Of a DNA stretch of 60,000 bases, positions 1 through 60,000 are shown one piece after another. The stretch is from Botryllus schlosseri. Lineage: Eukaryota. Position 1 is the first letter of the stretch. Each line of letters starts with the position of its first letter. Under the pieces are notes generated by a model. The model searched no databases, was not told the origin of the DNA, and was given only the letters and a program-made list of their open reading frames with translations. Made by a program: the position numbers and the translations under genes. The DNA is taken from positions 17,982,001 through 18,042,000 of the forward strand of contig CM119371.1 of the NCBI GenBank assembly GCA_051294905.1, in the 5' to 3' direction.

Positions 1-3000
1 AGTAACGAATAACAGAACCGTCGCAGACGGTGATTCGAATACCGACAAATTCTCACTTATTTCTGATCCAACCCTAATCCTCTGTGAAGTTGAGGCTTAT
101 TCGAAAAGGTGTGAAATAATTGTAAAACCCTACGTCGCTGACAGGATAATGCATCAGACATAGCGATCTAGTTATAGCATGGTCGGGATCCATTCGGGTT
201 CTATAGGTAAATCCAGATAATCCAAAATGAAATATTTGGACTTTGGCGTAGTGTGAATTGAAATAGGATTGACAAACAAGACTACCAAATTTCAACCCGG
301 TCATATTTAGAGATTATACACATATTGATTTGAAACAAGTAATGAAACCTTACAACTCTATTCACGATCCGGCTTTCCGTTTGTCAAAGAGACATTTTAA
401 CATCTTACCATACTCAAAAGAATTATTCATAATATCAACCGGTGTTAAAAATATAGTTTTCACTTACTTGATTATACCACTACAATTCACAAACTTGAAT
501 TAATTCATCCTGGTTGTATTCGTATGATCGGTCTTTTTTATTCAATTGTAAAGGTTGTTACTATTCTGAAGACAAAGTATTTACTAATCGCTGCATATAC
601 GATTCGACTTGAACATATTATATTTTGAGTATACGAGATTTGAATGTCTGAACAATAACTGACTAATAATTTATCACAATTAAATCCGTATATTACAGCG
701 TAAAAGATATTTGAACGTCAGCAACTCTGTACGGTCATAGTTACTACCACTAATTTACCCGGCCAACTCGTCATGATCATTCCTGAAATCTACACAAACA
801 TGACCACTGACTAGAGTTAACCACAAAATAGCATCGAGTTTTAAATCCAGTTGTAGCTTACGTATTATTTGAATGCGGGTTATGTTTTGTTATAATTGGG
901 TATACGGATAAAGTATTAGGGCTCGACATTTTAACATTTTGCCATACTCAGTCAATCAGGAAAACATTGTCAAGTAAATCCGTTACCCGACCAACTCAAC
1001 AATATCCTTATGAAAAGTAGACAAGACTACGCGAGTAATCACTAAAACCTAAAATCCATAACAAGTTCGGTTTTACTCATATCCCTACGACGCATCATTT
1101 TTATTCTGCAAGACAAACTAATTACTACTCGGTATATTTTGTAAGACAAAAGTAATTACTCTTCGGTACAGGGGACTTGAGCTTAACATAATATGTTTGA
1201 GTATATGAGATTTGAAAGGTCGAGCAACGTAGTTAAGAATTCATTTCTTATACGATCAAACGCCGGTGTTACATCGAAAGTTATCATGCTGTAAACATAA
1301 GGATTGACACATTGATTTGACATATGTAATAGTTGATCATGACTTGATTATTAAATTATTCGCGTTAATTAGACCCGGTGTTGTGGTAAAGGTTATTATG
1401 ACAGCAACAAACTTTTCACTACCGTGGTTATTAACATATTGATTTGTAAAACTATACTTGTCTGAAATGTTCTTGATTTGAAAGATATTCCGTGTTGGTA
1501 CAAATCACTCTGCGTATTACGGATATCAGAAAATATTTTTACAAATGTAGTTGTTTCCAGTAACCAAGACTAAAGATGACACAACAATTTCGTTATTCAA
1601 ACATTGAACACCCGATGCAAAATGCTTTATTGGTCAAATTCGCAACGGGTAATTGAAACGACTAAGTGTAGAGTCAGTATATCACAATATCGTTACTATT
1701 GAATCCAGCAATTGATACGATTTATTGTCGGGATTTGTGATAGTACATTGAAACATACACAACTTACAGAGTGTGAAAATATCACTTTGTGTATCGAGTA
1801 CCGTTTGAAGCGTGCGATCAATACATAATTCCGTTCGCACTCTCTAAGACGTTGTGAAGTCTACAGATTTACACTTCAAGACTTTGATCAACACAGAAGC
1901 AATTTGGAATATCTTTACTGGACGCATCCTATTCTACTAGACTTGAGTAATACACAAAACTCATAGCATTAACAAAATCGCAATAGGCGCTACACTGAAA
2001 TCTACAAAATGTGTTTGTATTGCTCAAAGTAGTGATCATAAATTATCATTTGAATAAGTAATTGTAATCATAAAACCAAACTTGCGAAAGTCATTACCAT
2101 AACAAAAGAATATTGTAGGTTGCTTGCTAAATGTATGCCGGAAATATTTGTAGAACGCTCACGACCAAAGAAATCGGAAATCTTCCTATTGTCATTCGTC
2201 AAAGTATATGTTGACACAATACTCATCCCGTAAAAGATCTTACTTGTATGTGATTAAATCGCCGGTAATTAACTCGCTAAATCAAACCATAAGGAAATTT
2301 CACTCACTCGATGGATATGAAACAGCGTCGCTTAATCGGTCTATATCGTTTTTCTAAAGGTAAATCATATCCAGCCAATTGAAAACAATTTTCACTAGCT
2401 TGGTAATGAAACCGAAGTCTTCATTCAACGTTTTGTTTGTGTCAAATACTTTGCAATAAACACACTGGAGTGGTTCAGCTTTACATCATCAGACTGTAAT
2501 CTGTAAATCAAGCTTACATCCGATTTGTAACTGCATTGTTTACCTAACCGAGCTGTATGCATAGTTTGATATTTTTGTCTAGTGATTGCGGAACATACCA
2601 AACGATACACATTCACTCCCGAAATACTGCGTTGATCTCAATTCCCTTTGTCGTGATAATCGAAGTACATTTGTTTCGAATTCGTAACAACCGACTACTT
2701 TTCTACGACATGATAAATTTTTGACAAGTTATGCTTAGAAGATTGGTTGCATATCGCGAAAAATAATATAGCACTCATATTGACACTCATATTACTTGAG
2801 TTTCTCCGCTTACTATATGTAAATGTAACCTCGTCCATCTTTCAAAACCACAACGAACAACGATGAAAAGTATGCAATCAAACACAACATGTTTTACTTT
2901 TGTAGGACACTAATTATTATCTCATTTCATACTACGTGTATAAGAAAGATATTCATGACACACGAAAATATTCGCTCATGCTACGAACCTGTACAATCAT

Positions 3001-5150
3001 TGGTGACGCTTTCAAACTGGTTCGACGTCACAAGAACTTTATTGTCTGAGTCATTGTTCATGTATCTTAATAATCAAATAGTTCAACACAGAACTAGTAC
3101 TAACAGAAACATCAGAGTTGTTTACACAAAAGTTTGTATATGTGCACAGTATACGAATACCATGTGTAAGTCCAGCACAATTGTGGTATCCATACGAGTT
3201 TAGTTACCACAATTTACGACACCGAGGTCGCGTCATCTTTCGTAAGACAACAAACCAAGGCTTCAGGATATGTCCATGTCATAGCAATAAATCAGCTACT
3301 CCAACAACAGAGTGCATATGTTTCTAGTTACGGTGCTTACATCTTACACACAAATCAATCTACTTTACTAACGAAAAGTGGTGAGTCATCATATGGTTGT
3401 CCTCACAACTAAATCATACTATCATACAAAATGGTCGTTATAGTTTGCACACCAACGGTACATCATACAAGTAACAAGTCTCGAGAATCCCGTTATTCAA
3501 AAAACGTGAACGTATTTCTACACCAAGTCGTTATGTTGATGAAAGCGTATATTGTAATATCATGATCGATTTGCATTCGTTGGTCACAAACTGTCACTAC
3601 TCTAAATAATTCTTTTCACCCAAACACAAACGCATACTTGTCACCATTCGTTTTCATCAAGCACGAGTTCGAGAAACTTACTTACTACGACATGAATTTT
3701 TATTTTTTATGTTGTGTAAATAGGTAATAATTAATTCAAGTAACACTATATCAACATCATCGAGTTGTGCTAATAGATTTACATGTGGTCTTGTGGTTTT
3801 CGTCGGGACATACAACACGAACTAACTGTAGACTCCTCTCTGTTGTACAGCTACTCGGTAATCGAAATGCATTAACATGTAAACAACGATCTTGTGTCGT
3901 CACACCAAAAATATGTTCACTGTCGCGATACCCCGCACAAGACATGCATAGCCTTTTCACACTCGTAATAGTATACCAACGTCAAGCGATAACGTTTAAC
4001 AACACCAACGACACTGAACCCGCGACGTTTACCTATGTAAAATTACCATTTTCACCCGGAGGCCTGCCGTTTCCTGGAGTAACAAACCTTTTTCACTTGG
4101 AAATATATTTTTTCTCTGGTTAACAAACGTTTTTCGCTTGGAAATATATTTTTTCTCTGGGCAACAAACCATTTTCACTTGGTGGTCCGTCGTTTACCCG
4201 AGTAAAAATATCATTTTCCTTTGGAGATCCGGCGTTTACCCAGTGTAACAATACATTTTCACTTGGAAAAATACTTTAACCTAGAGTAACTAATCATTTT
4301 CTCCTGGGTAACAAACCCTTTTTGTCTGGAAAACTATCATTTGCCTGAGTACCAATACCGTTTTCACTTGGAAATCTATCTTTCACCTGGGTAACAATAT
4401 CATTTTCGTTTTGAAAACTGACAACCACACCGGACAATTTGATATTTTTGTATATTGTTACAACGGACAGTGACAAAATACACACCAACAACGACTCCGA
4501 TACATTTGTCCAATCAAATATTCACTTGCTCTGATGCATCCCATCAAAATCATTGGTTACTCACATACAATAACAATGTGCTGTTGTACATCGACATGTA
4601 TGTTTTCGGAATTGGTGAATAAAGGGGTTTCCGATATGTCCGTGATGTCTGGGTTCGTGCTTTGGATTTTCCAGAGTCAAAATGTCTGAATAAAACACCT
4701 CCTCGACTTTGGTAACTGGTTGATAAACGGATAGTGGTGTTCGGAAAACGGGTGAATTTATGTTCCCCATCGCGCTAACAACTCCGGGTTACTTGTGAGT
4801 TTCCTCGGGTCTGTTTACTATATTGGGTCTTTACTGATCAATACATGTCGCTCCAGTCAGCTGAAACCGGATCACTAATATGAGAAAGTGTGTGGGGGCC
4901 TGATCCGGATATTCACTCATGAACCAAAGACCAATATTCAAGTAAACATGTTACAGACCGTGTTTTGTCTCCATGAAAAATACCAATGCATACACCATCA
5001 CATACAAGTAACGTCACGATTGTTCACAAGTATTCGCGTAAACGAGGTGTACATACAATGTGTCGGTGTACAAACATCATGGAAAACAGATTCATGTTCT
5101 CAAGTATCATCATGCGACGACTCTGTACATTCAATGTGGGCATAGATGAC
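1..5150 (+). repeat. Left arm of giant inverted repeat (probably extends beyond window start)
   Basis: Position x pairs with 11278-x, and every ORF here has an identical mirror ORF (e.g. 74..304- / 10974..11204+). I noticed only three mismatches (811/10467, 1790/9488, 4284/6994) in a non-exhaustive comparison. Confidence 0.97.
4020..4420. repeat. Degenerate ~42-bp tandem repeat (mirror copy at ~6858-7258)
   Basis: Recurring TTTTCACTTGGAAA...GGTAACAA units. In the mirror orientation they read as 14-aa FPSENxxxT-like units broken by stops and frameshifts. Confidence 0.8.
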
Positions 5151-6127
5151 ACACGACATGATAAAATGGACAGTGCATTATGCATACCGATACATTCTCA
5201 GTCAAATATGCGAACCGTGTACTATCACGCATCCCGATTTTCGCTGAATATCCACAACACCAACAAATCTGTACATTTCTTTTCCCTCGACCTCGACGAT
5301 AGAGTTGTCATCCCAATGTACCAATCGAGTGTATGGTTCATCAGGTGTAAAATCCAAATCAAATGTCACCAAGGTATCGTTTTTCATTTTCAATATTTCC
5401 ACCGCTGCATCTTGTCTGTGTCGTAAAACAACGGTGTGGGGCCAGAGGAATCTATGGACAGTTACGCGTAGTCCCATATTTACTCGTGGGTATACTCAGG
5501 TAACGACAACGCTTTCTCAGTGGTCTGCGTGGGTGAACCGTTTCAATACGTAGCTGGATCAACTAGACCAAAAGTTTCCAACCGTGATTTATGTTGACCT
5601 GTCGAGTTACGAGATAGCACCCTCTTGCGGTGTGATTAACACGAAATAAGCCTTCAACTCACAGAGACACACCTTGGAGTACATTATCTAATCGTAATCG
5701 AACTCGAGATTCACACACACACACAGAGTCCCTGTTTACGATTTCAATCCGGAGTCACTGTTCACGATGTTTATCTGTAGTCGTTATGTGGGAGTAGCGA
5801 CATCTGACATATTCATCGCGTGAAAGATTGATAGCGATGGTGATCGCCAAATACATAAAATCAGGTGAAACACTGCGGTCTCAGCAAAAAAGTTTGCAGG
5901 TTAGGACGACCAATACGTGGAGGGATTGAGCGAGTTACGCAACCCGATTATGTCGAAGTCTGGATCACGATACAAGTCTACTTGAAAATCCGGACAATCT
6001 TGCAAAATCAAGGTGTGAACCCGTGAAAGGGTTGTACTCGTGTGAGATTCATTTTTCACAAGTTGGGTTGAGGCGGTTCATACTAAGACCATGTTACGTC
6101 CAAATATGGCTGCTTGCCTGTCTCCAA
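5151..6127. other. Unique 977-bp spacer of the palindrome
   Basis: Symmetry ends at 5150/6128 (..CATAGATGAC | GTCATCTATG..). Contains a 91-aa protein-like ORF (5202..5477-) of unrecognised family. Confidence 0.9.
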
Positions 6128-9100
6128 GTCATCTATGCCCACATTGAATGTACAGAGTCGTCGCATGATGATACTTGAGAACATGAATCTGTTTTCCATG
6201 ATGTTTGTACACCGACACATTGTATGTACACCTCGTTTACGCGAATACTTGTGAACAATCGTGACGTTACTTGTATGTGATGGTGTATGCATTGGTATTT
6301 TTCATGGAGACAAAACACGGTCTGTAACATGTTTACTTGAATATTGGTCTTTGGTTCATGAGTGAATATCCGGATCAGGCCCCCACACACTTTCTCATAT
6401 TAGTGATCCGGTTTCAGCTGACTGGAGCGACATGTATTGATCAGTAAAGACCCAATATAGTAAACAGACCCGAGGAAACTCACAAGTAACCCGGAGTTGT
6501 TAGCGCGATGGGGAACATAAATTCACCCGTTTTCCGAACACCACTATCCGTTTATCAACCAGTTACCAAAGTCGAGGAGGTGTTTTATTCAGACATTTTG
6601 ACTCTGGAAAATCCAAAGCACGAACCCAGACATCACGGACATATCGGAAACCCCTTTATTCACCAATTCCGAAAACATACATGTCGATGTACAACAGCAC
6701 ATTGTTATTGTATGTGAGTAACCAATGATTTTGATGGGATGCATCAGAGCAAGTGAATATTTGATTGGACAAATGTATCGGAGTCGTTGTTGGTGTGTAT
6801 TTTGTCACTGTCCGTTGTAACAATATACAAAAATATCAAATTGTCCGGTGTGGTTGTCAGTTTTCAAAACGAAAATGATATTGTTACCCAGGTGAAAGAT
6901 AGATTTCCAAGTGAAAACGGTATTGGTACTCAGGCAAATGATAGTTTTCCAGACAAAAAGGGTTTGTTACCCAGGAGAAAATGATTAGTTACTGTAGGTT
7001 AAAGTATTTTTCCAAGTGAAAATGTATTGTTACACTGGGTAAACGCCGGATCTCCAAAGGAAAATGATATTTTTACTCGGGTAAACGACGGACCACCAAG
7101 TGAAAATGGTTTGTTGCCCAGAGAAAAAATATATTTCCAAGCGAAAAACGTTTGTTAACCAGAGAAAAAATATATTTCCAAGTGAAAAAGGTTTGTTACT
7201 CCAGGAAACGGCAGGCCTCCGGGTGAAAATGGTAATTTTACATAGGTAAACGTCGCGGGTTCAGTGTCGTTGGTGTTGTTAAACGTTATCGCTTGACGTT
7301 GGTATACTATTACGAGTGTGAAAAGGCTATGCATGTCTTGTGCGGGGTATCGCGACAGTGAACATATTTTTGGTGTGACGACACAAGATCGTTGTTTACA
7401 TGTTAATGCATTTCGATTACCGAGTAGCTGTACAACAGAGAGGAGTCTACAGTTAGTTCGTGTTGTATGTCCCGACGAAAACCACAAGACCACATGTAAA
7501 TCTATTAGCACAACTCGATGATGTTGATATAGTGTTACTTGAATTAATTATTACCTATTTACACAACATAAAAAATAAAAATTCATGTCGTAGTAAGTAA
7601 GTTTCTCGAACTCGTGCTTGATGAAAACGAATGGTGACAAGTATGCGTTTGTGTTTGGGTGAAAAGAATTATTTAGAGTAGTGACAGTTTGTGACCAACG
7701 AATGCAAATCGATCATGATATTACAATATACGCTTTCATCAACATAACGACTTGGTGTAGAAATACGTTCACGTTTTTTGAATAACGGGATTCTCGAGAC
7801 TTGTTACTTGTATGATGTACCGTTGGTGTGCAAACTATAACGACCATTTTGTATGATAGTATGATTTAGTTGTGAGGACAACCATATGATGACTCACCAC
7901 TTTTCGTTAGTAAAGTAGATTGATTTGTGTGTAAGATGTAAGCACCGTAACTAGAAACATATGCACTCTGTTGTTGGAGTAGCTGATTTATTGCTATGAC
8001 ATGGACATATCCTGAAGCCTTGGTTTGTTGTCTTACGAAAGATGACGCGACCTCGGTGTCGTAAATTGTGGTAACTAAACTCGTATGGATACCACAATTG
8101 TGCTGGACTTACACATGGTATTCGTATACTGTGCACATATACAAACTTTTGTGTAAACAACTCTGATGTTTCTGTTAGTACTAGTTCTGTGTTGAACTAT
8201 TTGATTATTAAGATACATGAACAATGACTCAGACAATAAAGTTCTTGTGACGTCGAACCAGTTTGAAAGCGTCACCAATGATTGTACAGGTTCGTAGCAT
8301 GAGCGAATATTTTCGTGTGTCATGAATATCTTTCTTATACACGTAGTATGAAATGAGATAATAATTAGTGTCCTACAAAAGTAAAACATGTTGTGTTTGA
8401 TTGCATACTTTTCATCGTTGTTCGTTGTGGTTTTGAAAGATGGACGAGGTTACATTTACATATAGTAAGCGGAGAAACTCAAGTAATATGAGTGTCAATA
8501 TGAGTGCTATATTATTTTTCGCGATATGCAACCAATCTTCTAAGCATAACTTGTCAAAAATTTATCATGTCGTAGAAAAGTAGTCGGTTGTTACGAATTC
8601 GAAACAAATGTACTTCGATTATCACGACAAAGGGAATTGAGATCAACGCAGTATTTCGGGAGTGAATGTGTATCGTTTGGTATGTTCCGCAATCACTAGA
8701 CAAAAATATCAAACTATGCATACAGCTCGGTTAGGTAAACAATGCAGTTACAAATCGGATGTAAGCTTGATTTACAGATTACAGTCTGATGATGTAAAGC
8801 TGAACCACTCCAGTGTGTTTATTGCAAAGTATTTGACACAAACAAAACGTTGAATGAAGACTTCGGTTTCATTACCAAGCTAGTGAAAATTGTTTTCAAT
8901 TGGCTGGATATGATTTACCTTTAGAAAAACGATATAGACCGATTAAGCGACGCTGTTTCATATCCATCGAGTGAGTGAAATTTCCTTATGGTTTGATTTA
9001 GCGAGTTAATTACCGGCGATTTAATCACATACAAGTAAGATCTTTTACGGGATGAGTATTGTGTCAACATATACTTTGACGAATGACAATAGGAAGATTT

Positions 9101-11277
9101 CCGATTTCTTTGGTCGTGAGCGTTCTACAAATATTTCCGGCATACATTTAGCAAGCAACCTACAATATTCTTTTGTTATGGTAATGACTTTCGCAAGTTT
9201 GGTTTTATGATTACAATTACTTATTCAAATGATAATTTATGATCACTACTTTGAGCAATACAAACACATTTTGTAGATTTCAGTGTAGCGCCTATTGCGA
9301 TTTTGTTAATGCTATGAGTTTTGTGTATTACTCAAGTCTAGTAGAATAGGATGCGTCCAGTAAAGATATTCCAAATTGCTTCTGTGTTGATCAAAGTCTT
9401 GAAGTGTAAATCTGTAGACTTCACAACGTCTTAGAGAGTGCGAACGGAATTATGTATTGATCGCACGCTTCAAACGGTACTCGATACCCAAAGTGATATT
9501 TTCACACTCTGTAAGTTGTGTATGTTTCAATGTACTATCACAAATCCCGACAATAAATCGTATCAATTGCTGGATTCAATAGTAACGATATTGTGATATA
9601 CTGACTCTACACTTAGTCGTTTCAATTACCCGTTGCGAATTTGACCAATAAAGCATTTTGCATCGGGTGTTCAATGTTTGAATAACGAAATTGTTGTGTC
9701 ATCTTTAGTCTTGGTTACTGGAAACAACTACATTTGTAAAAATATTTTCTGATATCCGTAATACGCAGAGTGATTTGTACCAACACGGAATATCTTTCAA
9801 ATCAAGAACATTTCAGACAAGTATAGTTTTACAAATCAATATGTTAATAACCACGGTAGTGAAAAGTTTGTTGCTGTCATAATAACCTTTACCACAACAC
9901 CGGGTCTAATTAACGCGAATAATTTAATAATCAAGTCATGATCAACTATTACATATGTCAAATCAATGTGTCAATCCTTATGTTTACAGCATGATAACTT
10001 TCGATGTAACACCGGCGTTTGATCGTATAAGAAATGAATTCTTAACTACGTTGCTCGACCTTTCAAATCTCATATACTCAAACATATTATGTTAAGCTCA
10101 AGTCCCCTGTACCGAAGAGTAATTACTTTTGTCTTACAAAATATACCGAGTAGTAATTAGTTTGTCTTGCAGAATAAAAATGATGCGTCGTAGGGATATG
10201 AGTAAAACCGAACTTGTTATGGATTTTAGGTTTTAGTGATTACTCGCGTAGTCTTGTCTACTTTTCATAAGGATATTGTTGAGTTGGTCGGGTAACGGAT
10301 TTACTTGACAATGTTTTCCTGATTGACTGAGTATGGCAAAATGTTAAAATGTCGAGCCCTAATACTTTATCCGTATACCCAATTATAACAAAACATAACC
10401 CGCATTCAAATAATACGTAAGCTACAACTGGATTTAAAACTCGATGCTATTTTGTGGTTAACTCTATTCAGTGGTCATGTTTGTGTAGATTTCAGGAATG
10501 ATCATGACGAGTTGGCCGGGTAAATTAGTGGTAGTAACTATGACCGTACAGAGTTGCTGACGTTCAAATATCTTTTACGCTGTAATATACGGATTTAATT
10601 GTGATAAATTATTAGTCAGTTATTGTTCAGACATTCAAATCTCGTATACTCAAAATATAATATGTTCAAGTCGAATCGTATATGCAGCGATTAGTAAATA
10701 CTTTGTCTTCAGAATAGTAACAACCTTTACAATTGAATAAAAAAGACCGATCATACGAATACAACCAGGATGAATTAATTCAAGTTTGTGAATTGTAGTG
10801 GTATAATCAAGTAAGTGAAAACTATATTTTTAACACCGGTTGATATTATGAATAATTCTTTTGAGTATGGTAAGATGTTAAAATGTCTCTTTGACAAACG
10901 GAAAGCCGGATCGTGAATAGAGTTGTAAGGTTTCATTACTTGTTTCAAATCAATATGTGTATAATCTCTAAATATGACCGGGTTGAAATTTGGTAGTCTT
11001 GTTTGTCAATCCTATTTCAATTCACACTACGCCAAAGTCCAAATATTTCATTTTGGATTATCTGGATTTACCTATAGAACCCGAATGGATCCCGACCATG
11101 CTATAACTAGATCGCTATGTCTGATGCATTATCCTGTCAGCGACGTAGGGTTTTACAATTATTTCACACCTTTTCGAATAAGCCTCAACTTCACAGAGGA
11201 TTAGGGTTGGATCAGAAATAAGTGAGAATTTGTCGGTATTCGAATCACCGTCTGCGACGGTTCTGTTATTCGTTACT
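6128..11277 (-). repeat. Right arm of giant inverted repeat
   Basis: Reverse complement of 1-5150; ends ...TTCTGTTATTCGTTACT at 11277. Confidence 0.97.
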
Positions 11278-11319
11278 TATTAAATGTTACCAGTGAAATC
11301 CAGTTCCGTGACATACTGA

Positions 11320-11710
11320 TTATCAAAATATTACATTGTGGCGATTGGAATGTATGTAACAACAAGTTGCGAGGGATGGCTATGTCTTAGGTGTTATCTC
11401 GTGAGCGATCGTGGGATTTGCAACCTATTTCACACCTTTTTGAAGTGTTAGTTTGTGAACGCGGCTATTGTTGGTATCACCGTCTACGCCAGTTATGTGA
11501 CAAACTTATTACCAAAATATTACATTGTCAACGATCGGCATGTATGTAACAGCGAGTCGCGAGCGATGGTTATGTCTTAGGTATTATCTTGTGAGCGATC
11601 GCGGGATTTTACCAATATTTCGCACCTTTTTGGAGTGTTAGTTTGTGAACGCGGTTATTGTTGGTATTCGAATCGCCGTCTACGCCGGCTCTGTGGTAAA
11701 CTAATTACCA
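11320..11710. repeat. Two tandem ~190-bp degenerate units
   Basis: CAAAATATTACATTGT...ATGTATGTAAC...GTGTTAGTTTGTGAACGCGG repeated at ~11323 and ~11513; partial related units at ~11160 and ~11740. Confidence 0.8.
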
Positions 11711-11754
11711 AGCGACTGATTCCTAGATTTAGCAAACTATTTCACACCCTTTTT

Positions 11755-12299
11755 GGTGAAAGTACGACATGCCGCCCGCAGTCTATAACCGAAAGTACGA
11801 ATCACCGCCGTGTCCATAAGAATAACGATATATTGAAGTCACATTCACCGTAAACGTTGGGATTAACTCGAATCGGTCATATATAATAATTTGGGATATA
11901 CACATTAACTAAGAGTCAATCACGTGACTATTTACTTGATACATATTCAACACCAGTCGAGAGATGTCTATACCCGAAAGTACGATATGCCGACGCACCC
12001 ATAAGAACACATTGGGAATCACCACCACTGCCTATACGCGAAATACGACATGTGAAAGTACGACGTGCGACAGATGCCTATACCTAAAAGTACGATGTGC
12101 CAACACGAGTTTTCAATACGATATGCGACAGATGCCTATACCTGAAAGTACGATGTGCGAGCGCACCCATAAGAACGCATTACGATGTGCGACCGAGAGG
12201 GGGGTCCAAAAGTACGATGTGCCACCACGAGTTTTCCATACGATGTGCGACCGCACCATAAGAGCCCCTGCCAGGTCACGAGCGATCATACTAACTACT
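11755..12299. mobile_element. Putative Polinton/Maverick-like terminal region: subterminal TACGAYRTGC motif array ending in ...TAACTACT
   Basis: About 10-11 copies of (AAG)TACGATGTGC. The reverse complement of the end reads 5'-AGTAGTTAGTATG, matching the AG/AGT-repeat termini described for Polintons. No Polinton core gene recognised. Confidence 0.5.
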
Positions 12300-12556
12300 C
12301 CCGGCTAGGCATTCGCAAAGCGAAAACACAGAAGAGAATTCGATTTTCGCAGAGACTTCGCTATATATGGGCATTTACAAGCGAAAGGACAAGAAGTATA
12401 CGATTTTCGCTGTGATTTCGGTTTATATAGATAGGTGTGCGTCTATAAATGGTGAAGAATTGTTATTGAACAGAATTTTAGGTGGGGCAATGCCCCAGTT
12501 GCCCTATAGGACGAGCCGCCACTGGTACAAAGCTACCATGGCGGACGTCATTTTAG

Positions 12557-13563
12557 TAGGGATGGTGTGAACCTCTGAAAGGTTCAGGTTCGTGTGAACG
12601 CGAACCTTTTTGAAAGGTTCTGTGTGAACGCGAACGCGAACCTCATGACGTCACATGACGTCATTTTCCTAATTCTAACCCTACATTTCAGTGAAGTGAT
12701 AGCCTATATTAATGTACACGATACCTAGCGACGACTCTGGCCACATGATGCCACAATGCTGAAGTACATATTGACGATCTAAACGTCACCAAATGTATCA
12801 ACTGGGACAATCAAATGATATAATAATACTCCATAAAATCACTACCTTCCGTCGCTTTGCCAACAATTTCGACAAGTACTTGCAAGGGAATATATGCTTA
12901 CGTCTAGGCCAGACCGGACAATGTATTCGACGTCTGAGTATTGCTATACGTTGATATTGAGCAGAGTGTAAAACGGATTTCTATACTTGCTACCGATAAT
13001 ACCCCATTAACAAGTTTTACAGCAGTAGCCAACACCCCAATCGCACGGATTTAGTTTTTATGATACAATAATAGACATTTAAGATTGACCCAGTACGCCT
13101 GCTATACTTTTTACATCAGACAACGATATCAATCTCATTGATTGGTTGAATAAGCATCATTTCGCTGACTACCTTAATACCTAGTGTATTTCACTCTTGA
13201 TGATGTGTGATTGCGGGTAACGCTCACAGCAGAGAGTAACTAAATATTCCCAAACGGAAATGCTTGATATTTCGAGTAAACTTCTGTAACAAAGTAAGTA
13301 AAATTTTTTAGATTGCCAATATGCATGCTCTGCTCATTTAGTGTTGATTTTTTTTATGCTGCCAGCGCCATTCATAGAGTGACCCAGAGTTGAAATGCAA
13401 TGCAATGCAATGAGAGATGCAATGCAATGAAGTGAAAATTGTAATATATGAAAAAGGTTCACAGTGCAGAACCTACCGAGGTTCGTTTGTGAACGTGAAC
13501 CTTTAAATTTCCGAGGTTCACACACAGAACGCGAACGTGAACCTCACGTTCACACCATCCCTA
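12557..13563. mobile_element. Non-autonomous hAT element (family A), 1007 bp
   Basis: TIR TAGGGATGGTGTGAAC / GTTCACACCATCCCTA, perfect 8-bp TSD CATTTTAG, subterminal GTGAAC repeats. Confidence 0.95.
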
Positions 13564-13797
13564 CATTTTAGCATTGAACAGCAGTACCAGGTTCCTGCTG
13601 TTTGGTCTACGACAGAATAAGCCCAAGCTGTTTGAGAGGCAGCATTTATTGCGTAGTGTAAAAAGGCGCAGTGCAGTCGACACATTGGTTAAAAAGTAGT
13701 AGGCTAAAGCTACTTATCATTGACAAATTTTTCTATATTATATTGCACTTGCGCATATAGTTTTAGCTACTAATAAGGCTAAATCTGATAAGTTGAA

Positions 13798-14755
13798 ATG
13801 AGCAGGCGTAAAAACGTTTTTCGTGACGATCATGAGAGAGAAATCAAACTTATCAAACGAAGCTTGAAGGGCGAGTGTTTCGCACATTGCGATATCTGCA
13901 ATTGTAACATTAACCTGGAGCTGGAGGACATAGGAAAGACCGCGGAAGGAAAGAGTGTCATAATGATTAATTTGAACTAGTCGATGAATAATTTCCCACA
14001 AGTCGAACAGCATCAACGACCACAGACGACAAGGCAGCTGCTGCAGAGGGTACCTGGGCATTCAATACTGTCAAACACAAGCAATCATTCCTCACCAAGG
14101 ATTGCGCATCGCAATTGTTCAAGCAATATTCCCCGATTCTCTCATCGCAAATAAGCTTTCTTCGGCCAGGACCAATACTACAAGCAATGTTCCCTCTGAT
14201 TTTTGACGACCCTTGGACAACAGTGCGTAATGAATGAAAAAAAAAGGTCATCACTTCGAATTTTTTGTGCGCAACTTAGATTTTCTATGCGCGGAGACCG
14301 TGTTATCATTGCGCAAGCTGCGCACGCAATGGGAACATTGACAACAAGCATTGTTACTGGAGTACTTTCTCCATAGGCTCAAAATTGATTTTTTTCTGAA
14401 CTTGGTGTAGGTCTTTTTTTAATCTTGGTTGACGCCTCTAATCACAACGAGGCGAAGAAGTTTGGTTTATCACCCTATGGGGGGGGGTAAGACCGACGTT
14501 TTTTTGGTGGGGCGGGGGCTGGCGAAGTGCTGTTGCGGCCCAGAGTAAAGGTAAACCTAGACCTAAGCTGTTGTGAGATCCATGAAGCACTTTCTAATAA
14601 CAGGGAGTTGCTGGAGCAGATTGTTTCTGGCAAAAAGTATGGAATGTGATACGCCACGGCTCGTATAAATATAAAGTATGTTCAAAAACGCTTTTTCAGG
14701 GTAATCTAATTTTTCAACTGTCCTTATTTTTGGGTCCATGTCGATGGCAACCCTG
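13798..14755 (+). mobile_element. Internally deleted hAT (Blackjack-like) transposase remnant
   Basis: N-terminal C-x2-C zinc finger (FAHCDICNC), AAEGTWAF.TVKH.QSF...DC, FPDS.IA.K.S.ART, DASNH, then C-terminal VKVNLDLSC.E...N.ELL..I.SGKKY*. Terminus ATGGCAACCCTG at 14755. Confidence 0.75.
14185..14340. mobile_element. 156-bp hAT MITE inserted in the transposase remnant
   Basis: TIR CAATGTTCCC/GGGAACATTG; TSD ACTACAAG/ACAACAAG (7/8). A related copy lies at ~16645-16818. Confidence 0.8.
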
Positions 14756-14836
14756 GTTATAGCTTCTGATGCGAAAGATATTTGCCATTTAACTCTGCCC
14801 TTGTGTATTGACAACATGACTTGGCAGTTCTGACCA

Positions 14837-15092
14837 CTTTAGAGCTGCTGGAAGCCTCTCTACCATTTAAAAGTGATTTATTCAAATCACCTTTAGAGTT
14901 GCTGGATGCCTCTCTACCATTTAAAAGTGATTTATTCAAATCACCTTTAGAGTTGCTGGATGCCTCTGTACGATTGACGGTGATTTATTCTTGTCACTAG
15001 TACAGATTTGCTTAACGCCTCTCTCCCATTTAAGGTGACTTGTTCTCGCTAGTAGGGTTGTTGAACGCCGCTTTACCATTCAAAGTGATTTT
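14837..15092. repeat. 54-bp tandem repeat
   Basis: CTTTAGAG starts at 14837, 14891 and 14945, followed by more diverged copies. Confidence 0.85.
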
Positions 15093-16819
15093 TCGAACGT
15101 CCGTGGGATCTAATACGAGGGACATTTCGTCATTTATCTTTGTCTCCAAGCATAAAAAATTAGGACTCTGGCATTAGTCGGGATGGAATCGCCCGTACGC
15201 CGTTAGACCACATTTCTCTGACCGAGTCGCTTATCTTGATGACTTCCATCGAACTATTCTTTGTTTCGAAATTGACTGGACGTGATATGCAGACTCAATG
15301 GACAGTCCTTTTCACTTTAAACCCCATTGTTCTCGGAAGATGTTGCACGACCACGCAGGAACGTTTTGATTCCGAATTTATGTGGTCAAAGATTAGATTG
15401 ATGTATGTATCCCGAATAATGACTGGTCTGAACGTTAACTTGTTCATTCACTACATTGGTGCAATTATGTTGACTGGGTTCAGTCAAATGGGGGAGTGTT
15501 TGCGATTGCGCATGTTCTTTTCTATCCTTTATTTGAGGTCGTTTTTAGAGGAATCAGTCTTCCAATTGTCCTTATTTGTATTCCATGTTTCTACTAATTG
15601 TATTTGTACGATTTTAGTGATTTGATTGTTTGATTACTGTTTTAAATTGTCTTTTTTCGCCAGTATAAATTGCCCTCGCTATCGTTGTCTCGTCCTACTT
15701 TCCATCAGCAACGGACGAGCAAGCACTATTGCGAATCTCGCTTGCATTAGCATTTTTGTACTTCTAACAACGGAATCTCAAGTCTACATTATTCTTCGAC
15801 CGCTTTGGTTGGATTAAATAGAATACAAGACTGCTACGCAAGGTTTGCCTAGTCCACGTAAATCGGCACTCATTAGATCGGAGTGTCGCGTCGAAACACA
15901 GGTATTGCAAGTCTCGAAATTCTAAAAAGTGTGCTCTTTTCAGGTTTCCAAAATATGGTAACCCTACGAATATGCCTCGCTTCGATATATTTATAACAAG
16001 CTGGCACCGTATCCTGTGACCAAATCCCTTTTTGCGTTTAATTCTAGCGAATGAACAACGTAATTCGCCTTTAGCCCGTCTACTTCGCCTTGTTGAGCAT
16101 AATCAGTCTACCATTACGACGCTAGAATGTAATTTCGCAATAAGGGTCCAAACAAAATCAGGGTCTGAAGAGTGAATATGCTAAATCACCGACGCTCCAA
16201 ACTAGCTTCCAAATGCACGACAGGACTTGGATCGTTGATTTGAATTATGACATAATACTGGTGAAAAGAATTCTCAGAACCTAACACAGGATTGTATTGC
16301 AGCGGCAAGGCTTTCCTCATTGTGTTCTAGTTTCGACGTGTTCCTATTTAAATGGGGGCTGAGGTACGATTGGTGCGCTCACTTTACACCAGATACTCCT
16401 GATGTCGGGTACCTTTTACGTCAAAAGCGCCATATTGGTCCTATTTTTTAAATGGTAGTTGAGAGCCATACAACGATGTCGACCAACTGCCACGTCCCCA
16501 GATCGAAGTTCACTACATGGGGTCGTTATGTTATGTTATAACAGCCGCATTATTGAAGCCAGTAGTCGCACATCATTAGAGTCTGATGAGGAATGAGAAG
16601 CGGTCGATGAGCGACACTAAACCTTAGATACAGGGGTCAGGAGCAATGATCCCTCTAAGATGCGCGCGTGCGCAAATGCGCAGTGCCGACACGGTCTCTG
16701 CGCACAAAAAATCCGAAGTTATGACCTTTTTTGTCGTCGTTACGCTCCGTTCTCGAAGGGTCTGCGCAGTGAGTTGTTGAGTGTGCTCACACTCGTCAAA
16801 ATTATAGGGAGCATTAGTC

Positions 16820-16945
16820 GGGCCTTTTGCAAGCTACCTAATTGTATTACCGTGAGAATTTATCAGAGAGTCATATCATCAACATAGCCATATATGGGTC
16901 GCCAGTCATTGTTTACTATCCCTGCAATACGCTATATGGTGGGAA
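16820..16945 (-). mobile_element. Short LINE reverse-transcriptase relic (paralogous copy at ~46452-46570)
   Basis: Minus frame reads IAGIVNNDWRPIYGYVDDMTL**ILTVIQLGSLQ, resembling the RT YVDD motif. Confidence 0.4.
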
Positions 16946-16984
16946 TCATCGAAAGACACGACATTCGTTTACAGTGTATGCTAC

Positions 16985-17197
16985 CTTTTTGGCGGCCTTT
17001 TCTGCCCTTTCTAGTGCATTCTCGTATTCTCTTCCGTACAGGAATTCATAGGCATCATCATCTTTTGGCAGCACACCTGGCCCATAGACCACATCATTCT
17101 GCATTATGATCTCTTGCGAAGTGTTGCAGAAAAATTGGACAAACAGACTTGCGATACATAGGCAAATCACTAGGAGAAGCCATCGATATTCTTTCAT
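16985..17197 (-). CDS. Exon 1 of a paralogous GT10 fucosyltransferase (remaining exons not found in window)
   Basis: 71 codons highly similar to 47567..47779: type II signal-anchor MKEYRWLLLVICLCIASLFVQFF, same AAG|GTAGCA donor position. Confidence 0.8.
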
Positions 17198-17422
17198 AGT
17201 ATTCGATATAGTATATCTGCGAAAATCATAGTGTTAGCGAATCCGTATTTGCCATTAGTCTGGCAACGTTTAAGCTCTAGGCGCTGCATACAACATTTCA
17301 TTCCATTCCGGCGCCGCACTACAGTAAACTGAATATTCTAAGACAAAGCAAAATCTTTTGTATGTTTGTATAGTGATAGTGGACATGGAGTGCACTTAAA
17401 ATACATCAAATACGGACTAGAT

Positions 17423-19382
17423 CAGTGCTTTACAACCTGTGTGACGGTTCGCACTTGTGCGAATGAAAGAAATTGCATTGCGAATGACGAGGGTCGTGCA
17501 AATGGTGCGAATGAAAATCTCGGATGAGTGTGACTGACGAAGGTGGTGCGAATGGTGAGTGCGAATGACATCGTGAATAATAATTGGTAATTTTTCTGAC
17601 CTGGAATAATTCAAATAAATTCAACAGGAAATTCAAGGGCATTGTAACTTTTGTTGTTGCGACGCAACTGTAAAAACTTGTTTACCTTACGACGAATCAC
17701 AAGCCGTAAGGAATTATTATTTCGCACTATAATTATTACGTAACCAATAGCATTCTTTGGAAGCATGTGTAGCGGCAGACCCAGTATATCAGCCCGTCTG
17801 AGCCTTTGACAGGCTGGTAAAATGACGTCAAATTGACTTTCTGATTTATTTCGTAATAACTGTTCGATAAGTGGGAGGCACGAGGATAGTAGTGAATGCC
17901 ATCATTACAGATTCACATCTGCAAGCTACTGTAACGCAAATTTTGGCCCCTTCCAGGGTCATTAAAGTATGAACCGCAAAGGGTATAATTTTAGGTCGAA
18001 ACAGTGCCAGAGCTATCTGTTAATATGTATGTAATATTTGTTGAATTTATTGCAGAAAATCCTGGAGTAGTTTTTTCAAATTTTAGGTCACTGTGTTTGG
18101 TACTATAGCCAATAAGCGAGACACGCAGAAAATATGGCTTTATCATGAGAATTCAAGATATTGATAAGATTTGTCCGACTGTTTTTTCTGTAAAACATGG
18201 TCGAAGACCGTTGGGATGAACTACTGTAGGTACTAGGAATGTGTAACGAGCGAGTTCAGGTCTATGAGACTCATCCATTTCGATGCCAACCCCTTTTTCG
18301 TCGGCTCAAATGAAGACGTAAAGTTTTGGCCAACAAACTGCTGATAAAATGCGGTGCCAAAACATAAGCGTCGACAAAACCTTGGTCAGAAAATGACCGA
18401 TGCTGGATAGCCAAATCATTCGATATGGATATGCTCCGTTGTCGGGACGGAATAGTCCCGTTCTTGCAATCTGAGTAGACCGTAGAACAACTGCGACACG
18501 CAGAGGAATTTAATTCACCTTAATTTGAAATCGCGTGCGCCAAACATATGTTGTAAACCTGTGTTGAATAGAATTGTAGGGTGCGCGTTCTGTATGTCAT
18601 ACATATCCGTAAAATCGTAGCGCAAACTGTAGTATTCAAATGAATTCCTTTTAAAGGGTGAGGCTCGGGGCGCGAGATGCCACAAAAACTCAGATTTCGG
18701 TGGTGGTCTAAAAATAAAAAGCTGCTTTAACGGTAATAAACTGTAATGAATTCTCAAGTTAGCTTGAGCTAAAGAACAGAACAGTAACAGTATCGTGAGT
18801 TAGTTGCTCTTCCCACATACTCGCAAGACAGAAAATGGGAAATCGAAAAAAAGATGATGTTTGAGCAACCTATCATAAGGTAGCAAGCTCTAATGCGCCT
18901 ACTCTCATTGATCGTTTGGACCTTATTTTCCAAAGGCAAAAGCCTCAACACAAACAAGTGGGTTTTTCACACTTTCGACATACTGGAGCCTCCAAGACCC
19001 TATTTCAGCTCTCAAAATCGCTTTCTTCCACCAAGCATTTTTCATTCGGTAAAATACGTTGTATTTTGGATAGGAGTGCAGAACAGATTTCAAGACCTGG
19101 CCATCCAAGCACTAGTAGACGGTCATGTAGAAAACCCGACAATTGGTTTGGCCGAGAAGGGTTTTAGTGAAATAGTTGAAGTCAAAACGAGCGAAAATAG
19201 TAGCCTTTTTAATGAGACACTTGATAGCTTAATATACATAGTAGCCAATTTGTTGCACATCTGAACAAATAAATGTTTTATTTTCAGCTCCTGTTGTATA
19301 ACAATTTTCCGTTAGTTTGTGCGACTGAAATTTAATTTACAAAAAAAGTGCGAATGAAGCTCAAAAAGGTTGAAAATCTCTG
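17423..19382 (+). mobile_element. Degenerate hAT-like element with transposase C-terminal remnant
   Basis: Imperfect TIR CAGTGCTTTACAACC / GGTTGAAAATCTCTG and subterminal GTGCGAATGA repeats. Reads LAIQAL...PT.GLAEKGFSEIVEVKT...LDSLI (hAT dimerisation-like) at ~19090-19235. No TSD seen. Confidence 0.55.
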
Positions 19383-19392
19383 ATATACAGTA

Positions 19393-20077
19393 TAGGTATG
19401 GTGCGAGCCCAAGAAAGCTTCAGGTTCGTGTGGACGCGAACGTGAAACTTGTGACGTCATGTGATATCATATTGGTAATTCCAACCCTTATATATATATC
19501 AGTGAACCGATATATAAATGTACGTACACGATACCTAGCGACGACTCAGGCCACATATTGCCACAATACTCAAGTACATGCTGACTTTTTAAAAGTCAAA
19601 AAATTTATCAACTAAGGCAATCAAAAGCTATAATAATCCTATGAAATCAATGTCTTCCGGCGCTTTGCCGACAATTTCGAAGAGGATTTGCAAGGGAATA
19701 CAAGCTTACGCCTTAACGTTCGAGGCCAGACCGGACAATGTGCTCGGCGTCTGACTATTGCGACATTGATATTGAGCAGATTGTAAAACTGGTTTTGATA
19801 CCGATATTATCCAATAAAGAAGTTATACAGTAGCCAACACCAACACCCTAATCACGCAGCTTTGTTTTTATGATGCTATAAACATATCAAATAAAGATGG
19901 ATCCCGCACGCTTGCTGGTTTTTTTCACATTAGACAACAACGCCAAAGATGCGGAAAATGGTAGAAAAAGGTCAACAGTGGATAACCTACCAAGGTGCGT
20001 TTGTGCACGCGAGCCTGTAACTTTCTGAGGTTCACACACAGAACGCGAACTTGAACCTCACCTTCACAACATCCCTA
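19393..20077. mobile_element. Older diverged copy of hAT family A
   Basis: Colinear similarity to 12557..13563 with degenerate TIRs and internal deletions. Confidence 0.85.
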
Positions 20078-21071
20078 CTTTACAGTATACCACGCGATGC
20101 TGACAGGAATGGGAATATTACATCTCTCGTTGTACACGCAGAAATCACGTACATGCTGTTAGATTCAGCCATGTGACAACAGACGACGCTGGTGGTGTTT
20201 ATTTCCGACTGTACCGTCTAAAAACGATCTTTTGTCTAAAGATAATCACAGTTTTCAAAGGGAAGTAAATACACAGAATATCACAGAAACGGCGTGGTTG
20301 TTTATATACTCAATTCGGACCGCGGATGCATATCCATGAAACAATGGTCTACCAGCATTGTTTCCTGCATAGCGGTAGACCAATCAGAAACACTACATTC
20401 TATGACTATTTAGGAATGTGTGACCAGAACTGATTTCTGCCTTGTTCTATGACATATATCCAAGGTAACTAAATGAGCCGATTGTATATGCTTGTCGTTC
20501 TGATTCTATTCCCATAGTGTATGAGTGGGTCAACGAGGACGTAACAAGCCACACGGCAGGTCTATATCCAGATCAAGCTAATACCGATGCCGATACGAAT
20601 GAATCAAACGTCACGAAGAGGGAGATAGTAGCCTGACCCAGAAACCAAAAATGTATATGTCCTCTCTGAATCAGTGCGCAAATCTCATTATTATCCACTC
20701 ATATTTTGTTGGAATTTAAGACGTAACATTTCGCACGCATCCAGTACACCGAGTGGGCTTACATCAAATAAAGATCGACGGCATTCCACGACGTGATTCG
20801 GTACGTAAACAATCGCTAAATCGTTTCCCAAGAGGCACGTGATTTATTGAATATTCCTATTCAGGAAATTAAACGGTGCATAATCTATTCAGCAGTTTAG
20901 CCACTACCCACATACACTATATATTATACAGGATGCGCGACTGTCAACATGCGACATGTGGTGCAAAGCAAAATATAATATCAATCCAGTATTTGAAGAT
21001 ATCGCCCACATCAGGTATTATAATAATAGTCCTCAGCGCGGATTTTCAATACCAGGTGTTATCGATGAAAT

Positions 21072-21237
21072 TAGTGATGGTGTGAACCTCTGAAAGGTTC
21101 AGGTTCGTGTGAACGCAAACCCTTTTGAAAGGTTCTGTGTGAACGCGAGCCTGAACCTCATGACGTCACGTGACGTCATATTCCTAATTCCAACCCTACA
21201 TTTCATTGAAGTGATAGCACTAAATGATAACGTACAC
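21072..21237. mobile_element. Terminal fragment of hAT family A
   Basis: TAGTGATGGTGTGAACCTCTGAAAGG... matches the family A end. Confidence 0.85.
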
Positions 21238-21689
21238 CACGCGTCACAAACGTTAACGGGAATTTATAGGCTAGTCACTCTCATTAAGCAATTTGTCAGA
21301 ATTATGAATGATAGTCGGTTGCGCCGATTCTAAGAACAGGGGGAAATTTGAATCCGTGAGCAGCGATCTACCTGTATATTTGCTGACTCTACTTTTCGTA
21401 CTGCAAGATAGACAAGGTACACAGCTTCATAGCCATATGTTGCCTTCAAATACGCTTTAGCAAATAGCTTACTGTGCTACTGTGCAAAACTTGCCTTCTT
21501 AGCGTTCTTTTCTGAGTACGACATCAACATAATTTACTGATGTCTCAGAGATTTTATTGATTCGGTTACTTTATTGAGCTGCTAATCATTTGATAAATTG
21601 TGCCTATAACTAGTAGGATGTCCGGAGAAGGTGGCGTTTCATATTGCGGCAACGGATCCATTATAAGACAAATCATATATTTCGCATTA

Positions 21690-24600
21690 CCTCCACACGC
21701 CAAAACAGAAATACTTTTTCAGTCGTATCTTTTTTGAATGCAAAGCAATCATCTTCAACTTTTCGCTGCTTGGATTGCTTTGAACAACTTACTATGAATG
21801 AGTTGTGACTGAAGGTATGAAAGACTAATAACTAACTGCATATCTATAGAGGACGAATCTACCAAACCCACGCACGAAACAGATGTTTCAAGTACACAAC
21901 TGAAGTTAATGATATTACAGGAGTTGCCAGCATAAAATCACACATTTAGGCTAATTAAAATTAAGATGTTTAGCAACCGAAACCTTTCAAAATACGTGGG
22001 TCAAAATGTCATTGTAGGAATGTGATGATTACTGAAGACACTTGCTGTCAGGTGCTTGTTACTGCATTGGTTTACTTCGCTGTGTGGATTCTGTTCATTA
22101 CCTCAGTTGAGTATATCTGTACTTGTTTGCTTATAGTTGATTGTATAGCCTAATTTTCGTTCATATAATCCTAGAAATCGATCGAGCAGATTTGTACATG
22201 CTTTCCTCGAAAGGTCACTACAACTTTTTCAGATACTATTGACACCATCTACTGTAGAATGACTTTCTTTCAAGAGGAGTACAGTGTCGGCATAAACATT
22301 TTTACATTCAGTTGTCTATATTACTACAGACGTACATAAGGCCGAAGGTGTACGATATGCCTAATTGCCGGCCTGCATTCATCTGGAATTAGATTGCTCA
22401 TTCTCGGACATGAATAATTAACCCTCGAAAAACTCATGCGGATGGCGGACCCTCTTGAACAACAACTTTCTCGTCCTATGAAATAAAGTCTGATACTGCT
22501 AACATGGTCTCACCAAACAAGGAAGTGATCTGCACTCATTGGATCATTCTGACTGACTGACTGAAATATTTCACTCGGGGATCTGGATTGTTTGTGGAGG
22601 GAGGAAATAAATATGATGCGACGCTAGTATGCGAAGCAAGCATTGTCCTGCACGAAAAAGCGAATGATTAAGATGCGCGGACGACGGCGCCATCGTTCCA
22701 AGTCTTTGGACGATTTTGCTATACTGGTAAGCTGGCATAAGTATACATGTAAATTCGGCGGAGTATGATTGATACATCATTTGGTCAATAATTTGAGGTA
22801 GATGATCATTTCCACTGTAACATATCGGTAAATATGGCTTGCACATTTTTAAGTAAGTTAGTAATTTCGGATCAATTTTTGACGCAAATTTAAGTTTAAG
22901 GGTTGGTGCCGAAATCATGGTTTAGTTAAGATTTGAAAACTATTAAAAGTATAAAACCCTTCGAAGCTAAATATATTGATAAATGTGACTTTATCTATCG
23001 CAAGATCAGTGGTTCTCAAACGTTATTAGACTCGCCCTCCTTTATGATAGTGATAATTTTCGCACCCCCTTTATCGTCATATTACAAAATACAATCAGAG
23101 TGCTAGCAATCCCAACGGATAGTTGTATGGCATGGAATGCTATGACTGTTGATGAGAGAATTCTCAAATATGAAACTAGGACTATAGACAGAGCAGTAAC
23201 TACGTATTGGAGGTAAATCGCGAGTGGCGCCAAAATAGTTTCAGTTGACCGCAGCTTCGTGCCCCTTCAGATGCTTTCACTCTTTCTAGTTTGAGAACCA
23301 CTCGCTAAAGAATGGTTCCCGATTGATTGACATTTTCAGCATTTTCGTAGCATAGTGAAATATTGGTCGGGGAAACAAATGCATCATCATTGGTGTGGTT
23401 GTTGCGGGGTATCAAATATTGACTTAATAAAACATTGAAAGGCGTATTTACGTAGGTAAACCTAAGCCGTCCGTATGATATGAAAGCCTTCGCTGAGCTA
23501 CTGTTTGATTTTTCTGGGTAGACGAGATTTGAAACAGATTGGTCGATATTGGAAGTGAGTTTCCGAACATTGTGTACGGTCACCATTGCCAAGGACCACG
23601 GCAGTTGTTCCTATAACCTTTCGAGATTCACTGAATCCCACAGGCTAAACAGTGGCCTTCCAATTGGTTTGAAAAATATAATTCTTTGGGAACTTCTTAA
23701 TGACTCATACTACATATCAGAATATACCTATTCCAAGAAACATCTCTCTTGATAGCACGATCAATTTGAGATTTACCTATTCTAACAAAGATCTCTCTTG
23801 ATGGCACAATCAATTTGAGATTTAACCATTCTAAAAAACGCCGCTCTTCTTCGTGCCGAATCGAACCAAATAATTGCTATATATATCCGTCGCCTGCGAT
23901 ATCTGTCTCTCCACCGATCATAATTATTGGTCGACCATACCACCTGGAAATTTCAGAAGTTGCAAATTAGCGCCTACTACTACTCAGATTTACGAACATA
24001 ACAGAACAGATAGATACACCGAAATTACAGTTCATACGAACCGAACTTATACATCCGCAAATGGTGATGGCCGCGTCTACAAAAACGGTCATCGGAGGTA
24101 CTAATAGTTCTATCCGCTCAAAACGCACAGTGCACAATGTGGAAGACAAGACACAAGGCGATATAATCTGTAGGAGGATACAGAAAGAACCGACCACGGT
24201 CTCAAACCGGAACTACGAATCGTAATAGCGGTGACTAACATAGGTCGTTGGGGGTACCAATATTAATATCCGCTCAAGAACACAATGTAAAACGCGGTAC
24301 TCAAGACGCAATGTAGACTTGTAATCAAGTCACAACGTTCCGAGTCACAAGTCAATCATAGTTTTGAAAATTTTGATCGATTAAAGTCTAGTCATTTCCA
24401 ATTCACAGCCGAGTCAAGTCCGAGTCCAAGCGGGTCGACGAAGGCCTAGTCCAGTGTTTCTCAAACTTTGTTAGACATGAGTACCTTGATGAGAGTGAAT
24501 AATGTCACCCCCTTCCTATTTCATGTTCAATTGTTCATAGCCTACATGATAAGGCTTCTACATGTCCATGGGAATTAAGTAAACTCTAAATTGTAACCAT

Positions 24601-24915
24601 CGACTGTGACACCGCATTGTGCATTGGAATATAGATCATAAGGGAAACACATAATATTACACGTAAATATTACCTTCTGTTTCTTTCACTCAGTATACAA
24701 TGTGCATGCTTCGTTTTTACATCGTCTATATAGGTCAGTTGGGTGTCTGATTTCGAAGACTACTCCAAGTCATTTCGACACCTTCCTGTCTTTCATTGTA
24801 TCGCAGTCTTGTGGTGCATTGACATGATGAAATAGTTAACAATAAGTGTCTATTCGTCTGGTAAGGAACGAATAGACACTTCCTCAGGCTATTCGTCCTG
24901 CAGACCTGACATTCA
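21690..24915 (+). repeat. Segmental duplication copy A (upstream flank of FucT paralogue)
   Basis: Colinear with 53110-54823 plus 57095-59030, roughly 85-90% identical by eye. Confidence 0.9.
23007..23303. mobile_element. ~300-bp Charlie-like hAT MITE (family B; other copies 32547-32823, 41055-41378, 47865-48156, ~54519-54816)
   Basis: TIR CAGTGGTTCTCAAAC / GTTTGAGAACCACT and shared internal sequence. Confidence 0.8.
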
Positions 24916-26161
24916 CCTTATATCAGGGGCGGGCAACATACGGCCCGCGTTCCGGATCCGGCCTGCGAAGGGAATTTGTCCGGCCACGGACTGTTTTTCG
25001 TCTTACATGATAATGTTGCCCGCGGCCCCATTCTGCTGAGATTCCGCACTACTTGCTTAATAGGTCAAATTTTAGTGACTGTATGTTATTATATACGTGT
25101 GTGCGCACTATGCGCAGCGTGCGAGAGTGGAGCTTACGCGTAAGTACGTCAAAGCGAGAAGACTTGCATTATCGGCATCTACGATGTACTCAACCCTAAT
25201 ATCGTTTGTGGTAATCGTGGTGTTTGTCGACTACACTGGTCATTAACACCAGGCTGATATTTCTTATTTTTTATTCCGTAACCCCTGACTTGTAGCTTGG
25301 CACACTTCTAGGCTTTTGTAAGACACCGCTTATGCCAGGGGTCGCCAACTCAAAACGAGCCGCAGGTCCCTTTTCAAATTTCGTATAGGACGCAGGCCAC
25401 ATGAATTCAATATCGAGATTAATTAGGCCACGCAGTTGAAGAACGACGCTATCTCGTCACCTGCTCAAACCTGATGTAAATTTGTAGTATCGGACTTATC
25501 GGGCGCCTTGAAATCTTAATTAAAGATTGCACGGTGTTTTGATTGATCAGAGAGAATCAGTCATGGCGGCGCCTGTATAGCAATGCTATTCTCAAATCCA
25601 CATTGTCTTTCTCATTATCGACGAGAAATGACTTTTAGGCGACATTGCTGTCGGTAAAATGCATTCATTAACTACGATTTATTCCTTGCATATTTGGATA
25701 AATGGGTGAAAAATGTATCGATTCAGCAATCTGGCCTACTTGTTCGACATCATTCAAATACACAACGGGTTTATTTCAATATGAATACACTATTGACTAT
25801 TCATTCGTATATTGAAGCTCTGTACCTCCAAGAAGCTCTTTGAATACAAAAGTGAAAAGTTTCCTCATTTTGTTCTTGTGTAATAAATTTAGGCTGGCTT
25901 GTGCGAATGAAATTTATTTCTCAAAATAAAGTGCGAATTGAGCTCAAAAAAGTTGAAAAGTTCTGGGCTAGAATAAAGTGTGCCGTTAAATTTATAAGAC
26001 GCTTCTCCGCAACTCTCGCCAACAGCTCCAACGATTCTGACCCATTTGGAAACCACGTTATTTTGATCTGGCGGCTTGATACGGCCGGCCTTTGACACAA
26101 ATTCTCTCTGCCCGCGATGGAGTGTGTGATGCTACTCTGAGGTAACGAATGAAAAAAGATT

Positions 26162-26426
26162 TCATTCGGCGACGATTCTTCCGTTGGTGTCCAAACGAAG
26201 ATTCTTTTGCAGACAATCAGAATTATCTTTCTCCGCCCATAACTTAAGAGCGGACACTGACATTGGTCGCTTGGGTGACCCTGTAATAGGAAAATTTGTT
26301 TTGTGGAAGTCCCGATATGGAACTTTGTATGCATCGTCAAGGCGTATTCCGTGCAGAAAACGACATATTTGACAATTGTGATATCTTCTCTTATAATGCG
26401 GGTGGTGTCGCCTTTCGGTCCGCCAT
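26162..26426 (-). CDS. Alpha-1,3-fucosyltransferase (GT10) exon 6 (terminal)
   Basis: Acceptor TTTTCCAG|A. Continues YF-R|WRTERR...CQICRFLH...LKLWAEKDNSDC...*, a typical GT10 C-terminus with C-x2-C. Confidence 0.9.
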
Positions 26427-27507
26427 CTGGAAAACCATTGTTCTGGTGAATTGTATGTATATTTATCAGCTATAGTACCGCAGTCAATATTCGTATACAA
26501 TTAAGCACCAAATCTCATATTCCATTATATGCGACGCAGTCAGGAATAAAACTCGAGTCGCAGCTCCGAGTTATCAGGCTCAAAGTATTGAAATTCATCA
26601 GGACCGAATCGAGTCAGCAAACGATCATTTTATATGTCCTTAATGGTTCATTTTCGCTTGAATAGTCGCAGAAAGGGCATTTAATAAGAGTGTTCGTATA
26701 GGGCCACTAATGAGGTAAATATAGCTTCACGATACATCCTCTAACGTTCGGTTTCGGCACTGGCCATACCATTGGTTCCCAACGTGAACGATAACGTCTC
26801 TCAGAGGGCGATTTTGAGATACAAGGTGGCGAGAAGGGCGAAAATTTTAAAATGATCGGTTAGATATATAAAATGCACGTGAAGACGATTTATTCTGCGT
26901 AGGACGCGACAAAGGGTAAACTCAATAGAAAGTAGACGCGGAAACCGGTTTTCCGAACACCTGTAACCTCGGAAATTTGGCCTATTTTTAGTAAATTCAC
27001 CAGCGATCAGAGTTAGGTGAATAAATTCCCCGTTTATATAGTATACAGCCGTCACACGCACATCATGCACGGTATCAGGTCTCACATCATTTCAATAGTC
27101 AACCGGGTTAGATGAGAAAATATATCTTGCAATTGCGAAAGTATACTTATAGCCTCATACAACTGACTACCTGAAGCATTCGTCCATGACATTCACTTTT
27201 TCTAACTAATAAACCTGAGTTCTTTTCACAACCATTTATTTTCGACATCTCCTTGAGGTAGCCGTAGCATATCTTCTGAATGGCGGCGTCTACACCCGAT
27301 TGAGTATCAATTTACGATATTATCTCCACATCTACGGGAGCAGCAATGCTGACTTCTTTGACCGCATCTATGCTCAAATTCAACTGGTATATGAGAGTGA
27401 AGTGGCTATAGTACTCCAAATCGAGGAAGTTGCCATACATGGGGTCAAGTAACGAATTACTGCGATGTCTTTGTACGACGATGTAGTGGTATTGATTTCA
27501 GAATGTT

Positions 27508-27848
27508 GTAGGGTTACCATATTTTGGAACCGGGAAAATAGGACACTTTTTCAAAATTTTAAAACTTAGAATACCGATGGAAAATACTGAAAAATAGTAA
27601 AGTTTTTCCACTTCGTAGTCGGTTGACTAAAAAAAGGACTACTTTTCAATCAGCTCCCGAAATACCCGTCGGAGCTTCACTTCGTTGCTGATTTACGGCA
27701 TTTCAGTCGAATTTTGCTATGGATTTGACCAAAAAAAGAGGACAAAATCTCAAAAAGGAAGACATTTAGGCGTCCTCGGAAGACATTTTCAAAATCCCAA
27801 AAATAGAGGACAAATCCTCCCAAAGGAGGACGTATGGTCATTGGTAAG
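27508..27848. mobile_element. Blackjack-type hAT MITE
   Basis: Begins TAGGGTTACCATA, carries GAGGAC subterminal repeats and has a degenerate right end. Related ends occur at ~15960 and ~46114. Confidence 0.6.
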
Positions 27849-27857
27849 GTGGATTAT

Positions 27858-28295
27858 TGTTATTTCAGCATCAGCGTGTTTTATAAATGTTTTCCATGTT
27901 CACGTTGTGCTCGTGAACATTTGACCACCGATGTTTGATAGGAAAAGGACGTAGGTTATCTTTGTCCTTGATGTTTCTCGCCCATTATACACCGACTCGT
28001 GGTAGACATACTCACGATCTGTGCATACTGCATAAAAGTGCATATGCATACCATGAGTTAATGATGTACAAATGCCGGTGAACAAAGAAGGTGTAGATAT
28101 AGCCTTGTAAGGCTTTCTAAGTCTTGCACCACCCACCCATGCTATCCCAATAATGCATGAGCGCGAAGCAGGGAAGTCATTGATACCAGTGTTACTAATC
28201 AGGTGTTTGATCAAACCCGGTCGGGGATCGAACCCACGACCTGCCGACCAAGAAGCCGGACCTTCACCATTACGCTATCTTGTCGGTGCTAGATA
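27858..28295 (-). mobile_element. tRNA-derived SINE
   Basis: Minus strand has A-box TAGCGTAATGG and B-box GGTTCGATCCC; flanked by direct repeat TGGATTAT. A related head lies at ~38290-38395. Confidence 0.7.
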
Positions 28296-28461
28296 TGGAT
28301 TATCACACCTTTATTCATTGAACCAAGATTTATGTCGTCCGTCGCAGTACCTTAGTAAAGTTAACCATACATTTGAATTCACGGGATTCGAATTTGGTGA
28401 AACGCAAATTACGGGCAGCGAACTTGCATATAATTGTTACTTATGTAAAAGTATATTTCAC

Positions 28462-28971
28462 CTGAAATATTGCAGGTAAGCGGTTTCGTTGCGATCCAAG
28501 TAGTTCAAATGGTCAATCAGATGCTTCATAGATGGAAAGTCTTCCACGAAAATGAATCCGGTGGCGGGGATATGTGCTTCGTATACCTCTTCAGTAGAGC
28601 CCCATACAACCGGTACGACTCCGGCTTTTAAGGCACGGAAAAACTTCTCCGTCACGTAGTCTTTACAATGATAGGAATTCTCGAATGCGAAATAAAATTT
28701 GTATTGCGATGTGTATTCTATCATTTCATTTTTCATGTAGTCATTTCGAGAAACAGGTGCTTTCCCAAAGCATCGCCCGAATGCTTCCAGCTTCAAGCCC
28801 ATTGTCAGCAATTTCTTTACATAAGCAAGTCTGACAACGGCCCCTTGAGTCAGATCACAATTTGAAATTGCGATCAACGCCAGATGCTTCTTATTCGCCA
28901 GTGGCTTCTCCAATTCGGTTCCAGTTTCAGCTACTGCATTTCCGTAAGTCAATTGAAAATCCGAGTCTCGT
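28462..28971 (-). CDS. Alpha-1,3-fucosyltransferase (GT10) exon 5 (catalytic domain)
   Basis: 510 nt, phase 2-2 (ACAG|A ... AG|GTGAAA). Encodes RDSD, ISNC, YKFYFAFENSYHCKDYVTEKFF, VPVVWG, FIFVEDF and YLDRNETAYLQYF. Confidence 0.95.
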
Positions 28972-29045
28972 CTGTCGTTGGTACGATATCGAAGTGTTAA
29001 TATTGGGATACCATATCATACAGAAGTCCAATGTCATGTAATGAC

Positions 29046-29959
29046 TAGGGATGGTGTGAACCTCTGAAAGGTTCAGGTTCGTGTGAACGCGAACCTCTTT
29101 GAAAGGTTCTGTGTGAACAGGAACGTGAACCTCGTGACGTCACGTGACGTCATATTGCTAATCCCAACCCTATCTTTCAATGAAGTGATAGCGTATATTA
29201 ATGTATACGATACCTAGCGAAGACCCGGGCCACATAATGTCACAATGCTGAAGTGCATATTGGCGTATCAACTGAGGCAATCAAATGATATAATACTTCC
29301 ATAAAATCCATAAGCCAACAATTTCGATGAGTACTTGTCATGGAATATATGCTTATGCCTTAACAGTCTTGGCCAGACCGGACAATGTATTCAGCGTCTG
29401 AGTATTGCTACATTGATTTTGGGCAGAGTGTAAAACAGGGTTTCTATACTTGCTACCGATATAATCCCATTAATAAGTTATACAGCAGTAGCCAACACCC
29501 CAATCGCACGTTTTTTTTTATGATACAATAAAATTATCAAGTCAATATTGATTGGTTGAATAAGCATCATTCGCTGACTACATGTAGTGTATTTCGCTCA
29601 TGACGTTGTGTGATCGCGAGTCCAGCTCTTAGCACAGAGTCGCTAAATATTCACAAACGGAAATCTGGGTATTTGGAGCAAATTTTTGTAACAGAGCAAG
29701 TAAAATTTTTGAGATTGTCAAGGTGCACATTCGTTTTGTGTTGATTGCTTCTGCTGCCAGCGGCATGCACAGAGTGCCCCGCAGTTGAAATGCAATAAAT
29801 TTGCACTAAAGATGTCATAATGAAGTGAATATTGAAAGTATATATGAAAAAGGTTCACAGTGCAGAACCTATCAAGGTTCTGTTGTGAACGCGAACCTCT
29901 GAATTTCTGAGGTTCACACACAGAACGCGAACGTGAACCTCACGTTCACACCATCCCTA
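29046..29959. mobile_element. hAT family A copy, 914 bp, in FucT intron 4
   Basis: Same TIR as 12557; perfect TSD GTAATGAC. Confidence 0.95.
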
Positions 29960-30040
29960 GTAATGACCATAATTGCAGATTATATTTCACGTTGCAAACT
30001 ACAGGACAGATGATGAGTCGCAATTAATATATCTCTAATC

Positions 30041-30946
30041 TTTGAAGAGCTTCTTGGAGGTACAGAACTTCAATATACAATTAAATGGTATATTCATATT
30101 GAAATGAACCCGAATATTTTCGGCTGACACTCGTCAGGGGTAATCGTCAGCAACTAGTAGAGAATTGGAAAGAACATTGTATATCAACAATCGTATCACA
30201 AAATATGACGTCACCAGCATGAAATTTCGAATGAGAGAACGTTCAATGTACTATTTTTAGGTGATACACGAACTCCTTTTGTTGACAGAGTTTTGGTTGG
30301 TGTATTTTGATAAAAGTTGATTCCAAGGCACACAAATGGAATTGTGAACGACCTCGACCTACGATTCGAAATCGGTCGTCTCGATAATTATTCGCACAAA
30401 TCGGATTATCCAACAGATGTTTGCCGATGGCAGAATTAATGGCCTTTGATCGATCAGCATCAATCTTAAGTGGATGAGTTAAGGGTGAGCTTTTCACATC
30501 GCGTGACGCACGTGTTCTGATAAATCTGGGGACATGTTGGTTTATGCGGTCCTGCAGACGTCTTGACGTTCTTCCCACGTAGCCACAATCACAGTGGCAC
30601 CTATATTCGTACACTACATTACTTTGTTGAAGTGCAGGAAGCACGTCTTTGCGTGTTGAAGGGAGCAGTTGTGTTGTTGTAAAAATCACATTGGTTTTGA
30701 CTGTATCGTAACATTTACCGACAGCAGAAATCAATTGTTTTTCAAAGCGGGTGGAAATGGGGCCAATCCAAGGTATATGGATATAAACATCTTTTATTGT
30801 TCGTGCGGTGGGCTCTGCTCGTTTTTCTGCGTTGAATTGCGTTAATTTCCTCTCCATGCCGCGGCTGATGACGTGTTCAGGGTTCAGGGACGAGTGTCAG
30901 CCGAAAATATTCGGGTTCATTTCAATATGAATATACTATTTAATTG
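30041..30946 (-). mobile_element. 5'-truncated Penelope-like retroelement with GIY-YIG endonuclease and inverted partial pLTR
   Basis: ORF 30243..30857 contains VVYEYRCHCDCGYVGRT.RRL..RI.QH and SAIGKHL. 30889-30950 is an inverted copy of 30075-30135. Flanking direct repeat TATATCTCTAATC. Confidence 0.9.
30108..30141 (-). ncRNA. Minimal type I hammerhead ribozyme motif in Penelope pLTR
   Basis: ACCC-CUGACGA-GUGUCAGCC-GAAA-AUAU-UC-GGGU: conserved core, 4-bp stem I, palindromic AAUAUU stem III. Confidence 0.75.
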
Positions 30947-30988
30947 TATATCTCTAATCATGAATCATGACCACATCTCATTGTAAAT

Positions 30989-31397
30989 CAGGGCTGTGGA
31001 GTCGGTAAAGTGTGCTACCGACTCCAACTCCGACTCCGATTCCACACATTTTCAATATACCGACTCTGACTACACCAATCAAAGATAATCCGAGATTTAT
31101 CAAGAAAAAACTAAAATTAAAATAACTCCGCTTCTACTAGTAGGAATTGAGTCAAACTTCTGCATTGTCTTTGAAGACGACTCAACAATTCCATGGGGTT
31201 GACAGAAACATTAGAATTTTTTTCAATTTTCCCTAATAAATTAAAATTTTCAATTGGATTTGCGGAGTCTTTTACTTGTTTGAATTTAAGCAAATTTGGT
31301 ATGAAGCGTTTTTCAGGGTAAAGCTGACAATTTAATCAGTGAATGTCTGGAATCTGGAAAAGGAAGGTATTTTTGAACAACCCTACTCCACAGCCCG
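30989..31397. mobile_element. hAT-Ac-like MITE
   Basis: CAGGGCTGTGGAGT ... ACTCCACAGCCCG ends with CCGACT subterminal repeats; TSD not evident. Confidence 0.6.
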
Positions 31398-31675
31398 GTA
31401 TTGTATCGCATCTTCCCCTATAGCTAATGTCTTCACATATAGACTATCATTCTCGAAGATGCATTTTTAAGCAAACAGCCTCCACAGTATCATGATCTCA
31501 ATGTATTTTTTCATCGTTTTACTACGAAACCAAGTCTCTTAGAGGAGTTGCACTTATAACTGCACGGGTGTTTAAATCTTATTGCTTTATCACACTGTTT
31601 CCGCTTTGCCACGTAGAGACAATAATTCCCTCACTTATCGTAGGGAAATAATAGCTTCGAGATTGCATGTGCGCA

Positions 31676-34600
31676 CACTCTAAGTTTTGAAGTGTTGCTC
31701 AACCCGGAAAATTGAACACGAAACGTGATCCAAAAATTGAACGCCTAAAAGTGTTGCGAAGTGTTTAAATTAAAGGTGTTTACCTAAAAAGTGTTCAGTC
31801 TCAAAGTGGCTGGTTGACTAGTCACCGGAACGCAGGGCTCAAAATAAAATCAGATTTTATTGATTCATTAATAAATGACGCTTATAATACCCAACCTGGG
31901 TTATTAAATACGTGCAAACATTCAAATTTCCAATAGCTGCTGTGACAGGGTTTCATAAATTCAAATCAGCAGTTGAAACCGTTTCCGGAATAGCCCATGA
32001 AATTACGAACATCACAAATGATTAAGAGCAAACTCACAACAAATATCATGCAACTCGCTCAATCATGAAAATGAATGCATTGGGATAGTGATAACAAAAT
32101 ATCATTTAGTATCTGAAACTCTCGTGACAGGGGCATGGACTCAAATTAATTGGTTAGGTCCGTTAGCGGAAAACATGATCAACAGCGGAAAATATGATCA
32201 ACACAAATCATTACAACTTATATAAAACTAATCAAATTATGGTTTGTAAATTCCTGATTTTATTATAAACAAACAAACAATGAATGTATCAGTATCACTA
32301 CCACTACCATGATAACCAACCATAAGTATTTTTTTACTCTTAATGAAATTGGGCCTGCTAACCAGGCATCAAAAATATTCTAGTGCTTGCATTACAAGTA
32401 TTTATATCAGGTTAATGCCAATCACTTTTGTTTAAACAACAAAGAATTGTTTCTTTGAGTCCATACAAATTCTGCAGATTTATAGAAAAGATTTTGTTAT
32501 TATTTACCAGTCTGCTGCAAAAAATGAAATCTGGAAGTCATTAGGGCATTGGTTCTCAAACATTTTTGGGCACACCCCACTTATGATAGCACAAAATTCC
32601 ATACACCCCTTATCGTCGTATCATAAAATTAAAAAAAGCAACCAGAAATCCCAACGGATAGTTGGATGGCAGTGACGGAAATGGTTGTTGATGAGAGAAT
32701 ATTCAAATATTAAATTCTGACCATACACAGAGAAATAACTACAAGCTGCCATGTGCGAAAAAGATTTTAGTTGACTGCGGCTTCACGCCCCTTCAAATGC
32801 TTTCTCCTGTTTGAGAACCACTACTTAAAGGGTGTGACAATCCAATGCATAGCAGCTCAAAACGTCAACAATGTTTCTGAATACTCCATTTTCAATGAAG
32901 CATTTTTATATTCTTGCCATCAGCTGCAATCCAGGCTCGGTGAATCTCTGATTTGTGGCGTGTCATGGTGTTTGCTTCTTTTTACTGGTCGACTCCAAGT
33001 TGCGCTCCTTTAAAATGTGATTAAATTCCAAAGTTTTGAATATGTCAATGAAAATTCTAAATTTTATGCAGAAATAAATATAAATATTTCGGACATGTAG
33101 GTTACAGAAGCACAGGAAAGGTGCTCGGATACATGTGAAATCCAATCACTGAGCAGGACTAAAATTAGCCAAACGACTAATAAAATTATCTTTAATTAGG
33201 TCTGCGTTTTTTTAAAAATTCGGCCATTTTGACAGTTACATTGACATTCAGACGCACAGGCAACTGTGAGAATGCAGAACTGTAACTCAGAATGAAATTT
33301 ATAGCAGAACGTTGCAAGTCTATGTAAATTTGTATGGTCCACAAAACAGAAAGATTACGGTACCTGTTTCAATGAGACATGCGCTCGGGTCTTGGATTAT
33401 ATTCGTTTGTCTCTCAATTTGGCTTGGAGAAGGAGACAGTTGACTTCATCAACCTCGTTTTGCTGAAAATATAATTGATTGCAAACAAGATCTGACAATA
33501 AATGTAGTAGAACCGTTGTTCCTATGGGTTCAGATTTCCATTATAATAATTGACATACGGTACGGTAGGCTTTACATATAACTTTGATTCTAAGATTTTA
33601 TAGCTGCTTTGAATTGAGACGAGAAAATATATCAGACAAAGGACACATTGATTGTCTTTAGTACAAAAACTTTGTGACATCTTATCGAAGGTGTGAATAC
33701 TTTTCCTTCATTGCGGTAATTGTAACTGTTGTAAATGTTTCAAAATCCTTCATTTCTGATTAAATTTAATCAACGCAATTCATTGGAATTAGCAGGTTAA
33801 GGGAAATGATCTCAATTTGATGTTCACCTAGTCCTAGTACAGTTTAGTAAGCAATAGTTTAAATACAAGTTACACCGGCTCTTTACATTCAACTACACCT
33901 CTGTTCAATGTACAGTATACAGATCAAGCCTTTCATCAGCTCATATGGCATATATGGATAGTTTTTGAGAAAATTAGGACTGCAAAAACCAGCACATTGC
34001 ATAATCAATGGTGATATATGAAATGAATAAATAGACTTACATAATCACATGTTTCCATGGGTTCTTGAGACAAAAGTATGTATCGCAAAAGATGACTGCA
34101 CCGGCACAAAATCCGTTCAGATGACTCCTCACGTCACTATCAACATTGTCTGTTAGCGCAGGCATGGTAGAACCAGGGGCTCTTTTCGAAGAGTCGACAT
34201 CAGTTGGATGAATTTGAGGATCAATCCCAGACTGTTGAAAAGAAAATACTTGTTTTAAAAATTTGCTATACAAGGGAACTATTCAATATTCGAACAGCTT
34301 CTTCGAGGTACAAAACTTCAATATAAAATTGAATAGTATATGCATATTGAAATGTGCCCAAATATTTTTGGCTGAGACTCGTCAGGGGTAATCATCAGCA
34401 ACTAGTAGAGAATTTAAAAGAACGTTGTATATCAACAATCGTATCACAAAATATGACGTCACCCGCATTCAGTATTCACGCAGATATCAGACTGGATACA
34501 ATTGTATGTGACAAAAGGGTGTCTTTCATAGAACAATTAATTGATGGAATGGAAAGTTGCATGTGACCTTTCCACCAATTTTACTCCAGCACGGGTAGCA

Positions 34601-37600
34601 TACTTTCCTGGATTGTTAATCATTTTAGTGAAATTTTACCAGCAAACATTCATAAAAATAACCTAATGCAGCAGAATCAAATTTATTATCTAAGGATATA
34701 CCAACTTACTTAAGAAACACTGCGATGCTTACCAGTATTTTAATACCAAATGCATTTCAAAATGGTGCCAATTGCAATACATACTACCTGAACATTAGGG
34801 CATTTTCATATTCTTTCTATCAGCCGCAACCCAGGCTTGATGAGTCCCTAATTCGTGGCGTGCCATGGCGGCTCCATTTTTTTACTGGTCAAATCCAAAT
34901 GCTGCTCCTAGAAAATATGATAAATACCAAATGAAAATTGTAAATATTATGCAGAAGTAAATATAAATATTTCACACAGGTAGGTTACAGAAGCGCAAGA
35001 GAGGTGCTCAGCCCCCCAGGTTGAGAACCACTGACCTAGCCCATTATAGCTCAGTAAGCAATAGTTAAAGTACAAGTTAGATGAGCTCATTACGTTCAAC
35101 TACATCTCTGTTCAGTGTTCAGTGTACACTGTACAGTGTACACAGATGAAACCTTTTTCAGCTCATACCGAATAGTCCGTAGGCTACTCTGCGAGATAGT
35201 TCGTGGTAAAAGTAATACTGCAAAAACCAGGAAATTACATAATCAATGGTGATATAAAAATAAATCAATAGGCTTACATAATCATACGTATCCATGGGTT
35301 CTTGAGACAAAGGTCTGTATCGCATAAGATGACTGTGCCGGCACAAAACCCGTTACGAACGACTCCTCAGTCCTCACGTCACTGTCAACATTGTCTGATA
35401 GCGCAGGCACGGTAGATCCAGGGGGCTCCTTTCAAAGAGTCGACATCAGTTGGACGAATTTGAGGATCAATCCAAGACTATTGAAAAGAAAATATATGTT
35501 TCAAAAATTTGCAGTACAATAATGAACTACTCAGTAATCACGTAGATATCATACTGAATACAGTTGTTGTTTTCTGCAATAAGTTCTGTGTCACAGAAGG
35601 GTGTCTTTCATAGAATAATTAGGTAATGAAATGGAAAGTTGCACATGACGTTACCACCGGCACGGGTAGTATACTTCCTGGATTGCTAACAATTTTAGTG
35701 AAATTTTATCAGCAAACATTCATAAAAATCTTTATCACGAAGATAACCGGATGCAACAGACTCAAATTCATTAAGGATATACCAGTTCACTTACAAAACA
35801 CCGTGATGCTTACCAGTATTCCATACACAAAATGCATTTCAAAAAGGTGCCAATTTCAATACATACTACCTGCAAAATAGAGTTTAGTTCAGTTACCGTA
35901 TCATAATAAACTCAGGAAAGTCAAATTTGAGGATTGGGCAAAACAAATATTACCCCTTGTGATCCATGGTTTGTTGATAAGATTGTTTGTTTGGCTGTGC
36001 TGTTATTGGGGCGATTTTGTGGACCTAAAAATGGAAGATTTTGGCCAAAAAATCCACATTCACACATATTTTGACGATAAAAAACTTAATTTTGACCCCA
36101 TGTACTTGAATTAGGTGTTTCTGACATGATGTTAGAATTGTACTACCGGTACTTATCTTTATTTCTGGCTGGAGCTGTCTGTTCTTCCAAAGTAGTTTGA
36201 CCTAAAAAATATCTTTTGGCAAGAAAACTGACAAATTTTTACATGAAGAAACCTTATTTTATCGAAATCTAGACCCATGAAGAATTCCAGTATTAGTTAC
36301 ATCTCGTATTATGGTAGAAATAATTAAAACTTTGTTGTAGTATGACGAAAGATACTTTCCCACATTTTCGGGTAGAAAGTGTCTGTCCTTACTAAGTAGC
36401 TTGGCAAGAATGGGGAAAAAACGTTCACCAGCAGCAGTTGTTGGCCGTCAACACTGAAGTTGTGGGTACACTGCAGGTGACACACCGTGTTGCTTCAATG
36501 TGACAAAGTTGTCTACATCGCAATTTTTCACCATACGGTTTCTAATAGAAGAACCAATGCCCACGCAATCTTGCTTCAGTTAGGATAATTCAGTAGGCTA
36601 CGTTGAGCATTTATTTCATTTGACAGTTTCTGATTCACAATGAGCAGACGATGGTCCGTCTACAACGGTAGAACTATAAAGTAGGCTACAAGATGTAAAT
36701 TGTAAAATGATAAGTTCACCGACAGTGCAATCATCTATGATACAAACGAAATGCAAGTTGCCCAAAAAAAATTTGACTTTGTAAACAATTTTTGCAATTT
36801 TAACCTAACAGTACAATTTTGACAAAATTTTGACCTATTTTGACATGTCAAAAAAACTGTCTTAGTTAAAACCTTACCACTTGGAATAAACAGTACAGTG
36901 TAAAATGTGTTGCAGTTGAAAAACCATCAAAACCGTTGCATGACTGTCATACCGGTATTCAATTGCTGAAATTGCGGTACTTGTCCACAATGGACCACAA
37001 TATCGCCTACATAGGGATATTTCAGTTTGGATAGAGAGAACATCCCTTTATCTATACGTCAAAAAGTTAGTTGGATATCAGCTTCCCACCAGTACCGTAG
37101 TACTAGACCTGGTCGCAGCCTGGTATATTATCAGATTCGGAGCTCGATCATCCAGCAATAAGATCGGACGAATCATATACTAGAAAACTTCCAAAGAATA
37201 TTCATATGAATAAGGGATATCAGTAGTCTACTAAAACATCTAAAACAAACGACCTTATTGCCATGTCAAAACGAGCTCATTTTATGACTATTCTCACATT
37301 ACATATATTCAATAACATTTACCGCATTTCCATACGTTACAGTACATGGATGCTATGATCCTTTACGCCACCAGGTAGCAGAAACTGCTTCAATATATCC
37401 ATTCCGCCAAGTCTGTTCGTGTACCCTACTCTCTGCCTGAAGCCTGACGAACCACCAATTCAAATTCCAAACTGAAATCGAGCGCGCTCTACCGTAACGA
37501 AGGTGGTGACCCCTCTGCGTCACAGGGAAATATGTATATTTTGTTCAAATATTACCCTTAAACTTGGTGGTTTGGTCAGTTGAATAATATTATTTTACAT

Positions 37601-37844
37601 ACACCATGATTTTATGTGATCCCCGAACGTACCGATAGTTTATGAATGCGAAATTGATGATAAATTACGGAGTATAAATTTTCTTGAAAGTAAGCCGCAG
37701 TGGCGAAGTGTTACATATAAACGGAGAAATACGCAGAAGTGTTGCGACGATAATGGCCCAATGCGTTCATATGCCCAAAAAGTGTGTCTGTACGCAGAAT
37801 AAAGTGTTATGAAGTGTTCAATACGACCTTGCGGATTTAGAGTG
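31676..37844 (-). mobile_element. EnSpm/CACTA-like element (~6.2 kb) carrying decayed spliced exons
   Basis: TIR CACTCTAA/TTAGAGTG, 2-bp TSD CA, AAGTGTT repeats near both ends. Exon-like segments with canonical splice sites on the minus strand (e.g. 34041-34231, 33364-33462). Confidence 0.6.
34295..34465 (-). mobile_element. Solo Penelope pLTR fragment
   Basis: Similar to 30048-30215; another fragment lies in the opposite orientation at ~25770-25845. Confidence 0.8.
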
Positions 37845-39211
37845 CATATTTGCAACACTACGATAGCGTTGCCATACGTCCGGAATTTCACGAACATGCC
37901 CGGAATTTCACTGAAAAGCACTGCGTCCGGGAGGAAATTCTAAAATATGCCTAAAAGTCCGGAATTTTAAAGGTTTGAGGTAAGATCATAATTTTTTCGT
38001 AAATCAACATAAACAATAGTATTTTCAAGCAGATTTATGCTATTCGACATTTTCTTCGTACTGTGCGCGAGTTAATGCGACGTGTTATGATATTAGTATG
38101 GGTACCAGGCACCACCCTCGCCAAGAAAATTCAAACAAAAATAAATATTATTAACCAGAGAGAGAGAGAGAGATATGATATTCTTTTTCGCCTGCACCAT
38201 CGAGATGCTTTGATGACGGAGTTGCGATACGGCATCATGAGGTCATCTAGTCTGCGCCCCCGTTTTTTTTCTCCTCCATGCTATCCTTGATTGCTGAGCG
38301 CCTTGCAGGATAGCTGCGGATACCAACTTTTGAGTCTTTGGTATGACCCGACCGGGGATCGAAAAGCCGGACGCATAACCATTACACTATCTCGCTAGGC
38401 TCATTAACTGAAATAAGTCTAATTGTAATCGCAATTATAAGCTAACGGTAAATTCCTAGAGTTGGTTAAGGCTGATTGGATGCTTCAGTTAAAGACAGCG
38501 GTTCCAAATCTCGGGGTCGTTTGCCTTTATCTGGACATCGCGATGATGTTGGACGTAATCAGCTTCCTAGGCCGTAAGTGCGGACAAGCCGATTTTTTTA
38601 GTAATCAGCTTATTCAGTTTTTAGCTGGGCCGCGGAACATTTTCAAGTTGGAAATGAGGTCGCGACCATAACAAGTTGAAAATCACCGGATGTGCAACCT
38701 GCTGGTGCATTTTATAGTAGCCTAATATATGGAAGAATCAATATTATTAACAAAATTAATTCAGAAAATTCAACAACCAGATGCATTTAATAAGTGCTCA
38801 GAAAGTCACATCGATTACCATATGGTTGGCCCAAGATCAGTGCTTTTTTATGGCAAAAAATATATTTTCGGACCTGATTAAAACACACAGCCAGATAGCC
38901 GCACCGACCTAACGGCATAGCCGGGCTGTCAAACACAATTCCGACAGGCCAGACACGACGCCGCCAGATGATTTCATCCGACCCGTGACGAAATCTATTG
39001 CAGACCCTAGCAAGTAGCAATTACCAGAGCTCACATTACAGATGGCCCAATTCATGACCTATGTTCTACTCCATTCCTGTATGCAGTCGATGGGCAATGC
39101 TTTGCTAGTGTTACTAGGATTACAATAAGAGAAGGTATGTAATGACTTGAATGCATAGCTTTGTAATCGCTTTGCACTGATACGAGACATCGGCAGCGCG
39201 TCAGTACTTAC

Positions 39212-39328
39212 CGATAGGTTAGTGACGCGTTGAATCCTATTTGATCAGCCTGGTGTAACCAGTTGCTCCGAGACATATACGGTGGTGCCTCTGCGCAACG
39301 CCATATCCAGTATTGATTAGGATTCCGT
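39212..39328 (-). CDS. Alpha-1,3-fucosyltransferase exon 4
   Basis: TTTCAG|A...CG|GTAAGT. Encodes RNPNQYWIWRCAEAPP...FNASLTYR (GT10 R.P.Q.W....ESP and FN...TYR motifs). Confidence 0.93.
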
Positions 39329-40324
39329 CTGAAATGCAACCCAAAAGAATCGAGCATAACACAGTAACAACGCGCGGTTACACTATGATATGCTGATAAC
39401 GCCAGATGCGACACGGCAATAAGCGGGTTTAATACAATGTATGGTAATAATATTGTAACGTTTTTACACAGTGTGGGTGGCTACGTCTTATTGTCGAAAT
39501 TTGTTAATGCTCCAATTATCTCTCCAGTTATCCAATCTTGAACAATGAGCATATTTATTTTGCACAACGCAGAGTTGATACACAGTGTGGATCCACACCA
39601 CACCTTAAAGGTGATACAAGAAAAGAGATCCTGCCTCACGATTATATCGCGGTATAAATTAATCACAACATATTATTCCAAATGATGCCTGAAAAACTAT
39701 AGCATAAGTACGAATGGAGTTTAACGGAACGTAGCCACATAGGAACGTTGATAGGTGTGAACGAAATCTGACGGACCATGGACCGACCGGATTTTTCTCC
39801 TTTTGGGCCGGAGCCGGATCAGTAATTTTTCTGATACGGGCGGAGTCTGATCGGAGCCGGATAAGTACTTGTTACTAACAATATGACAGCCATACCTTCT
39901 TCCACCCTCGAATCAATAGTTAAAGGGAAACGTTGATGGAAATAAACCTCATGCTTAGTCCAAGTTGGCATAATTACTTCAGGTAAGCGTTGGATTTGAC
40001 CTTTGAGTTTTTAATGTCCTGTCTGCCTTGTTTCAATCAATATTCAAAACCACCCTCTGAGTAGATAATAATTATCGGAGATTGTCGGTCCGGATCATGG
40101 TCATTTCTAGAATCCCGCCCCGGAGTCGGACCGCAGTCGGACCAGAGCTTTAAAAACGCGACCGAAGTATAGGACCAGAGAATTTGACGATCCGCCCCGC
40201 ACTAGCACGAAGGTACGTATAGGATTTAAGACAATTCGAATCAAAAACAACCATCTGTTCCGCGACGTAATCAAGAACTAAACTAGCGAAATCTTGATTA
40301 TATACAGAAAACTCAACTTGCCGA

Positions 40325-40612
40325 TTGAAAGTTGTTTGTTTGTTTATTGGTATCCGTGTCGCTTGTCGACTACTATGGACATTTACACCAGGCGGATATT
40401 CTTCATTTTTATTCTGTAACTGCCGACTTGCAGCGCGGCCCACTTCTAGGCTATTTACAAGACACCGCTTACGCGGATGATACGGCGAGGAGGAGCCTAG
40501 ATAAACCCCTAACACTCGGGTAGGAATACTGGTGTCGACCTTGGTCGGACGCGAACCAGCAACCCATTGGTGTTGCAACTGTGGATAACGCCACTACGCT
40601 ATCTCGCCACAC
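40325..40612 (-). mobile_element. tRNA-derived SINE (second family)
   Basis: A-box TAGCGTAGTGG, B-box-like GGTTCGCGTCC, (AAAC)n tail; related fragment at ~25200-25335. Confidence 0.65.
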
Positions 40613-40767
40613 GTCGATTGATAGTAATGATAGGCTCAAATCAGCTCCGAATTGAAACACAGAATTTACGAAATCCTGTTCAGTCGCTATCAAGTAAAGG
40701 GGAATATTCGATCTGTATCCTGAGAACTGGGTTTTTGAATTCTGAGGTCGATTACCACCGCTAAGAG

Positions 40768-42159
40768 CAGGGGTGGGCAATTATTTTCCTCCGCGGGCCA
40801 AATGAGAAAAATAAATACGTTGGCGGGCAGAGGGAAAAATCTTAGCTATATTCTCCAGCGAATTTTAATTTTATTTCTAAATTACATTCTTAATAAATGC
40901 TGCTCAGTGAATGTGTAGATATTAGGTAATGAGAAAGTGACGGTTAATTAAAAATATATATATATTTGCTGTCATGAATCGTAACATTGGTAAACATGAT
41001 ACATTTTTGCTCTCTAGAAACCCCTATCCACGTTCTTCAATTAAGAATTTAAAACAGTGGTTCTCAAACTTTTTCAGGCACGCCTGTTTTTATGATGGTC
41101 AGCAATTTCGCGCCCCCTTATCATGATATCACAAAATATTAAAAAGTGCAACCGGAATGCTAGTAATCTCCACGGATAGTTTGACAGCATGGAAGATTAT
41201 GGCTGTTAATGAGAGAATTGTGACATATGTAAAGTCGGACAATACACAAAGCAACAAGTTGTTGCCAACAACCATAAGCTGGGGGAATATCGCGCGGAGC
41301 GCGGACATATTTTTCAGTAAACTTCGGCTTCGCGCCACCCTTCTGATGCTTTCACGTCTCCCAGTTTGAGAACCACTGCACTGAAATGTAGGCTATATGC
41401 AATAGTACAAAGCTTATTTCTTCGTCGCTGCCTTCCAAGCAGTGTGCAGCTTAAATAACTTTTATGTTGAGCGAAGCTAGCAGTTTTTCTGAACTTCGCT
41501 CTCCCTTGACCGAGTGTTTTTTCGTGTTTTTGTCATAAGACCGACTTTCGTTAAAATTCTTAATCTCGGCGACATGCTCGGCAAAAACTCATGCAAGGAC
41601 GGGTTTACCCTGGACTCTGTATTTAGTGTTCTGAATTCTAAACCTAAACCTTCTTTGAATCTCAGTTTTATGCTTTGTTTTTTGGGCATGACCGTTAATC
41701 TTTTATGTGTGCTGATAGATTGTCATATAGATAGTCATATAGTAATCGCAAGCACTGATTGACTTGTTTTAGAATTAGGGGTTAGGAAGCATATCACGTA
41801 ACAAATTGAAACTCATACCGTATAATGCGTAATTTGACAATGGCTAAGGTAGGTTTGAACTAAACTATATGGAAAGAGCGATTTCTTGTGTAATCAATTG
41901 CTACTCATACTTTGCCACGTTGCCTTTATTTTCAATCTGGACTACGCATGTCAGGTACGTAGGCAGCGTTATCGTGGCATGAACAATTGAACATGAACAG
42001 GCTTCGAAGTAAGCGAATTTCCTGTTCATTTGATACAGCCAGATTTACTCATTCAAATAGAGAGTTTTATGTTTTGAATTCCAAGCAATCTTTCGCGGGC
42101 CGCAAAGAATAGCTTCGCGGGCCGCATGTGGCCCGCGGGCCGCACTTTGCCCATGTCTG
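40768..42159. mobile_element. Charlie-like non-autonomous hAT, 1392 bp, with nested family B MITE
   Basis: CAGGGGTGGGCAA / TTGCCCATGTCTG ends, GCGGGCCGC subterminal motifs, perfect TSD GCTAAGAG. Confidence 0.9.
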
Positions 42160-42233
42160 GCTAAGAGTGTATGGAAGGTGTGTACCCTGCGACATTTCAC
42201 TTCTGGTTCACCGTCAAGCATTTGGTTACTTAC

Positions 42234-42307
42234 TTCACTTGAGGAATACCTTGCAGGCTGGCTCGATCATAATGAAGGATGACCGCCTCAGTTCTGGTAT
42301 CGCTTAT
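42234..42307 (-). CDS. Alpha-1,3-fucosyltransferase exon 3
   Basis: TTGCAG|ATA...AA|GTAAGT, phase 0-2. Encodes ISDTRTEAVILHYDRASLQGIPQV(K), matching the DAVVFH motif. Confidence 0.88.
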
Positions 42308-42623
42308 CTGCAATGATATGAATAAAACTGAGTGTTGGCGTGCTCTTAACGACATAGTACAAGCGAATATGAACATGTAACACCTCGGCCGGAAGGCTGC
42401 GTAGGTAGATCATATAAACAGGTGGAAAATAGGTTTATTAACCAAATTTCCAACATAGCTTAAGGAGCGAATGATGCCATCGCCACACTCTGGTGACAAA
42501 TTTTGCTTTCACGCCCATCGCAATGGGCGAAAACGAGTAACATACACCCATTCTTATATTGGAGATATATCTGAAGAGTGTTTTTGTCTGTAGTATAGTA
42601 TTCATGTTGTTTTTCGATTATAC

Positions 42624-44033
42624 CAGTGGTTCTTAACCTTGCCTCCAGCGCCCCTCAAGGAGTGCTGGGCTCAGGGGGGCGATATGGGAGCGCTGAAGAA
42701 AAATGGCTTCGCAGTAGATGATGTAGTAGTAGGACATATCCTTAATGAGTATTCAGAGCAAATTAACATTCCACAAGACATGTCAAATCTCGAAACGTTT
42801 GGTCGCGCTACGCGGCGACGTTTGCTACATATGTAGTGGGTTATTTATTATAATTCATGTTAAATGAATTGATGGTCCTAATAGATCGCCAAATTCCCGT
42901 TAAAACACTACTGTCACATTTGCTAGGGTTATATTGAACAATATGTTTCGAACTAGGTATTATATCCTGCAGCGCACAGCGTGTGCAAATCGAAGAAGGA
43001 GGCACTGTATGTCACTTTTGAGAGTGCGATTAAATCGCGAAATATTTCCAATACTAAAGTCCCGAAATGACCGACTGGACTTTGACCTCTTACCAGGACC
43101 GAAACTGCAGCAACCCAAACCCCCTAATCAAGGGGGGAGCTCGAAGAGTGCCCTAAATTATTTCGGTGAATGAACATAAATTACACTTCATGTTTTGACG
43201 ACTAAAATACGCATATTTACAGAAAATAGAAATAGACATTTCGGCGTCGGCCATTACCACGCCACCATGCACAAAGACATATGAAGTTTCGGCTAATATG
43301 GGACTCCGAGAAGTGTGTCAAAAAGATCGTCAGCGAGAAAACCTTAGCCGAAGAAAATTGCTCTTATGTTGACCGTAAACGTCGATGTAGAAAAGTCTAA
43401 TTGTCCTGTCGTCGCAATCTACACCCCACAGGACAAATAACATACACCAGAGAAAAATTATTTGCCAGTGAAGAAATACCAATTTTGAACCGTGTGCTTA
43501 CTTTAGTTTAATACGTTTATGCGTTTCAATATCTTTTGACTATATAGCGGACAAGAGGTAACAAAATAACAGCATGTAACGAAGTAATTTGTACCAACGG
43601 GCACGCCCGAATATGTTTAAGTGTTAAATACATGGCCTTCATTTTCCAAGACAAAGCTGACTCAGCGCTACTAGTAAATCTGATTACGTGGGTCCGGAGG
43701 ATAAAAAGTTTATAGCGACATATATATGCAATTACCATCTAATCAGTAGTGCATTATAGACAAATTTGGCGCCTAGGGCGACCAAGCCACACAAACTTTG
43801 CTGACTATCGAAATCACGCGACGGGGATCTTAAGGGCCAAGCCCCAATAAGTTTGGTTTATCACGCTATGGGTGCCCAAGAAAATCTTTTTTATGGGGAC
43901 TGGCGAAGTGTTGTAACGGCCCTCCCTCTTACCCATTGTCTTTATTACAGTCCTTACAATATGGGGTGGAGGGCGCTACTGCACGATATTTTGTGAAAGG
44001 AGGCGCTAGAGGAAAAAATGTTAAGAACCACTG
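42624..44033. mobile_element. Non-autonomous hAT, 1410 bp
   Basis: TIR CAGTGGTTCTTAAC/GTTAAGAACCACTG; perfect TSD GATTATAC. Confidence 0.92.
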
Positions 44034-44599
44034 GATTATACAATGGTTATTTACACCAAGCCAACGTTATGATTTCGACAAGCACCATGAATACCACAAA
44101 ACAAACAAACAACCAACCCGCATCACGACTAAAACAAAGGGCGCAGCATAGAAATATGCCAACTTATATCGTCGTTAGAGCTACTGCTATAGTGGTTTAT
44201 AACGGTGATCAATAGACCGTTCACCGTGTTCTTGTCAGTTTCCGTTATTTGTGCATAACTTCGTTGCTAGCATGAGCCGTATATAATATCCGTAATAAGA
44301 TGTGTACTGTAGCAGTATTATGTGTCCTAAAGCTTTGATAATAAAGCATGCCTGCGAAAAGACAAGGGGTGGATTTGAAGGTAACATTTTGGAATCATTT
44401 GACTGAACCAGCCCGCAAGCGATCAAAATGTTTGAATCCGTCTCGCGATCGAATTTGAGTTTCATACCTCTGCTTTACAGTGTATATGTTGAAACGAAAT
44501 TTTATTACTACGTTGTATCTCGAAAATGAAGTACTACTAGCTGAGCTACATTTAGACCCAGCTCATTCAATTACGATGAAATTCAAAGGATCGATGAAT

Positions 44600-44860
44600 T
44601 GAATGAATGAATGAATAAATAAATAAATAAATAAATAAATGAATGAATGAATGAATGAATGAATGAATGAATGAATGAATGAATGAATGAATGAATGAAT
44701 GAATGAATGAATGAATGAATGAATGAATGAATGAATGAATGAATGAATGAATGAATGAATGAATGAATGAATGAATGAATGAATGAATGAATGAATGAAT
44801 GAATGAATAAATTAATCAATCAATCAATCAATCAATCAGTCAATCAATCAATCAATCAAT
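44600..44860. repeat. Compound tetranucleotide microsatellite (AAAT)n(GAAT)n(CAAT)n
   Basis: Directly visible. Confidence 0.98.
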
Positions 44861-45624
44861 AGATCAGGGATGGCCAACCTGCGGTCGTAGAAGGAAATTT
44901 GTGCGGCCGTAGACACATATTTCAATTAGCATACGTTGGCGGCCATAGACATGCAATTTGAAAATACGAATTGAATCCCGAATTTTTGAGAGATTTTAAT
45001 TATTCTTGAAATTTTCGTCGCGCTGCGTGCGTGCGTGCTATTCATTTTTCGATTTTATTATAGTAGCGCCCTTAGCAATCTGAGCCCTACAGTACAGACT
45101 ACAGATGCGAACAGCAGAGGTAAATGATGCGCCCCATATATAAATACACACTCGGAATCGTGTAGTGTCCACTATGCCTACATTCCTGATGGTAGTCCAT
45201 GAAATAACAACATGCGGCAAAATGGTTTATAACAATTGGCCCAACGAAGAGGCATCATCATTTATAGCTTGCCCCAAATTTTCGAAAACACCCTTTCTAT
45301 CAACTCTACCGGTCAATCTGATCACATGGGCTGAGAAATGATAAATGTATGATAGTTATATGTTAAACTACTAATATTATTGACGAAATTCATTACTGAA
45401 TCTGAAAAAAATTTCGCGCTGCCGTGACCATAACAAATGACATACTTTGACCACTCGCGATTTCGGCGCGTATATACCGATGTCGTTGAATAGATTAGTC
45501 CGACGTTCGGTACGTTTCGGAGGTGAAATAAAATAACAGACATGCAAGTCAGATTAGTTGAACGAGCCCGTATGCGGTACTATTGCTATAGCTCACATAG
45601 TTATGTGTCCCCTGGTGTACTCAC

Positions 45625-45711
45625 CCACTTGTCTGCATTGCGTACAAGACATCCCCCACATTCTCTGGGCAGATCGACCTCTGGATCCAATGAGTACCAT
45701 GCAAGTATTAT
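45625..45711 (-). CDS. Alpha-1,3-fucosyltransferase exon 2
   Basis: GTATAG|ATA...TGG|GTGAGT, phase 0-0. Encodes IILAWYSLDPEVDLPRECGGCLVRNADKW (GT10 ILLW...C..C). Confidence 0.88.
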
Positions 45712-46579
45712 CTATACGGAGTTCAAAATATATAAGAACAAGTTTTGACTTTCCTATACCTATACGCGTCCCAGTAATTGTAGTCAGTCATGGTCCAATG
45801 ATGTAGAATTTTATACGAGCCCATTGAAGTAAAATATGCGTCATGCGTTAATGAGCATGCAGAGATGTAGAAATACTGACGGGAGTATTGACTTGACTGC
45901 TGCTCTTTTAGATTAATTAGGTCTATATCTATATCTATATCTCACATTGCCTACTCACATTGGTTTGAATATGTGACATTGGTTACTAAACCTGGAAATC
46001 GGTTTCAGGAACAAAATGCAAATATAAATCCGTGATTCTGAACCTTTCTCGCCTTAACTAACCATAGTTTGTTTCGAGTCTTCAAATTTATATGAAGACT
46101 AAAGACAAATATGTAGGGTTACCATACGTCCTCTTTAAAGAGGATCTGTCCAGTCTTTTTGACGTTTTTGAAAGTGTCCTCGGAGGGAGGACGCCCAAAT
46201 GTCCTCTTTTTTTTTAAAAAAAATCCTCTTTTTCAAGCCAGATTGACCCTATTCTTTTCAATGGCAGTTAAGAGCCATACAACGATGTCCACCAACTGTT
46301 ACGTCACCATATCGAAGTTCACTACATGGGGTCGTTATGTGATGTTATAACAGCCGCATTATTGAAGCCGGTAGCCGCACACCATTAGAGAATGACGTAG
46401 AATGGGAAGCGGTCGTTGAGCGACACTGATCCTTTGCTACTGGGGTCGGGAGCCTTTTGCAAGCTACCTAATTGTATTACCGTGAGAATTTATCAGAGAG
46501 TCATATCATCAACAGAGCCATATATGTATCGCCAGCCATTGTTTACCATCCCTGCAATGCGCTATATGGTGATAAATTG

Positions 46580-47527
46580 CCCATTTGAGGGGGGGTCACT
46601 TTCTGCAAAACTGACCATCACTTTTCAAATTCATACCGTGACCTCACCAACACTTGAATCTGAGCTGTTCTAGTTTAAAACTGGGCTAGGTATCGCCTTC
46701 TTCCGTTTCCGCCCTCGATAGACACCCCATGACATGTCTAGGCCTTTTATAAGACTAAATAAACAAGCTTTTTTCTAAAAAATCTCTTTCTTTCTCACAT
46801 TTTTCAAGACTGTCCCCCCAGGATAGCGCCAGAGAGCCGGAAATGATGCCTCAGTGCGTAGCCACCGTTGCCTAGTTTCGAACAAGCCGTCAACAGTCGC
46901 CGTAAACCACGCGAAAAATCAAAAACACATGAAACATTTATATAATGGCGTGGTCAGTGAGTGGTCATAATGGCTAAGTTCAAGATCAATACCGAACTGG
47001 ACCCCTACCGCCCAGTTAATGGCATGAAACAACGTGGTATTTCCCCCTGTCATATGCTCATATCCAACCATTTGCAATCACAGTGATCCAGTTTATGACT
47101 CATATTCCGTCACGAACTCGGACTTGAACTTGACTATGTTCTTGAAAATCACCGAAGCGTGACGAAAATTAACAAACCCCCCTCAGAAAACTCCCCATAA
47201 CAAGGTTTGATGTTCGAAACGGTGAAAACTTACACATAATACCGTACAAGTCTACTTCTGATGTTCTGGCAGAATTTCGGACGGTATTTCCCACTCGGAA
47301 AATATCTGGAAATTTCTGGTGAGGCGTATTTTCGGCGGAACTCCATATGTAAGATCATCCGTATTTGAAAATTGTCATGGCTTATACCTTCAAATTCGGT
47401 ATCATATAAATCAGAAGATAGCTGGCTTTCTAGATAAGCCAAAAGCAGTCTGCTACGACATATATACTTGGAGATATTGAGAGATGAACTTGAACTTGGG
47501 TCACCAGTGATCCCCCCATTAAAAGGG
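46580..47527. mobile_element. piggyBac-like non-autonomous insertion in FucT intron 1
   Basis: Absent from the paralogous intron (~16942). Imperfect TIR CCCATTTGAGGGGGGGTCACT / AGTGATCCCCCCATTAAAAGGG followed by TTAA; left TTAA not intact. Confidence 0.55.
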
Positions 47528-47566
47528 TTAACGAAATACACGACATTCATTTACAGTATATTCTAC

Positions 47567-47779
47567 CTTTTTCGTGGCCTTTTCTGCCTTGTCTAGTGCA
47601 TTCTCGTATTCTCTTCGGTACAGGAATTCATAGGCATCATCATCTTCTGGCAGCACACCCGGCCTACAGACCATATCATTCTGCATTGTGATCTCTTGCG
47701 AAGTGTTGTAGATAAATTGGACAAACAGACTTGCGATAGATAGGCAAATCACTAGGAAAAGCCATCGATATTCTTTCAT
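47567..47779 (-). CDS. Alpha-1,3-fucosyltransferase exon 1 (cytoplasmic tail, TM anchor, stem)
   Basis: MKEYRWLFLVICLSIASLFVQFIY... with AAG|GTAGAA donor, phase 0. Exons 1-6 join in frame to 1266 nt (421 aa). Confidence 0.85.
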
Positions 47780-48156
47780 AGTATTCGATATAGTATTTCT
47801 GCAAAAGTCTTAGTGTTAGCCAATCCGTATTTGACAGTGTCTGGCAAACGTTTCAGCTCTAGGGCAGTGGTTCTCAACCTGGGGGGGGGGGGGCGTGCAT
47901 GCATCTGAGGGGGAACGCGAAGAAGCGGTCAACTGAAATTTTTTTTCGAGCTCTGCCCGATATACCTCCAATTCACGTGTGTTTTTCTGTATATAGACCG
48001 AATTTCATATTTTTGAATTCTTTCATTAACAGTCATAACCTTCCATGCCATCAAACAATCTGTTGGGGTTGCTAGCATCCCGGTTGGATTTTGTGATACG
48101 ACGATAAGGGGAGCGCGAAATGCCTCGCGCACGAAGGAAAAATTTTGAATCAACTG

Positions 48157-51100
48157 CAAAAAACCTCACAGTGCCGCATATGGCGGCTGTAGCGCATATA
48201 AAACCGAAGCTAAACTGCAAATTATCAAAGAACGTACAAAAATCAGTTATTCCCTAGCGAAAGTCGTGTTAAACTCGGCCACCGTTACTACCTCTTTGCC
48301 TGCGTCTCATATACAAAGGACTTTTAGTGAAGTCATCGCTAGCGACTCCTCCACATCTTTCCGACAACCATTACCTCGTCGCACCAAAATCAGTTCGATC
48401 CTTAGCAAACATACCATTTCCGCTCCTGCTCCCAATAACGGGGATTTGCGACATTTCAGTCAGACCCAATTGAAAGAAAATACTGTTAACCATGCTGCTA
48501 GCGATACCGAATCGGAAGATAATGCCTATTGTCTTCGTGTCGACCATCCACCCCAGATCTTTCGCAGTTACTTTCCCTACTTGTAGGAATTGTTGGAGGT
48601 TGTCAAATCTGCTCAATGCAATGCGCTTGAAATCGTTTCCAGAGCATGCCTTAAGCATGGTTTTTTTGCTCCGGCTCCCAAAGTAAATGTGTAATCAAGC
48701 TCTTCGTTTCGTCCAATGGAATTGTAGAGGTATTTATCGTAAACTACCCGAGCTGAAACAATTTATCCACAACCTACCAAATACCCCTGACGTAATATTG
48801 CTTCAGGAGACTCATCTCATCGATAAGCATTCCCCTAAGTTGACGGGTTTTCGGGTCTTTCGTAAAGACAACTCGCTTCATTCCGGTGGCCTGGCCATTT
48901 TTGTGCGCGAATCTCTCCCCGCCACTGAGATCCAACTTGACACCCCATCTTGCATTGAAGTGTTAGGTATATCCATCGGCCACCTACGCATCTGCAACGT
49001 CTATAACGAGCCCTACCGCAGTTTCCGAAGAGAGTGCTTTTGTTTTCTTGGAATCGCTGTCGCATCGTGCAATAATCTTCGGGGATTTTAATGCCCACCA
49101 TCTCTCCTGGGGGCAAAGAAATAACCGACGAGGCCGCCTCCTATTTGACGCTTTCGACCAAAATGGATCGGTTGTATTAAATCGTAGCTCGCCAACTCAT
49201 CTTAATATTGCCTCCAACGCCATAAAGTGCTATTCGCTACTTGATTTATCCATCGCATCAGCCGACGTATCTTTGAAGTGCCGAACCGACGTCACGGATC
49301 GGTTGCTGGGAAGCGACTACTTTCTTGAAATAACTACCTTCAAAGAAAACTTTTCGAATGAAACAAACAGAAGAAACTCGTGGAATTTTCGCAGAGCAGA
49401 TTGGGCGGCCTTTGAGAGAAAAATCGACAGGAGCTTGGAATCTTCGGCCGTGAAGATGTAAACTTTTTGAACAAGATTTTCTCAGAATGCGTAATGGACG
49501 CAGCGCATTCATCGTTCGCTCCTTTTCTGGTGTTCGTTCCTATAATACCATACCTCCGATCACTGTCGATGGCGTCGTTACTGGTGGTGACGACAGGTTG
49601 AAGGCTGACGCTCTAGTCTCGCACTTTTCGTCGGTTAGCAGTGACAGCAATTACACTTAAGCATTCGGAACAAGGAAGGAAGCGGTTGAGGATCAAATAA
49701 CCTCCCGAATCGCCAGTCTCTCAGTACCTGACAATGATATCATTAACGGTCCTTTTTCCAAGGCCAAACTGAAATCAGCCATTTCTCCTCGAGGAAACAC
49801 CAGCCCGGGCTTGGACACTATCGCTTACCCCATGTTGAAGCACTTGTCTGACAAGTCTCTAACATATATACTCCATTTGATCAACTCTTCATGGAATAAT
49901 GGCTTTCTTCCCGACACCTGGAAACACTTTGTTGTTGTCCCTATATTGAAAGGTGAGAAATACCCAGCTGCGGCTAAATCCTATCGTCCCATTTTGCTGA
50001 CCAGTCATTTTTGTAAAGTAATGAAAGTTATAGTAACGAGGCGTTTGAGATTGCACTTGGAATCGAAATCCCTTCTCAACGCCGCTCAGTCTGGATTTCG
50101 TCATGGGCGTAGCACTATGGATAACATCATGCAACTTCATGATACCATGTATACAAAGCGGTAAATAATCGATATTCCGTGATTGCAGTCTTTCTAGACA
50201 TCCAATCCGCGTATGATATGGTATGGCACAACGGTCTGTTGTTAAAACTAACGGAGCTTGGAATAAAAGGGCAAACGTTGAACTGGATAAGGAATTTTGT
50301 GTCACACCGATCTTTCCAAGATCGAGTCGGTAGTTTTCTATCCAACGTTCATTATTTAAAAAATGGCCTGCTACAAGGTAGTGTCATCAGTCCTCTTCTC
50401 TTTTGCAGTCACGATGGCCGACCTTCCATTTTTGGTCAACAACTCCCATGCACTCTTCGCCGACGACCTCTTACTTTGGGACTGCGGTCTCTCCATCCCA
50501 AATCTACTTCCGTCCATACAGCGTTCCCTGGACTCCAGTGGTTGCTTTTGGGGTGGGCGAGGTGGGCGGTCGCCCGGAGCCTCCCCGGTCGAAAAGGCCC
50601 CCCAATTTGGATTTTGCGCTTTTGTCAAGGAGAATGACGAATAAACATGGAAATCCGTGTACCAAGCAAGAATATGATTCCGCACAGATGCTGTGTCAAT
50701 CATCATCAAATCACTGCATGTGTTAGAAAAGTCCCGTATCCCAATAATCATCACGTCTCTGCATGCGGTAGACTTACTTAGTTTTGATGTAGTCTATCCT
50801 TGCACACATGCAAAACAGCTGTTATGTTCATGCATTTTACGTTGGTATCGTTTGCCTCTTATTTGTCTAGGATTAGTAATTACCGCCAATCATTATTTCC
50901 TCGTGTGTCGTGCTTGTATTTATACCCTGTGTTCTGTTGTCTCGTGGTCTTTCGTTTAACTGAACTCTGGATCGTGTCGCTTGTCTATAGTTATTCTGCC
51001 GTTAATATACTGATTCTGTATTGCAACCTCGTCGCATTGAGTTATTGTTCGAACAAGATCAAGAACATAACGACAGCCATGGCCGAATCCAGGACCTGGG

Positions 51101-53110
51101 GAAACCTTTTGAGGTGGTGAAAGATAGATAATAATTACCGATGCGGAAGGGGGGTCTGGAGGGTGGAGCCCCCCATAAGTTACGGATGGATACTTATAGG
51201 GCCCCCCGGTAAGTCTCGCCCTGCCCCCCCCCCGTTCGTTGGGCCACCACTGCTGGACTCCATACAAGAATGGTGTGACAAGTGGGGTATGGTCCTGTCG
51301 AAATCCAAAACCGTCGCAATGTTATTTACACATAAAAGGAAAATTCCTCCTCTTGCTCTCCAAGTGGATGGTTCAAATATACCGGTTGTGGAAACATTCA
51401 ACTATCTCAGCGTCGTTTTTGACAAGAGGCTATCCTACAAAGCACATATCGAATACATTTTGTCCAAATGTAAATTTGTTGAGAGCTCTTACTGGGACAA
51501 GTTGGAGAGCTAGTAAAAAGAGTCTCCTGTGTGCCTACCGATCCCTCGTTCGCTCCATCATCGAGAACGGAATGCCGGCGTACTTCTTTGCGCCCGCTAC
51601 CCCCCTGAAGAAGATCCAGGCCATACAGAGCACAACCTTGCGTATCTGTACCAACGCCATGAAGAGTACGCCGATTTGCATGCGTACTTCAATCCGAATG
51701 TGGGGAAATGCCGTTACATGTGCTGCACAAGTATATTTCTATGACTTACCGCTCTCGCCTCTTGAACCAGGACTCGAACAACTCTTTCATTTGCAAAATT
51801 ATTGAAGAAACCTGGCACGATATTGACAGTTTCGTGAATCCAAACTTTCAAACGATCAACACTTATACTAAATCATCGCCATTTAATCGTTTCAGATTGG
51901 ACAGGTACCGATGACCCTTGTCTCTACCTTGGTTGATGCATCAACCAAGTGTGGATTTCTCTCTCCTCGTAGAGAGGTCTTCACGGATCGTTTTCGGAGC
52001 CTACAACCAGATATATTTAAGTCATGTTGCCGACCATTACGATGAACACGTGCGTATATATACGGATGGGTCTAAATCCCTAGTTGGAGGTGGAGCGGCT
52101 TTTTGCGTCCCTTCACTTGATGTGGCAGTAGCTGAGGCCTGTTCAATGGCTCATTCGGTCCTGTCGATGGAGCTCATAGCGATCGACCAAGCTCTGAGCT
52201 GGATCTCCAGAAACAGTTCCTCGTCAAACAAATTTCTCATTTTTCCAGGCTGTTCAAGTGCCCTAGTTTGCATTAGTAATCCGAACTTGTATCCTATTCA
52301 CAGGCTCGTTTATGAAATTTTGTCCTCTCTTAAGCACCTCAGACAACGTGACTTCAGCGTGTCATTCCTCTGGCAACGTGGGCATTCACGACAATGAAAA
52401 AGCGGACAGATTGGCGAAAACTGTCTCTGACACCCTGCCGAATTCTCGGGATTTGACGATGCTCTCGGAACAAGAAGCTCGTCGTATCATACGTCGTCAC
52501 TGCATGACGCTGTGGGATCAGGAATACCGTTTATCCGAAAAAGGGATTCAATACAAATCCTTCAACACCTCGGTTTCTGATTCTCCCCCTATTTGTGGAA
52601 GCCGCCTCATATGATGGCATCATTTTTCGTTTGAAATCTAGACATTGCCGATTAAACGCGCATTTATTTAAAATTAGAATAGTTCCATTTCCTTGTTGTA
52701 CTTACTGCTGCTATACTCCGAATCCGTCGAACATTTTTTAATCTGTTGTCCGAAATATGCTTATCCTCGTAAATTTCTTATTGATAAATGTGCTCGATTG
52801 CAAGCGAATTTTTGTGTTGCCGATTTACTACTTGATCCTCATATAATTCCTTATGTCGTTGAATTTGTGTTACCGTGCAACCGCAATTTGTAATTGAGTT
52901 TATCATGCTAATCTGATATTTGATTTGTGTTTTGTGTAACCGCCTATCATAACTATCATGTTCTTGTGAGACCCCAGTTGTGATCTTTTTGTATCTACTT
53001 TATTCCATTTTTTCGTAATTTTCTGTGTACAATGTTTTTGACCGTGGCGAAAAAGGCCGACAGGCGATAAGCGCCATTCCTTTTGTTTAATAAACAACAG
53101 CAACAACAAC
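48157..53110 (+). mobile_element. Degenerate I-group LINE (ORF1 zinc-knuckle end; ORF2 APE-RT-RNase H-CCHC)
   Basis: Motifs QWNCRG, LQETH, GDFNAHH, YRPI.LTS, QSGFR, FLDI..AYD, QGSVISP, FADD, YTDGSK, H..NEKADRLAK, ESVEHFLICC. Many stops and frameshifts; AATAAA plus (CAA)n tail. Confidence 0.93.
50536..51252. mobile_element. 717-bp hAT element nested in the LINE RT region
   Basis: CAGTGG...CCACTG ends; perfect TSD CTGGACTC. Confidence 0.9.
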
Positions 53111-54823
53111 CTCCACACGCCAAAACAGAAATACTTTTTCAGTCGTTTCTTTTTTGAATGCAAAGCATTCATCTTCAACTTTTCGCTGTTTAGATTGCTT
53201 TGAACAACTTATTATGAATGAGTTGTGACCAAAGGTATGAAAGACTAGTAGCTAACTGCATATCTATATGGGACGAATCTACCAAACCCACACACGAAAC
53301 AGATTTTTCAAGTACACAACTGAAGGTAATGATCTTGCAGGAGTTGCCAGTATAAAATTACACATTTAGGCTAATTAAGATTAGGATGTTTAGCAACCGA
53401 AACCTTTCAAAATACGTGGGTCAGAATGGCATTGTAAGAATGTGATGATAACTGAAGACACTTGCTGTCAGGTGCTTATTACTGTATTGGTTTATTCCGC
53501 TGTGTGGATTCTGTTCGTTCCTCAGTTGCGTATGTCTGTGCTTGTTTGCTTATGGTTGATTGTATAGCCTAATTTTAGTTCATAAAATCCTAGAAATCGA
53601 ACGAGCAGATTCGTACATCCTTTCCTCGAAAAGTCACTACAACTTTATCAGATACTATTGACACCATCTACTGTAGAATGACTTTCTTTCAAGAGAAGTA
53701 CAGTGCTGGCATAAAAATCTTTACATTCAGTTTGCTATATTGCTACAGACGTACATAAGGCCGAAGATGTGCGATATGCCTAATTGCGGGCCTGTATTCA
53801 TCTGGAATTAGATTGCGCATTCTCGGACATGAATAATTAACCTTCGTAAAAGTCATGCGGATGGCGGACTGTCTTGAACAACAAATTTCTTATACTATAA
53901 AATAAATTCTGATACTGTTAACATGGTCTCCCCAGACAAGGAAGTGATCCACACTCATCGTATCATTCTGTCTAACTGAATCAATTCACTCGGGATCTGG
54001 ATTGTTTGCAATACAAAATAGGTTTTCGGAAGGAAGAAATGAATATGATGCGATGCTAGTATGCGAAGCGAGCATTGTCCTGCCCGAAATAGCGAATGTT
54101 TAAGATGCGCGGACGACGGCGCCATCGCGTCCAAGTTTGCAAGTCGGCGTAGCAAGAACGCTTTGAGAAGGTCGTCTTTGGACGTTTATGCTATACTGGT
54201 AAGCTGGCATAAGTACATGTAAATGAGACGGCGTAAGATTGATAGATCGTTTGGTCAATATTTTGAGGTTGATGTTTCGTGGTCTGCACCCGTGGTATAT
54301 CCGCAATTGCTGTAGAGGAATTGCCTTATGATCATCTTCACCGTAACATATCGGCAAATATGGCTTGCTTATTTTGAAGTAAGCTAGTAATTTTGGATAA
54401 ATTTCGGATGTAAATTTCAGTTTCAGGGTTCGTGCCGAAATCATGGTTAAGTTAAGATTTGAAAACTATTAAGAGTATAAAACCCTTCGAAGCTAATGTT
54501 ACTTTATCTCTCGCAAGAGCAGCGGTTCTCAAACTTTATTAGACTCGCCCTCCTTTATGATAGTGAAAAATTTCACGCCCTCTTTATCGTCATATCACAA
54601 AATACAATCAGAATGCTAGGAATCCCAACGGATAGTTGTATGGCATGGAAGGTTATGACTGTAGACGAGAGAATTCTCAAATATGAAACTCTGACTACAA
54701 ATAGAGCCATAACCACGTATTGGAGGTAAATCGCGATTGACGCCAAAATAGTTTCAGTTGACCGCAGCTTCGTGTCCCTTCAGATGCTTTCACTCCCCCT
54801 AGTTTGAGAACCACTGGCTAAAG

Positions 54824-57094
54824 CAGTGGTCGGGAACATTTTTTGTCCGGAGAGCCATATCGGCCCTATTTTTTCTAACTCAACTCCCAAAGAGCCATAC
54901 ATGCCAATCAACTGTTACGTCACAATTGAAAATTCGTGACGTCAGGGTAGCATTAATTCGAACTCACTTCATGGGATTACTCGTGTGCACGATATTTTCT
55001 CTGTAACAACTGGTATTTATTGTTCGAAAATAAAGCTTAAAACGATAGGTGAGGCACAGACGGGCCAAGCCTCACCATTGATAACGCAATTCGTCGGAAG
55101 TAGCTTAGAATTTATTATACCTGATATTAATCGAATGTGACTGTCACACTGATTCCGAAAATCTAAATGCTTATCGACTTCTCAACTCTCAAAGTATTCG
55201 GTGTTAGCATAAGGTTGCGCTACACGCCAACATTTTATCGCCGGTACTACACAGAGCTATACTTGACAAACAAGAACGTGGATAGCAATGCAATGACGTA
55301 GTTTGTAATTTTAGTTTGTAATTGTCACATCCATAACAGTTCATTACGTGCCTAGATAAGGAAGACAATGCGTATTTTAAAACAGCGTTTTAAAATTGGC
55401 GTCGCCATGTCTGCTATGGTCTTTCAATCAACGTATCGCATAATTCAAAATTTCGAGTCGGGTACATAGAATTCAGGCGTGACATTGGCCGCCGGCGCGA
55501 CATTAACTTAAATTTAATGATTTTTCGAAGAGGGGGTCCGAGCCCCTAAACCTGAAGATGGCATTCTCTCTACCTCCCAAAGACATGTTCATACTGCCAC
55601 GAGAATAATAATTCTGGCCGTGATGAAAATTTACCAACAAGTCGTTGCAATATTGATCAATTAAGTAAAAAAATAAATATTTGGCAAAAGAGCCATATAT
55701 GCAGGCCGTGTTATTTTTGGCATTTCAGGAGCCAGATGCCAAAACTGCCAAAAATAAAAATTTGAAAATGCCAAAAATAAGCAATTTTTGGCATATGCCA
55801 AAAATAACACGATCTGCCAAATAGTGTATTTCGTTCATGGTGTTGTGTTAACAGGACCGCGTTACAAGCGAAAAGAGCGTTTGTGAAAGGCAGGTTTCTT
55901 AATCTGGGCCCAGCCCACCCATTAGGGGTGAAAGCATGGTGTCCTAAATGGTGTGGGCACAGCGAGATTGAACGGCTGACTGCATTTGGTTTACGTCATA
56001 CTTTCCATTTGTCCAAAGGCAATTTTACGACCATTTTTGACCGGCTTGTCGAGCGCTAAATTTGATAAAACGGGTATCAATGAGAAGCTGCCGCAGTACT
56101 GATTATTAAAATATAAATTATATTCTGCTCATGGAACTGGAACCCCCAAAATCAACCACGATTTTTGCATTGTGATCGAGTTGAACATTGTGACGCAACA
56201 AACTGTCTGGCTATTTCTGAGCTGCATAGTCTCGTTTTGCCAGACAGTCTTGTTGCGTCAATATATTTAAACAAGCTAACCTTCCTAGGACTCTTCCATG
56301 CGAGTTGGTAATATTAAAGCCACCTGAAGTGACAAAAGTCCTCCGAAAATCTATCGGTAGACTGAAGGAAAAATGATAGTCGGGCTACTAAATAGAATTT
56401 GTTGAGAGACAACACAGGAAACTCCTGGAAAAGTATCGGGAAGAAAATTCTTTCCGCGATTAGATCGATGGCACTGGCGAAGTGATCTCTTTTCAATATG
56501 CATAGAAGCCGGTTCGGCCCTCCAAAGATTTCGAAGCTCTGAAAGCCTTTTGTGGATGACTAGCAACATTCTTTCCCTCAACGTCTACTGATGAAGCCGA
56601 TATTTCCCAGATTCGCTGGGCGAGAAATGAATTTAGGAGAAACCTATAGCTGACCTAAGTTTGGAAGCACTGTTACAGTGGAAACGATTTAAGTCTATTC
56701 AACAGCTGTAACAATCAGCTGTTGAGCGTGTTTGTTAGGCTTTTCTTTCTTTTTTTGCTTATTGGCACCGATTCCGATGGAAACTGCACATTTTGTGGTT
56801 TCGTTTGATAATATTAACCTATGAAATCGTTAGGTATTTTCTTCTTATTGTTTGGTGGCACTGATTATACGTGGATGCTGCACATTTTGTGGTGTCTTTT
56901 GACAAACTAGCCCAAATAAAGCGTTTTTGTGACTAAATCGAGGCTGAAACTATCTATTTAGAGGACGATGCCAAAACTGCCAAAAATAAAAATCGAAAAA
57001 TGCCAAAAATAAGTTATTTTTGGCAGTTTTGGCATATGCCAAAAATAACACGGCCTGCATATATGGCTCGCGAGCCATAGGTTCCCTACCACTG
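54824..57094. mobile_element. Charlie-like hAT element absent from duplicate copy A
   Basis: CAGTGGTCGGGAAC / GTTCCCTACCACTG ends; TSD GGCTAAAG/GGCTAGAG; empty site at ~23303-23310. Confidence 0.88.
55702..57057 (+). mobile_element. Nested hAT element, 1356 bp, with transposase C-terminal remnant
   Basis: TIR CAGGCCGTGTTATTTTTGGCA, perfect TSD CATATATG, TGCCAAAA subterminal repeats. Reads FCG*LATFFPSTSTDEADISQIRW.RNEFR at ~56545-56645. Confidence 0.9.
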
Positions 57095-58058
57095 GGCTAG
57101 AGAGTGGTTCCCGATTGATTGAGATTTTCAGCATTTTCGTAGTATAGTGTAATATTGGCAGGGGAAACAAATGCATCATCATTGGTTTGGTTGTTGCTGG
57201 GTATCATATATTGATTTACAGATTTAATAAAACATTCAAAAGCATATTTTTGTAGGTAAACCCAAGCCGTCTGTATGATATAAAAGCCTCCGCTGAGCTA
57301 CTGCTCGATTTTTCTGGGTGGACGAGATTTGAAACTGATTGGTCGATATGGGAAGTGAGTTTCCGCACATTGTGTTCGGTCAATATTGCTAAGACAGTTG
57401 TTCCTATAACCTTTCGAGATTCACCGAATCCCACAGGCTACACAGTGGCATTCCATTGGTTGGAAAATATAATTCTTACGGAATTTCTTAACGACTCATA
57501 CTACATATCAGAATATACCTATTCTAAGAAACATCTCTCTTGATAACACGACCAATTTGAGATTTACCTAGTCTAACAAAGATCTCTCTTAATGTCACAA
57601 TCAATTTGAGATTTATCCATTCTAAAAAACGCCGCTCTTCTTCATGCCGAATCGAGCCAAATAATTTCAATATATATCCGTCACCTGCGATATTTTTCTC
57701 TCGACCGATAATAATTATTGGTCGACCATACCACCTAGAAATTTCAGCAGTTGCAAATTAGCGCCGACCCCCAGAAAGACACTACTACACTCAGATTTAC
57801 TAACATAACAGAACAGATAGATATACCGAAATATACCGAAATTACAGTTCACACGAACCGAACCTACACATCCGCAAATGGTAATGGCAGCGTCTACAAA
57901 AACGGTCATCGGAGGTGCTAATAGTTCTATCAGCTTAAAACGCACAGTGCACAATGCGGTACACAAGACACAAGGCGATATAATCCACAGGAGGATACCG
58001 AAAGGATCGAGCACGATCCCCAACCGGATATGCAAATCGTGATGACGGTGACTAACAA

Positions 58059-58170
58059 TTGTAATGTATTTTATTGATATGATATGGTGGTGCTTACAGC
58101 CTTATGCTCTGTGCACCACGACAATGGCACAATAGCAATTCCAACAGCTCATTGCATTTTTTCTAGTCAA

Positions 58171-58206
<36 letters not shown>

Positions 58207-58341
58207 TCTCTCTCTCTCACTGCTGCCGACTTGCAAGCTCGGCTCACTGCATTCTCTGGACTTTTTAAGTCATTGCAATCGAACCAACAACCAGTGGTGT
58301 CGTGACGGTGTCACTTAGCACACTGCGCCACTCGCTTTCCC
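58059..58341 (-). mobile_element. tRNA-derived SINE with internal (GA)n
   Basis: 13-bp TSD CGGTGACTAACAA; absent from copy A (~24229); A-box TGGCGCAGTG, B-box GGTTCGATTGC. Confidence 0.8.
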
Positions 58342-59783
58342 CGGTGACTAACAAAAGTCATCTGAGGTACCAATATTACTATCCGCTCAAAAACACAATG
58401 TAAAACGCGGTACTCAAGACGCAATGTAGAATTGGAATCAAGTCACAACGTTCCGAGTCACAAGTCAATCAGAGTTTTGAAAATTTTGATCGAGTAGAGT
58501 CTAGTCATTTCCAATTCGCGGCCGAGTCAAGTCCAAGTCCAAGACGGGTTGAAGAAGGTCTAGTCCAGTGGATCTCAAAATTTTTTAGACATGAGCACCT
58601 TCATGATAGTGAATAATGTTGCCCCCGCCTTATTTCATGTTCACACATGATAAGGCGTCTACATGTCCTTGGGAATTAGGTAAACTCTAAATCGAAACCA
58701 TCGATTGTGATACGTCATTGTGCATTGGAATATAGAGTATAAGGCAAACACCTAATAATACACATAAATATTACACTTAAATATTACCTTTGTTTCACTC
58801 AGTGTACAGTGTGCATGCTTACTTTTACATCGCCTGTAGCCCATTCGGGTGTCTGATTTCGAAGACTACTCTAAGTCATTTCGACACCTTCCTATCTTTC
58901 ATTGTATCACAGTCTTATGTGGTGCATTGACATGATGAAATAGTTAACAATAAGAAAGTGTCTATTCGTCTGGTAAGGAACGAATAGACACTTTCTCAGG
59001 CTATTCGTCCGGCAGACCTGTCATTCATCCTGAATGTTAGTATTTCCGAATCAGTCACCTATATACGTGTGTAGCAGTTGCCTAACTTTATGGAGCTGCC
59101 GATATGCGCAAGGTCTGACGTGACGGAATACGCAACGGCCGCAACCTCAAATTGGATTGTTATATTGAAACCGTATCTTCCAACAGAATATGTGTACATC
59201 GGTTGAGGTGAAAGGTCAAGTTGAATCATATTTTAGACATGGGTTTATGCATGTGATGCTAGGTCAGAAAGATGGGTGCCAAGATCGGAAGATGGGTGCC
59301 AACTGTTTGACATGAACATGAACAGTGTGGTGTCATGTCTAAGCATGAAAGAGGTGTGATTAGGTCCTAACTATTAGTACCAGCAGGTTAATTTTTTTAT
59401 ATTCAAGGTCTGGTATCAGTCATCATCCAGCGTAGGTGTATGGATGGTACGACGCTATTATGACATTAAAATCGTAATATAATTAGGATCGTTGCCATTA
59501 TTTAAACTTGGAGGTTTGGGAATTAATTAAACTTATTCCAAATTCAAGAAACATACCTTTCTCTTAGGCGGCTTCGCGCCCGCTTCAGAAACTTTCATGC
59601 ACCCAAAATATCGATAGCGTGGTAACTTTACTCTTCATCGAGATCTCGTGTCCGAACGACCATCAGCGTCAGCGGAGGAGGATTTTTCACTACGCCAATT
59701 CCTTCTCCCACACATTGCGGTAGACCCAGCAAATCGCCTACGTTTACTAGGAGAGTGTTGTAAAAGTGCAACTGGGTAGTTAC

Positions 59784-60000
59784 TAGGGATGGTATAAACG
59801 TGAGGTTCACGTTCGCGTTCTATGTGTGAACCTCATAAATTTAGAGGTTCACGTTCACAAACGAACCTTGATAGGTTCTGCACTGTGTAACTTTTTCATA
59901 GATTACCATTTTCGCATCATTATAACATCTTTGGTTGTCGTTATACTTTGCATTTCAACTTCGCACCATCTCTATGCATGGCGCTGGTTGACAAATCAGC
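59784..60000. mobile_element. hAT family A copy in opposite orientation, truncated by window end
   Basis: TAGGGATGGTATAAACGTGAGGTTCACGTTCGCG matches the reverse complement of the right end of 12557..13563. Confidence 0.85.

Follow-up and report, generated by a model that had tools for sequence, protein, structure and literature searches.

The window analysed here (60,000 bp of Botryllus schlosseri contig CM119371.1) opens inside a hairpin-shaped element with a total length of 13,321 bp, consisting of two 6,172-bp inverted arms with five differences between them and a 977-bp loop; one palindrome makes up 93% of the element. Within the window, the inverted copies at 1–5150 and 6128–11277 flank the 977-bp spacer and differ by three mismatches. 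Mirror symmetry, at 99.8% identity, extends over the 1,022 bp that precede the window, and the arm length is thus 6,172 bp. A preliminary description had predicted a ~13.3-kb element with ~6.2-kb terminal inverted repeats and a 1-kb core, symmetrical up to a start ~1.02 kb upstream of the window and preceded there by a target-site duplication CCCGGC. Indeed, CCCGGC followed directly by AGTAGTTAGTATGATCG lies 1,022 bp before the window start, and the right terminus reads ACTACT up to 12299, then CCCGGC again. The features are listed below, where ‘satellite’ and ‘helper’ are working labels for the element's family and for the gene-bearing Polintons of the same genome, respectively.

1–5150, no strand: left arm, in-window part; the remaining 1,022 bp lie upstream and reach the left terminus with its CCCGGC duplication
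5151–6127, no strand: non-palindromic loop, 977 bp; full-length or nearly so at 40/40 scored loci, 91–100% identical
5202–5477, minus strand: loop gene, 91 codons (5205–5477) plus stop; predicted all-beta protein
6128–12299, no strand: right arm, 6,172 bp; without coding signature, a mosaic of diverged segments common to other copies
6859–7255, no strand: degenerate 41–42-bp tandem repeats of the inner arm; mirror at ~4070–4419
11110–11711, no strand: subterminal repeats with spacings of 190 and 265 bp; unmatched in the helper copies examined
11758–12252, plus strand: 11 TACGA-core motifs in an array; in other copies, different 9–10-mer variants are repeated
11776–12299, no strand: terminal segment common to gene-bearing Polintons; 93–94% identical to the one helper with the same motif variant
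12256–12299, plus strand: final 44 bp, specific to each copy and closing with ACTACT (5'-AGTAGT when read on the other strand)
12300–12305, plus strand: 6-bp target-site duplication CCCGGC

The element carries the AGT-type end motif of Polintons, here (AGT)2. The 190-bp repeats noticed earlier are real (136 nt at 86% and 223 nt at 82% identity), as is the motif array, but they lie inside the arm and are mirrored upstream of the window, instead of standing beyond the arm; the array, first put at ~10 motifs, has 11 TACGA-core units, of which five are exact copies of TACGATGTGC. As had been supposed, no open frame or tblastn match to polymerase B or integrase was found within the element, and capsid, ATPase and protease genes are likewise absent; an Rfam scan gave nothing credible. 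Contigs from two public runs (70 in run X1, one in run X12) join the left flank straight to 12300 with a single CCCGGC, as expected of an empty site, although they may stem from other copies of the target, since the target itself is a repeat.

The same loop recurs, as anticipated, at further loci with different target-site duplications. The family comprises at least about 400 copies and, at about 13.5 kb each, at least 1% of the genome. It outnumbers the helper Polinton, for which 82 of 97 scored loci of a 422-aa protein were near full-length at ≥95%, giving at least 82 gene-bearing copies. Both ends were located in 28 family copies; the 6-bp duplication is perfect in 27 of these and has a single mismatch in one. 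Its centre is CG in 15/25 satellites and 4/10 helpers against 4% in flanking DNA, and CG, TG or CA in 22/25 and 8/10 against 18% (this count omits three further satellite sites). Short miniature derivatives (MITEs) were found at none of 21 terminus-picked loci, and copies with shorter loops, considered as fresh fold-back events, are explained instead by simple central deletions. Satellite lengths, which might be kept by descent alone, are 12.6–14.9 kb (14 copies); helpers measure 14.3–17.4 kb (10 copies, median 16.3 kb). The clustering of satellites near 84% of helper length would be compatible with packaging in helper particles; adenovirus genomes outside 75–105% of unit length get rearranged (PMC9863843).

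The core is not devoid of genes. The loop encodes a conserved 91-residue protein, and this gene is the sole coding signal in five reference copies. Its dN/dS ratio is 0.16–0.47 in 28/28 pairs and, on this codon-level evidence, the gene is under purifying selection; synonymous divergence between subfamilies reaches about 1.4. Hidden genes were sought in the arms as well, and no codon signal appeared outside the loop; in eight palindromic copies, frames of ≥170 aa were limited to one of 175 aa, without a Pfam match. The gene is missing from 5/15 long-armed copies picked by their termini, and two gene-deleting junctions were each seen once among 40 scored matches. Searches of helper stretches did not detect it, and its profile did not match a small helper protein.

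Sequence and structure searches revealed no recognisable family or fold for the protein. Comparison with Pfam gave nothing below E 0.1, comparison with the Atlas gave no usable match, and no relatives were seen among viral or metagenome contigs. Four close relatives all lie on ~1-kb contigs, and a profile search returned one true relative together with a WD-repeat match judged spurious. In comparison with the alpha-crystallin beta-sandwich of small heat-shock and CS-domain proteins, structural alignment peaked at Z 5.2, with an rmsd of 4.4 across 73 residues, and Foldseek gave E 0.008 at best (TM 0.34). In one RNA run, support was negligible and the data uninformative, with 39 reads from both strands among 22 million.

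Gene-bearing Polintons with the same terminus do occur elsewhere in the genome, as the preliminary description expected. They carry an rve integrase with a chromodomain, and DNA_pol_B_2 was recognised in one of two polymerase frames scanned. Relatives of the 422-aa protein weakly match capsid models (Capsid_N in 7/88, DJR-like in 1/88); this protein is a likely capsid candidate, without a sequence match among solved structures. Weak profile matches make it likely that helpers possess capsid, ATPase and protease genes; the latter two labels are presumptive, being drawn from position, motifs and sub-threshold matches.

The ends link both groups closely. The terminal 44 bp are unlike those of other copies in 33/34 satellites and 14/14 helpers, yet both ends of a copy are identical in 23/28 satellites and 10/11 helpers; therefore, the same end-equalising process operates in both groups. 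A tree built from the terminal 430 bp intermixes helpers and satellites, with at least eight forced label changes, and a helper clade is rejected (p-AU 2e-46); the tree aligns repeat arrays, however, so that the degree of mixing may be exaggerated by convergence or misalignment. Such interleaved, copy-specific ends point to continuing exchange between satellites and helpers. A helper protein varying along with the end motifs was also sought: the 293-aa accessory protein is 82–99% conserved in family 1 and has no variable repeat.

Arms are near-identical inside one copy (mostly 99.1–99.9%) and mosaic between copies: the best match to another copy spans a median of 91% of the arm, and the nearest neighbour switches along it. 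Among 216 arm-to-arm mismatches, 40 match variants carried by other copies and 130 are private and unrepaired. Two copies 154 kb apart have heterozygous sites in common, with the loop reversed relative to these sites. Together with the family-variant mismatches, this indicates that arm equalisation is incomplete in each round. A strong mismatch gradient from loop to end was not recovered: successive rates, calculated without two copies with over 60 differences, are 2.9, 2.4, 1.7, 0.8, 1.5, 2.9 and 2.3 per kb, a series with its minimum in the middle of the arm and not decisive.

These patterns could arise without any replicating hairpin, if a non-autonomous Polinton moved by helper integrase were homogenized by chromosomal arm-to-arm gene conversion, as in the palindromes of sex chromosomes, while ectopic conversion produced the mosaics. 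The patches of clustered mismatches and family variants seen within arm pairs speak for such conversion, as do the heterozygous sites common to the two distant copies and the existence of mixed arms (in three copies the ends or arms clearly differ, although the duplication matches). We nevertheless consider this explanation unlikely. Indeed, most mismatches are private and have stayed unrepaired, and some copies keep large insertions in one arm. Moreover, the end repeats of helpers agree within each copy as well, at a distance of about 15 kb, and selection on the loop gene requires repeated replication of the copies encoding it.

The element had also been described as one end of a Polinton duplicated head-to-head, in the manner of copy-back defective viral genomes. 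Its shape, the common termini and the lack of core genes fit a recent event of this kind, and snapback genomes of such shape are described for adeno-associated virus (AAV; PMC8235507). However, the overlap with helper family 1 is confined to the outer ~525 bp of the 6,172-bp arm (11776–12299; 93–94% identity to a helper with the same motif variant), while the other 5.6 kb of the arm and the loop gave no blastn or tblastn match to the two helper families compared, a third family being also seen in the genome. Simple copy-back from the end of a helper therefore does not account for the element, and a recent origin of this type is refuted for both families. Of the proposed likeness, the self-complementary form with a loop stands, and derivation of the whole sequence from the helper does not. 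The absence of the loop gene from the helper stretches, its old subfamilies and loop boundaries recurring at 40/40 scored loci also oppose a recent copy-back, which we regard as very improbable; an ancient one from an extinct or unsampled Polinton may lie at the origin of the lineage.

Modular inverted arms of great length, with tandem repeats inside them, are likewise found in foldback elements of cut-and-paste superfamilies, and an element of the FB, Galileo or Mutator type merely resembling Polintons at its ends would share these traits. This is scarcely credible given 525 bp in common with a Polinton at 93%, interleaved end variants, and (AGT)2 ends and 6-bp duplications with the target bias of the helper (PMC8097293). 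An assembly artefact, in which a read or contig would have been mirrored on itself, is a familiar source of near-perfect palindromes in long-read data. It is refuted here by the exactness of the termini, by locus-specific duplications, by the mismatches between arms, by a loop that stays fixed at dozens of loci and by the empty-site contigs of public runs.

Thus, we interpret the element, with a probability of about 0.72, as an old, self-standing, helper-dependent Polinton satellite, hairpin-shaped and with one conserved loop gene. The selected gene of its own and the synonymous divergence of up to about 1.4 argue for an old lineage rather than a fresh defective genome. It likely spreads as a parasite of Polintons, by means of their enzymes; this mobilisation in trans is suggested by the shared ends and the shared target bias. 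The protein-primed polymerase of a co-resident Polinton would copy the satellite from the shared ends, and the Polinton integrase would insert it, the latter step being very probable. Copying would rather probably involve a free linear molecule; its displaced strand would fold back as a 6-kb stem, and there mismatch repair or template switching would make the arms alike and satellites and helpers would swap ends. The data examined did not show the element in a free, protein-capped or packaged state. Chances seem about even that the 91-residue protein promotes the spread of its own encoding copy, helper proteins being its most likely targets. More tentatively, the non-coding arms could be filler keeping the length fit for the helper capsid. 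The boldest version, which we hold to be doubtful, is a true satellite virus: a one-gene, capsid-sized palindrome replicated, packaged and integrated by the Polinton, with a protein biasing the helper and fast-changing ends swapped with it in a three-way race with the host. If so, satellite length would be genomic evidence for particles of animal Polintons.

In the literature searched, we found no description of such an element. Free linear replication and particles of animal Polintons are still argued from gene content (PMC5499653; bioRxiv 10.1101/2022.07.12.499685). An abundant satellite offers a direct handle on both questions: its arms record the route of replication and repair, its length serves as a test of packaging, its copy-specific ends allow single insertions to be traced, and its loop gene may encode a regulator or inhibitor of a Polinton. 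Surveys requiring integrase and polymerase overlook a family of this genomic weight.

Among known systems, foldback transposons (FB, Galileo) use their own or a partner's DDE transposase and make a longer target duplication; the 6-bp duplication and Polinton ends set the present element apart from them. Phage satellites are linear DNAs with terminal inverted repeats that parasitize a DNA virus. With Polintons/Mavericks, the element shares (AGT)2 ends, a 6-bp duplication, a size within 12.7–24.6 kb (PMC8097293) and the terminal sequence of co-resident gene-bearing copies. It differs in lacking core genes and in inverted repeats of 6,172 bp, against 46–1,447 bp in that vertebrate survey; the survey mined loci by integrase and polymerase (PMC8097293) and was therefore blind to such elements. 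Like non-autonomous Polintons, the element has termini homologous to those of a co-resident autonomous Polinton, lacks autonomous genes and is presumed to depend on a helper. One of these, Polinton-1N1_DR, is named in PMC9341505, and an anole study reports that non-autonomous copies were not found (PMC3014272). The present family is marked by a 93% palindrome, a selected gene of its own and a copy number above that of its helper. AAV snapback or copy-back genomes are also self-complementary with a loop and helper-dependent, but all their sequence comes from the helper and they form de novo (PMC8235507), whereas the element is mostly unrelated to the helpers examined, forms an inherited integrated family and encodes a protein. 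Transpovirons, finally, are linear DNAs with terminal inverted repeats that parasitize a DNA virus and travel inside its particles, but they are about 7 kb long, encode a helicase and parasitize giant viruses (PMC5499653). Unlike them, the element described here is palindromic, resides in an animal genome and has one 91-aa gene, and such a protein-coding gene of its own, not found in the helper stretches searched, is a trait of satellite viruses and satellite nucleic acids.

Window positions 1–5150 and 6128–11277 are mirror copies with 3 mismatches and 977 bp in between, and the mirror of 11278–12299 lies in the neighbouring upstream stretch of the genome (99.8% identity). The preliminary description had anticipated an element start preceded by CCCGGC upstream of the window, and this was indeed found: the left terminus reads CCCGGC followed by AGTAGTTAGTATGATCG, 1,022 bp ahead of the window start. 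The whole element measures 13,321 bp, with arms of 6,172 bp each and a 6-bp duplication. The insertion appears clean, as contigs from public runs pass from the left flank straight into 12300 (an empty-site structure); these contigs may come from other copies of the target, because the target is a repeat. The target and the next 400 bp (12300–12700) are themselves very high-copy repeats. We regard the element as real, and its reading as a satellite dependent on gene-bearing Polintons (helpers) as well supported.

Elsewhere in the window, three features were noted:
28458–29015, minus strand: 185-aa frame, presumably resembling a fucosyltransferase exon
30073–30951: 217-aa frame between 63-bp inverted repeats, which we take to resemble the GIY-YIG endonuclease of Penelope-like elements
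47912–54778: 6.8-kb stretch, probably an ancient DNA transposon, with decayed inverted repeats (164 nt, 77%) at its edges

A genome search with the element's right end gave 40 scored matches among 2,208 candidates, mostly inverted pairs spaced by 12–20 kb. Of 23 right-end loci, 21 were examined. Fifteen proved to be long-armed palindromes, of which 5 lack the loop gene and 10 carry it, one in interrupted form. Another 2 are Polintons with genes, or fragments of such elements, and the last 4 are single or rearranged arms. No short MITE was among the 21. The loop was found at all 40 scored loci (91–100% identity), 20 of which were retrieved whole. An exact 19-mer from the loop gene occurs 253 times in the genome, and a second loop-gene subfamily adds 150 scored loci, at least one overlapping the first set; the resulting copy number of about 400 is a lower bound. 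Protein searches with both subfamilies yielded approximately 1,200 unscored candidates each. The same termini also occur as a pair 60 kb apart (G000 C4:13105075-13165301), which may represent nested elements or large cargo.

The loop holds a single gene:
5205–5477, minus strand: loop gene, a 91-codon frame

Its start and stop positions are kept across subfamilies only 58–75% identical, except that one copy extends two codons in two subfamilies. dN/dS was 0.16–0.47 in all 28 pairs (8 copies) and 0.6–2.4 in control frames, except for an antisense frame that has third positions in common with the loop gene and contains stops. No other coding signal emerged from a scan of five reference copies. 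Stops were detected at 5/150 and 2/150 top-scoring loci in the two subfamily searches, a ranking that favours intact copies. Two gene-deleting junctions (2 of the 5 gene-less copies were checked) each occur once in a set of 40 scored matches of their own, which fits dead-end deletions. The predicted model of the protein is all-beta (pLDDT 80), and structure comparison gave no clear match to it.

Arm-to-arm identity inside one copy is mostly 99.1–99.9%. Across copies, the arms are mosaics, in which kilobase blocks are 99–100% identical to one copy and 75–90% to others, and the nearest-neighbour copy switches along the arm. New mosaics are present in both arms of a copy, therefore indicating inter-copy recombination followed by arm-to-arm copying. 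Of the 216 arm mismatches from 21 elements (one mixed-arm copy contributed no rows), 130 are private and 40 are variants also present in further copies; 9 lie close to gaps and 37 were left unclassified. Two copies have heterozygous sites in common with the loop in reverse orientation, suggesting loop inversion through crossover between arms, and three copies display unlike ends and a matching duplication. Within the arm, faint repeats at 534–572 bp spacing (10051–10887) suggest expansion of this part through an old tandem duplication. Three satellites lie within 230 kb (stretches L043/L044, L047/L048 and L049/L050; contig C8, 24.37–24.61 Mb) with near-identical inner arm blocks and different ends and duplications, from local hopping or conversion among neighbours.

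In adenovirus-type replication, a protein-primed polymerase displaces one strand, and terminal-repeat pairing re-forms the origin. A displaced satellite strand would fold into a 6.2-kb stem, where ample heteroduplex would be open to template switching or repair and where different copies could anneal. This single scheme would explain why arms match within a copy, why they are mosaics and why some copies have mixed arms; conversion within the chromosome can account for part of this.

One locus picked by the right end has 745-bp repeats enclosing Polinton-type frames:
integrase: rve plus chromodomain, profile match
ATPase: A32-like, match below cut-off
polymerase: frames in pieces
protease-like frame: weak
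capsid candidate: 422 aa, F54H12.2-like group

DNA_pol_B_2 was matched in another helper copy, and relatives of the 422-aa protein match capsid models weakly. The capsid candidate is near full-length with at least 95% identity at 82 of 97 scored loci (family 1); another 11 (79–80% identity, different ends) form family 2. The latter, seen at L095:3032 to L096:8190 and L097–L100, has a capsid candidate 80% identical to that of family 1, 525-bp repeats and a different terminal sequence. Accessory helper genes of 117, 217–218 and 293 aa (L026:3330-3680, L102:3606-3956, L102:4080-4733, L102:2364-3242) had no Pfam match; we presume the 117-aa protein to be Bcl-2-like and the 217–218-aa one OB-fold-like. 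A 7.7-kb one-armed derivative (L121:9-965 and 8754-8918) sits in a capsid-like gene of a third family (~49% identical to family 1), met once.

The proposal that one helper end was duplicated head-to-head did not hold: family 1 has only 11776–12299 in common with the palindrome, and the arm inward of it and the loop matched neither one whole family-1 copy, end or accessory stretches of 13 more, nor three family-2 copies, so that the palindrome is not a simple copy-back of the helpers compared here.

Satellites and helpers have a central target bias in common (duplication centre CG/TG/CA in 22/25 and 8/10, respectively; background 18%). The TACGATGTGC array is one of many variants, other copies repeating different 9–10-mers, and several variants are common to helpers and satellites. 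The terminal 44 bp are distinct in 33/34 satellites and 14/14 helpers, and the same at both ends in 23/28 and 10/11. When the outermost 430 bp of 48 ends are placed on a tree, satellites and helpers come out interleaved and a helper clade is rejected. Resemblance to the end in the window had guided the choice of 13 of the 34 satellites and of one helper, and the repeat arrays align poorly. The case for end exchange between satellites and helpers, as read from these termini, is strong but not clean. At a guess, rapid end turnover might be an escape from host DNA-binding repressors.

Satellites measure 12.6–14.9 kb (median 13.7) and helpers 14.3–17.4 kb (median 16.3), a ratio of 0.84. Adenovirus, according to PMC9863843, selects genomes at 75–105% of unit length. 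Because of this length selection, and because 13 kb is more than integrase by itself should require, the arms may by analogy be packaging filler. A packaged satellite virus of Polintons is a tentative reading, to which we give well under even odds.

In the open papers searched, no description of a palindromic, gene-bearing Polinton satellite was found. Non-autonomous Polintons are an already known class, named as such in PMC9341505. Vertebrate Mavericks, according to PMC8097293, were mined through integrase plus polymerase and have repeats of 46–1,447 bp, whereas the arms here reach 6,172 bp.

Follow-up and report, generated by a model that had tools for sequence, protein, structure and literature searches.

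A dispersed palindromic element family with a Maverick-type right end in Botryllus schlosseri, a candidate snap-back satellite

The stretch of Botryllus schlosseri DNA analysed here (the window) is 60,000 bp long, contains no N, and opens on a very large palindrome (Table 1). Each position x from 1 to 5150 pairs with position 11278-x without any gap, and a check of the whole window found three mismatches, at 811/10467, 1790/9488 and 4284/6994. In blastn, the two arms are 99.942% identical over 5150 bases, a difference of 0.058% (~0.06%). The pairing ends sharply at 5150/6128, and the spacer at 5151-6127 has a G+C content of 44% versus 37% in the arm, and is without an internal inverted repeat. 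The palindrome is far beyond chance. An earlier reading of this DNA, made from the sequence only, had described arms of at least 5.15 kb, a 977-bp spacer, three substitutions and no indels; this description is exact, whole-window pairing and blastn being in agreement. Position 11277, which the same reading took as the end of the palindrome, is merely the mirror of window base 1, and the right side runs on through subterminal repeats to 12299. The ~190-bp repeat in this region also overlaps the last 170 bases of the mirrored arm. Skip and go-back joints at 6945-7259 in contigs from public runs (see below) indicate that the 41-42-bp array varies in length among family copies. Within the 60-kb window, neither the element nor its right flank was found a second time, and an Rfam search over 5000-13700 returned no match. 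Folding of the loop, in a run with no shuffle control at that length, showed no stable apex structure. Elsewhere, the window consists of animal-type DNA rich in repeats. In it we observed the C-terminal frame of a fucosyltransferase at 28461-29015 (Pfam E 2.5e-42), a broken LINE at ~48.7-52.4 kb and, at 30246-30896, a GIY-YIG-like frame that stays under the cut-off (E 0.0084).

Table 1. Features of the palindromic element and its right flank (window positions; X1, X17 and X6 are public runs)
Feature	Position	Strand	Remarks
Left arm	1..5150	+	Defined by pairing; cut by the window edge; predicted start ~1022 bases before position 1 (assumes symmetry)
Spacer (hairpin loop)	5151..6127		Unique, 977 bp; joint 5151/6128 on opposite strands in X1, X17, X6
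91-codon ATG-to-TGA frame in spacer	5202..5477	-	Homologues 90-98 aa; no named family
Right arm, portion mirrored in window	6128..11277	+	99.94% to left arm
41-42-bp tandem array inside arm	6864..7255		Mirror at 4023-4419; length varies among family copies
~190-bp subterminal repeat	11110..11711		Two full copies and one partial copy crossing 11277
Outer right arm, 1022 bp	11278..12299	+	Membership inferred from common repeats, continuous read cover and end motif
~32-bp subterminal tandem repeats	11958..12251		Adjoin element end
(ACT)2 end motif	12294..12299	+	Reads (AGT)2 from outside; boundary marked by X6 contigs
Candidate 6-bp target-site duplication	12300..12305	+	Right copy only; left copy outside window

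The right boundary of the element is marked by two X6 contigs (among 24 of 5,413 loose-end rows), which match the flank from 12300 on and carry other letters before it. These contigs come either from an unoccupied site or from a further copy of the target sequence. The six bases just inside the boundary, (ACT)2 at 12294-12299, are a Maverick end motif. In the part of the published survey available, (AGT)2//(ACT)2 is the commonest terminus of vertebrate Mavericks, and (AG)3//(CT)3 is also given as an end motif (PMC8097293). Since (ACT)2 occurs 21 times along the 60-kb + strand, a rate of 3.5e-4 per base, its position at exactly the boundary marked by the contigs is unlikely by chance. The end-motif test covers the right end alone; the left end, the second motif copy and the left flank lie outside the window. 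If the arms are symmetrical, simple arithmetic predicts an element of 13,321 bp (~13.3 kb), 93% of it palindrome, with arms of 6172 bp.

Between 5151 and 12299, no stop-free stretch exceeds 130 aa. No match at the Pfam cut-off was obtained for any of the 92 stop-free stretches of at least 38 aa in 4977-12305, and no transposase frame was seen among them; five of the 92 had weak Pfam matches (E 0.02-0.04), under the cut-off, which were rejected. With PHROGs, 20 sequences gave no match better than E 0.012, and two matches at E 0.012-0.013 were likewise rejected. Neither Pfam nor PHROGs revealed a polymerase, integrase, ATPase, protease or capsid protein in the element, a result that heavily eroded remnants could escape, and no homology was found between the arms or the spacer and Maverick proteins. 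The statement of the sequence-only reading that there is no long ORF applies to the arms, and fails for the spacer, where a conserved 91-codon frame is present; its view that the arms are heavily decayed coding sequence finds no support in either Pfam or PHROGs. A foldback DNA transposon (FB, TU or Mutator-like), moved by a cut-and-paste transposase and carrying a Maverick-like end by chance, might be proposed from the very long arms with their internal and subterminal tandem repeats, and from the Maverick genes that were not detected. We regard such an origin as improbable, in view of the exact (ACT)2 at an independently marked boundary; moreover, cut-and-paste alone would leave arms of more than 6 kb, and the co-edited alleles described below, unexplained.

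By itself, the length of the spacer frame is unremarkable, given that frames of at least 91 aa occur in 81 of 1000 spacer shuffles. Its homologues are 11 unnamed sequences of 90-98 aa, forming six clusters, and the start is aligned in all of them except one N-extended form. The ten homologues in the final alignment (P0006 was left out) are 51-93% identical to the frame in the window, and 29 columns are invariant over the 11 rows. In the window the frame is still open at its full length. Conservation of the whole short frame at 51-93% identity suggests that it is a real gene. One further candidate homologue, P0002 (E 3.5e-6), matched by a 22-residue stretch of a repetitive protein and was dropped as chance. 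None of 27 candidates proved to be a longer homologue, and no related locus was confirmed among viral contigs (4 and 74 pattern matches), metagenome contigs (497 pattern matches) or prokaryote genomes (171). Seven of the 11 homologues lie on contigs of 922-1192 bp, which is the size of the spacer; since the collection abounds in short contigs, no weight was given to this.

The spacer protein has no Pfam or PDB sequence match. Judging from structure prediction, it is probably a small all-beta protein: the model of homologue P0009 has seven beta-strands, predicted with low confidence (pLDDT 51). The fold matches of this model (best Foldseek E 2.2e-3, TM 0.41; best Z 5.9, rmsd 4.0 over 63 residues) include small heat-shock, CS and AMIN sandwiches, and are too weak to name the fold, with an Atlas TM of 0.57, under the bar. 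Atlas feature matches to HK97-type capsid fragments (0.86-0.89) stayed below the bar of 0.9, did not recur with P0009, and were rejected. The protein is likely an accessory factor encoded by the element.

Whether the palindrome belongs to this locus or to a family can be judged from contigs of four public runs from four studies (X1, X17, X16 and X6), which were aligned to 5151-14150 at a likeness setting of 90%. The aligned segment consists of the spacer and the right arm only, so that the left junction must show as a strand switch. A strand-switch joint at 5151/6128 was indeed found in X1 (four contigs, depth 279.7), X17 (two contigs, depth 3472.6) and X6 (one contig, depth 27.6), that is, in three of the four runs and at the same base in three studies; for X16 it is not listed. 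The shorter side of the joint comprises 24 letters in X1, 33 in X17 and 30 in X6, and the 31-letter minimum is reached by X17 alone. A single listed contig, from X17, runs across the right junction, and only 21 of its letters lie beyond. The sequence-only reading had proposed to compare the depth of arms and spacer. In X6, depths of 24.7 in a spacer contig and 27.6 at the junction, against 53 in the inner-arm contig, give the ~1:2 relation expected of one spacer between two arms, but the summed depth of the arm, which is no copy number, is 5-6-fold that of the spacer in X1, X17 and X6 and twofold in X16. The excess may come from sub-families that have the arm in common and carry other spacers.

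All 30 bins of the aligned segment are covered in all four runs, with 250,019, 37,836, 18,886 and 1,113 contigs aligned, and part of the stretch is present in 21 of the 24 listed runs, from 12 studies. These runs include several under one organism label, others under three further labels, and marine or seawater metagenomes, which fits a marine invertebrate host; the best run holds 0.76 of the 31-letter words of the stretch. With thousands of variant contigs, and the apex joint in three of the four runs, the element represents a dispersed multi-copy family of conserved architecture. It is probably a high-copy family, and the palindromic apex is a property of this abundant family. Because the same apex occurs in other individuals, the fold-back did not arise at this locus, and because it is common to several runs, a one-off local fold-back is excluded. 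An inverted duplication of ordinary repeat DNA made locally by the host, through a break and fold-back repair, would account for the sharp junctions and the near-identical arms. The multi-study junction, present at high depth in other individuals (3472.6 in X17), largely refutes it; furthermore, no microhomology or filler was seen between the spacer ends and the arm, and the arm is closed by a transposon-type end. We consider a host-made duplication extremely improbable.

The history of the arms can be followed in the variants found in the contigs. The variant table comprises the 40 best-supported of 411 rows, 19 of them in 6128-11277, and contigs drop rare variants. At 12 of these 19 listed sites, X17, X16 and X6 taken together show a base unlike that of the window in 99% or more of their summed depth (one site is uncovered in X6). 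The window therefore has the rare base at these sites, and at 11 of the 12 listed sites it has it in both arms. The twelfth site is the arm mismatch at 10467, where the right arm has the rare base and the left arm the base of the family majority. The arms must be co-edited, i.e., rewritten from each other, during transposition or in place. Coming from selected variant rows, this evidence gives the direction of the process and not its rate. The other runs under the same species label hold 0.38-0.47 of the 31-letter words of this copy, which translates into a difference of at most 2.4-3.1% per base, compared to 0.058% between the arms; this divergence is an upper bound, and the share of words falls with incomplete cover too. 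The sequence-only reading had offered a very recent fold-back or active homogenisation: the rare alleles present in both arms at 11 of 12 sites speak for the latter, and a simple recent local fold-back is contradicted by the apex found in other individuals.

The same variants bear on two other explanations. First, the locus could be an artefact within a real repeat family, produced by a fold-back read or by an assembler copying one arm over the other. All run records are contigs and none spans the locus, no more than 0.76 of the words are present even in the best run, and a collapsed or mirrored assembly would also give rare alleles in both arms. On the other hand, three studies agree on the base of the apex joint, and the spacer is unique. 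The arms also differ at 10467, the left one carrying the base of the family majority, a pattern that a mirrored read could yield only through a sequencing error. We therefore think an artefact very unlikely. The assembly is likely correct at this one locus, as far as contigs tell. The claim that the palindrome is real and not an assembly mirror thus holds for the family architecture, to which the joint in three of the four runs and the rare base confined to the right arm at 10467 both testify.

Second, the same element could have arms that were kept alike after insertion by chromosomal arm-to-arm gene conversion, in which case the copy would be old and not young. The rare alleles in both arms at 11 of 12 listed sites are consistent with this, and the divergence of up to 2.4-3.1% from the other same-label runs, set against 0.058% between the arms, fits an old insertion with continuing conversion, the former figure being an upper bound only. 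However, the spacer frame is still open at its full length, and in one run the flank occurs with no element next to it, in keeping with a recent or polymorphic insertion, even if this run has another organism label and the flank is possibly a repeat. One locus cannot separate conversion in place from a reset of the arms through a hairpin. Conversion in place is the main rival to the reading preferred below; on balance we hold it to be unlikely.

Our preferred reading, which we hold to be probable though far from settled, is that the palindrome makes up the greater part of an inserted copy of a mobile element, a Maverick satellite that is non-autonomous and is copied by way of a snap-back hairpin. 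The putative assignment to Maverick derivatives rests on one 6-base end motif and on size. The element-end sequence gave 0, 0 and 2 matches in viral and metagenome contigs, none of them a relative; the two matches extend to 18 bases only and were rejected as chance. In the published Polinton model, as given in the part of the paper available, an extrachromosomal single strand forms a racket via its terminal repeats; after copying by a protein-primed polymerase it integrates, with duplication of 6 bp (PMC4196379). The single-stranded racket intermediate is there a proposal from sequence analysis (PMC4196379).

For the present family, we infer every enzymatic step. The family would have arisen, probably once, through copy-back by a polymerase at one end of a parental element. 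An autonomous Maverick is the predicted helper, which would supply the enzymes for copying and insertion. Its protein-primed polymerase would start at the terminal motif and displace one strand; being 93% self-complementary, the displaced strand would fold back on itself, and the resulting hairpin, of 6 kb in the stem and 1 kb in the loop, would be a Polinton racket taken to the extreme. A change in either arm would pass to its partner when this hairpin is copied or repaired, and the arms would be reset in each round while the lineage drifts away from its relatives. Insertion of the duplex by the integrase of the helper would follow, with duplication of 6 bp, and the three arm mismatches would be mutations since that insertion.

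Theoretically, the family may stand for something wider: a distinct class of heritable satellite, in which the genome of a Maverick or polintovirus, in snap-back form, has turned into a hairpin transposon that is stable, helper-sized and self-resetting, present in several marine animal lineages, with a selected loop gene that acts on the helper by packaging or interference. We rate this extension as rather doubtful. If true, it would give animals an equivalent of phage satellites, and would put the racket-intermediate model of Polintons to a natural test. For the preferred reading itself, an element that is 93% stem and has its changes in both arms yields a testable prediction of the racket model, namely that the arms are reset at transposition and not in place.

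Palindromes of kilobase size are generally considered unstable. The palindromes of ape Y chromosomes undergo gene conversion, and are single host loci holding genes. The present element resembles them in an arm identity of more than 99.9% and in changes common to both arms, and differs in being a dispersed mobile family. Foldback transposons, such as Drosophila FB and sea-urchin TU, have long modular inverted arms with tandem sub-repeats and a variable centre, and make target duplications of 8-10 bp. Long modular inverted arms with tandem sub-repeats are also found in our element; in contrast to FB and TU, it has a Maverick-type end and longer, more nearly identical arms.

No description of a Maverick-ended, almost wholly palindromic element was found by full-text search of papers largely outside the subscription literature and Repbase reports, in which non-autonomous Polintons may be described. 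According to the part of the survey available, intact vertebrate Mavericks are 12,723-24,620 bp long and have terminal inverted repeats of 46-1,447 bp (PMC8097293). Going by the same part of that source, our element is like a Maverick/Polinton in its (ACT)2 right end, its size near the reported range, its terminal inverted repeats and its animal host. It is unlike them in that its inverted repeats are predicted to be ~6.2 kb long (at least 5150 bp in the window), versus 46-1,447 bp, and in that none of the eight core genes was detected, a single small unrelated frame occupying the centre. The element is not an autonomous Maverick, as the gene test and the repeat-length test both fail.

AAV snapback genomes, as described in the accessible part of the source, similarly consist of two copies of one end set head to head around a short loop, and they depend on a helper, as our element is inferred to do (PMC10924063). 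In that description, the AAV forms are by-products of vector preparations (PMC10924063). By comparison with that account, the element is integrated, heritable, abundant and ~13 kb long, and has a conserved loop gene. Elements of this kind mimic fold-back assembly errors, and may wrongly be removed as such. A genome with many such palindromes, together with a conserved small loop gene, would be of interest to specialists in both transposons and virus satellites. To the systems compared here, the present data add support from reads for the apex and right end of this copy, evidence of its co-edited arms, and a set of homologues of its loop gene.

Internal deletions of 100-575 bp interrupt the arms in family copies of the palindromic element from other public runs (all within window positions 7786-11146), one example, at 9373-9684, being present in four of four runs. 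Arm length therefore differs from copy to copy within this family. To the right, the element is adjoined by a short sequence at 12300-12527 with an internal 61-bp duplication (12308-12428). Contigs of run X6 show additional boundaries at 12527 and 12557, which suggests nested insertions here.

Parts of the element are also found in public runs under three other organism labels: organism B (X5 and X8), organism C (X6) and organism D (X13 and X15), with 0.20-0.37 of the 31-letter words of this copy present. Among these five runs, contigs of X6 only were aligned, to window positions 5151-14150. The source of these parts may be a sister species, diet or contamination.

Repeats and coding frames occur elsewhere in the window (table below). 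Among the repeats, the one of about 1 kb is very abundant, and the reads give it sharp edges: X1 contigs depart from the window sequence 260 times at 12557 and 373 times at 13563. The two copies of the longer repeat are 84-86% identical, and the second is interrupted by insertions. The non-LTR retrotransposon contains endonuclease and reverse transcriptase regions, and its RNase H match is weak. The two fucosyltransferase frames, separated by about 10 kb, are probably exons of a single host gene. The 217-aa frame may be the terminal part of a Penelope-like element.

Repeats and coding frames in the window
Feature	Position	Strand	Remark
Repeat, ~1 kb	12557-13563, 29046-29959, 19422-20081, 21072-21237, 59780-59987		several copies
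Repeat, ~3.2 kb	21689-24915, 53109-59027		two copies
Fucosyltransferase (GT10), C-terminal frame	28461-29015	-	
Fucosyltransferase (GT10), N-terminal frame	39211-39480	-	
217-aa frame	30246-30896	-	weak GIY-YIG match
Non-LTR retrotransposon	48149-52611	+	frameshifted
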